The position numbers and the translations under genes were made by a program. Source: Planctomycetota bacterium (GTDB lineage: Bacteria; Planctomycetota; B15-G4). Taken from it: a stretch of DNA of 64,000 bases. The stretch is taken from the NCBI GenBank assembly GCA_021604805.1, contig BQJR01000001.1, forward strand, positions 987,102 through 1,051,101, given 5' to 3'. The notes beneath the pieces were generated by a model. It was not told where the DNA came from, did not search any database, and saw only the letters and a program-made list of their open reading frames with translations. This document shows positions 1 through 64,000 of the stretch, one piece after another. Within the stretch, counting starts at the first letter, position 1. Every line of letters starts with the position of its first letter.

Positions 1-53
1 ACGAGTTCCATGTTGCCCGGGCCGCCCGCCTGAGGCCGCCGCAGAGCCGACGC

Positions 54-800
54 TCAGTCGCTCTCGGTGAGCAGCCCGAGCTGCTGCAGCTGACGCTCGG
101 CCTGTTCGGCCCAACCCCTGTTCGCCAGCGGACTTGCGGGTGACGGGTGCAGGATCCGCCCCAAAGGTGGCGCCTCTGCACCGAGCGCGACTTCGGCCCG
201 CTTCTGCGCGAAGACCCCCACTCCGAGAATCCTCGCGGGGGACAACAGCCGCACGATCTCGAGAAGCGAGGCGTCGCAGACACCTTCGAGAGCGGCGCGC
301 TCGGCGGCGGGCAACTTATCGGGCGTACGGTTGCGTCCGCTGCTCTCCATGAATGCCAAGGGGCACCAGTTCCACACGAAGAAGCGCTCGAAGAAGGCTT
401 CGGGGCTGCCGAAGCGTTGCGCCGCCCAACCCCACAGGCGCGCGCCACTCACCTCCGAGCGCGTGCACTCCAGGCCCGAGACCACACGCTTGGGATGTTC
501 TTGCGCAGGACGCCCGACCGCTCCGCGCAACTGCATCCAGTCGCGCACATGAGCAACTTCGCCGAAGGGCACGCCGGTCTGCGACATGCCCCACGGCCCC
601 GGGTTCATCCCCAGCAAGAGCACGCGCCCACGACGCGCGCCGAAGCGCGTGAGGTAGGCCTCGCCGAGTTCACGCGCGTAGTCGAGCGGGTTGTACACGT
701 GCGTGACCGGTTCGGCGAAACGCAAGGCCGACACGCGCGCACTCAGGGCGCGCACGGCCTCGATCAACGCCGCGGTCTGCGCGCCTCCGGCCCCCACCAC
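54..800 (-). CDS. SMUG1-type (family 3) uracil-DNA glycosylase
   Basis: 248-aa ORF. Motifs GMNPGPWGMSQTGVPFGE and HPSPASPLANRGW match the two catalytic motifs of SMUG1-family UDGs. High GC3 in this frame. Confidence 0.85.
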   Translation of the reverse strand: MVGAGGAQTAALIEAVRALSARVSALRFAEPVTHVYNPLDYARELGEAYLTRFGARRGRVLLLGMNPGPWGMSQTGVPFGEVAHVRDWMQLRGAVGRPAQEHPKRVVSGLECTRSEVSGARLWGWAAQRFGSPEAFFERFFVWNWCPLAFMESSGRNRTPDKLPAAERAALEGVCDASLLEIVRLLSPARILGVGVFAQKRAEVALGAEAPPLGRILHPSPASPLANRGWAEQAERQLQQLGLLTESD

Positions 801-2630
801 TCAGGCGTAGCTGTGCAGGCCGGTGATCAGGAAGTTGATCACGATCCAGTTGAAGAGCATCACGCCCGCGCCGATCAGCGCCAGCCATGCCGTCCACAGA
901 CCTTTGTCACGCACCTTGATGCGCGTGTGCACGAGCACGGCGAACACGAGGAAGGTGTTCAGCGCGAAGACTTCCTTGGGGTCCCATCCCCAGGGACGGC
1001 CCCAGCTGTGGTCGGCCCAGATCGCGCCCATGACGAGGCCCGCCCAGAGCATCACGAAGGAGAGTTCCATGAGCACCATGGTCACGCCGTCGAGCACGCG
1101 CGCGATGCGGGCGCCGTCACCGGCGGTCATCTCGAGGGCACCGCCTGCGTTCACTCGCGCGCTGTCTTGCTGCGCGGCTTCGAGGCTGCTGGCCACGGAC
1201 ATCTGCGCGATCTCGGAACCTGCGCCCGCTGCCGACAGCGACTCGGTGCCACCGAAGCGCACGAACTCCGCGGCGCCGCCGCACGCGCGATGCAGCAGGT
1301 AGAGCAGCGCCGACACCGCCGCCATGAAGATCAGCACGTAGCTCCAGATGATCACGTTCGTGTGGATGTACAACCACACGTCGTGCAACACCGGCATCAT
1401 GTTCGAGATGTTCGGGTCGAGGTAGAGCGGCAGGTAGTAGGCGCACATGAAGGCCACCATCGAGGCGACGGCCGAGGTGAGCGCGAACACGTTGCGCAGG
1501 GCGGTGCGCCGTCCGAACCATTCGAAGATCAGTGCGGCGGCGCCACCGAACCAGGCGGCGGTCGTGACGGCTTCGAACATGTTCGAGTTGGGCCAGCGTC
1601 CTGCCACCCACCAGCGCAAGCCGATCGCGCCGGTGTGGAACAGGAAGGCGATCACGAACAAGCTGAGACCGGTGGCGCGCGCCCCCTTCCACGGGTGCAC
1701 GATGCCGATCAGCAGCGCCGCCACCGCGAGCAGGTAGACCATCCAGATCCAGGTGAGGTTGTAGAGCCGGAAGTAGGTCGTCTCCCAGGCGAGCTTCGAG
1801 GCGGTCGGGTAGACCTCGGGGTTCAGACCGCGCAAGGTCGACGCGAGTTCGGCTGACAAGCTCTCGACCTGGGCGCGATCCTCGGCGCGCCACGCCACGC
1901 GTAGGTTGTCGAGCGCGGGTTCGAGCACGGCGAGTTGCTCGGCGCCGAGGTGTGACATCGACACCTCGTGCGCGTCGTGGCCGTCGTGCGGGGCGTGCAC
2001 GTCGCCCAGACCGATCCAGGGCGTGTCGCTCGGCGACCCCGGCATGGGCGGCACCAGCCGCAGGCCGCGTCGCAGGAAGTCGGGGCGCTTCACCGCCAAG
2101 GCCGACTGGATCGCACGCGCGAACTTCTGCGGCCCGAGCTGGTTGCGTTCGGCGCGCTGCAGCACGGCGCGCACGGCCGGCTCGTCGAGCAGCACCTCAG
2201 AGATGCGGCCTTCGTTCAAGAAGCGTTCGCGCGCGATGTCGTGGAAGCGCGCTTCGGGGCTCACCGTGCGCCGACTCGCCAGCGCACTCGCGATCTGCGC
2301 GCGCAGCGGCTCGTTCTTCACGAAGATCACCGGAGCCTCGGCGTACTCCTCGGGGCGGAAGAGCATGTCGAGGTAGGTGTAGGTCGACGACTGACCGCGA
2401 TAGCTCTTCGGCCCGGTCACGAAACCCACACGCTGGTGCGCGAAGGACGCCAGCGCCTTGAGACGACCGTCGTCGTGCACGGCGAGGTGTTCGAGATCGC
2501 TCAGGTTCACCGCGGCGGCGAAGCCGGTGGCCTCGTCGCCACCACGCCTGCCGCGCGACGCCGATCCCGCCACCACGAGCAGCACGACCAACACGACACA
2601 CAGCTTGAACTTGCCCTGGTAGGTCATCAC
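801..2630 (-). CDS. ccsA: System II cytochrome c biogenesis protein CcsA (heme exporter/lyase) with a long N-terminal periplasmic extension
   Basis: 609-aa ORF. The C-terminal half is polytopic and carries the Trp-rich WWD-type motif WGRPWGWDPKEVFAL and conserved His residues. An N-terminal signal anchor is followed by about 290 aa of soluble region. The start overlaps the resB stop by 4 nt. Confidence 0.88.
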   Translation of the reverse strand: MMTYQGKFKLCVVLVVLLVVAGSASRGRRGGDEATGFAAAVNLSDLEHLAVHDDGRLKALASFAHQRVGFVTGPKSYRGQSSTYTYLDMLFRPEEYAEAPVIFVKNEPLRAQIASALASRRTVSPEARFHDIARERFLNEGRISEVLLDEPAVRAVLQRAERNQLGPQKFARAIQSALAVKRPDFLRRGLRLVPPMPGSPSDTPWIGLGDVHAPHDGHDAHEVSMSHLGAEQLAVLEPALDNLRVAWRAEDRAQVESLSAELASTLRGLNPEVYPTASKLAWETTYFRLYNLTWIWMVYLLAVAALLIGIVHPWKGARATGLSLFVIAFLFHTGAIGLRWWVAGRWPNSNMFEAVTTAAWFGGAAALIFEWFGRRTALRNVFALTSAVASMVAFMCAYYLPLYLDPNISNMMPVLHDVWLYIHTNVIIWSYVLIFMAAVSALLYLLHRACGGAAEFVRFGGTESLSAAGAGSEIAQMSVASSLEAAQQDSARVNAGGALEMTAGDGARIARVLDGVTMVLMELSFVMLWAGLVMGAIWADHSWGRPWGWDPKEVFALNTFLVFAVLVHTRIKVRDKGLWTAWLALIGAGVMLFNWIVINFLITGLHSYA

Positions 2631-5083
2631 ACCGCTCCTGCCGAGGTGGAGGCGCGCTCACGTGCGCGCGCGATCAGCCGACGTCGCAACACCGGCTTCA
2701 CGTAGAAGGCGTAGATCATGCCGAGCACGGCGATGCAGCAACCCAGCAGCTGGATCAGCACGCCGTGACGGTTGCCCACGCCGAGCACCGTGTAGTTGAG
2801 GCCCTTGCTGGGCACGTCGCCTTGCCCGCGCGACGGACTCGGCGGGTCCCACTCCATCTGGAAGTAGGAGAGACCCTCGTGTTCGGCGGGTGAGTTCACG
2901 CTCACCGGCATGCGCGAGCTGTAGCTGCCGTCACTGTTCACGAAGCGCACCTGGCTGGTCCAGTCGCGGATGCTCAACGTGCTGCCGGTGTAGCCGCCTT
3001 GGTGTTCGGTGAGCGTGAAGTCGTCGAGCACCACGGGCGAGGGCAGCGCGAAACGCTGACGCGAGAGCACCACCTGATAGGTGCGGCCGTCGCGCATCGA
3101 GATCTCTGTCGGGTCGTAGTTGAAGCGCCGCAGGTTGTCGCGCTGCGAGTTGAGCGGGTAGTGGTGGTACGGCACCCACACGTGACCTTCGCGGCTTCCG
3201 GGAACTTCGAGCCCGATCATCGCCGAGCGGTGACGCACCTGACTCTCGCGCTCGCGGATCGGCACCCGGAAGGGGCGCGCCTCCACGCGGCTGTGCGACG
3301 CGAACCCATCGATGCGCAGCGTGGCGCCGGCACCCAAGGACACGCGCTCACCGACTTCCACAGGCATGTACACGCCGCGCTGGCTCGGGTCGATGTTCAA
3401 CACCACGCCGAGCTCGTGCGGTTCCGGGCCCGCCAGGATCGAGATCGGTGCGGGCTGACGCGCGGCCACGTAGCGGATGTCGATGACGTCTTCGAAACCT
3501 TCGAGTTCCTGGCCGGGCGTGGGCGCGATGTTGCGACGCCCGTCGGGCATCAACTGGCTCGGCTGCAGGTCGACGTTGCGCTCCACGTTCGTGCCGTCGA
3601 ACACGAAGCGCCGCCAGTGGCGATCGTCCTCGGTGCTGCGCAGCTCCACGCTGGCCAGCGAGCCGGTGAACTCGACGTCTTTGAAGTCTTGGATGAACTC
3701 CACGCGGAACTCCACGTCGGAGCCGGGCACGGCGTTCCATGCCAACTCTTCGTCGTTGAGCACCACGGCCTCGACCTCGTGGTCAGCGACCTCGCTCCCG
3801 CCGGGCGCCGACACGATCACGCGCGGCGGCGCGACCTCGCCGAAGGCGGTCTTCTCCTGCTCGCTCTGCAGCCAGAAGAAACCCACGAAGCCTTCGTCGG
3901 CCTGCCACTGATCTTCGTCGAAAGCCACCAGCGTGTAGGGCCACTCGTTGCCGGCCAACTCCTCGAGCACGATGTCCACGTAGGGATCGTGCGGGCCGCC
4001 CGCCGCGCGTTGCACCTGCATGCGGGCGTAGCGCAGGTAGTCGGTGATGCGCAGCACGGTGTCGGGCAGCGGGTCCGCAGCGCTGTTCGCGGCCACGGCC
4101 ACGCTCAAGGGATGCACCGGCGCGGGGTCACCCGGCGCGCTCCAGATCTCCTCGCCGGAACGCACCGAATCGTTGTAGAGCGGCAGGTCGTTCACCGGAC
4201 GCTGCACCCATTCGCTGGGGACGCCGCCGGTGATCTCGCGCAGGTAGAGCGCCCACGACTTCTGCACCCAGTGCGCGAGGTACACGTGGCGACTCGGCGC
4301 GAGCTGCAGGCTGAGCTGCATGTCGTCGTAGGCGAGGGGTTCGCCGGACACCTCGAGCGCGGGCTTCATGGGCTGCATCGGGTCGTCGGTCTGCACCAGG
4401 TCGGCGCTGAGTTCGGGACGACCGTCGACCAGCGTGCGCAGGAAGCGCGCACCGTCGGAGCGTTCCACGAAGACCTGCGCCTGGAAGTGCGTGGGCGCGT
4501 CGGCGGCGGCCTCGGGGTCGTGCCACTCGGGGTCCACGCCCCAGATGCGCACGCGCGTCTGCCCGAGGTCGATGGCGTTGCCCGGGATCATCGGCAGGCT
4601 CGCGCGCTGCCCGCTCGGCGTGACGATCGCCAGCTCGCGGCGCAGCACAGGCACGTCGCCCTCGACCTTGCTCGCGAAGTAGATCCACGAACCGAGACAC
4701 AGGATCAGGATGCCGGTGTGGATCAGCCAGACGCCCAGGTTGATCACGTTCAGCGGGATACGGCGCAACGTGGCCACGACCACGTTCACGCAAATCAGAC
4801 CCACGAGCAGATCGAAGGGCCACCAGTGGAACCACTCGAACTCCGTCATCTCGAAGGGGCGCCACTGACGCAGCTGGGCGTGCACCCACGAGCTGCTGTC
4901 GAAGAGCGCGAAGCTCTTGGGGTAGAGCACGCCGGCCGAGCCGATCGAGCAGTACAGGAACAGCAAGCCCAGCAGCCAGACACCGGTGGTGATGCTGCTG
5001 AACGGGTCCAGCACTCGGGAGAGCAGCGAGCGTTGCTGGGCGGTCATGGAAGGCCGTCCTTCAGGGGGTTTCGAACCGATCAT
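2627..5083 (-). CDS. resB: System II cytochrome c biogenesis protein ResB/Ccs1
   Basis: 818-aa ORF. N-terminal TM helices (VWLLGLLFLYCSIGSAG...) are typical of ResB, followed by a large periplasmic domain and a C-terminal TM helix. It lies directly upstream of ccsA and is coupled to it. An alternative start at 5047 (MTAQQ) is preceded by AAGGA. Confidence 0.8.
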   Translation of the reverse strand: MIGSKPPEGRPSMTAQQRSLLSRVLDPFSSITTGVWLLGLLFLYCSIGSAGVLYPKSFALFDSSSWVHAQLRQWRPFEMTEFEWFHWWPFDLLVGLICVNVVVATLRRIPLNVINLGVWLIHTGILILCLGSWIYFASKVEGDVPVLRRELAIVTPSGQRASLPMIPGNAIDLGQTRVRIWGVDPEWHDPEAAADAPTHFQAQVFVERSDGARFLRTLVDGRPELSADLVQTDDPMQPMKPALEVSGEPLAYDDMQLSLQLAPSRHVYLAHWVQKSWALYLREITGGVPSEWVQRPVNDLPLYNDSVRSGEEIWSAPGDPAPVHPLSVAVAANSAADPLPDTVLRITDYLRYARMQVQRAAGGPHDPYVDIVLEELAGNEWPYTLVAFDEDQWQADEGFVGFFWLQSEQEKTAFGEVAPPRVIVSAPGGSEVADHEVEAVVLNDEELAWNAVPGSDVEFRVEFIQDFKDVEFTGSLASVELRSTEDDRHWRRFVFDGTNVERNVDLQPSQLMPDGRRNIAPTPGQELEGFEDVIDIRYVAARQPAPISILAGPEPHELGVVLNIDPSQRGVYMPVEVGERVSLGAGATLRIDGFASHSRVEARPFRVPIRERESQVRHRSAMIGLEVPGSREGHVWVPYHHYPLNSQRDNLRRFNYDPTEISMRDGRTYQVVLSRQRFALPSPVVLDDFTLTEHQGGYTGSTLSIRDWTSQVRFVNSDGSYSSRMPVSVNSPAEHEGLSYFQMEWDPPSPSRGQGDVPSKGLNYTVLGVGNRHGVLIQLLGCCIAVLGMIYAFYVKPVLRRRLIARARERASTSAGAV

Positions 5084-5229
5084 CCTACGCTTTCGGGGCA
5101 GCGCCCACGAGCGCAGCTGACGCCGAGCAGTAGGCCTTTTCCGGCGCTGGGGAGCGCGCCGAGGCCACAGCCGATTGCCACCCGGAGCGCCGCTTGAGAC
5201 GGCCCTCCCGGCGCGTAGGCTGGGACGCC

Positions 5230-6429
5230 ATGACCACGTCCCGCGCCTTGCCAGTGTTGTTCCTGTTTCTGAGTCTCGCGGCCTGCGCCGCGCCCACCCG
5301 CGAAGCCGAGTGGGACCGCCCGCTGCCCCCGGGCCAGAGCGCGCTGCGCCGTCTGCCCGACAACTGGCCGCGCCCCGACATCTCGCACCAGTGGGCCGAC
5401 CGCGCGCGCATCCTGCCGGCGCTCGAGAACTCGATCCAATGGATGGGCAAACCGAGCAGCCCCACGCACTTCCCGATGGCGGACATCACGCACGCGCGCG
5501 CCGCGGCGAGCCTCGAACGCTTCCGCGAGTTGCTGCAGACCAGCGCCAACTCAGCGGCCTTCGCGAGCGCCATCGAGAAGGAGTTCGACGTCTACCAGAG
5601 CGTGGGTTGGGACGGCCGCGGTGGCGGCACCTTGTTCACGGCGTACTGCACGCCGATCCTCGAGGGCAGCCTCACGCGCGACGCGACGCACCGCTTCCCG
5701 CTCTACGGCTTGCCCGCCGACCTCGCCAAGGGTGAAGGCGGCAAGATCCTCGGGCGGCGCGGCGCCGACGGTCGCATCACGCCCTACCCAACGCGCGCGC
5801 GCATCGAAGACAACAAGTTGCTCGAAGGCCAAGGTCTTGAACTCTGCTGGCTCGCCGATCCGCTCGACGCCTTCATCGCGCACGTGAACGGCAGCGCCGT
5901 GGTGCGCCTCCCTGACGGCAAGTTGCTGCGCCTCGGTTACGCGGGCAAGAACGGCGCCGAGTACGCATCGCTGCGCGCGGAACTGGAACGTCGCGGGGAG
6001 TTGCGCGACGACGACCGCGGGCTCGAAGGCCTGCGCCGCTGGGCCGCGCGCACGCCCGAACGCGAAGTGATCAGCGCCTTGCACGTCAACCCGACCTACG
6101 TGTTCTTCACCCCCATCGACGGCACGCCGCGCGGCAGCCTGAACGTGCCCGTGACCGCGCGTCGCACCATCGCCACCGACAAGTCGCTCTTCCCCCGCGG
6201 CGCGCTCGTGTACGTGGACGCAGGCGGCGTGGGTCGCGGCGGCCGCAGCTTCCGTCAACTCATGCTCGACCAGGACACAGGCGGCGCGATCCGCACCGCC
6301 GGCCGCGCCGACCTCTACCTCGGCACTGGCGACTACGCCGAGAAGCAAGCCGGCGAGACGGTCCTGCAAGGCCAGATGTACTACCTGTTCCTGAAGGAGC
6401 CAGCGCGCCGCGGCCACGCGCGCGGCTGA
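5230..6429 (+). CDS. mltA: Membrane-bound lytic murein transglycosylase A (lipoprotein)
   Basis: Lipoprotein signal (LFLSLAAC). MltA-type body with the C-terminal 3D-domain motif DTGGAIRTAGRADLYLGTG. The ORF track starts at 5194. I prefer ATG 5230, which gives a proper signal peptide. Confidence 0.85.
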   Translation: MTTSRALPVLFLFLSLAACAAPTREAEWDRPLPPGQSALRRLPDNWPRPDISHQWADRARILPALENSIQWMGKPSSPTHFPMADITHARAAASLERFRELLQTSANSAAFASAIEKEFDVYQSVGWDGRGGGTLFTAYCTPILEGSLTRDATHRFPLYGLPADLAKGEGGKILGRRGADGRITPYPTRARIEDNKLLEGQGLELCWLADPLDAFIAHVNGSAVVRLPDGKLLRLGYAGKNGAEYASLRAELERRGELRDDDRGLEGLRRWAARTPEREVISALHVNPTYVFFTPIDGTPRGSLNVPVTARRTIATDKSLFPRGALVYVDAGGVGRGGRSFRQLMLDQDTGGAIRTAGRADLYLGTGDYAEKQAGETVLQGQMYYLFLKEPARRGHARG

Positions 6430-6536
6430 GCGGCACCGACGAAGCGGCGCCCGCCTCGCGCCGCAGAATCCACGTGGCTGCGACCGCTCCTCGGTGACAG
6501 CGCTGCGCAGCTTGCAGGCGGTGGTAGCCTGCGCGG

Positions 6537-9371
6537 ATGCATCGCCGCAGAGTCTTGTGGGTCGCGCTGTTCACGCTGGGGATGCTCGCGATCCTGTGGC
6601 TGATGCGCGAGGACCCGATCGTTGTCGAGCCGGTCGGAGCGCTGCTCGATCGGGGCCGCGCACCCGCGGCGCTCGACACGTCGCCAAGCGCGACGGGCGC
6701 GAGCGTCGCACAACCGAGCGAGCTCGCCGCGCCTGCAAGCTCTGCCGTCGACGACGCAAGCGCCGAGCTTCCCGACGGCCCGCCCGCCCCCGAGGTCGTG
6801 ATCGCCGCGCTGTCCGGTCGCGTGCTCGATCCTAAGGGCGTGCCGCTGCCCGGCGCGCGCGTGACCTACGTGCCGGGGCGCGCACAAGCCTCGCTCTTCG
6901 AAGGCAGCGACGCGTACCCGTACGACCTGAGCGCGCTCCCGCAAACGCTGACCGACGGCGCAGGCCGCTTCGCGCTCGACGTCCCGTGGACCGGCGGCGC
7001 GTCGAGCGGCGGTTGGCCGTATGGCCCCGACCTGATCATGGAGCACGCCGACTTCGCGACCACGTCGGCGCCGTGTCGCGGCATGCGCGGCGGTGGGCAC
7101 GACGTGGGCGACCTGCGCATGGAAGCCGGCGCCTGGTTCCACGGGCGCGTCGTCGACGAACACGGCGTGGCGCTCGCCGGTGTCGACGTCGCTGCCTTCG
7201 TGCGCGCGCCGAAGCTGCCTGACGACCGCATCCCCTACCGCGGCGCGCTCGAGATGGCGCTGCACAACATCACGGACGCGAGCGGGCGCTTCCGCACATC
7301 GGGCCTGCAACCCGGCAACGTGATCGTGGAGATCGGACACCCCGGCTACATCCATCTCTGGCTGACTTCCATCGACGACGACCACCAGCTCTACGCCACG
7401 CCCGGCAGCGAGCAAGACCTCGGCGACATCGTGCTCGCGCGCGGCTTGTCGGTATCCGGCATGGTAGTGGACGAAGCTGGCGAGCCTGTGCCCGACGCGC
7501 AGGTGGTCGTGTCACCGCGCGATCAAGCCGAGGCTTTTGAGGACTACGCGCACCCCGACACGCTGCCCTGGGAGTTCCAAGCCGCGCTCGACGACAACCG
7601 CAGCGCCAAGGGCCGCAGCGACGCCGCCGGACACTTCCTGATCCGCGGCTTGGAGGAAGGTTCGGTGGCGGTCTACGCGCGCGCGCCCGGCTTGCTGATC
7701 GGCAAACAGGCGTCGCTCGCTGCCGGCACGGAACGCGCGCACGTGGTGTTGCCTGCGGGCGGCGTCTTCGAGATCGAGTTGGTCGACGCGGTCACGGGTG
7801 AACCGCTGCCGGGATTGAGCTTCGAGCTGCACCGCCAAGCGTTCAAGCACTCAACGCCACTCGTCATCAGCGAGCGAGGCCTCGGCAAGTACCGCGCCTC
7901 ACCGGTGGGTCCGGGCGAGCACCTGCTCGTCGTGCGCCGACCGGGCTACGCCACCTCACTCGGTCGACTCCACGGGCTGCGCTCCGGCGACACGCGCGAG
8001 ATCACGTTGCGACTTCACCCCGAAAGCCTGCTCACCGGTCGCGTCGTCGACGAACGGGGAGCTCCGGTCGAGGGTGTCAGCGTGTGGGCATCATCAGGCG
8101 ACGACGTGAGCGGCCCCTTCGGTGTCGGGCCTGCGGCGGACGACGGGACCACCGTCACGCTCTTCACAGGTGAGTCGGGTGACACGACCGCGCACGACGG
8201 ACGCTTCCGTCTCGATGCACTCGGCCCCGGACTGATCTCGTACAGACTCGATGCCTCGGATCGTGTCAGCGACGACGACATCCACACGCTCGAGCTCGCT
8301 CCCGGCGAACACCGCGACCTCGGCGACATCGTGCTCGCGCTGGCTGGCAAGGTGCAGATCAGCGCGCGCCAAGCGGATGGCTCAGCAGTGGGTCAGCACA
8401 TGCTGCAACTGAACGGGGAGCTCGGAGGTCTCAGCGCCTTCACCGATGTCGACGGCCGCGTCACGATGAGCCAGCTCGCCCCCGGCGACTACACGCTCAC
8501 CGCCGACGGCACCGAGCCGCTGCCCGTGATCGTGCGTGCCGGCGAGACCACGCATGTGGACGTATTGCTGAGCGCGCCGCCGCGCGTGTTCGGTCGCGTC
8601 ACGCGCGCGGGCGTGCCTCAACCCGGCGTGAAGATCTTCGCGCGGGAAGCACGCGCGCAGACCATCTGGGGACGCATGATCGCGGAACGCACCACGCACA
8701 CTGATGCCGACGGCCGCTACGAACTCGCGCTGCCTTCGGCCGAGGCCTTCCATGTGAGCGCGACGAGCACGTCCCACACGCGCTTGGAAGTGTTGCACGA
8801 CTTCGCTTGGGACGAGCAACGCCGCGTGGACTTCGTGTTCGACAGCGGCACGCTCTCGGGCACGCTGCACGCAGCCGACGACGGCCGCCCGCTGGGCGAC
8901 ATTGGCGTCGAGCTGCACCCCGTCGCGGACGGCGCCGCGATCGTGCGCGCCAACACTCGCAGCAGCGCCGACGGCCGCTGGTCCTTCGACGAACTCACGC
9001 CGGGTGCCTACACCCTGCGCGCGTGGCAACCCGACTTCGCCTTCTTGCACGCCGGCCCCTTCACCACCGACAGCGGCGAGGAGATCGCGCTGTTGCTGCA
9101 ACCCGCCGCGATCCTGCACGGCACACTCACACGCCCCGGCATCGAGATGGTCCCCGACGACACGCCGCTGCGCTTGGAGTCACGCTCTGGCGCGTTGCTC
9201 GTCGACGACGTGGACCGCGCGTGGACCGAAGCCGGCACCTACCGCTTCGCCCGTCTCCCCGCCGGCAGCTACCGCGTGCTCGTCGGTGAACCCGACGACG
9301 TGCTGCTCGAAGCGCTCGTCGACCTCGCGGCGGGCGAGACGCGTCGGCTCGACCTCGTGCTGCCGCCTTAG
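6537..9371 (+). CDS. Membrane-anchored protein made of about 9-10 carboxypeptidase-regulatory-like (CarboxypepD_reg / Ig-like) repeats
   Basis: 944-aa ORF. N-terminal TM anchor (VLWVALFTLGMLAILWL). Recurring units of about 85-95 aa have the signature G(R/T)V.D..G.P..GA.V.......(T/S)D..G.F.l..L.PG.Y.l. Confidence 0.75.
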   Translation: MHRRRVLWVALFTLGMLAILWLMREDPIVVEPVGALLDRGRAPAALDTSPSATGASVAQPSELAAPASSAVDDASAELPDGPPAPEVVIAALSGRVLDPKGVPLPGARVTYVPGRAQASLFEGSDAYPYDLSALPQTLTDGAGRFALDVPWTGGASSGGWPYGPDLIMEHADFATTSAPCRGMRGGGHDVGDLRMEAGAWFHGRVVDEHGVALAGVDVAAFVRAPKLPDDRIPYRGALEMALHNITDASGRFRTSGLQPGNVIVEIGHPGYIHLWLTSIDDDHQLYATPGSEQDLGDIVLARGLSVSGMVVDEAGEPVPDAQVVVSPRDQAEAFEDYAHPDTLPWEFQAALDDNRSAKGRSDAAGHFLIRGLEEGSVAVYARAPGLLIGKQASLAAGTERAHVVLPAGGVFEIELVDAVTGEPLPGLSFELHRQAFKHSTPLVISERGLGKYRASPVGPGEHLLVVRRPGYATSLGRLHGLRSGDTREITLRLHPESLLTGRVVDERGAPVEGVSVWASSGDDVSGPFGVGPAADDGTTVTLFTGESGDTTAHDGRFRLDALGPGLISYRLDASDRVSDDDIHTLELAPGEHRDLGDIVLALAGKVQISARQADGSAVGQHMLQLNGELGGLSAFTDVDGRVTMSQLAPGDYTLTADGTEPLPVIVRAGETTHVDVLLSAPPRVFGRVTRAGVPQPGVKIFAREARAQTIWGRMIAERTTHTDADGRYELALPSAEAFHVSATSTSHTRLEVLHDFAWDEQRRVDFVFDSGTLSGTLHAADDGRPLGDIGVELHPVADGAAIVRANTRSSADGRWSFDELTPGAYTLRAWQPDFAFLHAGPFTTDSGEEIALLLQPAAILHGTLTRPGIEMVPDDTPLRLESRSGALLVDDVDRAWTEAGTYRFARLPAGSYRVLVGEPDDVLLEALVDLAAGETRRLDLVLPP

Positions 9372-9390
9372 GCCAGGCGGAGGCTCGCCG

Positions 9391-9458
9391 CGAGCGCGAT
9401 GCCGGCCCGAGCGCGATGCCGGCCCGAGCGCGATGCCGCCGCGAGCGCGAGGCCGGCT
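9391..9458. repeat. Four tandem copies of a 17-nt unit (CGAGCGCGATGCCGGCC)
   Basis: Read directly from the sequence. Copies 1-2 are identical, and copies 3-4 carry 2 and 3 substitutions respectively. A further partial copy (CGAGCGCGAT) lies at 9493-9502. The repeat sits in the intergenic gap upstream of the GntR gene. Confidence 0.9.
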
Positions 9459-9597
9459 CAGGCGCAACGCCGCCGCGGGCGCGAGGCCACCCCGAGCGCG
9501 ATCAGGTCGCGCCCACGTGAGTTCCGCGGCCATGTCGATTTCGTGGCCGAAACTCACCGCCCTTGCCAATGTATCAACGTACGATACAGTGCGACAC

Positions 9598-9987
9598 ATG
9601 ATCCGCATCCAGCTCGAAGCCGACGTCCCGCTCACCGATCAGCTCGTGACCGAGATTCGCGGCGCCATCGCACGCGGCGAGGTCCAGCCCGGCGATCCGC
9701 TGCCCAGCGTGCGCCAGCTGGCCGGCGACCTGGGCATCAACCTGAACACCGTGTCGCGCGCCTACCGCCTGCTCGAAGAGTGCGGACTGGTCTCCACCCA
9801 CCGCGGACGCGGCACGCGCGTGACGGCCGCCCGCGAGGCGCACCCCGCCCTCGACGACCGCTCGCTGCGCAACCGCGCCCGCGCCCTGCTCGCCGACGCG
9901 CGCCTCGCCGCGCTGCCGCGCGAACTCGTCGCGGCGCTGCTGCACGAAGAACTCGACACGCTCTGGTCCAAGGAGGAGTCGTCATGA
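9598..9987 (+). CDS. GntR-family transcriptional regulator (short YtrA-like subfamily)
   Basis: 129 aa. The N-terminal winged HTH (LPSVRQLAGDLGINLNTVSRAYRLLEECGLVSTHRGRGTRV) is the GntR signature. The short C-terminal helical tail is typical of YtrA-type members. It lies in the same frame as the 3' end of track ORF 8902..9987. Confidence 0.85.
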   Translation: MIRIQLEADVPLTDQLVTEIRGAIARGEVQPGDPLPSVRQLAGDLGINLNTVSRAYRLLEECGLVSTHRGRGTRVTAAREAHPALDDRSLRNRARALLADARLAALPRELVAALLHEELDTLWSKEESS

Positions 9988-10817
9988 TCATGCTCTGGTT
10001 CGACCGTTTGTTCCCCGCCGTGATGTTGTCGTGGCCGGTGTTGGTCGCGAGCTGTGTGAAGCCGCATCCCACGTTGGCCGCGCCTCACGCAGCACAGAAA
10101 TTGCGTCGACTGTGGATCGCCACGCTCCTCGCACTCGCGCTCTTCGGCGGCGTGCAAGCGTTGCTCGAGTCCACGCAGGCCGAACGCAACGGCTTGCGCG
10201 CGGGCTGGCCGGTGTTGATCGGCACCGCGGGCTCGATGCTGCTCTTCTTCCGCTTCGCGATGCCGGCGCTCATCGCGCGCTCGCCGGGTTGGGGCGGGCC
10301 CGGTCCACGTCCGAGCCAAGCACGCGTGGCTTCGCTGCAACCGCGTGATGGCGCCGACTTGCTGCCGCGTTGGGCCATGCCGCTGGGTTGGGCGCTCTTC
10401 GCGTTGAGCGCCGCTGCCACCACTTGGGCGATCACGCGCGGCGCCCATCCCACGCTGCTGCTCGGCCTCAGCTTCTGGGTGACGATGGGCTGGGGTTGCC
10501 GCGCCGCCGCGCGCGAACCCGAACCGCTCGACGCGCAGGGCAGCGCGTCGCTGCGCGCGGCCTACCGTTCGGCGCGACGCCTGCGCGCGTGGGGCTTCTG
10601 GTCGGTGGGCGTGGCGGGCACGCTGTGTTTCAGCGCCGTGGCCGTGGTGGTCGTGGAGCACCCCGTGTCCGCAGGGATGCTCGGGGGCGTGGGCGGCTCC
10701 GCGATCGGCCTCGCGGGCGGCGTGTTCGGCACCATGGCGTCGGTGTCGCGCGCGCGGATCAACTCCGCGCTGCAGGAGCTGTCCGAGAGCGGCGCCACGG
10801 AAGAGTCGACCGCCTGA
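9984..10817 (+). CDS. Polytopic membrane protein of unknown function, translationally coupled to the GntR regulator
   Basis: 277 aa with at least 6 hydrophobic helices. Its ATG overlaps the regulator's TGA (ATGA). It lies in the same frame as the 3' part of track ORF 9399..10817. Confidence 0.65.
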   Translation: MIMLWFDRLFPAVMLSWPVLVASCVKPHPTLAAPHAAQKLRRLWIATLLALALFGGVQALLESTQAERNGLRAGWPVLIGTAGSMLLFFRFAMPALIARSPGWGGPGPRPSQARVASLQPRDGADLLPRWAMPLGWALFALSAAATTWAITRGAHPTLLLGLSFWVTMGWGCRAAAREPEPLDAQGSASLRAAYRSARRLRAWGFWSVGVAGTLCFSAVAVVVVEHPVSAGMLGGVGGSAIGLAGGVFGTMASVSRARINSALQELSESGATEESTA

Positions 10818-10873
10818 AACCAGCAGCCGCGCTGCCGGTGTCTCTCACGCGTGCGGTCGCTTATCCTCGCGCC

Positions 10874-13294
10874 ATGCGCATCGTGTCCATCGGCGGCGGC
10901 CCCGCGGGCCTGTACACCTCGATCCTGCTCGCCAAGGCCTTGCCCGACGCGACCATCGAAGTCTTCGAGCGCAATCGCGCCGACGACACCTTCGGCTGGG
11001 GCGTGGTCTTCTCCGCCGCCACGCTCGAACACTTCCGCGAGGAAGACGCCGAGAGCTACGACGCGATCACCAACGAGTTCATCTACTGGGACGACATCCA
11101 GACCTGGTACGGCGACACCTGGGTGCGCTCCACCGGTCACGGCTTCTGCGGCATGTCGCGCAAACGTCTGCTGGTCTTGCTGCAGGAGCGCGCCACGCAG
11201 CTCGGCGTGAAGCTGCACTTCGAGCACGCCGTGGACACGTTGAGCGACGTGGGCCCCGCCGACCTCGTGCTCGTCGCCGACGGACTCAACAGCGCCGTCC
11301 GCGACGCGCATGCCGAGGTCTTCCAACCCGAACTCGATTGGCGCGCCTGCAAGTTCACCTGGCTCGGCACCACGATGCCGATGGACGCCTTCACCTTCCT
11401 GTTCCGCGAGAACGAGCACGGACTCTTCTCGGTGCATGCCTATCCCTTCGAGCGCTTGGACGACGGCACCGAAGAACGCCCCGGCCTGGGCACTTTCATC
11501 GTGGAGTGCCGCGAGGAGACTTGGCGCGCCGCCGGCCTCGACACCGCCGACGAAGCCGCCACGATCGCCTACTTCACCGAGCTCTTCGCCGATCACCTCG
11601 ATGGCGCCGAGCTGCTCGCCAACCGCTCGATCTGGCGCACCTTCCCCACCGTCAAGAACGCCACCTGGCACCACGAGAACATGGTGCTGCTGGGCGACGC
11701 CGCGCACACCGCGCACTTCTCGATCGGCTCGGGCACCAAGCTCGCCATGGAAGACGCGATCGCGCTCAAGAACGCCGTCGTCGCCCACGGCACCAGCGAC
11801 ATCCCCGCGCTGCTCGCCGCCTACGAAGACGCGCGCTGGGTCGAGGTCGCCAAGCTGCAGAAGGCCGCGCAGACCTCGCTTGAATGGTTCGAACACACGG
11901 CGCGCTACACGCAGCAACACCCGCTGCAGTTCAGCTTCAACCTCATGTCGCGCAGCAAGCAGATCACCTACGACAACCTCGCCCTGCGCGACCCCGCGCT
12001 CGTGGCACGCGTGCGCGAATGGTGGTGGGACGAAGAACACGCGCGCTTCCTCGCCGCCGACGGCGCCGAAGCCGAGTGGCCCGCGCGTCAGAAGCACACC
12101 GAAGAGAGCCGCGCGGTGGCCGCACAGATCGCGGCGTCGAGCCCGGGGAAGCAACACGCGGGGCGCGCGCCGGCGCCGCTCTTCGCGCCGCTGCGCCTGC
12201 GCGAACTCACGCTGCCGAACCGGGTGGTCGTCTCACCGATGTGTCAGTACTCAGCGATGAACGGCGAGGTGAACGACTGGCATCTCGTGCACCTCGGCGC
12301 GCGCGCCACCGGCGGCGCAGGTTTGGTGATCACCGAGATGACCGACGTGTCCGCCGAAGGCCGCATCACCTACGGTTGCGCCGGCCTGTGGAACGACGCG
12401 CAGCAAGCCGCGTGGGCGCGCATCGTGAGCTGGATCCACGCGAACTCCCCCGCCAAGGTGGCCGTGCAACTCGCGCACGCCGGTCGCAAGGGCAGCTGCT
12501 CTCGACCCTGGGAAGGCGACGCGCCGCTGAGCGCACAGGCCAGCGCGAACCCGAACAGCGAACCCGCCTGGGAAACCGTTGCGCCGTCCGCGCTGCCCTT
12601 CAACGACGGCTGGCCCGCGCCGCGCGAGATGGATCGCTCCGACATGGACAAGGTGCGCGACGACTTCGTCGCCGCCACGCAACGCGCACTGGCCGCGGGC
12701 TTCGACATGATCGAGTTGCACATGGCGCACGGCTACTTGCTCAGCGAGTTCCTGTCGCCCGCCTGCAATCGTCGCGACGACGAGTACGGCGGCAGCCTCG
12801 AGAACCGGCTGCGTTTCCCACTCGAAGTCTTCGACGCCGTGCGCGCCGCCTGGCCCGACGACAAGCCGCTCGCCGTGCGCCTCTCCGCCACCGATTGGCT
12901 CGACGACCCCGACGCCGGCATGACCGTCGACGACACCGTGAGCGTGACGCGCACTCTCGGCGAACACGGCTGCGACCTCGTCGACATCTCGAGCGGCGGC
13001 AACACACCCGCGAGCGTGATCGACTTCGGGCGCATGTACCAGGTGCCCTTCGCCGAACGCGTGCGCGCCGAGACCAGCGTGCCCGTGATGGCCGTCGGCG
13101 CGATCTCCGGTCACGACCAGGTGAACACGATCCTGGCCGCCGGCCGCGCCGACCTGTGCGCGCTGGCGCGTCCACACCTGGAGAATCCGTCGATCGTGCT
13201 CGGCGCGAGCGCGGCCTACGAGCAGTACGATCAATGGTGGCCCGCGCAGTACTCCCCCGCGAAGCCGCGGCCACGTCGAACGGGACGCCGATGA
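10874..13294 (+). CDS. Bifunctional flavoprotein: FAD-dependent aromatic-ring monooxygenase fused to an Old-Yellow-Enzyme-type NADH:flavin oxidoreductase (salicylyl-CoA 5-hydroxylase/oxidoreductase-like)
   Basis: 806 aa. N-terminal Rossmann motif MRIVSIGGGPAGLY and the GDAAHTAHFSIGSGTKLAMEDA motif of group A flavin monooxygenases. The C-terminal half is an OYE TIM barrel (LTLPNRVVVSPMCQYS, HMAHGYLLSEFLSP). The start was refined from track ORF 10370..13294. Confidence 0.8.
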   Translation: MRIVSIGGGPAGLYTSILLAKALPDATIEVFERNRADDTFGWGVVFSAATLEHFREEDAESYDAITNEFIYWDDIQTWYGDTWVRSTGHGFCGMSRKRLLVLLQERATQLGVKLHFEHAVDTLSDVGPADLVLVADGLNSAVRDAHAEVFQPELDWRACKFTWLGTTMPMDAFTFLFRENEHGLFSVHAYPFERLDDGTEERPGLGTFIVECREETWRAAGLDTADEAATIAYFTELFADHLDGAELLANRSIWRTFPTVKNATWHHENMVLLGDAAHTAHFSIGSGTKLAMEDAIALKNAVVAHGTSDIPALLAAYEDARWVEVAKLQKAAQTSLEWFEHTARYTQQHPLQFSFNLMSRSKQITYDNLALRDPALVARVREWWWDEEHARFLAADGAEAEWPARQKHTEESRAVAAQIAASSPGKQHAGRAPAPLFAPLRLRELTLPNRVVVSPMCQYSAMNGEVNDWHLVHLGARATGGAGLVITEMTDVSAEGRITYGCAGLWNDAQQAAWARIVSWIHANSPAKVAVQLAHAGRKGSCSRPWEGDAPLSAQASANPNSEPAWETVAPSALPFNDGWPAPREMDRSDMDKVRDDFVAATQRALAAGFDMIELHMAHGYLLSEFLSPACNRRDDEYGGSLENRLRFPLEVFDAVRAAWPDDKPLAVRLSATDWLDDPDAGMTVDDTVSVTRTLGEHGCDLVDISSGGNTPASVIDFGRMYQVPFAERVRAETSVPVMAVGAISGHDQVNTILAAGRADLCALARPHLENPSIVLGASAAYEQYDQWWPAQYSPAKPRPRRTGRR

Positions 13295-14118
13295 GCACAC
13301 CACGCAAGTCCACGGGCTACCTGCACGGCTTCACGCCGGTGGAGCAAGACCGTCTGCGCCGCCAAGCGCGCTTCCTCGAACACAAGGTGCACGCGAGCCT
13401 TCCGTTCCGCCGCGCGCGCAAGCTGCTCGAAGTCGGCTGCGGTGTGGGCGCGCAGACCGAGATCCTGCTGCGACACTTCCCCGACCTGCACGTCACCGGT
13501 GTCGACGCGTCGCCTGAGAACTTGGAGCACGCCGCCTCCTTCTTGGGCGAACTCGCTTGGGCCGAGGGTCGCTACACGCACGTGCAAGGCGATGCCACGC
13601 GCCTCGACTTCGGCGCCGACTCCTTCGACTCCGCATTCTTGTGCTGGATCCTCGAGCACGTGAGCGATCCGCAGCGCGTGCTCTCGGAGGTGCGTCGCGT
13701 GCTGCGCCCGGGTTCGCCCGTGGTCGTGAGTGAGGTGCAGAACGCCACGTTCTTCCTGGATCCCTACAGCCCGAACACGCTGGCGTACTGGATGGCCTTC
13801 AACGATCACCAGATCGAGTTGGGCGGCGACCCCTTCGTGGGCGCCAAGCTCGGCAACCTGATGCTCGCCACCGGCTACCGCGACGTGACCACCAAGGTGC
13901 GCAGCTTCCACCTCGACAACCGCCACGCCGCCGAGCGCGCCGAGTTCCTGGCTTACTGGAGCGAGCTGCTGCTCTCGGGCGCCGAGGGTCTGCTGCAAGC
14001 CGGCAAGGTCGAGCAGTCGGTGGTCGACGGTATGAAGACCGAGCTCGACGAAGTCGGTCACGATCCCAACGCCGTGTTCTTCTACAGCTTCGTGCAAGCG
14101 CGCGCGCGCACCGACTGA
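13291..14118 (+). CDS. Class I SAM-dependent methyltransferase
   Basis: 275 aa. SAM-binding motif I LLEVGCGVGAQTE, followed by the motif post-I/II pattern (VTGVD... FDSAFLCWILEHV). Its ATG overlaps the upstream TGA (ATGA). Confidence 0.85.
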   Translation: MSTPRKSTGYLHGFTPVEQDRLRRQARFLEHKVHASLPFRRARKLLEVGCGVGAQTEILLRHFPDLHVTGVDASPENLEHAASFLGELAWAEGRYTHVQGDATRLDFGADSFDSAFLCWILEHVSDPQRVLSEVRRVLRPGSPVVVSEVQNATFFLDPYSPNTLAYWMAFNDHQIELGGDPFVGAKLGNLMLATGYRDVTTKVRSFHLDNRHAAERAEFLAYWSELLLSGAEGLLQAGKVEQSVVDGMKTELDEVGHDPNAVFFYSFVQARARTD

Positions 14119-14648
14119 CGCGCGCAGGGCCGACCGAAAAACGCGCGCCGCCCGAGCCTTGCAGCTCGGACGACGCACGCCGCTCTCAGCCGGTTCACGC
14201 TGGCCGTGCCCCCAGCAGCAGAGCCGCTGGTCTCCCGGGCGCCTCGCGAGTTGCTCCCCGATGAGCGTCTGTCTCGCGCGGTGGCCGCCGTGGGGTTCGG
14301 GTGATTGCGGAAGCCATGGTCGCAGGGAGGCGCAACCATGTGCTCCGTGTTACACCGCCGAGGCCGCGTTGGAAACAGCTTTCGAGCGACGCAACCGGCT
14401 TGTCACGACTGAGCTTCCGGGCGCGCGTGCACAGTGGCACCAGCTGTTGGCCACTGACCTCCTGCGGAAGCCGACTGCTTCGGTTCTCGGACCGTGAGGT
14501 CCGGAACAGCGTCGCGCTTGAAATCGACCTGGCCGGCGAGGGCTGACCGAGCGGTCCGCCCCCGGTTCCTGTACGCTCTCCCGACCCCACCGGGCCGGGG
14601 CAAGCCATGGCCCTCACCACGATCCCTCCCAATCACGAGGACTCCCTG

Positions 14649-15092
14649 ATGGCCGACTCCGGCAACGAACCCACCGTCATTGGCGCCGACACTCACATCA
14701 AGGGCGAGATGAGCTTCTCGAAGACGGTGCGCTTGGTGGGCACCTTCGAGGGTTCGGTGCATGGCGAGGGCGAGCTGCAAGTCAGCAAGGGCGCCGCCTG
14801 CAAAGCCGACGTGGACAGCAAGGCCGTGGTGGTCGACGGGATCGTGGAAGGCAACCTGATCGCGTCGGAGAAGGTGCAGCTGAACGCTTCAGGCGTGGTG
14901 CGTGGCGACATCGTCGCCGGCAAGATGGTCATGGCCGAGGGCGCGAGCTTCTTCGGTCAGTGCGCCGTGGGCCCCGAGGCGGTGAAGGCCGCGCACGGCA
15001 ACAAGCCGGGCGCCGACGCCGCGCAACAAGGCAACAAGCAGCAAGGCGGTCAGCAACAGCAACAGCAGCAGCGCGCAGCAGGCGCGAAGTAG
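14649..15092 (+). CDS. Bactofilin (polymer-forming cytoskeletal protein, DUF583) with a Gln-rich tail
   Basis: Beta-helical bactofilin pattern (VIGADTHIKGEMSF...LVGTFEGSVHGEGELQV...VVDGIVEGNL...VVRGDIVAGKMVMAEGASFFG). C-terminal tail QQGNKQQGGQQQQQQQ. ATG 14649 has a GAGGA 8 nt upstream, whereas the track start 14607 lacks an RBS. Confidence 0.85.
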   Translation: MADSGNEPTVIGADTHIKGEMSFSKTVRLVGTFEGSVHGEGELQVSKGAACKADVDSKAVVVDGIVEGNLIASEKVQLNASGVVRGDIVAGKMVMAEGASFFGQCAVGPEAVKAAHGNKPGADAAQQGNKQQGGQQQQQQQRAAGAK

Positions 15093-15156
15093 GTCGCGCG
15101 CGCGCCGGAGCGTCGCCACGCGCGATCGCTCCGGCACGACACGACCTGCATGACAC

Positions 15157-15579
15157 ATGGCGGCCCGTCGCGGCACGCACGTCGTGAGTTGCTACCACTG
15201 CGCCCACCGATTCGAAGTGGGCGGCAAGACGCAGTCCACGAACTGCCCTGAATGCAATCAGCGGCTCATCGTGGAAGACGTGGTGATCAAGCAACTCACG
15301 CCCGTAAAACAGGTGAACACCTGCGGACGGCTCGTGGTGCACGCCAAGGGCAGCCTGCTCGCAGAGCGCGTGCACGCCAGCGAAGGCGTGGAAGTCTTGG
15401 GCAGCCTGCAAGCGGATGTGACGAGCGCGGGCCCGGTGCACATCGGCCCCAAGGCGCGCTGGAAGGGTGACTGCAGCGCGCCGCGCTTGAGCATCGACGC
15501 CGGCGCGCGCATCGAGAGCGGCGCCTTCTCTGTTCCGCGCGACGACGAAGACCCGCTCTTACTCGACACCCGCGCCTGA
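15157..15579 (+). CDS. Zinc-ribbon-bactofilin fusion protein
   Basis: 140 aa. N-terminal CxxC-X16-CxxC (CYHCAHRFEVGGKTQSTNCPECN) is followed by a bactofilin-like beta-helix periodicity (CGRLVVHAKGSLLAERVHASEGVEVLGSLQADVTSAGPVHIGPKARWKGDCSAPRLSIDAGARIESGAF). Confidence 0.7.
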   Translation: MAARRGTHVVSCYHCAHRFEVGGKTQSTNCPECNQRLIVEDVVIKQLTPVKQVNTCGRLVVHAKGSLLAERVHASEGVEVLGSLQADVTSAGPVHIGPKARWKGDCSAPRLSIDAGARIESGAFSVPRDDEDPLLLDTRA

Positions 15580-16716
15580 ACGCGCCGCGCGCGGCTCGAG
15601 GTAGCGCTGACGCCCCTCGCGTTCCCACCACGTCCCCCAGCTCTGCGACGAAGGGAAGCTCTCGCCGGTGAGCTCAGTGAGGGCGCGCCGCAGTGAGTTC
15701 TGCGAGGCGCTCAACGACACACCGGCCACGCTGCTCACTCCTTGCACGGTGGCCGTCAGGCTGGCGCCTTCTTGCGCGATCCCGATCAACGGGTTGGCGA
15801 TCACGGAGTTGGTCGCGACTTCGCCCTCGTAGCCCTGCAGGAAGCTGCGTTGCGCACCGACGAACACGCTCCCCGTCGGGCGAGCTCCCCCACCGCCGTT
15901 CGCCGCGACCACCGGCGGCGCGAGCAAGCTCGACATGAGCGGCGCAACTGCTGCGGCGTAGCCGGCCGTGGCCAACGTCTCGGCCACGCGCGTCCGCAGC
16001 AGCGGGTTCGGCTCGTCGAGCAACTGCGCGAGCGCGACGACGCGTTCGCCGTCGTCGGCATCCCGTAGTCCGCGCGCCGCTTCAGCGCGCACGCTCGCGC
16101 TGGGATCGAGCACCGCGTGACGTTGCAAGCGCAGGAAGGCGTAGCCGGGTTCCAAGCGACGCAGCGCGAGGCTCGCGAACTGGCGCACTTCGGGGCGCGC
16201 GTCGCCGAGCGAGCTCTCGAGTTCTGTCAGCAACACCCGCGCTTGGCGGCCGCCCACGCGCTGCAGCTCGGCGAGCACGCGTTCGCGCAGCACCGGGCCG
16301 GCACCGTGACCGAGCGCCTGCAGCTGCACGCGCAGCGACGCCGCGACCGCCGGATCCGCGGACCAACGCGGCACACCGAGGCTCAGCTCGGGACGCGTGA
16401 GCAACGCGCGCGCCACGGGTTCGTCGGGGTCGAGGGCGAGCACGTCGTCGAGCACTTGGAGCGCCTCGCGCTTCAGCTGCGCGTCGAGCAAGGCCTCGGC
16501 GATCCGCGCGCGCTCACTGAGCCCTCCGTCGCGCCGCGCGAAGACCAAGGCCCGCTTGGCGGCGGACAACGCGTCGGCCGCGTCTCTTGCTTCGCGGATC
16601 TGCGCGCGCGCCGCCACGGCCCGTGGGCTCGGCTGCGATTCCGACTGTGCCTTCAAGGCCGCGCCCGGCATCCACATGGCGAGACCGATGAGCAGGCTGT
16701 GTCGGAGCGAAGGCAC
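15559..16716 (-). CDS. Secreted HEAT/armadillo-like repeat protein
   Basis: 385 aa. Signal peptide (LLIGLAMWMPGAALKAQ). Alpha-helical repeats with recurring D/E-x-x-P-x-V-R motifs (DARPEVRQFA, DPSASVRAEAA, EPNPLLRTRVA). Its 3' end overlaps the convergent gene by 21 nt. Confidence 0.65.
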   Translation of the reverse strand: MPSLRHSLLIGLAMWMPGAALKAQSESQPSPRAVAARAQIREARDAADALSAAKRALVFARRDGGLSERARIAEALLDAQLKREALQVLDDVLALDPDEPVARALLTRPELSLGVPRWSADPAVAASLRVQLQALGHGAGPVLRERVLAELQRVGGRQARVLLTELESSLGDARPEVRQFASLALRRLEPGYAFLRLQRHAVLDPSASVRAEAARGLRDADDGERVVALAQLLDEPNPLLRTRVAETLATAGYAAAVAPLMSSLLAPPVVAANGGGGARPTGSVFVGAQRSFLQGYEGEVATNSVIANPLIGIAQEGASLTATVQGVSSVAGVSLSASQNSLRRALTELTGESFPSSQSWGTWWEREGRQRYLEPRAARSGAGVE

Positions 16717-16847
16717 GCAGAGTCTCCCAACGAGGGCTTGCCGTGACGGCCACGGCGTGCAGCATCGTACAGCGCCTCGCGGTCTCCTCGGCCAGCCGCA
16801 CGACCGGCCAGCCCCCAGCCCCCCGAAGCGACCACCCGGAGAGAACC

Positions 16848-17261
16848 ATGGAACCCAAGCCCCCCGCGCCCAACCCCGCCTACCCCGCCGGCGTGCTGCC
16901 AGCGATCCGGCGCGTGATGACGCCCCAGGACACGAATGCCATGGGCACCGTGTTCGGCGGAGCGATCCTCTCCGACATCGACCTCGCGGCCGCCATCGCC
17001 GCTCACCGTCACCACTGCGGCAACGTGGTCACGGTGGCCATGGACCGCATCGAGTTCCTCAAGCCCGTGTTCGTGGGCGACGTGCTCACGATCTTCGCCA
17101 CCACGAGCAAACTCGGTCGCAGCTCGATCACCGTGGAGGTGAAGGTGTTCGCCGAGCGACGCCTGACCAACGGTGAGACCGTGAAGGTCACGCAAGCCGA
17201 GGTCACGATGGTCGCCGTCGACGAAGAACTGCGCCCGATCCCCGTGAAGCAACCTTGCTGA
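16848..17261 (+). CDS. Acyl-CoA thioesterase, hotdog fold (YciA-like)
   Basis: 137 aa. Motif MTPQDTNAMGTVFGGAILSDIDLAAAIAA is typical of YciA/4HBT-type thioesterases. The start was refined from track ORF 16743..17261. Confidence 0.8.
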   Translation: MEPKPPAPNPAYPAGVLPAIRRVMTPQDTNAMGTVFGGAILSDIDLAAAIAAHRHHCGNVVTVAMDRIEFLKPVFVGDVLTIFATTSKLGRSSITVEVKVFAERRLTNGETVKVTQAEVTMVAVDEELRPIPVKQPC

Positions 17262-18007
17262 ACGCGCGCTTCGATCCTCGTCCGGGCGGGCGCCTGCGCG
17301 GCGCGCTGATGTTCCTGCCCACCTTGCTCTGGGCCTTCGCGCACATGCTCGTGATGCTTGTGTGCAGCTACGTGCTGCGTGACTTCGCGGGTAAGCGGTC
17401 TGCCGCGCTGGTGCGCACCTGGGGTCACGTTCAACTGCGCTTGTTCGGCATCCGTTGCGAACTCGTGAACATGCAGCGGCTCGCAGAAGCTGGGCCGCGC
17501 ATCGTGACCTTCAACCATCAGAGCCTGCTCGACATGGCCTTGCTCGCCGTGTCTTGGCCCGACGACGGCTGCATCCTCTACAAGCAGGAGTTCCATCGCA
17601 TCCCGATCATGGGCCGACTGCTGCGTCGCATGGACATGATCCCGATCGACCGTGGTAACCGTGAAGCCGCCATCCAGAGCATCCGCGAGGCGGCACGTCG
17701 TGTGCGCGAACGCGGCGTGAAGGTGTTCATCGCGCCGGAGGGAACGCGCTCGCGACTCGGTCGTCTGGCGCCGTTCAAACGCGGCCCGTTCTACCTGGCC
17801 GTGGAGACGCACGTGCCGTTGCTCCCACTGGTGATGCACGGCGTGCGCGAACTCTGGCCGCACGACACGTTCATCCCGCGCACAGGCCGCGTGCGTGTCG
17901 AGATCCTGCCCGCCTGCGACACGTCGAACTGGAGCGTCGACACGCTCGACGCGCATGTGCAGACACTGCGCGACACCTACCTGGCTGCGCTGCCCGATCC
18001 CGCCTGA
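17255..18007 (+). CDS. plsC: 1-acyl-sn-glycerol-3-phosphate (lysophospholipid) acyltransferase
   Basis: 250 aa. HX4D motif FNHQSLLD and motif III FIAPEGTRS. The TTG start overlaps the thioesterase stop. An alternative ATG lies at 17309. Confidence 0.85.
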   Translation: MLNARFDPRPGGRLRGALMFLPTLLWAFAHMLVMLVCSYVLRDFAGKRSAALVRTWGHVQLRLFGIRCELVNMQRLAEAGPRIVTFNHQSLLDMALLAVSWPDDGCILYKQEFHRIPIMGRLLRRMDMIPIDRGNREAAIQSIREAARRVRERGVKVFIAPEGTRSRLGRLAPFKRGPFYLAVETHVPLLPLVMHGVRELWPHDTFIPRTGRVRVEILPACDTSNWSVDTLDAHVQTLRDTYLAALPDPA

Positions 18008-18023
18008 GCGCGCGCGACGCGCG

Positions 18024-19670
18024 TCACTCGATGATCACGCTCCGGCTGCGTGTCACGTGCCGCAACTGGAACTTGAGCGCGGCGAACTCGAGGTCGAAGG
18101 TCGCTGCCGCCACGTGGATCGGCAAGCCGATCAGCAGCGGGTTGCTGGGCAAGGTCACGCTGGCCAGACCGAGTTCACTCGTGCCGAGCACACCCTGGAA
18201 GCCTTCGAAGGGTGAGGGCGCGCCGTCGGGATTGTTGAGCGAGAAGCGGAACAGCGCGTCGAAGTCCACCGGGAGCACGCGGCCATCGGGCAGCGCCAGG
18301 CCGGTGCCCGCGGAGAAGGCGGCGGCCAGGATGTAGAACTGGTCTTCGCCGCCGGGCAAGTCGAGCAGCCAACCGTGGATGCCGCCGATCTCGGGCGTGC
18401 CGAGCGGCGTGATCGCCGGGCGCTCGAACAAGCGCAGGTAGACATCTTCGCCGTTGTTCCCCGGGCCACTCTTGCCGGGACCTGAATAGGTGAACGCGAA
18501 GAGTTCACCCGACGCGTCGAGCGCGACCTGCGGGCGCAGGTAGTCGCCGGGGTAGCCCTCGCTCACTTCGAACTGATTGCCCTCGGGCTTGCCCGAGCGA
18601 TCGAAGTGACGCGCCATGATGCGCCAGTCGCCCTGGCTGTCGTCCTGCCAGGTGACGCAGAAGTTGCCCAGGTAGTCGGCGGCGACTTCGGGGAGGCGCT
18701 GCGTGCCGGCCGCCGATCCGTTCACGCGGAACTCAGGGCCGAGCGGCTGCGCGTCGCGATCGTAGAGGCGCGCGTAGATGCCCGCGCTGCTGCCGTCGTT
18801 GCCCCAGTCTTCCCACACGATGATGAAGCCGCCGAAGCCGTAGTCGATGCCGGCGGCCGCCATGCGTGGTTCGAGTTGGTCGAAGTCGAGCGTGTTCTCG
18901 TTGACCAGGAACTCTTCGGTTTGCAGCGCGGCGCCGGTCTCGTCGTAGAGCCGCGCCCAGAGGTTCGTGCCGGTGCCGCCCGCGCCGTGGCCGCTGAAGT
19001 CGGCGAACACGTAGAGCAGCTGACCGTCGCGGGTGAGCGCGTGTTCGGCCTCGGTCTGACCGTTGCTGTCGAAGGTGTTGACCTGCGCGTCGGGACCGCG
19101 TGGTGTGCCGTCGGTGTCGAAGAAGGTGAGGTAGGCGTCGCCGTCGCTGTCACCGTTGAAGCTCACCGACCAACCGCCACCGGGCAGCGCGTTGGGGTGC
19201 GGCTCCCACTGGCTCTTCGCCACCTTCTGGTTGAGTTGGATCTCAGGACCCAGCGGAAGGTCGTCGGGGCCGAAGATGCGGCCGAAGCAGCCCATCTTCT
19301 CGCCGGTACCCATGGCACCGCCGTCGTAATCGTTGCGGTCCGACCAGCACACGAGCACGTTGCCGGCGTCGTCCATGGCCACCATCGGCTCGTCCTGCAC
19401 GCCGTCGATCAGCACGGTGTTCACTTGCTGCTCGGGGCCGCGCGGCGTGCCGTCGCCGTCGTAGAAGCGGATCCACACTTCGTTGCCGAGCACGGAGCTC
19501 CAGGCCACGGCGAGGCGGGTGCCGTCTTGCGACATGGCGACCTTGCCCCACTCCTGTTGGTAGCCGAGCGTTTCGTTGACCACGAGCTCGGGGCCGAGCG
19601 GCGCGGGATCGCCAGCCAGGGCGACGCCGGCGAAGAGCAGGGTGCTGAGCGAGCGGGCGATCAGGCGCAC
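18024..19670 (-). CDS. Secreted beta-propeller-like repeat protein with an uncharacterised C-terminal domain
   Basis: 548 aa. Signal peptide. Six or more repeats carry the signature (D/S)G.P.GPE..VN (DGTPRGPEQQVNT, DDLPLGPEIQLNQ, DGTPRGPDAQVNT, DAQPLGPEFRVNG, SGKPEGNQFEVSE), each followed by a V.W strand. Confidence 0.7.
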   Translation of the reverse strand: MRLIARSLSTLLFAGVALAGDPAPLGPELVVNETLGYQQEWGKVAMSQDGTRLAVAWSSVLGNEVWIRFYDGDGTPRGPEQQVNTVLIDGVQDEPMVAMDDAGNVLVCWSDRNDYDGGAMGTGEKMGCFGRIFGPDDLPLGPEIQLNQKVAKSQWEPHPNALPGGGWSVSFNGDSDGDAYLTFFDTDGTPRGPDAQVNTFDSNGQTEAEHALTRDGQLLYVFADFSGHGAGGTGTNLWARLYDETGAALQTEEFLVNENTLDFDQLEPRMAAAGIDYGFGGFIIVWEDWGNDGSSAGIYARLYDRDAQPLGPEFRVNGSAAGTQRLPEVAADYLGNFCVTWQDDSQGDWRIMARHFDRSGKPEGNQFEVSEGYPGDYLRPQVALDASGELFAFTYSGPGKSGPGNNGEDVYLRLFERPAITPLGTPEIGGIHGWLLDLPGGEDQFYILAAAFSAGTGLALPDGRVLPVDFDALFRFSLNNPDGAPSPFEGFQGVLGTSELGLASVTLPSNPLLIGLPIHVAAATFDLEFAALKFQLRHVTRSRSVIIE

Positions 19671-19775
19671 GAGATGACTCTCCGGAGGCGGTGGGACGCG
19701 GGGAGGCGCTGCACAGAGCTTACCGCTCTTTCGTCCTCGGCTGGATTCGGCTCCTAGCTGGAGGCCTGAAACGAC

Positions 19776-19810
19776 GTGCGCCCGCCCTCCACGCGGGAGG
19801 ACGGGCGCAC
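19776..19810 (-). terminator. GC-rich stem-loop, candidate intrinsic terminator of the collagen-like gene
   Basis: GTGCGCCCGCCCTCC-ACGC-GGGAGG(A)CGGGCGCAC forms a 15-bp stem with one bulge. On the minus strand it is followed by GUCGUUUCAG, which is only a short U tract. It lies 41 nt downstream of the stop at 19851. Confidence 0.45.
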
Positions 19811-19850
19811 GCAGCGGGCGCCGAGGCGCCGCGAGGTCACCTCAGCTCAC

Positions 19851-21698
19851 TCAGGGAGCGGCCTGATAACCGAACTCCACGTTGGCCGCAGCCGGCTCAG
19901 CGAGCTGGACCACGAAGTAGCCCGGGCCGCGCTCGGAGATCCAGGAGCGGCTGCCGGGGTCGCCGTAGAAGCTCAGCACCGTGAGGCTCGTGGGCGCCAG
20001 CTTGGCGTCGTAGACGATCACGCTCGTGTCGCCGGCACGCAGGCTCGCCGTTCCCGACGTCACCAGCGTGGTGCCCTGGATCGGGGCGCGCGCTGCGCCC
20101 GTCTCGAGCTTCACGAAGGCGACCAGGGTGGCGCTCATGCCATCCCAGTTCTCCAGCGCGATGCCGAGCACCGGGCCGCTGCCCGTGTGCTTGGCGGCGG
20201 TGCCGGGCAGGCTGCCCAGACCGAGCGCGTCGCCAGCGGCGATCATGCCACCCGAACCGTCGACGATCAGCGGCACGCGACCAGCGAGGGCCACGTAGAC
20301 GTGATCCTTACGAGCGGCCTCGAGCGCGATCCACTCTTGGCGCAACGTGGCGGCGACTTGCTTCTCACCGCGCACGAAGGCTTCGCGCGACGCGGCGAGC
20401 AGTTGCGGCTGCAGGCCGCCCATCACCGACTCGTCGGCCAGCTTGAGGCCCGGCTCCGTGGACACGATGCCGAGCACACCCGCCGAACCCTTGCGCGCAG
20501 CGATCACGTGCTCAGGACGGTTCGGGTCGACCGCCACGACCATGCCAGGACGCAAGGCCATGTCAGCCGTGGGGTAGTACTCGGCGAGGTCGAGACCGTT
20601 GCCGACCACTGCACCCGCGACGAGCAGGTCGGCCTGATCGTTGAGGCGCATGATGTCGTCGAAGAGGCCCGTGTTGCCGTCGTCGAACCACTGGAACCAG
20701 GCGCCCGGATCGTTGTCGTCGTTGTCGCGCACGAACTGCACGTCGAAGTTGCTGCGCAGGTTGAGCGCGCCGTTGATGTCGTTGCGCACTTCGCCGCCGC
20801 TGGTGATGAGCGCACCGAAGGCGCGCACGTTACCGGCACTGGCCGTCACCGAAGTGCCGGCTGCGGTGGCGGTGATCGACTCGACTTCGCCGCCGTCGAA
20901 GAGCTCACCTTGCTCGCCCTTGGGCCCTTGCGGACCCTCGGGACCCACGGGGCCAGGCGCGCCATCGGCGCCAGCAGGACCGTCTGCGCCAGCGGGGCCG
21001 ATCGCGCCATCAGCGCCAGCGGGACCCTGCGGGCCCATGGGACCTTCGGGGCCAGCAGCGCCGTCGGCACCTGCGGGGCCCTCGGGACCCTCGGGGCCTT
21101 CGAGCCCGGTGGTGTTGCCGAGCCAGTTCCCGTCGGCGTCGACCAACAGCTCACCGTTCAGGAAGATCTCCGACGTGTTCAGCGGCAGGGTCGTGATGCC
21201 CAAGCCGAGCGAGCGCGCCGGGGAGCGGGCGAAGAGCTTGTTGAACGTGCCGTTCTTCTTGAAGGTCGAGACCTGCGTGGTGAAGAACACGTCCTTGAGG
21301 AAGACCTCTTCGGGCAGGTCGCGGCTCGAGCCCAGGGAGACGTCGTAGGAACCGACAATGGCGTTCGGTTCGACGAACTGGCCCTCACCGGGAGAGCTCG
21401 CAGCCAGCGGGTCCTTGGCCTGCGCGCTCACGACGAACTGCTCGGTCCAAGCGGCGCCTTGCTCGTCGAGCACGGCATCCGTGGCGCCGATGTCGTTCCA
21501 CAACGCCACAGTGACGGTGAAGGTGCCGTTCGCGCCGCTCTTGAAGGGCTTGAACTTGGTTTTCTCACCTTCGCCCTTGGACGAAAACAGGGGCGTGTGC
21601 AAACGAATGACGGGGTCCGTCTGCGCGGTGCTCTCGGGAGCCGTGAAGCTCACCACCAGCGCACCCAGACAGAAGGACGCAACCCAACGCTTAAGCAT
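19851..21698 (-). CDS. Secreted collagen-like triple-helix repeat protein with a large non-collagenous C-terminal domain
   Basis: 615 aa from ATG 21698 (signal peptide [26 protein letters not shown]). An uninterrupted run of 22 G-X-Y triplets is followed by about 350 aa of C-terminal domain containing DLAEYYP...LRPGMVVAV. The track ORF extends to 21854. Confidence 0.8.
20907..21107 (-). repeat. Collagen G-X-Y repeat-coding tract (22 triplets)
   Basis: Encodes [67 protein letters not shown]. Coordinates were computed from residues 198-264 of the CDS. Confidence 0.85.
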
Positions 21699-21903
21699 GG
21701 TCTCGATTTCCAATGAGGACTCGGATCGCGAGAGGCGGCCGATCGGCGCACCCTCGGGGACTCGCTCCGTACCTACAAGGTATGCCATCCTTCGAAGGCC
21801 GTCAAAATGAGCGGCGCTGCTTTGTACGTGCGGCCCCCGCGCAGGTCGATTCACGGCCGTTTCCGCGCACCGCCTTCACCCGCTGCCTGAACACGGAGCG
21901 CTC

Positions 21904-22728
21904 GTGGCCGTCTTCGTTGTCGGTGACCTGCAAGGCTGCGCGACCAGCTTCGAGTCGCTGCTGAGCGAGATCCGTTTCAGCGCAGATTCCGATCAACTCT
22001 GGCTGGTCGGCGACCTGGTCAATCGCGGTCCCGATTCGCTGCGGGTGCTGCGCTGGGTCTACGCCCATCGAGCCTGCGTGCGCAGCGTTCTGGGCAACCA
22101 CGACCTGCACCTGCTGGCCGCCGCCGCGGGCCGCCGTGAAGCCTCCCCGCGCGACACCCTGGATGCGGTGCTCAGCGCTCCCGACGCCCCCGAGTTGCTC
22201 GCCTGGCTGGCGCGACAGCCCCTCCTTTATGAAGACGCCGGCCACGCCTTGCTCCACGCCGGCCTGCTGCCCAGCTGGTCGTGGGAGCTGGCGCGTCAGC
22301 TCGCACGCGAACTCGAAAGGTCGCTGCAACACGACGGCGGCAGCGCCGTCTGGGAGGCGCTCGCAACCAGAGCCCCGCTCACCTGGAGCGACGACCTCCG
22401 CGGCCTCCCCCGCCTCGCCGCGGCGCTCCAAGCCTTCACGCGCCTGCGCACCTGCAGCGCGAACGGTGAGGTCAACCCGCGCTTCAACGGGCCCCCGAGT
22501 GAAGCGCCCGACGGCTGCATGCCCTGGTTCGACGTCCCGCACGCGGCCTGGCGCGGCGGGCCTCGCGTGCTCTTCGGACACTGGGCCGCGCTCGGCCTGC
22601 ATCACACGCGCGAGGTCGTCGGGCTCGACACGGGCTGCGTGTGGGGCGGGCGTCTGAGCGCGCTACGCCTCGACGACGACACGATCCACTCCGTGCCAGC
22701 GTCTCCCCGCGACGCTCAGCCCAGGTAG
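21904..22728 (+). CDS. apaH: Bis(5'-nucleosyl)-tetraphosphatase, symmetrical (Ap4A hydrolase)
   Basis: 274 aa. GTG start. Metallophosphoesterase motifs VVGDLQGC, GDLVNRGPDS and GNHDLHLL are collinear with ApaH. Confidence 0.85.
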   Translation: MAVFVVGDLQGCATSFESLLSEIRFSADSDQLWLVGDLVNRGPDSLRVLRWVYAHRACVRSVLGNHDLHLLAAAAGRREASPRDTLDAVLSAPDAPELLAWLARQPLLYEDAGHALLHAGLLPSWSWELARQLARELERSLQHDGGSAVWEALATRAPLTWSDDLRGLPRLAAALQAFTRLRTCSANGEVNPRFNGPPSEAPDGCMPWFDVPHAAWRGGPRVLFGHWAALGLHHTREVVGLDTGCVWGGRLSALRLDDDTIHSVPASPRDAQPR

Positions 22729-23060
22729 TACGCGCTCGCCACGCCCAGCAAGGGCAGCAACAGCACACTCATGCAGCCCCCTTTCTTGGGTGGCGTGGAC
22801 GAGTTGGGATCCAGCGGCTTGCCGCAACTCGTGCAGTTGGGACGCGCTTCCTTGCGCGGGTCGCCCAGCGGGTTCACCTCGGCGCAGTGCGGACAGTGCC
22901 AGGTGCCGTCGGGATCGGGCGGGCCGTCGCGGAAGTACACGGCAGCGGACAGTTCCTCGCGGCAGGGCTCGCCGCAGATCACGTTCCCGTAGAACGTCTT
23001 CTCGGCACCGGTGATGTCCTTGCCGCAGTTCTGGCAGTAGAGCTTCGTGCCCGCCTTCAT
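22716..23060 (-). CDS. Tail-anchored double zinc-ribbon protein
   Basis: 114 aa. Two Cys4 ribbons (CQNCG...CGEPC and CPHCA...CTSCG) and a C-terminal hydrophobic anchor MSVLLLPLLGVASAYYLG. Only the last 115 codons of track ORF 22716..25277 have coding character. Its 3' end overlaps apaH by 13 nt. Confidence 0.6.
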   Translation of the reverse strand: MKAGTKLYCQNCGKDITGAEKTFYGNVICGEPCREELSAAVYFRDGPPDPDGTWHCPHCAEVNPLGDPRKEARPNCTSCGKPLDPNSSTPPKKGGCMSVLLLPLLGVASAYYLG

Positions 23061-23171
23061 GAAGTGCTCCGGGTGAGGTGGCGCGAGCCTAGCACTCGTC
23101 GCGCGGTGGTGACAGGCTCGGCGACAGCGACAGGCTCGCTCGACGCAGCGCAGCGCGTAGGATCCTCCGCT

Positions 23172-26100
23172 ATGGCTTGGCGACTCTGCGTGGACCGCGG
23201 CGGCACCTTCACCGACGTGGTGCTCGTGGCGCCCGACGGCACGCTCTCGGTGCACAAGCTGCTCTCGCGCGACGCAGCCGGCGAAGAAGGCTTGGCGCGC
23301 GCCGTGAAGCTGGCCCAGGCGCGCGGCGCAGCGCTGAGCGAGCTGCGTCTCGGCACCACCGTGGCCACCAATGCGCTGCTCGAACGCCGCGGCGCTCGCG
23401 TGACCCTCGCGCTCACCCACGGTTTCAGCGACCTGCTGCGCATCGACGACCAACGTCGCCCGGAGCTCTTCGAGCTGGCGATCCAGCGCCCGCCGCCACT
23501 GCCGCACGACGTGCTCGCGATCCACGAACGCGTCGACGCGAACGGACAGGTGTTGCGCACGCTCGACGAAGACCGACTCCGCGACGGCTTGCGCGACGTC
23601 GAACACTTGGCTGTGTGTCTGATGCACGCGGACCGGTTTCCTGAACACGAGCTGCGCGTGGCACGGATCGCGCGTGAAGTGGGCGTGCCACACATCACGC
23701 TCTCGCACGAGGTCACGCCCTCGGTGGGCTACCTCGCGCGCGCGTCGACCACCTTGCTCGACGCGGCGCTCACTCCCGTGCTGCAAGCGTCCTTGCGCGA
23801 CTCCCCCACGGCGAGCAGCACGCGTCGCCTCGCGATGCAGTCCTCCGGTGGCTTGGTCGACGTGGCTCACTTCCGCGGGAAAGACGCCGTGCTCTCGGGC
23901 CCGGCCGGCGGCGTGGTGGCTGTGCGCGACGTGGCGCGTCGCGCGGGGCTTCAGCAAGTGCTCGGCGTGGACATGGGCGGCACTTCCACCGACGTGTGTC
24001 GCTGGGACGCAGACGGTGCGGCCCTGCTGCACGAAGGTCGCATCGACGGCCTGCGCCTGCGCGCACCGCGGCTCGACCTCGTGACCGTGGCCGCGGGCGG
24101 CGGCTCGCTGTTGCAGCGCGTCGACGGGCGCTTCTGCGTCGGGCCGCAAAGCGCGGGCGCGCAACCCGGCCCGGCTTGCTACGGCCGCGGCGGCCCGGCC
24201 ACGCTCACCGACGCCGCACTCGTGCTCGGCCTGTTGCGCCCCGCGTTCTTCCCGTCGATCCCGCTCGACGTGCACGCTGCACGCGCGGCGCTCGCCGCCT
24301 TCGGCGACCCCGTCGACGCGGCGCGCGGCTTCCTCGAGGTGGCGCACGAGCGCACCGCGGCCGCGGTGCGTCAGCTCAGCGTGGCGCGCGGCAAAGACCC
24401 GCGTGAACACGCGCTGGTGGCTTTCGGCGGTGCCGGCGCGCAGCACGCCTGCGCGTTGGCGCGCCAGCTCGGCGTGCGCACGGTGCTCGTCCCCGCACAT
24501 GCTGGCGTGCTCTCGGCCTGGGGACTCGCACGCGCCGACCTCGTGGCCCACCGCGAACGCCCCGTGCTCGAAGGCGTCGACACACCCGACTTCCCCGACG
24601 CCGAAGCGCGCGACGCCTTGCTCACCCAAGGCGCCACCGAGGTGCAGCTCACCCGCCGCATCGACGCGCGTTACCTCGGCGCCGAAGCCGCCCTCACGCT
24701 GCCCTGGTCCGACGACTGGCGCGCCGACTTCGCCGCGCGTCATCGCGAGGCGCACGGCTTCGAACGTCCCGGTCATCCGATCGAGCTGGTGAGCGCGCGC
24801 GTGGAAGCCCGCGCCGCCGCCGCGCTCCCCGACGAAGCCGCGCTGCCACTGAAGCGGCAGGCCGCCGTGCCGCTCGAGGACCCCGACCCGCACGACGGCA
24901 CCGCCCATGCGGACCGCCCGCTCTACCGTCGCGCCGAACTCGAGCCGGGTGCGTGGCTCACCGGCCCGGCGCTCATCGTGGAAGACCACGCCAGCACACT
25001 CGTCGACGCAGGCTGGCGCTGCCAAGTCGACGGCTACGGCCAGCTCCGTCTCGACGACGAACGCCCCGACGCACGCAGCCTCACGCTCGGTGATCACGCC
25101 GACCCCGTGGGGCTCGAGCTCTTCGGTCAACGCTTGATGGCGCTCGCCACCGAGATGGGTGAGCAACTGCGTCGCGTGGCGCACTCGACCAACATCAAGG
25201 AGCGGCTCGATTTCTCCTGCGCGCTGTTCAACACCGAAGGCGAGCTGCTCGCGAACGCACCGCACATCCCGGTGCACCTCGGCGCCATGGGCGAGTGCGT
25301 GCGCGACTTGGCCGCGAACGTGGAGCTGCGCGAAGGCGACGCCTGGCTGAGCAACGACCCCGCGCGTGGCGGCTCACATCTGCCGGACCTCACGGTCGTC
25401 ACGCCGGTGTTCCACGCAGGTGAGCGCGTGGGCTTCGTGGCCAACCGCGGACACCACGCCGACCTGGGCGGCAGCCAACCGGGCTCGATGCCGCCCGACT
25501 CCACGCGCCTCGAGCAAGAGGGCGCCTTGCTCTCGCGCGTGCTGCTCCTGCGCGACGGCGAGCTGCGCGAGGCCGATGTCCGTGCGCGACTCAACGCATC
25601 GGGCACACGCGGGATCGCCGAACGCCTCGCCGACCTGCGCGCGCAAGTCGCCTGCAACCGACCCGGCGAACAACGCCTGAGCGCGCTCGCTGCCGAACTC
25701 GGGCACGCGCAGCTCGCGCGCTGGAACGGACACTTGCTCGACCACGGTGAAGCCGTGATGGCCCACGTGGTCGCCACGCTCCAACCCGGCAGCGCCACGC
25801 GCAGACTCGACGACGGCACACCGATCAGCGTGGCGATCCACGCCGACAACGGCCGCGCCGTGATCGACTTCGCGGGCACCGGGCCGCGCGGCGCGCACAA
25901 CCGCCAGGCTCCCCGAGCAGTCGTGCGTGCTTGCGTGCTCTACGTGTTCCGCTGCCTCGCGCGTCGCAGCGTGCCGCTCAACGAAGGTTGCTTCCGGAAG
26001 CTCGAGGTGCGCATCCCGCGCGCCTGCCTGCTCGACCCGCAACCCGGCGATGCCGTGGTCGGTGGCAACGTGGAGACTGCGCAAGTGCTGGTGGACGTGC

Positions 26101-26981
26101 TGCTCGCCGCGCTCGACGTGCAAGCCGCGAGTCAAGGCACGATGAACAACCTCACCTTCGGCGACGACGACTTCGGTTGCTACGAGACGGTCGGCGGCGG
26201 CAGCGGCGCGGGCTTCGGACACGACGGCGCGAGCGGCGTCCACACGCACATGACGAACACGGCGATCACCGACCCCGAGGTGCTCGAGCGGCGTCACCCC
26301 GTGCACGTGGAGCGCTTCGAGTTGCGTCGCGGCTCGGGCGGACACGGCGTCTGGCGCGGCGGCGACGGCCTGATCCGCGCGCTCCGTTTCACGCGGCCGC
26401 TGCAGAGCGCGGTGCTCGCCGAGAGCCGCGCGCAACGTCCACGCGGCCTCCGCGCCGGCGACGGCCTGCCCGGTCGCCAAGCGCTCTCGCCGCGCGGCGC
26501 GACCTTGTGGACACCCGGTGGCGCGGGATACTCACCCGACGCCGCGCAGTGGGCCGCGATGTCCGCCGCCGAAGCGCGCGCGCTCTTCGCGCAAGACCGT
26601 TGGCGCGGCCCCACCACCGGCATCGCGCTGAACGCTCGTCGCGCGCAACTGCTCGTGATCCCGAGCGCGGCGCTGGAGCAGGTGCTTGCAGCGCTCGCGT
26701 CCGACCCGGGCTGCGGTGAGCTGCTGCACGTCGGTGAGCCGGGCGAAGCACGCTGCGAACTCGTCGGGCAACTCGTGGCGCTGGATCGCGAACTCCCGCT
26801 CTACGAACGTCGCAGCGCCTCACGCGACGGCCGCACTCGCGGCGTGCTGCTGAGCAGCGCCCCCACACTCACTTTGGCCGCCGACGAGCGCGTGCTGCTC
26901 GTGGAAGGCAGATCGCCCTCCCCACTCGCCTTCCCGAGCGGCTGCGGCGCTCCCCAGCGAGAGCTGCTCTTCGACGCGTGA
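23172..26981 (+). CDS. Fused hydantoinase A/B-type 5-oxoprolinase (OplA-like) with an extra C-terminal DUF1445-like segment
   Basis: 1269 aa. N-terminus [18 protein letters not shown] (hydantoinase A). The central part ([51 protein letters not shown]) is hydantoinase B and ends at GGAGYSP. An extra tail of about 147 aa follows. The start was refined from track ORF 22641..26981. Confidence 0.85.
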
Positions 26982-27058
26982 GCAACAGCACGGGTGCGCC
27001 GAGATCGCCGCACCTGAGCCGCGGCGCCGCGCGTCACCGCGCCGCGCGAAGTTCGCGC

Positions 27059-27853
27059 TCAGCCGCCGATGGCTTTGTTGTAGATCTTCATCGCCTCGGG
27101 CATCAGCGCTTGCAGGCGCTCGATGCGCGTTTGCTCCGAGGGGTGCGTCGACAACCATTCGGGCGGGCGATCGCCACTCAGGGCGCCCATGCGCTCCCAC
27201 AACTTCACGGCCTCGCGCGGGTCGTAGCCTGCATGCGCCATGAGCATCAAGCCGATCTCGTCGGCTTCCGACTCGTGCGAGCGACCGAAAGCCAGTGAGC
27301 CGAGTTGCGTGCCGATGCCGAGCGCCTGCAAAGCGATCTCCTTGCCGCTGCCCGACTCCACGTCGCCGGAGAGCGCGGAGACCACGTCGAGCCCGGCGTT
27401 CATGAAGGTGGCCTGGCTCATGCGCTCGCCCCCGTGACGCGCCAGCGCGTGCGCGACCTCGTGCCCCATCACCACAGCCAAGCCATTCACACTCTGCGTG
27501 ATCGGCAACAGCCCGGTGTACACCGCCGACTTACCGCCCGGCAGCGCCCAGGCGTTCACGATGCCCGGCTCGTCGAGCAGCTCGAACTGCCACTGGAAGG
27601 TGGCCGTGACCTTCGGGTAGAGCCGGTCAGCCTGCTCGGCGATGCGCGCGCCGATCTGCTTGACCATCGTGCGTTGCTGCCCGCTCTGGATGACCTTCGA
27701 CTGCGCCAGCTGCTGCTGGTACGCCTCGATGCCCATGGCAGCCTCTTCCTCGGGCGAGAAGATGTTCAGCTGCATGCGCCCTGTGCCCGCCACGGTCGCG
27801 CAACTGATGCTGCTCGCGGCAACGAGCAAGAGGCTGAGGAACAGTCGCGACAT
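27059..27853 (-). CDS. M48-family zinc metallopeptidase (lipoprotein)
   Basis: 264 aa. Signal/lipobox SSISC. HEXXH motif MGHEVAHALARHG and the downstream ESEAD motif. The start was refined from track ORF 27059..28090. Confidence 0.85.
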   Translation of the reverse strand: MSRLFLSLLLVAASSISCATVAGTGRMQLNIFSPEEEAAMGIEAYQQQLAQSKVIQSGQQRTMVKQIGARIAEQADRLYPKVTATFQWQFELLDEPGIVNAWALPGGKSAVYTGLLPITQSVNGLAVVMGHEVAHALARHGGERMSQATFMNAGLDVVSALSGDVESGSGKEIALQALGIGTQLGSLAFGRSHESEADEIGLMLMAHAGYDPREAVKLWERMGALSGDRPPEWLSTHPSEQTRIERLQALMPEAMKIYNKAIGG

Positions 27854-28047
27854 GGGGAACTCCTGGAGCGGAAAAGTCAGCGACCTTCGTATCAGCTGCG
27901 CCACGGCGGGTCGAGCGCCTTCAAGCCTGAGAGTGCACTGAGGCCCGCGAAGCGCAGCTCCGAGCCCGGCCAGGGCCGCTCGCTGCTGTCCCGCCCCCAC
28001 GCGACGCGCAGGCTCCTGCGATGCCAAGCCCGCTCGGCTGACGTACC

Positions 28048-28353
28048 ATGAGGGATCCCGATCCCAGCGCGACAAGCCCTCCCGTGACACCGCCCGCCTC
28101 CCCCACGCAGCATCCGCAGTTCGACGAGATCCTCGAGAAGGCGCTCAGCAAGCACGCCTTGGATGCGCGCCTCCACGGCGACACGATCCGCCGCTTGGTC
28201 TCAGGCGACGCCGACCCGCGCTCCTTCGTGTGCTGCAACTCGGGCTGCGTGCCGTGCTCGAAGGACTTCCTGCGCGCCGCCGAGGAAGTGCTCGTGCGGG
28301 TTCGCAAGGCGGGCGTCGGCGGCAAGCGCAAGAAGCGCTTCCTGTTCTTCTGA
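28048..28353 (+). CDS. Small protein with a CCxSGCxxC motif (Oxidored-like domain) and a basic tail
   Basis: 101 aa. Very high GC3 in this frame. Motif FVCCNSGCVPC resembles the CC-x-SGC-x-x-C signature of the Oxidoreductase-like N-terminal domain family. C-terminal tail KRKKRFLFF. Confidence 0.6.
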   Translation: MRDPDPSATSPPVTPPASPTQHPQFDEILEKALSKHALDARLHGDTIRRLVSGDADPRSFVCCNSGCVPCSKDFLRAAEEVLVRVRKAGVGGKRKKRFLFF

Positions 28354-28363
28354 GCGCGCGCGC

Positions 28364-32755
<4,392 letters not shown>

Positions 32756-32921
32756 CTCCGCATTCTAGCCGGGTTCGCCGTCGACTCGGGCCGCGACGGC
32801 GACACGAAAAACCCTCGAGAAACTTGGCCGACGCGAGCGCTCGAACCCGCACGTGTTGTTGGAGGCGTGATGAGAGTGCCGTCCGACGGTGCGCATCACG
32901 TCCGAGGAGAGAGGAGTCATC

Positions 32922-34526
32922 ATGCAGGCCCCGCCCAAGCCTTCGTCCTTCGCCATCCGTTGCCTCAGGCTGTGCGCCGTCGCGCTGCCGCTGCTCGGCC
33001 CCGCGCTGCACGCGGGCGATGCACCCCCGGCGCCCGCCGTGGCGCTCGTCGAGCGCGCTCTGCCTGGGACCTCGGCGGAGAGCTTCAGCAGCGGGGAGGA
33101 ACTCTTCGAAGCCGTCCTGGCGAGTGAGTTGTTCCTCAGCGGGCAGGCCGGCCCCTTCGACGTCTACCTGATGAAGACCGGGCCGCAGGCCAAGGAGCGC
33201 GCGGCCGAGAAGCTGCTGGCAGAGTTGCTCGAGGCGCTGCAACCCGCCGCCGCCGTGCTCGAGCGCAACTGGCCGGCTGGTGGCGGCGGCCTGATCTCCG
33301 CAGCGCGCCTGCCGCTGGTGCTCACCGAGAGCGAGCGCGGCGAAGACAGCTTCAACGAGCTGATCGCGCTGCTCGACCACTGCGAGAAGCTCGGATACTC
33401 AGGTTGGCATCCACTCAACCTCGTCGACACGCCGGCCAACCGCGCGGCGGAAGTCGTGCGCACGTGGAAGGTGCAGCTCTTCAACCTCGCGCACCCCACC
33501 ATCGATCAGCGCCGCAAGGAGTGGGTCGAGCATGGTGTCGGGTACTACAGCTTGGCCTTTGTGACGAACCGCGCGCTGCGTCAAGGCTCCTGGGGCATGG
33601 TTCCGCCCTGGCTCGCGCACGGGTTGATCGACGAGCTCGACATCGCGGCCTACGGCAAGGCCTGGGTCGGACAAGAGAGCTGGACCGCGCAGACGCCCGG
33701 TTGGTATCGCCCGGGTTGGTCGGGCTTCGTGCCGCAGGGCCAGACGCCGCCGCCGCCGGTCACCGGCCCGCCCGCCGTGCTCGCCGTCACGGTGAAGGAC
33801 ACCGGCGACCCGTGGTTGTCCTTCAAGGAGAGCACCAGTCGCCACTGGAGTTCGCTCGTCGCCGACCTCAAGACCGAAGCGCCGGCCAGCTTCCAGCGCG
33901 CTGCGCAGACGGAGAGCTTCTTGCCGCGCGACCGAGCCGCCGCGCGCTGCCTCGTGCACCTGCTGTTGGCCGACGGTTCGGGCGAAACGCCGCTGTTCAC
34001 TTCGCTGCTCGATCAGAGCGCCACGGTGCCGAGCCACGGCATGCCCGACAGCGAGCCGTTGCCGGTGCTCTTCGCCCGTGCACTCGGCGGCGTCGCTGAG
34101 GTCAACCGGCTCGAGTCGATCGACAGCGCCAGCTTGCTGCGCGAGCTCGGGCAGGACGACCTGCTCGCACGTCTCGAAAAGCACGGCGCCCAGGCAGCCT
34201 TGGCGCTCAACGATCACCGTGCGCAGTCCGCCTGGTTGATGACCCAGCCGAAGTACGACAGCGCCGCGCGCCTCGAGCTCTTCCAGGCGTTCATGGAGAT
34301 CGAGCACGTGCAGCAACTCGCCGAGTGGCGCGCGATCGCTCCGCAGCTCGACGCCGGCCTGGGCTCAGCGCTCGAGAGCTCCAAGCGTTATCCTCGCAGG
34401 TCGAAGGATTTCGAGCCGCTCCTGACGGCTTTCCGCCAGGGACTGCTCTCCGACCCGAGCGAGGCCACCGAAGCTGATGACGACGACGGTCGCACGTCCA
34501 AGTCGCGCTCCCGCCGGAAGCGCTGA
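32922..34526 (+). CDS. Secreted protein of unknown function, upstream gene of the ECF sigma operon
   Basis: 534 aa. ATG 32922 is preceded by GAGGAGAGAGGAG. Signal peptide (LRLCAVALPLLGPALHAG). I recognise no family motif. C-terminal acidic/basic tail. The stop lies 3 nt before the sigma gene. Confidence 0.7.
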   Translation: MQAPPKPSSFAIRCLRLCAVALPLLGPALHAGDAPPAPAVALVERALPGTSAESFSSGEELFEAVLASELFLSGQAGPFDVYLMKTGPQAKERAAEKLLAELLEALQPAAAVLERNWPAGGGGLISAARLPLVLTESERGEDSFNELIALLDHCEKLGYSGWHPLNLVDTPANRAAEVVRTWKVQLFNLAHPTIDQRRKEWVEHGVGYYSLAFVTNRALRQGSWGMVPPWLAHGLIDELDIAAYGKAWVGQESWTAQTPGWYRPGWSGFVPQGQTPPPPVTGPPAVLAVTVKDTGDPWLSFKESTSRHWSSLVADLKTEAPASFQRAAQTESFLPRDRAAARCLVHLLLADGSGETPLFTSLLDQSATVPSHGMPDSEPLPVLFARALGGVAEVNRLESIDSASLLRELGQDDLLARLEKHGAQAALALNDHRAQSAWLMTQPKYDSAARLELFQAFMEIEHVQQLAEWRAIAPQLDAGLGSALESSKRYPRRSKDFEPLLTAFRQGLLSDPSEATEADDDDGRTSKSRSRRKR

Positions 34527-34529
34527 TCT

Positions 34530-35141
34530 TTGAGCGACGAGAGCGCACCGACACCGCCGGGCGATTCGGCGACGGCTCCGGAGTCCCCCGCCGACGTCTC
34601 GGTCTTACTGCGACAGCTCGGCAACGACAACGCCGAGGAACGCCGCGCAGAGTTGTTCCAAGTCGTCTACGCGCAGCTCCACGATCTCGCGCGTCAGAAG
34701 ATGCGCAAGGAAGCGGCCGGGCACACGCTGCAAGCCACGGTGCTGGTGCACGAGGCGTGGATGCGACTGGGCGGCAACGACGATGTGGCGTGGAGCAACC
34801 GCGCGCACTTCTTCGGCGCGGCGGGCGAGGCCATGCGTCGCATCCTCGTGGATCACGCGCGCAAGAAAGCCAGCGCCAAGCGCGGTCGCGACTTCAAGCG
34901 TCTCCCGCTCGACGGCCTCGAGTTGTTCGAAGCCGACAACAGCGATCTCGTGCTCGCGGTCGACGACGCGCTCGCGCAACTCGAGACCTTCGACGAGCGT
35001 CTCGCCGAAGTCGTGCGCCTGCGCTTCTGGGCCGGCCTCGACGAACAAGAGACCGCTGAGTTGCTGGATCTCTCGCCGCGCACCGTGCGCCGCGACTGGA
35101 AGCTGGCGCGCGCTTGGCTCGCGCGCGAACTCGAGGTCTGA
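34530..35141 (+). CDS. ECF-type RNA polymerase sigma factor (Sigma70_ECF / TIGR02999-like, Ser/Thr-kinase-associated type)
   Basis: 203 aa. TTG start. LLRQLGNDNAEERRAELFQVVYAQLHDLARQKMRKEAAGHTLQATVLVHEAWMRL...WSNRAHFFGAAGEAMRRILVDHARKKAS is the hallmark of this ECF family. The region 4 HTH is TAELLDLSPRTVRRDWKLARAWL. Confidence 0.85.
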   Translation: MSDESAPTPPGDSATAPESPADVSVLLRQLGNDNAEERRAELFQVVYAQLHDLARQKMRKEAAGHTLQATVLVHEAWMRLGGNDDVAWSNRAHFFGAAGEAMRRILVDHARKKASAKRGRDFKRLPLDGLELFEADNSDLVLAVDDALAQLETFDERLAEVVRLRFWAGLDEQETAELLDLSPRTVRRDWKLARAWLARELEV

Positions 35142-35160
35142 GCCGGGCGAGTACGGACAC

Positions 35161-38100
35161 TCAGGGCAGCGGCGCGAACTCTCCGGGCGTGTCGTCGTCG
35201 GGGGGAGTTTCGCGCAAGGTCACGAAACCGTCGGTGTCGACGGAACCGAAGTCGTCGGTGAGCACGGAACGGTCGTCGTCGGCCAGCGCCCATCCACCCC
35301 AGCGTCCACCGAAGGAGCGCAGACGTTCCGCCAAGCCGGGCGCCACGATGCGCAAGCGGCCCATCGCACCGAAGGGGAGCGTGTTGCCTTGCTCGTCCAC
35401 GGCGACCACGCTCGTTCCAGCGAGCGGATGACCCACGGTGCCATGACGTGTGCCGCGTTGGTGCACGCCGGGCCCGCGCACGTCGGGCGTGTTGAGCGTG
35501 ATCAGGCCGCCGACTTCCGAGGCGGTCCAGCAGGCCAGCGGGCTCAGGCCGAAGCGTTCGGCGAAGGCGGCGCGCAAGTCGGCGTCGAGCGGGGCCTCGC
35601 CGCAGAGCACGAAGCGCAGCGCGCCGAGCGTTTCAGGGCGCGCGTGTTCGAGCAACGCCGCGAGCAAGGCCGGGTTCGCAGGCAGTGCATCGAGCTTGGC
35701 GCGACGGATGAAGCGCGCGAGGGAACGTCGGTCGCTGGGGTCGGGATGCCAACCCGCGCGCAAGCCGCCGAGCAGCGGGAACCACAGGCTCGTGAGCTGA
35801 CCGTAGACGGTCCACGTGGGGAGCACGCCGAGCACGCCGTTGTCTTCGTCGGCGCCGAGCACTTGTTGCAGCGCTTGCACTTGCAGCACGAGCTGACCGT
35901 GGGAGAGCGGCACGGGACGCGCTTGTTCGGTGCCCGCCGACGCGAAGACCACGCAGGCCGCGTCGCTGAGTTCCGGGCGCGCATCGCTGCCCAGCGAGAG
36001 CTTGAGCAGCGGCCACGGCGTGAGGGCGGCGAGGAAGGCTCGCCCGAACACTTGCCAACGCTTGAGGTCACGGCACAGCGGCGCGAGTTCGAACACGGGG
36101 AGTTCTTCGAAGAGCGCGGCGCCGCGGTCGCCTTCGAGCAGCGCACCTTCGGCGAGCAGTCCTGTGCACTCGGCTTGGTGCAGCGCGCGACGCAACGCCT
36201 CGAGCGGGAGTTCAGGGTCGAGCACGACAGGCACGCGTCCGGCAAAGAGCAAGGCGAGCTGCGCGAGCAGTTGATCGAGCGGGGTGTGCACGGCCACGGC
36301 CACGCGTCGACCTGGGCCGAGTTCGCGCCGCAGACGCGCAGCGAGCGCACGCGCGCGCGCGAGCAAGCCTGCGCTCGAGAGCGACGGTCGCCCCTGTTGA
36401 TGCAAGCGCCGGCGTAGGTCACGACGTCGCTCACGCAGCAACTCGAGATGCAGCGGCAGGTGATCGCGCTGGCTCTCCTCCCAAGCCTCGGTGGCCAACT
36501 CGCGCAACGCCGCGCGCACCACGGAGGGCGGACTGTCGGCCGGCAAGGGCTCGCCGAAACTCACGCTCACCGGGTACGGGAAGGCGCGCGGCAGCTTCCA
36601 GATCAGGCGCCCGCGCTCGTGGCTCAACAGGCTGCCCCACAAGCCACCGAGGTGCACGGGCTGCAGCTTCACGTCGCGGCCCTTCACGATGCGCTGATAA
36701 CCGGTGCGGAACGGGAGCATGTGACCCAGACGCGTGACGGCGCCCTCGGGGAAGATCACCACCATGCGCCCTTGCTCGACCGCTTCCCCCGCCGCCCCCA
36801 GCGACGCGTCGAGCTGCTCACGCCCATCGTTGCCCGACACGGGGATGCACCCCACGAGCTTGAACAGCCAGTGCAGCGGCCACCACTCGTAGTAGGGCCG
36901 GTACATCAAGTAGTGCAAGCGCCGCGTGGTCACGGCTTGCAGCACGAGCGCGTCGACCCAACTCACGTGGTTGGCGAGCAGCAGCGCGCCGCCTTGCTTC
37001 GGCACGCGCTCGGCGTGCGCCACGCGGATGCGATACAGGCTGTGCGTGAGCAACCAAGCGAGGAAGCGCGCGAAGGCGTAGGGCAGCTGCCGCAAGGCGA
37101 CGAGCGTGCCGACGAGCGACACCAAGGCCACGACCACGAACTGCTCGCGCACCTGAAGGCCCGTGAGCAACCACACCAGTGGCGCCGACGCCAGGATCCC
37201 GATCCACGAGACCATGTTCGCGAAGGCGGTGAAGCGTCCCTTGTCTTGCTCGGGAGCTTCGAGCTGCACGAGCGCCCAGACCGGCACCACGAACAAGCCG
37301 CCTGCGAGCCCGACCGCGAACACGAGCGCGAAGCTCAACCAGAGTCCGTCGGCGAAGAACTCGGCACCAGCCAGCGTGCCCGCTGCCACTGGCGACGGGT
37401 TCCAGGCTGCGAGCGCCAGCAGAGCCAGGCTCATGCCCATAGCGCCGACCGGCACGATGCCGAGCTCCACACGATCGTGCGACCAGCGCGCAGCCAAGGC
37501 GGAGCCCACGCCGATGCCGATGACACACACAGCGACCAACACGGAGGAGCCGGTGGTGTTGAGACCGAGCTCCTGGTCGCCGTACTCCACGAGTTGGAAC
37601 TGCAGCAGGGCCGCGAGCAGGAAGAAGTGCCCCACGCCGGCCATGGCGTAGATCAAGGTGGGACGCGCGCGCACCTCCCGCCAGGTCTTCGCGAGATCGG
37701 GCAGCACGTTCACGACGAAGCGTTGCTCCGGGCGCGCAGCGGGCACGCGCGGCACGGCGAGCGATGTCAGGAAGCCGACGACCGCCACGCCCACCAGCAC
37801 CATCGTGGCCAGCCCGGGGTCGCCAGGATTCTCGTCGGTGATCACGCCCGCCATGATCTGACCGCACACCACCGCGAACATGGTGAACATCTGCACCAGT
37901 CCGTTCGCGCGACTCAGCTCCTTCTCGGCGATGGTCTCGGCCAGGAAGCCGTACTTGCACGGTCCGAAGAAGGTGCTCTGCACGCTCATCAGGAACATCA
38001 CGAACAACAAGCCCGCCAAACTGTGGCTGCAGAAAGCCCAGACACCGAGCCCCATCACGCCGACCTCGGCGAGCTTCGCCAAGCGGATCAACCCGCCCTT

Positions 38101-38334
38101 GCCCCAGCGGTCGGCGGTCATGCCCGCCCAGGCGGCGAAGAGCACGAAGGGAAGCGCGAAGAGCGCTTGCGCGCCGCCCCACCACGCATCCTTCTGCGCT
38201 TCGCTCGTGGTGGCTTCCGTGATGAAGAAGAGCAGCGCGAACTTGAACGCGTTGTCGTTGAACGCGCCCAAGAACTGCGTGACCACGTAGGCCGCGAAGC
38301 CGCGAGTGCGCAAGCCGAGGCGTTCAGGAGCCAT
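35161..38334 (-). CDS. Tri-domain fusion: MFS lysophospholipid transporter (LplT-like) - PlsC-type acyltransferase - adenylation (Aas/acyl-ACP synthetase-like) domain
   Basis: 1057 aa from ATG 38334. About 12 TM helices at the N-terminus. Acyltransferase motifs NHVSWVD and FPEGAVTR. The C-terminal region of about 420 aa is collinear with AMP-binding enzymes but has degenerate core motifs (see findings). Confidence 0.8.
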   Translation of the reverse strand: MAPERLGLRTRGFAAYVVTQFLGAFNDNAFKFALLFFITEATTSEAQKDAWWGGAQALFALPFVLFAAWAGMTADRWGKGGLIRLAKLAEVGVMGLGVWAFCSHSLAGLLFVMFLMSVQSTFFGPCKYGFLAETIAEKELSRANGLVQMFTMFAVVCGQIMAGVITDENPGDPGLATMVLVGVAVVGFLTSLAVPRVPAARPEQRFVVNVLPDLAKTWREVRARPTLIYAMAGVGHFFLLAALLQFQLVEYGDQELGLNTTGSSVLVAVCVIGIGVGSALAARWSHDRVELGIVPVGAMGMSLALLALAAWNPSPVAAGTLAGAEFFADGLWLSFALVFAVGLAGGLFVVPVWALVQLEAPEQDKGRFTAFANMVSWIGILASAPLVWLLTGLQVREQFVVVALVSLVGTLVALRQLPYAFARFLAWLLTHSLYRIRVAHAERVPKQGGALLLANHVSWVDALVLQAVTTRRLHYLMYRPYYEWWPLHWLFKLVGCIPVSGNDGREQLDASLGAAGEAVEQGRMVVIFPEGAVTRLGHMLPFRTGYQRIVKGRDVKLQPVHLGGLWGSLLSHERGRLIWKLPRAFPYPVSVSFGEPLPADSPPSVVRAALRELATEAWEESQRDHLPLHLELLRERRRDLRRRLHQQGRPSLSSAGLLARARALAARLRRELGPGRRVAVAVHTPLDQLLAQLALLFAGRVPVVLDPELPLEALRRALHQAECTGLLAEGALLEGDRGAALFEELPVFELAPLCRDLKRWQVFGRAFLAALTPWPLLKLSLGSDARPELSDAACVVFASAGTEQARPVPLSHGQLVLQVQALQQVLGADEDNGVLGVLPTWTVYGQLTSLWFPLLGGLRAGWHPDPSDRRSLARFIRRAKLDALPANPALLAALLEHARPETLGALRFVLCGEAPLDADLRAAFAERFGLSPLACWTASEVGGLITLNTPDVRGPGVHQRGTRHGTVGHPLAGTSVVAVDEQGNTLPFGAMGRLRIVAPGLAERLRSFGGRWGGWALADDDRSVLTDDFGSVDTDGFVTLRETPPDDDTPGEFAPLP

Positions 38335-38435
38335 GGGCGACGAGTCTACAAGGCGCGCCACGCAGAGCCGCACGTCAGCGCGGCGGGATTCCGAGGCGGC
38401 GTGGCATTTCGACGTGGGCTGCTAAGATCCCGGCC

Positions 38436-39356
38436 ATGACGATCCAAGACGCGCACACCCACTTCTTCTCACGTCCGTTCTTCGAGGCACTCGCCGGTCA
38501 ATCCCCGCTGCCCGGCAGCGTGGACGAGCGGCTCGACGCCGTGGCCAGCAAGGCCGGCCTGTCGTTGCCCGATGCGGATGTCGAGGCGCACACGGCGCGC
38601 TGGCTCGCCGAGATGGATCGCCACGACGTGACGCGCATGGTGAGTTTCGCGAGCTTGCCGCAGGAAGCCGACGCCGTGGCCGCCGGTGCGCGCGCGTCGG
38701 GCGGACGCCTGCTGCCCTACACGCTCGTGAACCCCGCCATGGAGCAGGCGCCGGCCTTCACCGCCAAGTGCCTCGGCGAGCTGGGCTTCCGCGGGCTGCT
38801 GCTGTTCCCCGCCATGCATCACGTCGCCGCCGACGACCCGCGCTGCAACGCGATCTACGAGCTCGCCGCGCAACACGAGGCACCGGTGATCGTGCACACA
38901 GGCATCTTGCAGGTGAAGCTGCGCGACCTGCTCGGCTTGCCGCGTCCCTTCGATCTCTCTTTCGCGCACCCGCTCTCGCTCGTGCCCGCGGCGAACCGTC
39001 ACCCCAAGGTGCGCTTCGTGCTGCCGCACTTCGGCGGCGGCTTCTTCCAAGAGGCACTCATGACGGCCGTGCAGTGCGAGAACGTGCTCTTCGACACGAG
39101 CTCGAGCAACGCCTGGATGGCCACGGACCCGAGCGGGCTCACGCTCGAACGCGTGTTCGCCGCGGCGCTCAACGTGGCCGGCGCGCAACGCATCTTGTTC
39201 GGCACCGACTCGTGCACCTTCCCGCGCGGCTACCGCGCCGATGTGCGCGATGCGCAACTCGCCGCCATGGAAGCCGCCGGCGCCGACAGCACCACCGTGG
39301 ACGCGATCATGGGTGGCAACCTCGCGGCGCTGTTGCCCGAACGCAGCAACCACTGA
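38436..39356 (+). CDS. Amidohydrolase-family metal-dependent hydrolase (TIM barrel, amidohydrolase_2-like)
   Basis: 306 aa. N-terminal metal-ligand motif DAHTHFF, an internal HxGG-type segment (LPHFGGGF), and a C-terminal FGTDS motif. Confidence 0.75.
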   Translation: MTIQDAHTHFFSRPFFEALAGQSPLPGSVDERLDAVASKAGLSLPDADVEAHTARWLAEMDRHDVTRMVSFASLPQEADAVAAGARASGGRLLPYTLVNPAMEQAPAFTAKCLGELGFRGLLLFPAMHHVAADDPRCNAIYELAAQHEAPVIVHTGILQVKLRDLLGLPRPFDLSFAHPLSLVPAANRHPKVRFVLPHFGGGFFQEALMTAVQCENVLFDTSSSNAWMATDPSGLTLERVFAAALNVAGAQRILFGTDSCTFPRGYRADVRDAQLAAMEAAGADSTTVDAIMGGNLAALLPERSNH

Positions 39357-39403
39357 CGGCAGGCTGAAGCGGGAGCTGAAGTGCGGGCCCCGCCCGGCTC
39401 GGT

Positions 39404-39907
39404 TCAGTCGCTGGTCGGCGTCTCGGGTGCGGGTTGCGGCGCGCCGGGCGCTGACTGCAGCTTCGCAGCGGGTGCCGCTTGCGGGTTCGCCGCGCGCTTG
39501 GCCTGCAGGTTGCGGCCCAGGTCGGCGATCGTCATCGAGTACACGCGTTCCATGAGCGTGCGCCGGAAGTTGAGCCACTCGTCGTGCATCGGACAGGGTT
39601 GCTCGTCGTTGCACTGGTCGAGGCCGAGCACGCACACCTTGGCGATGTCGCCGCCGTTCAGCGCCGCCACGAGTTCGTGCACCGTGATGCTCTCTGGATC
39701 CTTGGCGAGCTTGAAGCCGCCGCCGCGCCCTTTGGCCGAGTCGAGCACCTCGATGCGCGCCAGGCGATGCAGGATCTTGCCCAGGAACTGGCGCGGGATG
39801 TCGGTGATCTCGGCCAGATCGCGCGCCAGCACGCGCTCTCCCGGTTCCAAGGTCGCGATGTGAGCCAAGGCTCGCAGGGCGTACTCAATGGTGGCCGAGT
39901 AGATCAT
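39404..39907 (-). CDS. Rrf2-family transcriptional regulator (probable Fe-S cluster-binding; IscR/NsrR-like)
   Basis: 167 aa. N-terminal YALRALAHIA...ITDIPRQFLGKILHRLARIEVLDSAKGRGGGFKLAK is the Rrf2 wHTH. Three clustered Cys residues (CVLGLDQCNDEQPC) occupy the cluster-ligand positions. Confidence 0.85.
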   Translation of the reverse strand: MIYSATIEYALRALAHIATLEPGERVLARDLAEITDIPRQFLGKILHRLARIEVLDSAKGRGGGFKLAKDPESITVHELVAALNGGDIAKVCVLGLDQCNDEQPCPMHDEWLNFRRTLMERVYSMTIADLGRNLQAKRAANPQAAPAAKLQSAPGAPQPAPETPTSD

Positions 39908-39999
39908 GGTGGCTGGGACTCCCGTGCGTGCGCGTGCGCTCGGAGTCTATCAACAATGGCCGCATTCCCCGCGCGTCCTCGGGTGCGTACCATCGCGGC

Positions 40000-40332
40000 A
40001 TGACTCAGACCGCACTCCACTCCCTCGAGAGCTGGCGGGACGCCCTGGCGGCGCACCCGCGCGTGTTGCTCTTCAAGCATTCGCCCATCTGCCCCGTGAG
40101 CACCGCGGCCCACTCCGAGTGGGAACGCTTCCGCGCGGGTCAGCCCGAACTCGACACGCTCTTCGTGGACGTGATCCGCGACAAACCCACCGCGCGTGGG
40201 CTCGCGAGCGAATGCGGCGTGGCGCACGCGTCGCCACAAGTGATCTTGTTCGTGGACGGCGCGCCGGTGTGGAACGCCTCGCACGGCGAGATCACGGCGG
40301 GCGCGCTGACCCAAGCGTGGGAGTCCGCGTGA
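40000..40332 (+). CDS. YtxJ/BrxC-like monothiol thioredoxin-fold protein (DUF2847)
   Basis: 110 aa. Motif [12 protein letters not shown] matches the single-Cys (T/S)xxCP(I/V)S active site of YtxJ-family proteins. The start was refined from track ORF 39928..40332. Confidence 0.75.
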
Positions 40333-40976
40333 TGCGCGGACGCGAGCGCGTCGCGTGCGCGCGAAGCCTTGCGCAGCTCCAACACTCTGCGTACCTCGCC
40401 GCGCGACGCTCCGCGCTGGTCGTCACGATCCTGATCGTGAGCGCCTGCGGTTCGGGAGACAGCGCTGCCGAGACCACCGCGCCGCCCGCAACGAACACCA
40501 CGCCGCCGAACACCGGCGCCCCCGCAGTCGAGTCCGTCACGAACCAAACGGGTCAAGCCGCGCCGGAACAACTCGCCGGCACCTGGTGGGTGTTCGTGCC
40601 CGAGCAACCGCAACGCGCCTTCCGCGCCACGCTCGTGGCCACGGATCACGAACAACACTTCCGCGGCTCGTGGGTCAGTTTCGATTGGCGTGGCACGAGC
40701 CGTCCCGAAACTCTGCATCGCATGACGAAGCCCGTGGAGATCCAGGCCGAACACAGCGATGGCCGACTGTTCGTGCGCGGCCCTGCGCCGCAGATCGATG
40801 CCACCAGCGGGCAGCCCACGGGCGCGCACGGAAGCTGGGAGTTGCGCGTGCGCTTGGCCAGCCTGCCGGGCGAACCGTTGCGCTTCACCGGGCGCTTGTT
40901 GCGTCACGACGACAGCGCCGAAGACGAAGGCCTCGCCGCCGAAGTCAGCAAGAGCTTCGAGGCCTACAGCGGCTGA
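40332..40976 (+). CDS. Lipoprotein of unknown function
   Basis: 214 aa. Lipobox ILIVSAC, followed by a Thr/Pro-rich linker and a beta-rich domain. Its ATG overlaps the ytxJ-like stop (TGATG). Confidence 0.6.
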
Positions 40977-41008
40977 GCAGAGCCCCCCCCGCACTCGGCG
41001 CGCGCCGC

Positions 41009-41434
41009 TCAGCGCGCGAAGAGCTGCGTCGGGTCGCGGAAGGCTTTGAACTCGAGCGCGTTGCCGCTGGGGTCGCGCACGAAGCAGGTGGCTTGTTCGC
41101 CGACCTCGCCGACGAAGCGCAGCCCCGGTTCGATCAGGAAGCGCAGGCCCGCCCCGCGCAGCCGCTCGACCAAGGCATGCCACTCGTCCATCGGTAAGAC
41201 CAGGCCGAAGTGACGCACGGGAACTCGCTCGCCGTCGACATCCGTGCACGCTTCGGTGGACGCTTGGTTCGCAGCGGGCACGAGGTGCGCCACGATCTGG
41301 TGCCCGCGGAAGTCGAAGTCGACCCACTGCGCGCTGGAGCGACCTTCGGCGCAACCCAGGATGTCGCCGTAGAACGCGCGCGCCGCGGCCAAGTCGTGCA
41401 CCGGGAAGGCCAAGTGGAAGGCAGGCGCGCTCAT
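41009..41434 (-). CDS. VOC-family (glyoxalase/bleomycin-resistance/dioxygenase fold) protein
   Basis: 141 aa. N-terminus [22 protein letters not shown] and C-terminus [13 protein letters not shown] are typical VOC beta-alpha-beta-beta-beta modules. Confidence 0.8.
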
Positions 41435-41446
41435 GCCTCCGCCCGC

Positions 41447-42340
41447 CTAGGGACGCTCGCGCTCGCCGGGCTTGGGTTGGTCGGCGCGCATGCGCTCGTC
41501 GGGATCCACGTAGTCGGGCGGGCCGATCGGCTCCTCGAGCTTGCCGAGCTTCCTCTCGAGATCGCCGCGCACTTCCTTGAACCAGTCGCGCCAGTCGTTG
41601 TCGTAGCGGTCCGACCAGGGCGGGCCGAGCTTGCCGATCTTCTCGGAGTACACGATCAGCGCGTCGTGGATGATGCGAGCGGTCCTGGTGAAGTTGTTGC
41701 CCTCGTCGTCGTCGGAGAGCGCTTCACCACCGAACACGTTGGTGGTCTTCACCACCAGCTCCACGGCCTCGTAGCTGCCCAGTTCGAGCAAGGCGGTGCT
41801 GAGTGGCCCGACCAACACCTCGGCCAGCCGTCCTTCACCAGTGCCGGGCTTGAGCGTGCGCAACTGGTCGACCAGGATGTCGACGGCCGCGTCCGAGGTG
41901 TGCCGCCCCACGACGACACACGCGTTCTCGTAGAGACGCGCCGCTTCCTGGAACACGGCGCGGTTCTCATCGCCCGGACGGGTCGCGTACTTGGCCGCCG
42001 TGTTGCGCAGGTCGTCGATGACGTCTTCCATGCCGTCGAGCGTGGTGTCCACGTGCCGGCCCCAGGAGAGCGCCACGATCGCGGCGGCCACGACCTCCAT
42101 CTCATCGTCGCCGAGCGCGATCTTGAGCTGGCGCGCCACGAGCTTGCTCGCGCCCTCGTCGTCGGCCAGGTCGCGCGTGGCGAAGCCGTAGGCGTTCACG
42201 GCGTCGGCGCGCGTCTGCGGATCCGAACGGGCAATCCCCTTCTTGTACTCGTCGCGCAGGTCGCGCTCTTTGGCTTCGGCATCTTGCGGCGCGAAGGGAG
42301 CCGCGAACACGGCGGCAGCGGTGAGGAGCAGTGCGAACAT
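41447..42340 (-). CDS. Secreted helical-repeat (HEAT-like) protein of unknown function
   Basis: 297 aa from ATG 42340. Signal peptide MFALLLTAAAVFAAPFA. Predicted all-alpha. It lies upstream of the VOC gene on the same strand, with a 12-nt gap. Confidence 0.6.
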   Translation of the reverse strand: MFALLLTAAAVFAAPFAPQDAEAKERDLRDEYKKGIARSDPQTRADAVNAYGFATRDLADDEGASKLVARQLKIALGDDEMEVVAAAIVALSWGRHVDTTLDGMEDVIDDLRNTAAKYATRPGDENRAVFQEAARLYENACVVVGRHTSDAAVDILVDQLRTLKPGTGEGRLAEVLVGPLSTALLELGSYEAVELVVKTTNVFGGEALSDDDEGNNFTRTARIIHDALIVYSEKIGKLGPPWSDRYDNDWRDWFKEVRGDLERKLGKLEEPIGPPDYVDPDERMRADQPKPGERERP

Positions 42341-42599
42341 GACAAGGTCTCCCAGCGGAGTGCGGAGGGGTGTGGCGGGCAGCCGTGGCCGAGTGTAACC
42401 GTTGACCTGCGTGGACCCTGCGGCCGGGCCGGCGCGGTGGAGCTCGCCCTGGACGACGCACGTGGCACCGATCCGACCCACACGATGCTCACGCAAAGCA
42501 GCCCTCCAAGGTGCACGTCCGCAAGCAGGCCTCGAACCGCGGCGTCCCGTGCCTACAATCGCGCCCCATCACCGCTCCCCCCATCACGAGGTACAGCCT

Positions 42600-42905
42600 G
42601 TGGCACTCACGAACATCGGTCCCGTCGAGAACTTTCCCGTGGGCAAAGGCGTGCGCGTGGAGGTCGGCGGCAAGACGATCGCCGTGTTCAACACCACCGG
42701 TCAGTACTACGCCATCGACGACATGTGCCCGCACCGCGGCGCGAGTTTCGCCGACGGCCCGATGCAAGGCACCACGGTGACCTGCCCGCTGCACGGCGCC
42801 ACAGCCGAAGTGCGCACCGGCGCCTGCTCGCCCCCGTCGCCCAGCGACGTGGAGACCTACGACGTGAGCTGCGACAGCACGAGCCTGTTCGTGGACATGG
42901 ACTGA
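42600..42905 (+). CDS. Small Rieske [2Fe-2S] protein (NirD-like)
   Basis: 101 aa. GTG start after GAGG. Rieske ligand motifs CPHRG and CPLHG, separated by 18 residues. Confidence 0.8.
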   Translation: MALTNIGPVENFPVGKGVRVEVGGKTIAVFNTTGQYYAIDDMCPHRGASFADGPMQGTTVTCPLHGATAEVRTGACSPPSPSDVETYDVSCDSTSLFVDMD

Positions 42906-42909
42906 GCGC

Positions 42910-45369
42910 TCAGCCGCGCAGCTCGCGGTAGGCGTCCTGGCTGTAGTCGTCCACCGCGACGGCGCGCGCGCGCGCCTTCTGCGCGTCGTTCCAGAGCATC
43001 GCTTCTTCGCCCTTGATCACGCCGAGGCTGAGCGCGCGGCTGGTGAGCGATTCACCTTCGCGCGGTTCATCGAGGCGGCCATCCTTGAGGGCTTCACGCA
43101 GGCGCTTGTCGATGCCGGCGGCGGCCACGATCTTGGCGCGCGCGAACTCGAGGAAGCCCAGACCGGGTTCGTCTTGCGGCGGCGTGTGCACCAGCGCGCT
43201 GTGACGCAGGCGCGTCTCGCTCTCGTCGAGCAAGGAACGCGCGACCTTGAGTGCGGTGCGATCGCTGGCCCCTTTCCGACGCGCGCCGAGTGGGAACAGC
43301 AGCGGGCGCAGCAACCACGCGGCCGGGCGCAACGGCAGGTTGTCGAGGATGCCGGCGAGCGCGTTGGCGATGTTCTGATCGGCTTCGGCGCACGCGTGTT
43401 GCATGAACGGCAGGTCGTCGGGGCGCTCGCCTTCGTCGAGGAAGCGCTTGAGCGTGGCGGAGCTCAGGTACATGCCGGCGAGCGCGTCGGCGAAACGGCC
43501 GGCGAGCATCTCCTTGCGCTTGAGGTCGCCGCCGAGCGTGGCCATGGCGGTGTCGGCGAGCACGGAGAAGGCCGCGCTCCAACGCGACAGGCGCGACAGT
43601 TCCTTGCGGGTGGCGCGTGAACCGCGCGCGCTGTTCGCCGGCAGGAAGGGCAACAGTCCGCGCGTGAAGGCGCGCACCACGTTGCACAACACGAAGTTCA
43701 CGTGACCGAAGAAGGCTTTGTCGAAGCGCACGAGGTCGTCGTCGTCGACAGCGGCCATCTCGTCTTGCACGAAGGGATGACAGCGGATCGCGCCCTGCCC
43801 GAAGATGATCATGGTGCGCGTGAGGATGTTCGCGCCTTCCACGGTGATGCCGATGGGCACAGCCATGTGTGCGCCGGCGAGCACGTTGGCCGGACCGCGC
43901 GAGATGCCCGCGCCGCCAGCGATGTCCATGGCGTCGTTGATCACGTCGCGCATGGTGTTCGTGCAGTAGGCCTTGGCCACGGCGGAGAGCACCGAGGGCT
44001 TCTCGCCCAGGTCCACGCTCGAACTCGTGAGCTTGCGCGTGGCGTCGATCATGTAGTTGCGCGCGCCGACTCGGCCGAGCGCTTCGCCCACGCCTTCGAA
44101 CTTGCCGATCGACAAGTTGAACTGCTTGCGCACGAGCGCGTAGGCGCCGCTGTAGCGCACGGCCACTTGGCAGCAGCCACTGCTGAGCGACGGCAACGAG
44201 ATCGCGCGGCCGGCGGCCAAACAGTCCATGAGCATGCGCCAACCTTGGCCGGCCATGGCGCGTCCGCCGATGAGCGCTTCGTCGAGCGGGACGAACACGT
44301 CGCGGCCCCAGCTGGGACCGTTGTGGAAGGGAATGCCGAGCGGGTCGTGGCGCGAGCCGATCGTGATGCCCGGCAGATCGGCGGGCACGAGCGCGCAGGT
44401 GATGCCGCGGTCTTCGTCGTCGCCGATGAGATGTTCGGGGTCGTAGAGCTTGAAGGCCAGGCCGATCACCGTGGCGATCGGACCGAGGGTGGTGTAGCGC
44501 TTGGCCCAGCTCAGGCGCAGGCCCAGCACCTCTTCGCCCTTCCACTGGCCTTTGCAGACCACGCCGCGCGCTTCCATGGCGGCCGCGTCGCTCCCGTTCT
44601 CAGGACCGGTGAGCGCGAAGCAGGGCATCTCTTCGCCCTTGGCGAGGCGCGGCAACCAGTAGCGACGCTGCTCGTCGGTGCCGTAGTGCAACAGGAGTTC
44701 GGCCGGGCCGAGCGAGTTGGGCACCATCACGGACACGGAGAGAGCGGTGCTGCGACTGCTCAGTTTGGTCACGACGGCCGAGTGCATCGCGGCCGAGAAG
44801 CCCAAGCCGCCGTACTCCTCGGGGATGATCATGCCGAAGAAGCCGTGGCGCTTGAGGTGCGCCCACACGTGCTCGGGGAGGTCGGCGGCTTGCACGGCGT
44901 CGTAGTCGCGCATGAGCGTGCAGGCTTGCTCGACGGGGCCGTCGAGGAAGGCGCGTTCACGCTCGCTGAGCGGAGGGAGCGGCGCGTCGAGCAGACGCTT
45001 CCACTTGGGCGCGCCGGAGAAGAGTTCGCCGTCCCACCACACGGTGCCGGCCTCGAGCGCCGCGCGTTCAGTGTCGGAGATCCGGGGCAGGATCGGCGCG
45101 AGGATGGTCTTCACGCGGGCGCTCAGGACGGTGCGTCGCCAAGCGGGAACACCGAAGAGCGCCGCGGCCGCGAGGAAGAGCACGAGCAGGAAGTACCACC
45201 AGCCGCCGGGGGCAGTCGAGGCAACGTCGCCCGCAGCACCGGCCGCGACCTGATCCCCGGACGTCGCGCAGGCCCAGAACAGGATCAATCCACCGACGAC
45301 CCAGGCCAGGTAGCCGCGCCCGAGGAAGGCCAGCACGATGGCGACGAGGAAGGCGAGGGCGGTGAGCAT
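42910..45369 (-). CDS. fadE: Large membrane-associated acyl-CoA dehydrogenase (FadE type)
   Basis: 819 aa. N-terminal TM helices, an acyl-CoA dehydrogenase core (GLGFSAAMHS..., FALTGPENGSDAAAMEA, GGRAMAGQGWRMLM) and the FadE-specific C-terminal extension. Confidence 0.9.
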   Translation of the reverse strand: MLTALAFLVAIVLAFLGRGYLAWVVGGLILFWACATSGDQVAAGAAGDVASTAPGGWWYFLLVLFLAAAALFGVPAWRRTVLSARVKTILAPILPRISDTERAALEAGTVWWDGELFSGAPKWKRLLDAPLPPLSERERAFLDGPVEQACTLMRDYDAVQAADLPEHVWAHLKRHGFFGMIIPEEYGGLGFSAAMHSAVVTKLSSRSTALSVSVMVPNSLGPAELLLHYGTDEQRRYWLPRLAKGEEMPCFALTGPENGSDAAAMEARGVVCKGQWKGEEVLGLRLSWAKRYTTLGPIATVIGLAFKLYDPEHLIGDDEDRGITCALVPADLPGITIGSRHDPLGIPFHNGPSWGRDVFVPLDEALIGGRAMAGQGWRMLMDCLAAGRAISLPSLSSGCCQVAVRYSGAYALVRKQFNLSIGKFEGVGEALGRVGARNYMIDATRKLTSSSVDLGEKPSVLSAVAKAYCTNTMRDVINDAMDIAGGAGISRGPANVLAGAHMAVPIGITVEGANILTRTMIIFGQGAIRCHPFVQDEMAAVDDDDLVRFDKAFFGHVNFVLCNVVRAFTRGLLPFLPANSARGSRATRKELSRLSRWSAAFSVLADTAMATLGGDLKRKEMLAGRFADALAGMYLSSATLKRFLDEGERPDDLPFMQHACAEADQNIANALAGILDNLPLRPAAWLLRPLLFPLGARRKGASDRTALKVARSLLDESETRLRHSALVHTPPQDEPGLGFLEFARAKIVAAAGIDKRLREALKDGRLDEPREGESLTSRALSLGVIKGEEAMLWNDAQKARARAVAVDDYSQDAYRELRG

Positions 45370-45589
45370 GATTCGAGTCCGAGTGGGCGGCCCGCGAGCT
45401 AGAGCGGGCAGTGAGATGAAACGAGATGTCAGCCGAGGAGGTGCTGGTGAGCCACGCCCCGAGGCCAGATCGCCTGGGGTGTGTGCCCGATGATGACTCG
45501 CGCGAAGGCCGGATGGAATGCGCCCTTATCGGCAGGATCCGGGGGGGACCTGGGGGTGATCGCGTCATGCCGCCAGCCACTCTCAGAAC

Positions 45590-45634
45590 CACCTCAACCT
45601 TGACTGCCCTGTCACCTCAACCTAGCGTTGAGGT
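45590..45634 (+). promoter_or_regulatory. Repeat cluster: two direct CACCTCAACCT copies 23 nt apart. The second copy forms an 8-bp palindrome with GTTGAGGT.
   Basis: Read directly from the sequence. Copy 1 is at 45590-45600 and copy 2 at 45613-45623. The inverted half-site is at 45627-45634 (ACCTCAAC-ctagc-GTTGAGGT). A further ACCTCAAC lies at 45757-45764. The cluster sits about 105 nt upstream of the 45741 start. Confidence 0.5.
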
Positions 45635-45740
45635 CGAGAAGGAAGGGTGCGGCGCTGCAGAGCGACGTTTGGGCGGGACCGCTGCGAGATGAGCGGGTGC
45701 GCTCTGTCTGCAGCGGCCGGGCAGCGAAGCGAGGCGTGTG

Positions 45741-46397
45741 ATGCAAGCCGAAGGGCTACCTCAACGAATCCAGCGTGCCACGGGTGACGAGCAGTTCGCA
45801 TCGCTCGACCTGTCGTCGACGGCAGAAGTGGATGCCGCCTGCTCCGCCCTGCTCACACGTCTCGACGAAACGAATGACTTCGAGTGCGCCGCGCTGATCG
45901 CGGACCTGGCTGGTGCGCCGCTCGCGGTGGCCGCGCAGGAACTCGCGAACGAACTCGGTTTGGGATTCTCGCCCGACGACCTGGTGGTTGCGGTGCTCGG
46001 CGAGCTCATGGCTGAGATGCCGCTGCAACCGCGACGCATCAAGCACTTCCTCGGGCACGCGAACGACCGCATGCGTGCAGCCGCCGAGCTAGCCGTAGAC
46101 CAGATCTCAAGCACCGACTGGCTCGCGAGCAACGCCTCATCCGACGGGCAAGCCGAGCCATGGATCGCGCAGCCGCCTAAGGCACAGCGGGATCGAATGT
46201 TTCAAATGTGTTTCCACCGACTGGCCGCCGACGACCGCCGCCTGCTGCGCCTCGTCGAGACAGAAAAGTTACCGCTCGAGAAGGCGGCGGATATCCTTGG
46301 GCTCTCGCGGACCAGCGCCGCAGCAGCCTTCGACACCGCGCGCCTGAACTTGCTGCACGCACTCGAAGAAGCCGCCGAGAACGGGAGGCCTTCATGA
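45741..46397 (+). CDS. Highly divergent sigma-70/ECF-like protein (only region 4 is recognisable)
   Basis: 218 aa. ATG 45741 lies 6 nt after GAGG, with a GTG at 45738. The C-terminus LAADDRRLLRLVETEKLPLEKAADILGLSRTSAAAAFDTARLNLLHALEE fits a sigma region 4 HTH. The N-terminal 150 aa are unassignable. GC3 is lower than in neighbouring genes. Confidence 0.6.
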   Translation: MQAEGLPQRIQRATGDEQFASLDLSSTAEVDAACSALLTRLDETNDFECAALIADLAGAPLAVAAQELANELGLGFSPDDLVVAVLGELMAEMPLQPRRIKHFLGHANDRMRAAAELAVDQISSTDWLASNASSDGQAEPWIAQPPKAQRDRMFQMCFHRLAADDRRLLRLVETEKLPLEKAADILGLSRTSAAAAFDTARLNLLHALEEAAENGRPS

Positions 46398-47221
46398 CCG
46401 ACCCAGAACATCTCCAAGTCGCTGTCGGCGAAGCACTCGAGTTCCTCGGGCGCGCAGGCAAGAGCGACGGCGCAGGAACGCAGCTGGCCGAGCGAGCAGT
46501 GAGTCGCGGCGACGCCAAGGTACGCAAGCAACTCGCGGACGCGGTTTACGACTTGGCGCGGCGGTGCGTGCAGGCGCATGAGAAGACGGGGACTGCTCTG
46601 CTGTTCGGGATGCAAGAGATGCAGTCGGCGCCGAAACTCACGCAGGCGATCGGCAGCCTCGCCAACCGCGCTGCGGTCGCGGATGGCGACGTGACCGTGA
46701 TTGCCCCAGCTGTAGACTCGGCTGAACCCCTGCAGCAGGCAATTGAGGTGCTCGAGCGCCTCGAAGGGCGAACCGATTCGTGGAAGGCCTTGGTCGCGTG
46801 GGAGGCCATGACGCGTCACGACTTTGAGACCGCACTGAGATGGAGCCTTGAGCTCTCAAAGAGCGCTGCGACGGAGATGGCACGGCAGGGAGGCGTCCAG
46901 TCCGCGGCCAAGGCTCTGATCGATCTCCACAGACTCCCCGAGGCAGAGCAGCTGCTCAAGGAGACCGCCGAGGCGCACGGCGAGAGCGACCTACTCCTCT
47001 TCAACCTTGCCTTCGTCCACGCCGCTCAGGGACACCTCGCGGAGTTCGAGCGCGTTGCATCGGCGTTTAGAGACTGCCCACGGCAAACTGCCTCAATGGA
47101 AACTTGGTCAGAGGCAATCGAGGACCAGCTCGAGGAGTTCTGCCGGGCGACGAACCTGAGCGCCAATGACATCCGACAACTCTTCGGTGTAGAGCAGCCC
47201 CACGGAGGAGCGGCTCCATGA
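46394..47221 (+). CDS. Cytoplasmic all-helical protein of unknown function
   Basis: 275 aa. ATG 46394 is preceded by GGGAGG and overlaps the upstream TGA (ATGA). The start was refined from track ORF 46208..47221. TPR-like helical character and no TM segment. Confidence 0.6.
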   Translation: MTDPEHLQVAVGEALEFLGRAGKSDGAGTQLAERAVSRGDAKVRKQLADAVYDLARRCVQAHEKTGTALLFGMQEMQSAPKLTQAIGSLANRAAVADGDVTVIAPAVDSAEPLQQAIEVLERLEGRTDSWKALVAWEAMTRHDFETALRWSLELSKSAATEMARQGGVQSAAKALIDLHRLPEAEQLLKETAEAHGESDLLLFNLAFVHAAQGHLAEFERVASAFRDCPRQTASMETWSEAIEDQLEEFCRATNLSANDIRQLFGVEQPHGGAAP

Positions 47222-47652
47222 ATGAGATCGGAACTGTAGTCCGCAGCAAAGGCAAGTTGGGCACAACTTGTCGATACGCGGCCGCCTGCTTGCTCTGTGG
47301 ATTCCTCTCCATCTCGGCGCTTGCCAACGGCGGGCTCGGTCTTCTCCCGCCACGCCAGACGCCGAGCAGCCCTGGGGTCAAAGACCCGGGCAATGATCAC
47401 GCACATGGCCAAGGTGGCATCATTGTGGAGATGCGCCCGTCTTACAGCCCCGTCGTTGTCGGGACTGTGGAGACACGCCGAGTCGTCGCGCGCGACGCGC
47501 GTGGGCGGATCGTCGCGATCGGCAGCATCGGCAGCGCCAGACAAACAGTGCTCCGCGTTCCGCGCGGAGGCGTGGTGCGACTGCAGATCGAAGGCGTGCA
47601 CAGTTCCGCGATCGTTCGAGAAGGCGCTCGTGTCGTCGTGACGCTCCGGTAG
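47218..47652 (+). CDS. Small exported or membrane-anchored protein of unknown function
   Basis: 144 aa. Its ATG overlaps the upstream TGA (ATGA). An N-terminal hydrophobic segment (AAACLLCGFLSISALANG) is followed by a Pro-rich linker and a beta-rich C-terminus. It has the most A/T-rich third codon positions that I noticed in the window. Confidence 0.55.
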   Translation: MNEIGTVVRSKGKLGTTCRYAAACLLCGFLSISALANGGLGLLPPRQTPSSPGVKDPGNDHAHGQGGIIVEMRPSYSPVVVGTVETRRVVARDARGRIVAIGSIGSARQTVLRVPRGGVVRLQIEGVHSSAIVREGARVVVTLR

Positions 47653-47839
47653 GAGCTCATCAACATCGAGCTGTCTACACGACTCCGCATCGCTCATGGA
47701 GCAGCGGTGGGGCGACTCCGTTCAGGACGTCACTGACGCAGACGAGACGCAGGCTCGTGAGACTCCCGCTCGCGGCGAGAGCGCACGGGCGCGCAGGGTC
47801 GTCGCACACCGCGCCATCTCAGCTGCACGCGCCACGCAC

Positions 47840-50800
47840 TCACTCCACCACCACCCGGCATTCTGCGCCGTGGCCGAAGGTTTCCGGCGTGTACATTTCC
47901 TCGGCGAACAGCGGGGGCAGAACGTACTCGCCGGGCGCGGTCGCGCGCGCGACGTAGCTGTACTCGTGGATGCCGGCGGGCAGTGAGCTGGCGAAGACCT
48001 CCACGCGTTCGTCGCGCAGGTTCGCGTGCTCGTACCAGCGCCATGACCACCACCACGGGCGGCGCAGCTTGTGGGCGACGGGCTCCACGCTCGCGCTCAC
48101 GGGCAGGTCGGGGTTCAGGACCTCGAGGCCCGAAGGCAGCGCGTCCACCAAAGCCACGTGATGACGCGCCGACTCGGCGAGCAGCTCCAGGTGCACGCGC
48201 ACGCTGGCGCCGCGGCGGATCACCCACGTGCCGTCGTCGCGGCGGCGCACGTCGCTGGGGTCATCGATCGCTTCGTAGCGACGCGACACTTCGAAGCCGG
48301 CGTCGCGCGCGGCGACGCGCTCGTGGGCACCCGGCGCGTAACGCAGCCCGACCCGCCACCACATCCGCCCCACGCCTTCGCGTTGCAAGGTCACGTTCGT
48401 GTCGCGCTCCGCAACGAGCTCCGCAAGCTGCGTCATCGGGAGCGACAAGCGCTCGCTGCGGGTCTCGCGGCCGGCGAACTCCTCGCTCATCAGACCGGTG
48501 TCGCCGAGCCAAGCGCGCGCCGTGAAACTGGGCAGCTCCGACTCGAGCGCGGCGAAGGCCGCCTGCAGACCGAGCAACACGAAGAGGTCTTCCTGCGTGG
48601 ACCCCCAGGCGCCGCGACGACGATGCGCGAGCAATCCCTTCACCACCTTCTCGATGAGCGGGTTCTTCGGGTCGACCGTGATCAGCGCTTCGAGCAACAA
48701 GCCGTCCGTGCGGCGCTCGCCGTGCAACAAGACCGCGCGCTCGTCGCTTTCATAGCGGGAGACGAAGCGCGCCTCGCTGGCCGTCTCGATCGCGCGATCG
48801 TTGACCACCCTGAGCACGTCGTCGCAGAGTTCCTCGAGCGCGCCGTCGGCGTGCAGGATCGGGAGCGTCCACGCCAAGACTTCCAGGGGGAGCTCATCCA
48901 GCGGACGCGCGTGCAGCAAGTCGAGCAGGTCGCCGCGCAGCGTGTGGCCCGCACGCCAGCGGGTGTTGAGCGCGGAGGCGCGGATCACGTAAGCGGCCTC
49001 GGTGCTGAGACGTTCGTGCTCGACCGCCAGGCGGAGCTCGCCGGGCAGCGTCTTCTGCAAGAAGTCGAGCGCCTTGCTGAGCACGCGCGCGGGCACGTCG
49101 CGGCCGGCGTCGGCGCAGCGCTGCAACACGTGCGCCACGTGCGCGCTCAGGTAGAGCCTGCGCCAGGGAGCGCCCGCGTAGTCGGAGTCGGGCCAGAAGC
49201 GGAACATGCCGTTGCGCTCCTGCGCCTGGCCGAGCTTCTCCATGTCGGCTTCGAAGGAGGCGGCGCGCGCGTCGGCGTCGGGCAACCCCGGCGCCTCGAA
49301 GGCTTCGAGCACGTCTTGCAAGGCCACCAGGGCGAGCTGCCGCGAGGCGCGCTGCTCGGTGCAGGCGTACGGATAGGTCGAGAGGTTCACCACGGCGTCG
49401 GTGAGCGAGGCGAAGGCGGTGGACGCCACGTCGACACGTAGCTCCCCCACTTCGGGGCGTGCGTCGCTCGGCACACGTAAGGGGATCTGCGTGGCCGCGT
49501 CGCTGTCGGAGTTCCCGTAGATCGCGAAGGACTCGAGCGTGGTCGGACGTTCCACCACGAGCGAGGTCGAGAGCGCATCGTGGCGCGACGGGTCCTTCGC
49601 GTCGGTCAACACGAACAGCAAGCGCGCCACCCCCGAGCGCGGCGCGCTCACCGGCAGCAACAACTCGACGCGATCGTGCGCAGGTACCGTCAACTTGCGA
49701 CCGCGCGCCTCCGCGCTCAACTCCAGCACGCTCGCCTCCAGCGCGAGTTGCACCTCGGCGGCGCTGTCACCATCGTTGTGCAACACCACGGGCAGCGCAG
49801 CGCGATCACCCTGGCGGAGTTGACGCGGCAAGCTCGCGCGCACACGCAGCGGCTTGCTGCTTCGCAAGCTCGACTCCCCAAAGCCGAAGCGCGAACCGCG
49901 ATCAGCAGCCACGACCATCACGCGCCAACGCGTGAGCCGATCGGGCAGGCTGACCTCGGCGCGCACGCAACCGTTCTTGTCCGTGCGCAGGGCGGGCAAG
50001 AAGGCGGCGAGCGGCGCGAGGTTCTCGCGCACGCCGATCGCGGGAGCGTTGTCCGACCCCGCCGCGCTCTGCTTGGGCGCCGCGGGCGGTGCCGAAGCGC
50101 GCGCCACGCTGCCACCACCTCCTAGGTAACCGAGGGCAGCCAGCTCGGTCCTCACGCTGTCGTCGGCTGAGTATCGCAGCGAGTTCGAGCCTTCATCGGG
50201 CGCGAAGCTCTCGTCCTCGTGATCACCGACCGTGAGCAACAGCACCTCGTGCCCTGGCGCGGCGAGTCGGTCGCGTGCGGACTCGTCGAGCTCGAGCAGC
50301 TGCACGAAGCGTCGCAACCACACGCTTTCGATGCCTGCATCACGCGCCGGGTAGAACGAAGGCAGCGGATCGCGGAAGTCGTAGCCGCCCGCGACGTGCA
50401 CCGATTCGTCGACCACGATGAGCGCCACGTTCGCGTCGCTGAGCGCCTTGCCCTCGTTGTCGCTCACACAGACCTGCACGCCCACGGTGGCGCCGGGCTG
50501 TGCGACCGACGACTCGGGCGCGACCTCGACGCTCAACCTGCGAGCGTCGATCGACACAGGCAACTCGAGCTCCGCCACGGCGTAAGCAGGTTGTGGCGGC
50601 GCGTGATCCCGCGCCTTGCCCGCACTGTCGACGCGCGGGCGTTGACCCACCAGGCCCAGCGAGAGATGCAGCGTGGGGAGATGTGCGTCGAGCAAGGGCA
50701 CTTCGAGCACGGCGCTGCCGCCTTCCAGCGCGATCACTTCGGTGCCGAGCCGACCCGAACGGCCGAGGCTCAACTGTAAGGTGCCGCGTTCGAAGGGCGC

Positions 50801-53800
50801 GAGCACGAGCACTTCGGCCACGTCGCCCACGGAGTAGCTCTGCTTGTCGGGGATCAGCAGCAGCTCTTCGGCTTCCACGCGGCTGGGGCGCTCCACGTCG
50901 TTGGCGCCGGCCACCCAGAAGCTCAACTCGGTCTGTGAGACGCGCTCCTCGCTGTCGCGCACGCTCGCGCGCACGACCCACGATCCGGCGCGTCCCACGC
51001 GCAACGCTTGCTCGCGACCTTGCGCTGCCGAGAGCAGCTCGATGTCTTGCACGTCGCGCTCCTCGGCCACCCACGCGCCGTCGTTGCCGGGCACCCACTC
51101 TTGACGGAACACGTGCAGCGCAACGGGCGTGTCGGCCTGCGCGACGCCTTCCAGATCCGTGACCACGAACTCGAGCGGGAAGTCTTGGTCGGCGCGCACG
51201 AAGCTGCGTGCGCTGCGCAACCCGACGCTCAGTGCCGCGGGATGCACGATCGTGTCGGCGCGCGCGGCCCACTGTTGCGCATCGCTGTCGGTCACGACGG
51301 CCTCCACCTCGAGCATGCGCGGGTAGGCAGGCTCCACGCCTTGCAAGTCGGCCACGACGCGGTGCTCGCCGTGCGCGTCGGTGAGCCCGTCGAATTCAGC
51401 GAGCGGCTGCTGCACGACGAAGCCTTGCGTCCAGCCTCCGAAGCACGACCAGCCGCGCCACCACGGCGTCCACGCGCCGAAGTTCCAACCGTCCCAACCC
51501 ACGGGACGCCAACTCGCGGCGCGGTCGCGCAACACCCAGGACACCGGGGCCTCACGCACGCTGCCACCCGCGAAGTAACTGGCGCGCGCGGCGATCGGCA
51601 GGCTCTGGCCTACCAGCGCGCGCGCTTCGGGCAGCGTGAGCGTGACCTCGTATTCCGGGCGACGGAACTCCGCCACCGTGAGTCGGTGCTGGCTGTTGCT
51701 CTGCGCGCCGTCGGCGTCACGCAACTCAAGCTGCACGTACACGCTGCCGAGGTCGATCTCGGCGGGCAACTCGAACTGGAGCTGGAAGTTGCCGAAGGCA
51801 TCGAGCGTGGCCGTGCCTGAGCCGACCTCTGCGCGGCGCGGGCTGTGCACGGTCCAACTCACGCTGAGCGTTTCGGCTCGCTCGAGCGCACTCGTGTCGC
51901 CGTACTTGCCCGGATCATGGCGACGCGCCCAACCGGTCACGTTCACCGTTTCGCCAGGTCGGTAGAGTCCGCGGTCATCGAGCGTGTGCCAACGGATGTC
52001 GCGCTCCCGGTCGACGCGCGTCCAGCCGTTGCGCCACCAGTTGCTCCACGAGTTGGCGGGCGCGATCATGCTGTCGCTCTCGTGCTCCACGAGCACGGCC
52101 AGCGCGCTGCGTTCGAGTTCCCTGCGGCCGGCCTGCAGGGTCTCGGGCGCGGGCAGCTCGAAGATCGCCAAGCCGCTGGCGTCGCTGCGCGCGCGCAACT
52201 CGGGCGAGCCGGCGGGTGTCCCGAGCACGCGCACCTCGGCGCCACTCACTGGCGTGCCGTCGAGCAGCGAAGTGACCCACACGGCGAGCTCGCCGTCGTC
52301 CACGAAGACACTCGCTGCCAGTTGCGTGCGCTGCACCCAGTACCAATGCCAACCGCGGATCTCGTGCGTCTCGCCGTCGAGGCGATCGCTCGCGCGCAGA
52401 CCGAAGAGCGCGTGACCGCGGTCGTCGGGGAAAGCGTCGCCGAGGTCGAAGACCACGTCGAGCGGATCGGCGGCGGGATGTTCTTGGAGGCGCAGGCTGT
52501 CGTCGAACAACAGCTCTCCCATGGCGCGCGGATGCCAGGGTTGCGCACTGGTGCGTTGGCTGCGATCCAAACTGGCGAAGTCGAGGAAGGACTCAGGCGT
52601 GGTCGCGATCAGCGTGCGCTCCACCACGCCCACGTTGCGCGCGGTGAGCTTCAGCGCAGCGGGCTCGAAAGGGTCGAGCACGATCATCCGATCGCCCGGC
52701 AACAACACTTCCGAGGAGAACTCCCGCATCCTGAGCAAGCGACGCGAAGGCTCGGCGAGCTGTTGACCGTACACGTCACGCAAGCCCGTGCCCACGAAGA
52801 GGTGGTAGAACTCGCCCGCGGCAAAGGACCCCTTGAGCACGAGGTTGCGCCCGCGCAGCTCGACCTCGAGATCGGGCACGCCGGGGCGACACGTCACTTC
52901 GACCTCCGGCGCGCAGGCGGGGTCGAGCTCGTTGTTGGCCGCGATGGAAACCCACACGGGCGACGACGCTTGCGGCCAGGCCTTGAGCGTGTCGGAATCG
53001 AGTTCGAGCGGCGCGGGCGTGCGCCAGTTGAAGCGGCGCAGCGTTTCGGTGCGCCGCGGCCCCTCCAAGGACGGCATGCCCGGTTGCAACTCGAGTCGGA
53101 ACATGCGCCCGAGCGGCAGCGTGTCGCGGGTGGTGAACAGCAGCACGGTGCCGTTCGGCGCGTCGTTCAGGAGGCGCGCTTCGGGGCTCTCGTCGTGGAG
53201 CTCTTCGGGCAGCACGAGCCGCAGCGGCCACTCGCGTTCGAGCCCCTTCTCGAGCAAGCGGATGTGCTCGAGCACCTGCGCCGGCTCGATGCGTTGATCG
53301 AACTGCAGCACGAAGACGCCGTCGACCGGTGTCACACCATCTTGCGCCGGAAGCGAGCGCTCCACCTGCAGCGGCGACGTGGACACGACCGCCTCGAAGC
53401 GTTCCTGCAGCGCGCCGCCGTTCGCCGAGCGCGTGCCCGCAGGCACCTCCACGTTGTAGTGCGTGGCGCCGGGCAGTCGCAGCTGCGGCTCGAAGACCAA
53501 CACGCGCGGCTCGATCCAGCGCCAGACCCCCGGCGGTTGCGGATCGAGACGCACCGGCAGCGCGAGCGCCTCGACCTCCCCCAGCGAGGAGAGCGGCACC
53601 ATCGGCTCCGAAAAGTTGAAGAGCAGCTGAGGCACGAGCTGCTGCTCGCCTACGGGAGCGAAGCGCAACACGCGCAGCGCGTCGGGTGCGGCGGCGGGAT
53701 CGGTGTTCGTCGGGGCCGCGGGGAGCTCGTCTGCGGGCGGGAAGGTGGCCTGCTCTTGGTCGGGCGCGGGCCGTGGCAGCACCTGCGCGGGGAGCTGGGC

Positions 53801-54187
53801 CGTGTCGTCGAGAGCCTGCGGACGTAGGCCTGGCGTGCGCGCGAGCAAGGCTGCACGCGTGGCCTCGTCGAGCAACTCCTCGGTGGGGCTCGCTGCGGAG
53901 AGCCCCGCAAGCTCGGCGCTCGAAGTCGCGCTCTCTGCCCGGCTCGGCGCGTCGTCGTCGCCCCTGGGAGCGCTCGACGCAGCGGCCTCTCGCAAGGTCG
54001 CACGGAGCCCGGTCTGCGCTGCGTCAGCCGCGGCTTGCGAGCCGGACTCGGCGTCGTCCGGCACGCTCACACCCACCGTGATCTCAGACAGCGCGGAACC
54101 CGGCCCGCGAGCGGTGGGCCCACAACCGAGCACGAACAGCAACGCGATCCAGGGCAACGAGCAGCGAAGAGTCGGGTGACGCAGCAT
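47840..54187 (-). CDS. Alpha-2-macroglobulin family lipoprotein with thioester motif
   Basis: 2115 aa from ATG 54187. Lipobox ALLFVLGC. Successive MG-type beta-sandwich domains. Thioester signature YPYACTEQRASRQL (CxEQ). C-terminal receptor-binding-like domain. The track ORF extends to 54466. Confidence 0.88.
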   Translation of the reverse strand: MLRHPTLRCSLPWIALLFVLGCGPTARGPGSALSEITVGVSVPDDAESGSQAAADAAQTGLRATLREAAASSAPRGDDDAPSRAESATSSAELAGLSAASPTEELLDEATRAALLARTPGLRPQALDDTAQLPAQVLPRPAPDQEQATFPPADELPAAPTNTDPAAAPDALRVLRFAPVGEQQLVPQLLFNFSEPMVPLSSLGEVEALALPVRLDPQPPGVWRWIEPRVLVFEPQLRLPGATHYNVEVPAGTRSANGGALQERFEAVVSTSPLQVERSLPAQDGVTPVDGVFVLQFDQRIEPAQVLEHIRLLEKGLEREWPLRLVLPEELHDESPEARLLNDAPNGTVLLFTTRDTLPLGRMFRLELQPGMPSLEGPRRTETLRRFNWRTPAPLELDSDTLKAWPQASSPVWVSIAANNELDPACAPEVEVTCRPGVPDLEVELRGRNLVLKGSFAAGEFYHLFVGTGLRDVYGQQLAEPSRRLLRMREFSSEVLLPGDRMIVLDPFEPAALKLTARNVGVVERTLIATTPESFLDFASLDRSQRTSAQPWHPRAMGELLFDDSLRLQEHPAADPLDVVFDLGDAFPDDRGHALFGLRASDRLDGETHEIRGWHWYWVQRTQLAASVFVDDGELAVWVTSLLDGTPVSGAEVRVLGTPAGSPELRARSDASGLAIFELPAPETLQAGRRELERSALAVLVEHESDSMIAPANSWSNWWRNGWTRVDRERDIRWHTLDDRGLYRPGETVNVTGWARRHDPGKYGDTSALERAETLSVSWTVHSPRRAEVGSGTATLDAFGNFQLQFELPAEIDLGSVYVQLELRDADGAQSNSQHRLTVAEFRRPEYEVTLTLPEARALVGQSLPIAARASYFAGGSVREAPVSWVLRDRAASWRPVGWDGWNFGAWTPWWRGWSCFGGWTQGFVVQQPLAEFDGLTDAHGEHRVVADLQGVEPAYPRMLEVEAVVTDSDAQQWAARADTIVHPAALSVGLRSARSFVRADQDFPLEFVVTDLEGVAQADTPVALHVFRQEWVPGNDGAWVAEERDVQDIELLSAAQGREQALRVGRAGSWVVRASVRDSEERVSQTELSFWVAGANDVERPSRVEAEELLLIPDKQSYSVGDVAEVLVLAPFERGTLQLSLGRSGRLGTEVIALEGGSAVLEVPLLDAHLPTLHLSLGLVGQRPRVDSAGKARDHAPPQPAYAVAELELPVSIDARRLSVEVAPESSVAQPGATVGVQVCVSDNEGKALSDANVALIVVDESVHVAGGYDFRDPLPSFYPARDAGIESVWLRRFVQLLELDESARDRLAAPGHEVLLLTVGDHEDESFAPDEGSNSLRYSADDSVRTELAALGYLGGGGSVARASAPPAAPKQSAAGSDNAPAIGVRENLAPLAAFLPALRTDKNGCVRAEVSLPDRLTRWRVMVVAADRGSRFGFGESSLRSSKPLRVRASLPRQLRQGDRAALPVVLHNDGDSAAEVQLALEASVLELSAEARGRKLTVPAHDRVELLLPVSAPRSGVARLLFVLTDAKDPSRHDALSTSLVVERPTTLESFAIYGNSDSDAATQIPLRVPSDARPEVGELRVDVASTAFASLTDAVVNLSTYPYACTEQRASRQLALVALQDVLEAFEAPGLPDADARAASFEADMEKLGQAQERNGMFRFWPDSDYAGAPWRRLYLSAHVAHVLQRCADAGRDVPARVLSKALDFLQKTLPGELRLAVEHERLSTEAAYVIRASALNTRWRAGHTLRGDLLDLLHARPLDELPLEVLAWTLPILHADGALEELCDDVLRVVNDRAIETASEARFVSRYESDERAVLLHGERRTDGLLLEALITVDPKNPLIEKVVKGLLAHRRRGAWGSTQEDLFVLLGLQAAFAALESELPSFTARAWLGDTGLMSEEFAGRETRSERLSLPMTQLAELVAERDTNVTLQREGVGRMWWRVGLRYAPGAHERVAARDAGFEVSRRYEAIDDPSDVRRRDDGTWVIRRGASVRVHLELLAESARHHVALVDALPSGLEVLNPDLPVSASVEPVAHKLRRPWWWSWRWYEHANLRDERVEVFASSLPAGIHEYSYVARATAPGEYVLPPLFAEEMYTPETFGHGAECRVVVE

Positions 54188-54289
54188 GAGCTTCTCCAAA
54201 CACGATCGATTCCGGTTGTAACGCACCAGCGCGCGTGGCCTTAGTTCGCTTGCTAGGATCGCGGCTCGACCATCTGCTCGGAGCCCGAC

Positions 54290-54712
54290 ATGGCCAGCCT
54301 GTTCACGCGCATCATCGACGGCGAACTCCCCGGCCGCTTCGTCTGGAAGGACGAGCACTGCGTGGCGTTCCTCTCTATCGCGCCGGTGCGCCCGGGTCAC
54401 GTGCTCGTCGTGCCGCGCGCCGAGATCGATCACTGGATCGACTGCCCGCCCGCGCTCGCCGCGCACCTGATGACCGTGTCACGCACCCTCGGCGAAGCGA
54501 TCCAGAAAGTGTTCCGTCCCGAGAAGGTCGCGCTCACGATCCTGGGCCTCGAAGTGCGTCACACGCACCTGCACCTCGTGCCGATCCGCACCGAAGCCGA
54601 CATGCGCTTCGCGAACGCCGACGAGAACGCCAAACCCGAAGACATGGACGCCGCCGCCGAGTCGATCCGAACCGCGCTGCGCGAAGCGGGTTGCGCGGAA
54701 GTCGCGGGCTGA
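54290..54712 (+). CDS. HIT-family (histidine triad) nucleotide hydrolase
   Basis: 140 aa. Histidine triad HTHLHLVP and an N-terminus IIDGELPGRFVWKDEHCVAFLSIAP typical of Hint-like proteins. Confidence 0.88.
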   Translation: MASLFTRIIDGELPGRFVWKDEHCVAFLSIAPVRPGHVLVVPRAEIDHWIDCPPALAAHLMTVSRTLGEAIQKVFRPEKVALTILGLEVRHTHLHLVPIRTEADMRFANADENAKPEDMDAAAESIRTALREAGCAEVAG

Positions 54713-54784
54713 GCGGCGCTGCAGAGCGCGAGCCCCTCGTTCTGCAGCGCCCACGACTCGCCGCGCCGGTGCGCCGCGCCCCGC

Positions 54785-54839
54785 CGGTGCCTCTCATCGG
54801 TGCCTCTCATCGGTGCGCCCCATCGGTGCGCCCCCCAAT
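54785..54839. repeat. Four tandem copies of a 13-nt unit (CGGTGCCTCTCAT / CGGTGCGCCCCAT)
   Basis: Read directly from the sequence. Units start at 54785, 54798, 54811 and 54824. A related CGGTGCGCC lies at 54767. The repeat is in the intergenic gap upstream of the FG-GAP-like gene. Confidence 0.9.
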
Positions 54840-54923
54840 CTCCGCGATTCTCGGTAGACTCGCTAGCGCCGCTCAACGTCGTCTCGAACGAGCGTCATCG
54901 CGAGTCATGTCGAGGGAGCGAGG

Positions 54924-56762
54924 ATGCTCAACACGTGCACGCTGACCTGTTGCTGGATCACGATGGTCGTCGCGTTGAGCCCGATGCTGAGCGCTCAGCA
55001 GCAGACGTATGTGAAGCCCATCTACGCGGAAGAGGATGATCGCTTCGGATCTGGCTTGGCCATCGCTGGCAGCACGGTCGCAATCGGCGCACACGGGGAA
55101 TCGAGCTCCGCGCGCGGGATCAACGGTGAGATGAATCTCAACAATGCGCCCGCGAGCGGCGCCGTGTTCCTCTTCGAGCATGACGGTGTGCGCTGGAATC
55201 TCGACACCTTCGTGAAAGCCACCAACCCCGACATCGACGACCAGTTCGGGAGAATCTTCGACCTCGACGCGAACACGCTCGTCGTGTCCACGAACTACGA
55301 AGACAGTTCCGCCACAGGGATCGACGGCAACGAAGCCAGCAACTCAGCGCTGCAGTCAGGCGCGGCCTACGTGTACGTACGTCACGGCGGCACTTGGAAG
55401 GACGAGGCCTACCTCAAGGCCTCGAACGCCGAGGCCAACGATCAGTTCGGCATCAGCATCGCGCTCTCCGGCGATCGAGTGGCGATCGGCGCATGGGGCG
55501 AGTCGAGCGCAGCCGGCGCCGACGGTTCTGACAACTCCGAAGAGAATGCGGGCGCGGTCTACGTCTTCGTGCGTCACGACGGCGAGTGGGAGCAGGAGGC
55601 GCTGGTGAAAGCCAGCAACGCGGAAGCGGGCGATCGCTTCGGGCGCAACATCGACCTCGCGGGCGACACACTCGTGGTGGGTGCCGGCATGGAGGACAGC
55701 GCGGCCACCGGCATGAACGGTGACCGAGACGACAACAGCGCCGAGGACGCTGGCGCCGTCTACCTCTTCGAGCGTGTCGGCGGAGCCTGGGTCCAGCAGG
55801 CCTACCTCAAGGCCTCGAACACCGACCCAGGTGACGAGTTCGGCTCAGCGGTCGAGCTCGCCGACGACGCCAACACACTAGCGGTCGCCGCGCGCCGCGA
55901 ACGCGGCGACGACGGCGGCGTCAACGGTGACCAGAGCAGCAACGCGCTCAGCAACGCCGGCGCCGTCTACCTCTTCGAACGCAGCGGTGAGACGTGGGCT
56001 CAGACGGCGTACATCAAAGCCGGCGTGCCCGGTTCCGGCGACGGGTTCGGCCAAGCGCTCTCGCTCGCAGGCGATCGCCTGCTGGTCACGGCGGGCGGCG
56101 AAGACAGCGCCGCCACCGTGGTCAACGGTGGGCAGGACAACGACAATCGCGAAGACTCGGGCGCGGCCTACATCCTCACGCGCGTGAACGGGAACTGGGA
56201 ACACACCTGGTACCTCAAGGCGCACCACGCCGAGCAGCAGGACACGCTGGGTGTCAGCGCAGCGCTCAGTGACGACTGGGCGCTGGTCGGCTGCTTCCGC
56301 GAGGCGAGCGGAATCGGCGGGCCCGGCATCTACCCGTTGGACAACAGCGCGCCGGGTGCTGGCGCCGTCTACAGCCACGACCTGGTCAACACAGCCTGGA
56401 CGACGCGCGGCGCAGGCCTCGCCGGCGTGCGCGGCAACCCCCAGCTCCTCGGCGCCGGCCCGCTGACCGCCTCGAGCAACAACGAGCTACGCCTCAGTAA
56501 CGCCGCACCCTTCAGCACCGCCGCGATCTTCCTCGCGCTCGACAGCAACCCGGTCGCCTTCAAAGGCGGCATCCTCAAGACCTTCCCGGTCCAACAAACC
56601 CTGATCGCCACCACCAACTTCCAAGGCATGCTCACGGTCGGCGTGCAACTCCCCCCCGAAGTCTCACCCGACATTGAACTCTGGCTCCAAGCCGCCATCG
56701 CCGACGACATCGCCCCCGTCGGCATCGCCCTCAGCAACGCCCTCCTAGGCCGCACCCCCTAA
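54924..56762 (+). CDS. Secreted seven-blade FG-GAP/integrin-alpha-like beta-propeller protein with an uncharacterised C-terminal domain
   Basis: 612 aa. RBS GGGAGCGAGG. Seven repeats of about 55-60 aa have the pattern D.FG.s(v/i)al.gd.l(v/a)(v/i)GA..e.s...G..G......sGA(V/A)Y(V/L)F (GAVFLFEHDG, GAAYVYVRHGG, GAVYVFVRHDG, GAVYLFERVGG, GAVYLFERSGE, GAAYILTRVNG, GAVYSHD). Confidence 0.8.
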   Translation: MLNTCTLTCCWITMVVALSPMLSAQQQTYVKPIYAEEDDRFGSGLAIAGSTVAIGAHGESSSARGINGEMNLNNAPASGAVFLFEHDGVRWNLDTFVKATNPDIDDQFGRIFDLDANTLVVSTNYEDSSATGIDGNEASNSALQSGAAYVYVRHGGTWKDEAYLKASNAEANDQFGISIALSGDRVAIGAWGESSAAGADGSDNSEENAGAVYVFVRHDGEWEQEALVKASNAEAGDRFGRNIDLAGDTLVVGAGMEDSAATGMNGDRDDNSAEDAGAVYLFERVGGAWVQQAYLKASNTDPGDEFGSAVELADDANTLAVAARRERGDDGGVNGDQSSNALSNAGAVYLFERSGETWAQTAYIKAGVPGSGDGFGQALSLAGDRLLVTAGGEDSAATVVNGGQDNDNREDSGAAYILTRVNGNWEHTWYLKAHHAEQQDTLGVSAALSDDWALVGCFREASGIGGPGIYPLDNSAPGAGAVYSHDLVNTAWTTRGAGLAGVRGNPQLLGAGPLTASSNNELRLSNAAPFSTAAIFLALDSNPVAFKGGILKTFPVQQTLIATTNFQGMLTVGVQLPPEVSPDIELWLQAAIADDIAPVGIALSNALLGRTP

Positions 56763-56778
56763 ACTCCCCCAACAAGAC

Positions 56779-56918
56779 TCAGCCCCCACAGCAGTAGCTA
56801 TCGCCGTTGCAGTTGCTGTCGCTGTTGCCGTCGCTGTCGGCGCTGCCCCGCAGCCGCCGTCGCCGTTGCAGTTGCGGTTGCCGTCGCAGTTGCCCGTGCA
56901 GTCTTTCAAGAAGCGCAC
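56779..56918 (-). other. Cys/Asp/Asn/Gly-rich micro-ORF with duplicated NCNGD motif, split across two reading frames (possible frameshifted small gene or repeat relic)
   Basis: Minus-strand frame A reads (V)RFLKDCTGNCDGNRNCNGDGGCG with high GC3. After the GGGG run, high GC3 switches to the neighbouring frame, which reads SADSDGNSDSNCNGDSYCCGG and then a stop at 56779. The two AACTGCAACGGCGA(C/T) copies start 59 nt apart, which is not a multiple of 3. Confidence 0.3.
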
Positions 56919-56931
56919 ACGGGGGACCGCG

Positions 56932-57023
56932 CCGCGGGGCAACTTTCCGGCCGCCGTCGCGCAGGCGCTTCACGCCGCAGGCGTGCCAAGCCAAGCGGCA
57001 GTGGCCGGAAAGTTGCCCCGCGG
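56932..57023. repeat. Perfect 21-bp inverted repeat (CCGCGGGGCAACTTTCCGGCC ... GGCCGGAAAGTTGCCCCGCGG) with a 50-nt spacer
   Basis: Read directly from the sequence. The arms are at 56932-56952 and 57003-57023. The spacer contains a smaller hairpin (CACGCC-GCA-GGCGTG). The repeat lies 17 nt downstream of the M28 peptidase stop, between convergent genes. Confidence 0.85.
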
Positions 57024-57039
57024 GACGAAGCGCCCCCAG

Positions 57040-58380
57040 CTACCTCACCACAGGCCGCGCGCTCACCTCCACCCACTCGTAAGCCGCGTTCCACTCCGAC
57101 CACGTCCCGCCAAACTCGCGCCCCGGCGACGGCGCCTCCACTCCCTCGCGGGCGCGCCAGACCACGAACTGCCGCGGCGTGCGCATGTCGTCGGTGGTCT
57201 TGAGCAGCTCACGCAGCGCCTCGAAGTCGCGCAGCTCTTCGTTGTCGACGCGGAAGATCACGTCGCCCTCCTGCAGGCCGGCCCAACCCAGCGGCGACTC
57301 GGGGTTGAGCACCGCCACGCTGCCGCCGCCCGGCACGCCGCGACCCACGCGATCCAGCTCGGCGCCGAAGCTCACGGTGGGCATGAAGTAGTTCGCGGCG
57401 CCGTTGGCCACTTGGAAGGTCGGGCGCACGTCGCGCGCGTCGACCTCGCGCAACACGTCGTGCACGAGACGCACGATGCGCGTGGCAGGCTCGGTGCGGA
57501 TCTTGTGGGCGTCGTCACCGGGGCGGTGGTAATCCTCGTGCACACCGGTGAAGAAGAACAGCACGGGGATCTGCTTGGCGTAGAAGGAGCTGTTGTCCGA
57601 GGGCGCGATGCCGGTGCTGTCGAGCACGAGGTCGAGTTCATGCGGCTGACGCAAGCGCTCGAGCATCTCGGGCCAGATGTCGGCCGTGCCCGTGCCGCCG
57701 ACCATCACGGTGGAACCCACCGGGCGTCCGATCATGTCGCAGTTGAGCATGGCGACGACGTCGTCGAGCGGGTGCAGCGGGTTGTCAGCCCAGTACTTGC
57801 TCCCGATCAAGCCGAGCTCTTCGCCCGAGTACCACTGGAAGATGATCGTGCGACGCGGCTTGCGCTCGGCGGTGGCGAGCGCGGCGGCGATCTCGAGCAG
57901 CGCGGCGCTGCCGCTGGCGTTGTCGTCGGCGCCGTTGTGAATCTGCAGGACGCCGTCGGGGTCGGGCAAGCCGTCGAGACTGTTGCCGTGCTGGCCGAAG
58001 CCCACGTGGTCGTAGTGCGCGCCGAGGATGATCGCTTCGTGCGCGAGCTCGGGATCGCTGCCGGGCAGCACGGCGAGCACGTTGCGGCCGGACTCGATGT
58101 CGGCCTGCCCCGTGATCGGGAACTCCTGGAACCAGTCGCCGTCGTCGCCGGCGGGCTGGATCAGTGGGAACTCTTCCAGGATCGAGATGATGTACGCGGC
58201 GGCGCGTCGCTCACCTTTGCTGCCGGCTTCGCGCCCCTGAAGCAGGTCGCTGGCGAGCACGTCGATGTGCTCTTGGTAGTCGAGCGGCAGGATCGGATCG
58301 GCGTCGTCGGCCTGCGCACTCGGCGCGGCCGCGATCAACGCAACGAACACACAGACCATCGGGCGGACAAGCGCGTGCAT
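57040..58380 (-). CDS. Secreted M28-family aminopeptidase with a C-terminal PDZ-like domain
   Basis: 446 aa. Signal peptide. M28 motifs HYDHVG, GADDNASGSAALLEIA, SGEELGLIGS and MLNCDMIG. The C-terminus SVAVLNPESPLGWAGLQEGDVIFRVDNEEL is PDZ-like. Confidence 0.85.
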   Translation of the reverse strand: MHALVRPMVCVFVALIAAAPSAQADDADPILPLDYQEHIDVLASDLLQGREAGSKGERRAAAYIISILEEFPLIQPAGDDGDWFQEFPITGQADIESGRNVLAVLPGSDPELAHEAIILGAHYDHVGFGQHGNSLDGLPDPDGVLQIHNGADDNASGSAALLEIAAALATAERKPRRTIIFQWYSGEELGLIGSKYWADNPLHPLDDVVAMLNCDMIGRPVGSTVMVGGTGTADIWPEMLERLRQPHELDLVLDSTGIAPSDNSSFYAKQIPVLFFFTGVHEDYHRPGDDAHKIRTEPATRIVRLVHDVLREVDARDVRPTFQVANGAANYFMPTVSFGAELDRVGRGVPGGGSVAVLNPESPLGWAGLQEGDVIFRVDNEELRDFEALRELLKTTDDMRTPRQFVVWRAREGVEAPSPGREFGGTWSEWNAAYEWVEVSARPVVR

Positions 58381-58456
58381 CAGGCGACTCCGGGGGAGGC
58401 CGCCGAGCTTATCCGATCACGGGCGCGCACATGCTGGCGCAGCGATGGCGTGCAGC

Positions 58457-59941
58457 TCAGTGCCCCTGCGGAAGCGCGCCCATCAGCGACTGGGCACCAG
58501 CGTTGGCCGACTCGACGAGCGGGTTGAAGAAGATCGCCAGGCCGATCGTGGCGATGACGCACAGCAGCAAGATCGCCTTGGTGGACCCCGAGATCTCGAG
58601 CACGCCCTTGTCTTCGGGCTCGCGGAAGTACACCCGCTTGAGCACGCACAGGTAGTAGTAGAGCGAGACCACGACCATCACGAGCGACAGCCCCACGATC
58701 CAGTAGAGCGCGGGGTTGTGCAGCGCCGCTTCCATCGCCGCGCGCAGGATCATGAACTTGGCGACGAAGCCTGCGAAGGGCGGCACGCCGGCCAACGAAA
58801 GCATCGACACGAGCAGCACGAAGGCCAGGAAGGGCGAGCGCTCGGCGAGGCCGTTCACGCGGTCCATGTGGCTGTCGTCGCTGGTGCGCGAGACCACGAT
58901 GATCACCAGGAAGGCGGCCATGTTCGCGAACAGGTAGGTGACCATGTAGAAGAGGATCGAGCTGGCCGAGGCCTCGCTGTGCGCGGCGAGCGCGAGCAGC
59001 AGGAAGCCGGCGTGCGCGATGCCGCTGTAACCGAGGAAGCGTTTCAGGTCGGTCTGCGTGATCGCACCGAGGTTGCCCATGAGCAGCGTAATCGCGGCGA
59101 GGCCACCGAGCACCCCGGCCCACTCCGCGGCGGCCGGGCCGAGCACGGTGTAGACCAGTCGCATGAGCAACACGACACCGGCGGCCTTGGAGCCCACCGA
59201 CAAGAAGGCGGTCACGGGCGTGGGCGCGCCTTGGTAGACGTCGGGGATCCAGATGTGGAAGGGCACGGCGCCGAGCTTGAAGCCCAAGCCGACGAGCACC
59301 AGCAGCAGGCCGAACTTCAGGCCCGCAGGCATCGTGGCCATGCTCTGGATCGCGGCCGACACGCCGGCGAAGTCGAGTGCTCCGGTGGCGCCGTACACGA
59401 AGGCGATGCCGTACACGAGGAAGGCCGCGGCCACGGCGCCGATGATCACGAACTTGATACCGGCTTCGATCGAGCGCGGCAGTCCCGGCCGCCAGGCCGT
59501 CAGCAGGAACAAGCTGATGGTGACGAGCTCCAGGCCCACGAAGAGCGACACGAAGTCACCCACCGACGAGAGCATGCACATGCCCATCGCGGTGAGCAGC
59601 ACGAGCACGGGGAACTCAGCACGGCCACCGCTGAAGCGCGCTTCATAGGGCGCGGTGAGCAGCAGGGTGAACAGCGTGGTGGCGAGGAAGAAGCGCTTGA
59701 AGTAGAGCGCAAAGGCGTCGAGTTGCCCGAAGGCGTGCACCTCACCCGAAGCGTGCAGGAACATGAAGCTGTAGATGAGCAGCCCGCTCACACCGCCGAG
59801 CGCGAGCAAGCGCACGACGTCGGCAGGTCCGGTGAGACGCCCCCGCCCGGTGATCAGGTCGACGACGATCAGCAGCATCGCCAGCGCCCCGAGTCCGAAC
59901 TCGAGACCGTAGACGCTCATGATTTCAGCGAAGGAAGGCAC
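58457..59941 (-). CDS. nuoN: NADH-quinone oxidoreductase subunit N
   Basis: 494 aa polytopic antiporter-like subunit. It is the last gene of the nuoJKLMN order. Motifs GLGFKLGAVPFHIWIPDVYQGAPTPVTAFL. Confidence 0.9.
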   Translation of the reverse strand: MPSFAEIMSVYGLEFGLGALAMLLIVVDLITGRGRLTGPADVVRLLALGGVSGLLIYSFMFLHASGEVHAFGQLDAFALYFKRFFLATTLFTLLLTAPYEARFSGGRAEFPVLVLLTAMGMCMLSSVGDFVSLFVGLELVTISLFLLTAWRPGLPRSIEAGIKFVIIGAVAAAFLVYGIAFVYGATGALDFAGVSAAIQSMATMPAGLKFGLLLVLVGLGFKLGAVPFHIWIPDVYQGAPTPVTAFLSVGSKAAGVVLLMRLVYTVLGPAAAEWAGVLGGLAAITLLMGNLGAITQTDLKRFLGYSGIAHAGFLLLALAAHSEASASSILFYMVTYLFANMAAFLVIIVVSRTSDDSHMDRVNGLAERSPFLAFVLLVSMLSLAGVPPFAGFVAKFMILRAAMEAALHNPALYWIVGLSLVMVVVSLYYYLCVLKRVYFREPEDKGVLEISGSTKAILLLCVIATIGLAIFFNPLVESANAGAQSLMGALPQGH

Positions 59942-59944
59942 GAA

Positions 59945-61477
59945 TCACATCCCCTTCTGGGCGTCGAGGTCGATCAGGTTTTGTTCGGCCACGTGCAGTG
60001 AACTGATGATGGGTTCGACCCCCGTCTTGATCATGTCGGTCATGAACCAAGGGAAGCAGCCGAAGAAGATCAGCACCCCGAGCAGCAGCAGGAAGGGCGC
60101 GCGTTGGAAGGGCGTGCGCGCGTCTTGCAGCTTCTCCCACTTGGGATCCATGTCGCCGAGGAACACGGCGCGGACAGCGCGCAGCAGGTACGTGGCGCCG
60201 ATCACCAAGCCGAAGAGCGCGATCATCGTGGGGATCGGGTAACGCTCCCAGCTCCCGACGATCACCATCAGCTCGCTGGCGAAGTTCGCGAAGCCCGGCA
60301 GGCCCAGCGAGGCCATCGCCATCATCACGAAGCACACGCCCACGAAGGGGATCTTGCGCATCAGGCCGCCGAGGTCGTCGAGCATGCGCGTGTGGGTTTG
60401 ATCGTAGAAGAAGCCGATCAACGAGAAGGCCAGGGCCGTCATCACACCGTGCGCGAACATCAGGAACACGGCGCCGGTGAGACCGAAGGTCGTGAGCGAG
60501 GCGACACCGAGCAGCACGTAACCCATGTGCGAACTCGAGCTGTACCCGATGACGAACTTCAGGTCCTTCTGGTTCAGTGCGACCAAGCCGCCGTAGAGGA
60601 TGTTGAAGCAGCACAAGATCGCCACGAGCGGCAGCCACATCACGGCGCCCTCGGGCATCAGCGGCATGGCGATGCGGATGATCGCGTAGGAGCCGAGCTT
60701 CATGAGCACGCCGGCGTGCATCATCGAGGCAGCCGACGGCGCCGCGGCGTGTCCGCCCGGCGACCAGGTGTGCAGCGGCCACATCGGCGCGATGGCCGCG
60801 AAGCCGATCAGCAGGAACGGGAACCAGAAGTACTGCAGGTTCTCGCTCAGGCCCCCACCCGCGTCGACCGCGGCTTGGATCGCCACGAGGTCGAAGGTGG
60901 GCGTGTCGGTGATCCCCGAGAAGTACACGCCGAGCAACCCGAAGAGCGCGACGACCGCGCCCGCCGTGAGGTACAGCGTGAGCTTCATCGACGCGTACTC
61001 GCGGTTCGCGGAACCCCAGTACCCGATCAACAGGTACATCGGCACCACGGCGAGTTCGTAGAAGAAGTAGAAGAAGAACAGGTCGAGCGAGACGAACACG
61101 CCGAACACGCCCGCGACCAGCGCGTTCAGAAGGATGAAGAAGTCCTTCTGGCGCTTGGGCACCGCGCAGCTGACGAGCGCGCCCGCCAAGTAGACGATGC
61201 AGGTGAGCAACACCATCGCCACGCTGATGCCGTCGACACCGACTTGGTAGGAGATCCCGAGCGACGGCACCCAGTCGATCTTCTGCATGAACTGGTAGCC
61301 GGCAGCGGCTTGGTCGTAGCTCGCGAAGAGCCAGACACCGAGCACGGCGGTGAGCAGCGACGCGCCCACGCTGAGTTGCTTCACCAAGCGCGGCGATGCA
61401 GCCGGGATCAGGAAGCACCCCAAGGTGGCCACGGCGGGCACCAGGATGAACAGGCTGAGAAGGTTGTCTTGGAGCAT
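59945..61477 (-). CDS. nuoM: NADH-quinone oxidoreductase subunit M
   Basis: 510 aa. Motifs FFFYFFYELAVVPMYLLIGYWG and HTWSPGGHAAAPSAASMMHAGVLMKLG. Confidence 0.9.
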   Translation of the reverse strand: MLQDNLLSLFILVPAVATLGCFLIPAASPRLVKQLSVGASLLTAVLGVWLFASYDQAAAGYQFMQKIDWVPSLGISYQVGVDGISVAMVLLTCIVYLAGALVSCAVPKRQKDFFILLNALVAGVFGVFVSLDLFFFYFFYELAVVPMYLLIGYWGSANREYASMKLTLYLTAGAVVALFGLLGVYFSGITDTPTFDLVAIQAAVDAGGGLSENLQYFWFPFLLIGFAAIAPMWPLHTWSPGGHAAAPSAASMMHAGVLMKLGSYAIIRIAMPLMPEGAVMWLPLVAILCCFNILYGGLVALNQKDLKFVIGYSSSSHMGYVLLGVASLTTFGLTGAVFLMFAHGVMTALAFSLIGFFYDQTHTRMLDDLGGLMRKIPFVGVCFVMMAMASLGLPGFANFASELMVIVGSWERYPIPTMIALFGLVIGATYLLRAVRAVFLGDMDPKWEKLQDARTPFQRAPFLLLLGVLIFFGCFPWFMTDMIKTGVEPIISSLHVAEQNLIDLDAQKGM

Positions 61478-61479
61478 GG

Positions 61480-63438
61480 TCAGAGCGTGAGGGCGAGGAG
61501 CGCCGCGACACCGGCCACGAACAACATGGCGTAGGTGCGGACCGAGCCGGTTTGGTAGCGAGCCGAGAGCGCGCCGAGCGCACGCGTGGTGAAGGCCGAG
61601 CCGTTCACCAGACCGCTGATGATCACGATGCGATCAAAGCCGTCGCAGAGCCGCGCGAAGTTCTGCTGGATGTTGTTCACGATCCAGGTGTAGAGGTCGT
61701 CGATGTACCAGCGGTTGTCGAACAGGCGGTGGATCGGGCCGAGCGCCTTCTTGATGCGTTCGGGGTCGACCCAACCGCGCGAGAAGGTGACCCAGGCCGC
61801 GCCCGCGCCCACGCCGAAGATCAGCAGCGCGTGGATGACGGTGTTGGCGTCGGCGTGAATGTGGTGGAAGGGGCTGCTGCCGGCCGGACGCGTGAGCGAG
61901 CGGAAGGTCGCGATGACGTCTTCGGTGAAGAGCATCGGGCCCGCGATCACGGCCAACAAGCAGAGCACCGCCATCGGCACCCACATCGTAGGCGGCGACT
62001 CGTGCGGCTCGCCGTGGTAGCGCGGCTTGCCGAAGAAGGTGAGGAACACGAGGCGGAACATGTAGTAGCTGGTCAGCACGGCCGTGAAGGTCGGCAGCCA
62101 GTGGATCAACATGTTGTCGGCGTAGGCCGGCGGCGCGTGCGTGAGGTGCAGCACGCCGTCCTTGCTCCAGAAACCGGAGAGCCACGGGAAGCCGCACAGC
62201 GCGAGCGTGCCGATCAGGAACAACCACGACGTGATCGGCAACTTCTTGATCAGCCCGCCCATCTCGCGGATGTCATTCGTGTGCACGGCGTGGATCACCG
62301 AGCCGGCACCGAGGAACAGCAGCGCCTTGAAGAAGGCGTGCGTGGTGAGGTGGTACATCGCCACGTCGGTGCCGTTGAGCCCGATCGCCATCACCATGTA
62401 GCCGAGCTGACTCAGCGTGGAGAAGGCCAGGATGCGCTTGATGTCGAACTGCGTCGTGGCGATCGTCGCGGCGAAGAAGGCCGTGAACATGCCCAGGTGC
62501 GCCACGATGCTCATGGCCGTGTCGCTGGGCAGGTAGACGAAGAAGATGCGCGCCAGCAGGAACACGCCGGCCGCGACCATGGTGGCCGCATGGATCAGCG
62601 CCGACACGGGGGTCGGGCCCTCCATGGCGTCGGGCAACCAGACGTGCAGCGGGAACTGCGCCGACTTACCCATCACGCCCATGAGCGTGAGCGCGCCAGC
62701 CACCCACATGAAGTGCTCGTTGGTGACGGCCGTGCCGAGCATGCTGAACTTCTGCACGTCGGCCCAACCTTCGGCGCCGATCACCTCACCCATCTCGGTG
62801 AAGTTGGCCGTGCCCGTGGCGAAGTACAGCATCAGGATGCCGAGCATGAAGCCGAAGTCGCCCACGCGGTTGGTGAGGAAGGCTTTGTTGCCGGCCGCGC
62901 TCGCCGAGGGCTTCTTGTAGTAGTACCCGATGAGCAGGTAGCTGCTCACGCCGACGAGCTCCCAGTGGATGAAGATCTGGAAGAAGTTGTCGGAGAGCAC
63001 GATGCCGAGCATCGAGAACATGAAGAGGGAGAGGTACGCGAAGAAGCGCGAGAAGCCGTCGTCGCCCTTCATGTAGCCGAGCGCGTAGATGTGGATCAGG
63101 CCGCCTACGCCGAGCACGACCATCAACATGATCAGCGAGAGGCCGTCGACGAAGACGCTGTACTGCAGCGTGTGCGCGCCCACCGAGATCCAGTCGATCG
63201 CGTGATGGATCGACCAGGCGGAGCCGGCAGCGACGGCATGACCGTCAGCGCCGTGCGCCCCGCCCCCCGCCGCCGAGAAGGCATCGACGAGGAAACCGGC
63301 CGCGATGAAGAAGCCCACCCAGACCACTCCGATGGAGAGGCCGGCGGAGAGCGCCTTGCTGCGGTGCAGACCGAAAGCGATCAGCGCTGCCGAGAGCAGG
63401 GGCAGGAACAAGATGAGCCAGGGGCCGAGTTCATTCAT
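61480..63438 (-). CDS. nuoL: NADH-quinone oxidoreductase subunit L
   Basis: 652 aa. Motifs HVWLPDAMEGPTPVSALIHAATMVAAGVFL and HAFFKALLFLGAGSVIH. Has the long C-terminal amphipathic-helix region typical of NuoL. Confidence 0.9.
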   Translation of the reverse strand: MNELGPWLILFLPLLSAALIAFGLHRSKALSAGLSIGVVWVGFFIAAGFLVDAFSAAGGGAHGADGHAVAAGSAWSIHHAIDWISVGAHTLQYSVFVDGLSLIMLMVVLGVGGLIHIYALGYMKGDDGFSRFFAYLSLFMFSMLGIVLSDNFFQIFIHWELVGVSSYLLIGYYYKKPSASAAGNKAFLTNRVGDFGFMLGILMLYFATGTANFTEMGEVIGAEGWADVQKFSMLGTAVTNEHFMWVAGALTLMGVMGKSAQFPLHVWLPDAMEGPTPVSALIHAATMVAAGVFLLARIFFVYLPSDTAMSIVAHLGMFTAFFAATIATTQFDIKRILAFSTLSQLGYMVMAIGLNGTDVAMYHLTTHAFFKALLFLGAGSVIHAVHTNDIREMGGLIKKLPITSWLFLIGTLALCGFPWLSGFWSKDGVLHLTHAPPAYADNMLIHWLPTFTAVLTSYYMFRLVFLTFFGKPRYHGEPHESPPTMWVPMAVLCLLAVIAGPMLFTEDVIATFRSLTRPAGSSPFHHIHADANTVIHALLIFGVGAGAAWVTFSRGWVDPERIKKALGPIHRLFDNRWYIDDLYTWIVNNIQQNFARLCDGFDRIVIISGLVNGSAFTTRALGALSARYQTGSVRTYAMLFVAGVAALLALTL

Positions 63439-63453
63439 GGACGGCGGCTTCCC

Positions 63454-63801
63454 TTACCAGCGCAAGTTCGCGACGTCATCGACATTGACCGTGTCGAGGC
63501 GTCGGAAGAGTGCCATGGCGATCACCAAGGCCACCGCGGCCTCGGCCGCTGCCACGGCGATGGTGAAGAACACGAAGACCTGGCCGTCGAGCGCCACACC
63601 TTCGGGCGCGTTCGCGATCAGGTACTTGTTGAAGACCACGAGCGCCACGTTGGCGGCGTTCAGCATGATCTCCACGGACATCAGCACGAGGATGACGTTG
63701 CGGCGCATCATCACGCCGCAGAGCCCGAGGGTGAACAGCACGCCCGACAGCGTGAGCCAGTGCTCGAGCGGAACCGAGTTCTGCGCGGCGGCCAGAGTCA
63801 T
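63454..63801 (-). CDS. nuoK: NADH-quinone oxidoreductase subunit K
   Basis: 115 aa from ATG 63801. Three TM helices. Motif LMSVEIMLNAANVALV with the conserved Glu. Confidence 0.88.
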   Translation of the reverse strand: MTLAAAQNSVPLEHWLTLSGVLFTLGLCGVMMRRNVILVLMSVEIMLNAANVALVVFNKYLIANAPEGVALDGQVFVFFTIAVAAAEAAVALVIAMALFRRLDTVNVDDVANLRW

Positions 63802-64000
63802 GCCTTCACCTTCTTCCGGCTGAGCACCACACAACCGACGACGGCCGCGGTGAGCAACAGAGACAGCGCCTCGAAGGGCACCACGTACTCGGTGAACATC
63901 AGGTTGGCGATCACATCGGGGTCACCCACCAAGTCGTTCGGCGCCTTGCCGAGCATCGGGCCCGGGTCGGAGACCGCGCGACCGAAGAGCACCAAGAAGG
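63798..64000 (-). CDS. nuoJ: NADH-quinone oxidoreductase subunit J (C-terminal fragment; the gene runs off the window edge)
   Basis: The C-terminal sequence ...FTEYVVPFEALSLLLTAAVVGCVVLSR is typical of NuoJ. Its stop overlaps the nuoK start by 4 nt. It is 5'-truncated by the window boundary. Confidence 0.8.
   Translation of the reverse strand, partial: FLVLFGRAVSDPGPMLGKAPNDLVGDPDVIANLMFTEYVVPFEALSLLLTAAVVGCVVLSRKKVKA

Follow-up and report, generated by a model that had tools for sequence, protein, structure and literature searches.

A conserved Planctomycetota gene cassette encoding a divergent ECF-type sigma factor, its soluble partner and a small secreted protein

Between fadE and an alpha-2-macroglobulin (A2M) gene, the 64-kb window (the whole stretch of Planctomycetota DNA analyzed here) carries a three-gene cassette that plausibly encodes an ECF sigma factor together with a novel soluble regulator, and of which genes 2 and 3 are plausibly undescribed. 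How might the three products work together? The explanation that we favor, and consider probable, is that a single operon with a conserved promoter and coupled translation supplies an ECF-type sigma factor, a dedicated cytoplasmic regulator and a Sec-exported small protein. The cassette would probably be transcribed as one unit from the promoter-like element upstream of gene 1 (Table 1), and translation of genes 1 to 3 would be coupled. The gene 2 product would probably bind the sigma factor through N-terminal helices around a Y-x-x-A-R-x-C motif, whereas its TPR-like half would take a cytoplasmic input; it corresponds, as a free-standing protein, to a C-terminal regulatory extension which in some relatives forms part of the sigma factor itself. 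Because homologs carry the ZAS motif HxxxCxxC, its most likely role is that of a soluble anti-sigma factor. The gene 3 product would be made together with the sigma/partner pair, exported via Sec, and would represent the output.

Bacteria rely on ECF sigma factors as one of their main kinds of signaling system, and many poorly understood representatives occur in the Planctomycetota. The module described here adds an ECF-like clade that is too diverged for the standard Pfam sigma2/sigma4 filters, and a family of small secreted proteins, as yet without a name, that invariably accompanies the sigma/partner pair. It also adds a previously unnamed soluble partner domain which, existing both free and fused, could serve as a "Rosetta stone" for the interconversion of C-terminal extensions and anti-sigma factors. 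Low GC3 as a stable family trait in a high-GC genome is in addition a caution against reading compositional dips as horizontal transfer. Current understanding is not overturned by these observations; they are of value for annotation and because they provide a split/fused regulator system that can be tested.

Gene organization and the putative promoter

The original prediction of three plus strand open reading frames chained through ATGA start/stop overlaps was correct in all its coordinates (Table 1). It had credited the first two genes with good Shine-Dalgarno sequences, which they possess (for gene 2, GGGAGG with a 5 nt spacer), and gene 3 is preceded by an SD-like site as well (GGAGGAG, 7 nt spacer), so that all three starts have one. 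Upstream of gene 1 lies a promoter-like bipartite element. Two copies of the pattern TTGACK-N17-TAnnnT are present in the 64-kb window, against an expectation of 0.05, and gene 1 homologs are preceded by TTGACT-N17-TAGCTT at locus L002, TTGACG-N17-TAGCAT at L003, TTGACG-N17-TATTAT at L004 and TTGACG-N17-TAGCGT at L026. A promoter-like motif, TTGAC[T/G]-N17-TAnnnT, is therefore common to five loci, the window included. Upstream of free-standing gene 3 paralogs, no shared bipartite ECF-type promoter rose above shuffled controls. A terminator scan and an inverted-repeat search found no plus strand terminator 3' of gene 3, Rfam returned no credible RNA over positions 45200-47900, and PADLOC no defense-system match.

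Table 1. Features of the cassette (window coordinates)
Feature	Position	Strand	Description
Promoter-like TTGACT-N17-TAGCGT	45600-45628	+	bipartite pattern, ~110 nt 5' of gene 1
SD-like GAGG	45731-45734	+	6 nt 5' of the gene 1 ATG; read directly in the sequence
Gene 1	45741-46397	+	218 aa, DHS20C15_08180, divergent ECF-type sigma factor
Gene 1 sigma2-like helical domain	45819-46133	+	~residues 27-131; AF2 and profile alignments
Gene 1 sigma4 domain	46179-46382	+	~residues 147-214; CFHRL motif and HTH
ATGA overlap, genes 1/2	46394-46397	+	start/stop overlap
Gene 2	46394-47221	+	275 aa, DHS20C15_08190, soluble helical sigma partner
Gene 2 TPR-like C-terminal half	46781-47128	+	~residues 130-245; profile matches
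ATGA overlap, genes 2/3	47218-47221	+	start/stop overlap
Gene 3	47218-47652	+	144 aa, DHS20C15_08200, small secreted protein

Relative to the L002 orthologs, dN/dS is 0.31 for gene 1, 0.37 for gene 2 and 0.44 for gene 3, values that indicate purifying selection on each gene. No curated family threshold in Pfam or NCBIfam is attained by any of their products, in agreement with the initial view that no family could be assigned. As for the further claim that the cassette is undescribed, it may plausibly hold for genes 2 and 3, and some gene 1 relatives are already annotated as sigma-70 or sigma-24 family (PGAP, IMG).

The divergent sigma factor and its soluble partner

The sigma-like character first ascribed to gene 1 was borne out, but the view that its N-terminal 150 residues fit no region 2 was not, a sigma2 domain being recognizable at the level of fold and family profile. 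Structure modeling and profile comparison indicate that gene 1 encodes a sigma-70 protein of ECF type (group IV) which, although very divergent, is complete, with both sigma2 and sigma4. The AF2 model (pLDDT 68) has helices at residues 27-44, 47-72, 78-92 and 100-131, and residues 121-145 form a low-confidence linker between sigma2 and sigma4. Foldseek matches the model essentially to sigma-70-family structures only, mostly ECF with some group 1-3 sigma factors; the ECF matches (SigL, SigW, CnrH, AlgU, RpoE, SigK and SigH) extend over 160-190 aligned columns, and the fit to sigma4 of SigL (3hug_K) has a TM score of 0.89 and an rmsd of 0.9 Å. The N-terminus is conserved in the gene 1 ortholog.

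Word-seeded homolog searches with all three proteins stopped at the L002 orthologs, so that the gene 1 family was found only through an exhaustive HMMER search, which returned 52 relatives, mostly of 210-240 aa, with full-length matches. Alone, gene 1 matches PF08281 (E 0.004, residues 153-194) and PF04545 (E 0.007) below gathering, has no Pfam match to PF04542 (sigma2), and scores 19.7 bits against TIGR02937, whose cut-off is 42.9. The entry filter of the ECF Hub consists of matches to a generic ECF HMM, to PF04542 and to PF04545/PF08281 (PMC7826278), and gene 1 fails its Pfam part, with PF04542 absent and the sigma4 matches sub-gathering. Among 45 relatives, Sigma70_r4_2 (PF08281) is present in 40 (best E 1.9e-12), TIGR02937 in 32 (best E 4.7e-20) and Sigma70_r2 (PF04542) in seven. 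Pfam detects no sigma3 (PF04539) in the window gene 1 or in these 45 proteins, and no single NCBIfam subfamily model dominates the family. A two-sequence gene 1 profile found no sigma factor in the PDB. The profile built from the 45 relatives (A5) matched AlgU (7e-11), RpoE (6e-9), SigH (3e-7), SigE (2e-6) and SigK (8e-5), aligning collinearly over both domains with SigK (41-217) and Mtb SigE (59-222).

The product of gene 2 is soluble, as had been proposed, since a hydrophobic span is absent (maximum KD19 1.13). It is also all-helical, as proposed, in an AF2 model of low confidence (pLDDT 50.5). Homologs of gene 2 lie directly 3' of gene 1 homologs at L002, L003, L004, L005/L020, L011 and L026; in every unfused locus examined gene 2 adjoins gene 1 downstream, and the two genes overlap by 4-11 nt in the window, L002, L003, L004, L011, L020 and L026. 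At least six among the 52 gene 1 relatives instead carry the gene 2 domain fused C-terminal to sigma4, and the A2 profile matches these extensions nearly end to end (P0014, 6e-10; P0033, 9e-10; P0038, 9e-9; P0021, 6e-8; P0039, 6e-6; P0026, 4e-3). The sigma/anti-sigma layout that was originally suspected thus stands in so far as synteny and fusion identify gene 2 as the cognate, dedicated partner of gene 1. It does not extend to a statistically supported anti-sigma domain, since anti-sigma profiles (zf-HC2, RskA and others in Pfam/NCBIfam) match neither the window gene 2 nor the 12 family members.

The gene 2 family profile (A8) matches the independent L026 copy with an E value of 1.4e-45, and in the family alignment Cys58 is invariant and the Y-x-x-A-R-x-C motif is conserved in the N-terminal region. 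Profile comparison shows the C-terminal half to be TPR-like. Over profile positions ~130-245, A8 matches consensus TPR and PPR proteins, with the consensus TPR matches covering positions ~140-215; the best whole-sequence E value of 1e-30 is inflated by the repetitive targets, single stretches giving E values of ~0.01-0.1. The Pfam TPR matches of the window gene 2 are sub-threshold (for TPR_19, E 0.035), a relative matches TPR_12 at 4.4e-7, and a two-sequence gene 2 profile retrieved one TPR/PPR hairpin only from the PDB.

In being soluble, cytoplasmic and encoded directly 3' of the sigma gene, the partner is reminiscent of the SigR-RsrA system, which pairs an ECF with a soluble ZAS protein. 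The HLxxCxxC at the N-terminus of gene 2 homologs presumably corresponds to the ZAS consensus of RsrA and ChrR. It is found N-terminal of the conserved gene 2 core as HLARCAPC in L011 gene 2, HLIACDAC in P0014 and HLVECDAC in P0039, and its presence in these three homologs strengthens the anti-sigma analogy. The signature is, as first reported, absent from the window gene 2, in which H6 is followed at the equivalent place by LQVAVGEAL and both cysteines are gone; the short forms of gene 2 (L003, L004 and L020) lack the segment altogether, and there is no zf-HC2 Pfam match. These features differ from SigR-RsrA, as do the TPR-like domain of gene 2 and its size, roughly 2.5-fold that of RsrA. The fused proteins P0014 and P0039, with sigma2, sigma4, the ZAS motif and a further domain in one polypeptide, resemble ECF48/52/53 (e.g. 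SCO4117) (PMC8999054). In the actinobacterial proteins of those groups the extension runs on into transmembrane helices and extracytoplasmic domains, and proteolysis is believed to release it. By contrast, the extension here is TPR-like and soluble, and the window encodes it in a separate gene.

Could gene 2 be a positive co-factor instead, a detached ECF42-like TPR extension that the sigma factor needs and whose TPR part recruits another protein? We regard this as possible, if rather unlikely. ECF42 proteins, among them S. venezuelae Sven_0747 and P. putida ECF-10, have a TPR extension of ~200 aa joined to the C-terminus of the ECF core. A contact with sigma4 is predicted for the proximal part of this extension only, and the extension is essential for activity rather than inhibitory (PMC8999054). 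The family studied here likewise combines an ECF core with a TPR-containing module, of ~250 aa, with no anti-sigma factor of the membrane-bound kind at the cassette. The fusion of this module to sigma4 in at least six relatives, four of them without the ZAS segment, the TPR-like character of its C-terminal half, and the short forms without a ZAS-equivalent segment would all suit a co-factor. However, the ZAS motif in three homologs points to an inhibitory anti-sigma ancestry, none of the genes called at L001, L002, L026, L027 and L028 is the YCII/DGPF neighbor of ECF42, and the lack of a dominating NCBIfam subfamily model also speaks against a co-factor of the ECF42 kind. In the window and in most relatives, moreover, a gene of its own, translationally coupled, encodes the module, and the cassette differs from ECF42 in its Y-x-x-A-R-x-C region, optional ZAS segment and always-attached secreted gene 3. 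A soluble anti-sigma role for gene 2 is the reading that we retain as most likely.

A second alternative concerns gene 1 itself. The recognition helix of sigma4, LSRTSAAAAFDTARLNL in the window gene 1, has few basic residues; its charges in the window and near relatives are +2/-1, +1/-5 and +2/-5, neutral to acidic, whereas distant family members have LPRGQVGMILKRARERL, with +5/-1. Because the basic residues kept by canonical ECFs are mostly lost in the window subclade, binding of a -35 element by these proteins is uncertain. In the window subclade gene 1 might then be a sigma-like decoy or adaptor which, in the manner of PhyR, titrates gene 2 or another partner. The PhyR/NepR/EcfG system also comprises a degenerate sigma-like fold and a small helical binding partner, and gene 1 and its relatives give weak profile matches to the sigma-like models of PhyR. 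A sigma2 too diverged for Pfam, and an operon promoter that is of housekeeping type rather than recognizably ECF-type and autoregulated, would be consistent with such a function. We nevertheless consider a decoy improbable. The generic ECF matches are stronger than those to PhyR, gene 1 has no receiver domain or other switch, its two-domain ECF architecture and linker have been kept under purifying selection, and atypical -35 recognition occurs in some ECF groups. Neither a NepR-like short anti-sigma factor nor a second, bona fide EcfG adjoins the cassette.

Composition, distribution and origin

GC and GC3 of the cassette are below those of the flanking genes, as the original prediction stated. 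In the sliding-window comparison that it proposed, the cassette, with a GC of 0.648 compared with 0.686 over the whole 64-kb window, ranks 19th lowest among 618 windows of the same size. GC3 is 0.749, 0.736 and 0.703 for genes 1, 2 and 3, respectively, and 0.889 for fadE, 0.857 for A2M and 0.871 and 0.902 for other flanking genes. One other stretch, at 58-62 kb, is equally low in GC, yet its GC3 is 0.89-0.94, which makes the cassette the clearest GC3 outlier among the genes of the window.

The cassette layout is present in nine loci of Planctomycetota MAGs, including a second cassette (L026) in the same genome. A degenerate DNA pattern for CFHRLDxxxRRxLR was used to find related loci; most of its 23 matches are due to chance, and L003, L004, L005, L011 and L020 are true family loci. 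A search for related loci with the A1 profile returned nothing. At L002 the order glyoxalase, hypothetical, Rieske, fadE, cassette is kept.

That a foreign island was acquired here recently, with a cassette GC3 of 0.70-0.75 against 0.86-0.90 in its neighbors reflecting donor composition, is very improbable: although the neighbors differ among distant loci, which implies that the module moves on evolutionary time scales, and the gene downstream of the L002 cassette is not A2M, the cassette also adjoins fadE in a relative with 81% identity in FadE and 66% in gene 1, the same GC3 deficit recurs at L002, L003, L004, L011, L026 and L028, the named relatives are all Planctomycetota, and searches revealed no tRNA within the window, no integrase among the listed ORFs and no direct repeat flanking the cassette. 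The horizontal acquisition that had been proposed is therefore not upheld. Low GC3 in most loci, the second copy in the same genome among them, is not the mark of a recent import but a long-standing trait of a fast-evolving gene family, and synteny and distribution indicate that the cassette is a conserved Planctomycetota module rather than a recent island.

The secreted gene 3 product

Gene 3 encodes a predicted signal peptide, a G/P-rich linker with a PPR motif, and a beta-rich domain of ~70 aa. Going by sequence pattern alone, a tentative guess for its fold would be an Ig-like or transthyretin-like beta sandwich. The hydrophobic segment at residues 20-38, which ends ...SISALA/NGG, agrees with the exported or anchored protein originally proposed and predicts export. 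A comparison with sigma/anti-sigma/sensor modules had also been drawn, but a sensor role for gene 3 is unsupported: gene 2 offers no membrane-spanning segment through which it might be connected with a protein outside the cytoplasm. Gene 3 most likely encodes the Sec-exported output of the module. A more speculative view, to which we give little credence, is that genes 1 and 2 form, in place of a classical sigma/anti-sigma switch, a novel type of sigma-derived adaptor pair serving a rapidly duplicating and diverging, Planctomycetota-specific secreted gene 3 family. The CFHRL motif of gene 1 and the invariant cysteine of gene 2 might then be connected by a Cys/His redox or metal link. This view arises because the window subclade has lost the basic residues of -35 recognition and the operon promoter is of housekeeping type.

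How far does the gene 3 family extend? Its profile gave chance-level matches only in Pfam and the PDB, and a two-sequence gene 3 profile had no match in the PDB. The A9 gene 3 profile independently matches two L026 paralogs (2e-6 and 2e-5). With hhalign, gene 3 and the L003/L004/L011 copies align with an E value of 0.006, and homology to the proteins of L003, L004, L011, L027 and L028 is weak or is deduced from position and architecture only. DGR-like genes beside L028 were considered as a source of gene 3 copies and rejected, there being tandem duplication only and no TR/VR repeat. Gene 3 behaves as a duplicating, fast-evolving secreted product: a small or mid-sized protein with a signal peptide follows gene 2 in nine of nine loci, and the gene 3-type copies number from one to five per locus in tandem, with two in L002 (the ortholog of gene 3 and one paralog), two each in L004 and L028, and five in L026.

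Gene layout and the identity of gene 1

The cassette lies between fadE and the alpha-2-macroglobulin (A2M) gene on a 1.44-Mb contig of the MAG 'Planctomycetota bacterium DHS20C15', and its three genes were deposited as encoding hypothetical proteins (DHS20C15_08180, _08190 and _08200). ORF reading bore out the trio and its chaining by ATGA overlaps, which join gene 1 to gene 2 and gene 2 to gene 3; Shine-Dalgarno-like sequences stand at the first two starts, as originally predicted, and also at the third. All three are real genes, because dN/dS relative to their orthologues in L002, a related Planctomycetota MAG locus, is 0.31-0.44. A 96-aa ORF called in the Logan assembly, overlapping the A2M 3' end on the opposite strand, is probably spurious.

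Coordinates of the features discussed (in the window unless another locus is named)
Feature	Position	Strand	Details
Long ORF	19851-21875	-	
Second TTGACK-N17-TAnnnT match	21777-21805	-	TTGACGGCCTTCGAAGGATGGCATACCTT
Canonical ECF sigma	34527-35138	+	PF07638 Sigma70_ECF, E 1.2e-51
fadE	42910-45369	-	one flank of cassette
Conserved spacer block	45488-45537		CCGATGATGACTCGCG..CGGATGGAATGCGCCCTTATCGGCAGG
Promoter-like site	45600-45628	+	TTGACT-N17-TAGCGT, in fadE/gene 1 spacer
Gene 1	45741-46397	+	218 aa
CFHRL motif	46209-46217		C157-H159 of gene 1
Sigma4 recognition helix	46305-46355		residues 189-205 of gene 1
Gene 2	46394-47221	+	275 aa
Cys58 of gene 2	46565-46567		
Gene 3	47218-47652	+	144 aa
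96-aa ORF	47696-47986	+	probably spurious
A2M gene	ending at 47840	-	other flank of cassette
L026, second cassette of the same genome	5001-10088		Logan DRR328265_5696; gene 1' (DHS20C15_19480), gene 2', five tandem gene 3-like ORFs
L027, second sigma and acidic ORF	6337-7544		279 aa; 123 aa
L028, fused sigma-ZAS-gene 2 gene	128-2734		

What kind of protein does gene 1 encode? On its own it gives sub-threshold region-4 matches and no region-2 match with the Pfam and NCBIfam models, and a two-sequence profile found no sigma factor in the PDB. The AF2 model (pLDDT 68) is all-helical, with two helical bundles separated by a disordered linker (residues 121-145), and retrieves almost only sigma-70-family structures, mostly ECF sigmas (SigL, SigW, CnrH, AlgU, RpoE, SigK and SigH; probability ~1, 160-190 aligned columns); the C-terminal bundle of the model overlays sigma4 of SigL with a TM of 0.89 and 0.9 A. 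Searched exhaustively with HMMER, 1.84 billion representatives yielded 52 relatives at E <= 1e-3, most of them 210-240 aa long and matching end to end. All named relatives are Planctomycetota, some labeled 'sigma-70 family' or 'sigma24 family' by PGAP/IMG and others 'hypothetical'. Sigma70_r4_2 is matched by 40 of the 45 aligned relatives, Sigma70_r4 by 25, Sigma70_r2 by 7, and the NCBIfam ECF superfamily model by 32 (best E 4.7e-20). The family profile finds AlgU (7e-11), RpoE (6e-9) and SigH (3e-7) in the PDB and spans both domains of Mtb SigE (59-222) and SigK (41-217). Structure matches, relatives and family-level profiles together place gene 1 in the ECF family, as what is, at the level of fold and profile, a complete, very divergent ECF-type sigma factor. 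The original prediction was right to call it sigma-like but not to reduce it to a region-4 helix-turn-helix with an N-terminal 150 residues that fit no region 2, since both domains align.

The ECF classification of Casas-Pastor et al. was based on NCBI data of February 2017 and dropped candidates lacking Pfam sigma2 and sigma4 matches (PMC7826278). The gene 1 protein would not pass this usual Pfam-based filter; given filter and date, its clade was therefore probably never classified. The window also encodes a canonical Planctomycete-type ECF sigma, which matches the gene 1 family profile weakly (4e-5).

Gene 2 as a dedicated sigma partner

No curated family was found for gene 2 in Pfam or NCBIfam, and its sole close homologue is the L002 orthologue (49% identity). 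In every readable unfused locus (L002, L003, L004, L005/L020, L011 and L026) the gene 1 homologue is directly followed by a gene 2 homologue that overlaps it by 4-11 nt; the L026 copy, left out of profile building, scores 1.4e-45 against the gene 2 profile. Among the 52 gene 1 relatives, seven reach a length of 446-576 aa. Six of these carry a C-terminal extension that matches the gene 2 profile over nearly its whole length (6e-10 to 4e-3, searching 56 sequences) and can be aligned consistently with the free-standing gene 2 proteins; the extension of the seventh, P0043, gives no significant match of its own. This split/fused ('Rosetta stone') relationship is the strongest evidence that the gene 1 and gene 2 proteins work together physically, and marks gene 2, from sequence comparison, as the dedicated partner of the sigma.

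The gene 2 family is characterized by a Y-x-x-A-R-x-C motif with the invariant Cys58, further conserved positions (LEG[ST], FN and W238), and a C-terminal half that finds consensus TPR and PPR proteins in profile searches. HLxxCxxC stands immediately on the N-terminal side of the conserved core in three homologues (L011 gene 2 and the long relatives P0014 and P0039). At the equivalent place the window protein keeps the histidine and has lost the cysteines, so that the HxxxCxxC zinc-binding anti-sigma (ZAS) motif is absent, as claimed; short forms lack the segment. Nor was a hydrophobic span found in the protein, again as claimed, or a match to anti-sigma Pfam models in the protein or its family. 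The ZAS motif of some homologues, with the invariant cysteine, suggests descent from an anti-sigma that was inhibitory and possibly thiol- or metal-sensitive. CFHRL, at the sigma4 start, is found widely across the gene 1 family, and a redox or metal site shared with Cys58 is conceivable; the sigma cysteine is missing in some fused relatives.

We consider it reasonably probable that the operon yields an ECF-type sigma, a soluble regulator and a secreted product. Translational coupling would provide stoichiometric sigma and regulator, gene 2 would bind the sigma via its N-terminal helices, its TPR-like half would take in a cytoplasmic input, and gene 3 would be the secreted product. A less likely reading, with perhaps a quarter of the weight, makes gene 2 an activating co-factor by analogy with ECF42, whose TPR extension is essential (PMC8999054). 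An improbable further reading is that gene 1 acts as a sigma-derived adaptor and might no longer read a -35 element: the recognition helix of the window's subclade (LSRTSAAAAFDTARLNL) has lost most basic residues and is often net acidic in gene 1 and its nearest relatives, whereas distant members retain a canonical basic helix (LPRGQVGMILKRARERL).

As a sigma with a soluble regulator, the module would function like known ECF systems, and it is intermediate among three of them while lacking defining features of each. Unlike in ECF42, the TPR-like protein is unfused and there is no YCII neighbor; unlike in SigR-RsrA-type soluble ZAS pairs, the ZAS cysteines are absent; and unlike the ECF48/52/53 sigma-ZAS fusions, it is unfused and lacks both those cysteines and a membrane span. 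What the module adds is a well-supported annotation and a neat case of a regulator that occurs both split and fused; the underlying concept stays unchanged.

Gene 3 and related loci

The gene 3 protein begins with a signal-peptide-like segment (ending SISALA/NGG); a linker rich in Gly and Pro, which contains the motif LLPPRQTP, leads to a C-terminal domain of ~70 aa rich in Val, Gly and Arg. Neither the protein nor its family profile matched Pfam or the PDB, and genes 2 and 3 are both without a named family, as predicted. In 9 of 9 loci gene 2 is followed, after a 4-nt overlap or few-nt gap, by a protein built in the same way. It is present twice in L002, L004 and L028 and five times in L026, where the copies share PPR and (L)RPxxSPVVVG motifs; in L028 the second copy arose by recent tandem duplication (300 nt, 87% identical). 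The L002 copy is a firm homologue, as are two of the L026 copies, which the profile hits independently at 2e-6 and 2e-5. For the L003/L004/L011 group homology is weak (hhalign E 0.006, C-terminal 60 residues), and in L027 and L028 it is proposed from position and architecture. Gene 3 encodes a small protein that recurs across loci and duplicates, and that is predicted from its N-terminus to be secreted.

In L028 DGR-like genes (HRDC, bAvd and reverse transcriptase) immediately precede the fused gene; a tie to the gene 3 copies was rejected because no template/variable repeat connects them. L027 has a two-sigma arrangement: a fused sigma-gene 2 gene, a 255-aa secreted protein and then another sigma belonging to this family (A5 gene 1 profile, 3e-78), which is followed by an overlapping acidic ORF.

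Composition, origin and control

Is the cassette a recent arrival? Sliding windows confirmed the compositional contrast: GC is 0.648 against 0.686 for the window, the 19th lowest of 618 same-length windows, and GC3 (third-position GC) of genes 1, 2 and 3 is 0.75, 0.74 and 0.70 against 0.86-0.90 in the four nearest genes. The sole other equally low-GC stretch, 58-62 kb, has a GC3 of 0.89-0.94, which makes the cassette the clearest GC3 outlier among the window's genes. The deficit recurs in most cassettes examined: 0.87/0.82/0.72/0.74 in L002 (neighbors 0.92-0.97), 0.63-0.79 in L026 (neighbors 0.87-0.89), below neighbors in L003, L004 and L011, partly lower in L028, and only marginally so in L027. 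Regulatory-gene status does not explain it, because the canonical ECF sigma has a normal GC3 (0.84). No tRNA was found in the window, no integrase in the ORF list, and no flanking repeat at the borders. L002 retains glyoxalase, hypothetical, Rieske, fadE and genes 1, 2 and 3 in this order, with identities of 97% (Rieske), 81% (FadE) and 78% (glyoxalase) against 66%, 49% and 47% for the cassette proteins, whose genes have a dS of 0.8-1.3, above 0.3-0.65 in the flanks. Low GC3 is thus a stable trait of a fast-evolving family, from which we infer weak codon selection or low expression, and recent horizontal acquisition is unsupported. The position beside fadE holds in L002, but not a constant fadE/A2M neighborhood: among distant loci, on longer time scales, neighbors differ and the module is duplicated.

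The fadE/gene 1 spacer is 371 bp long. Its promoter-like site resembles a housekeeping sigma-70 promoter, though it might be the gene 1 family's own target; the same bipartite site is common to the regions upstream of gene 1 homologues in L002, L003, L004 and L026. The relaxed pattern TTGACK-N17-TAnnnT occurs twice in the 64-kb window against 0.05 expected, the second time at the 5' end of a long ORF. No shared ECF-type motif was found upstream of free-standing gene 3 paralogues, a terminator scan and inverted-repeat search found no + strand terminator downstream of gene 3, and Rfam families (45200-47900) and PADLOC models gave no match. A block of ~50 nt in the spacer is nearly identical in L002, the rest being far less conserved, and may serve fadE as promoter or operator, or may regulate the divergent pair.
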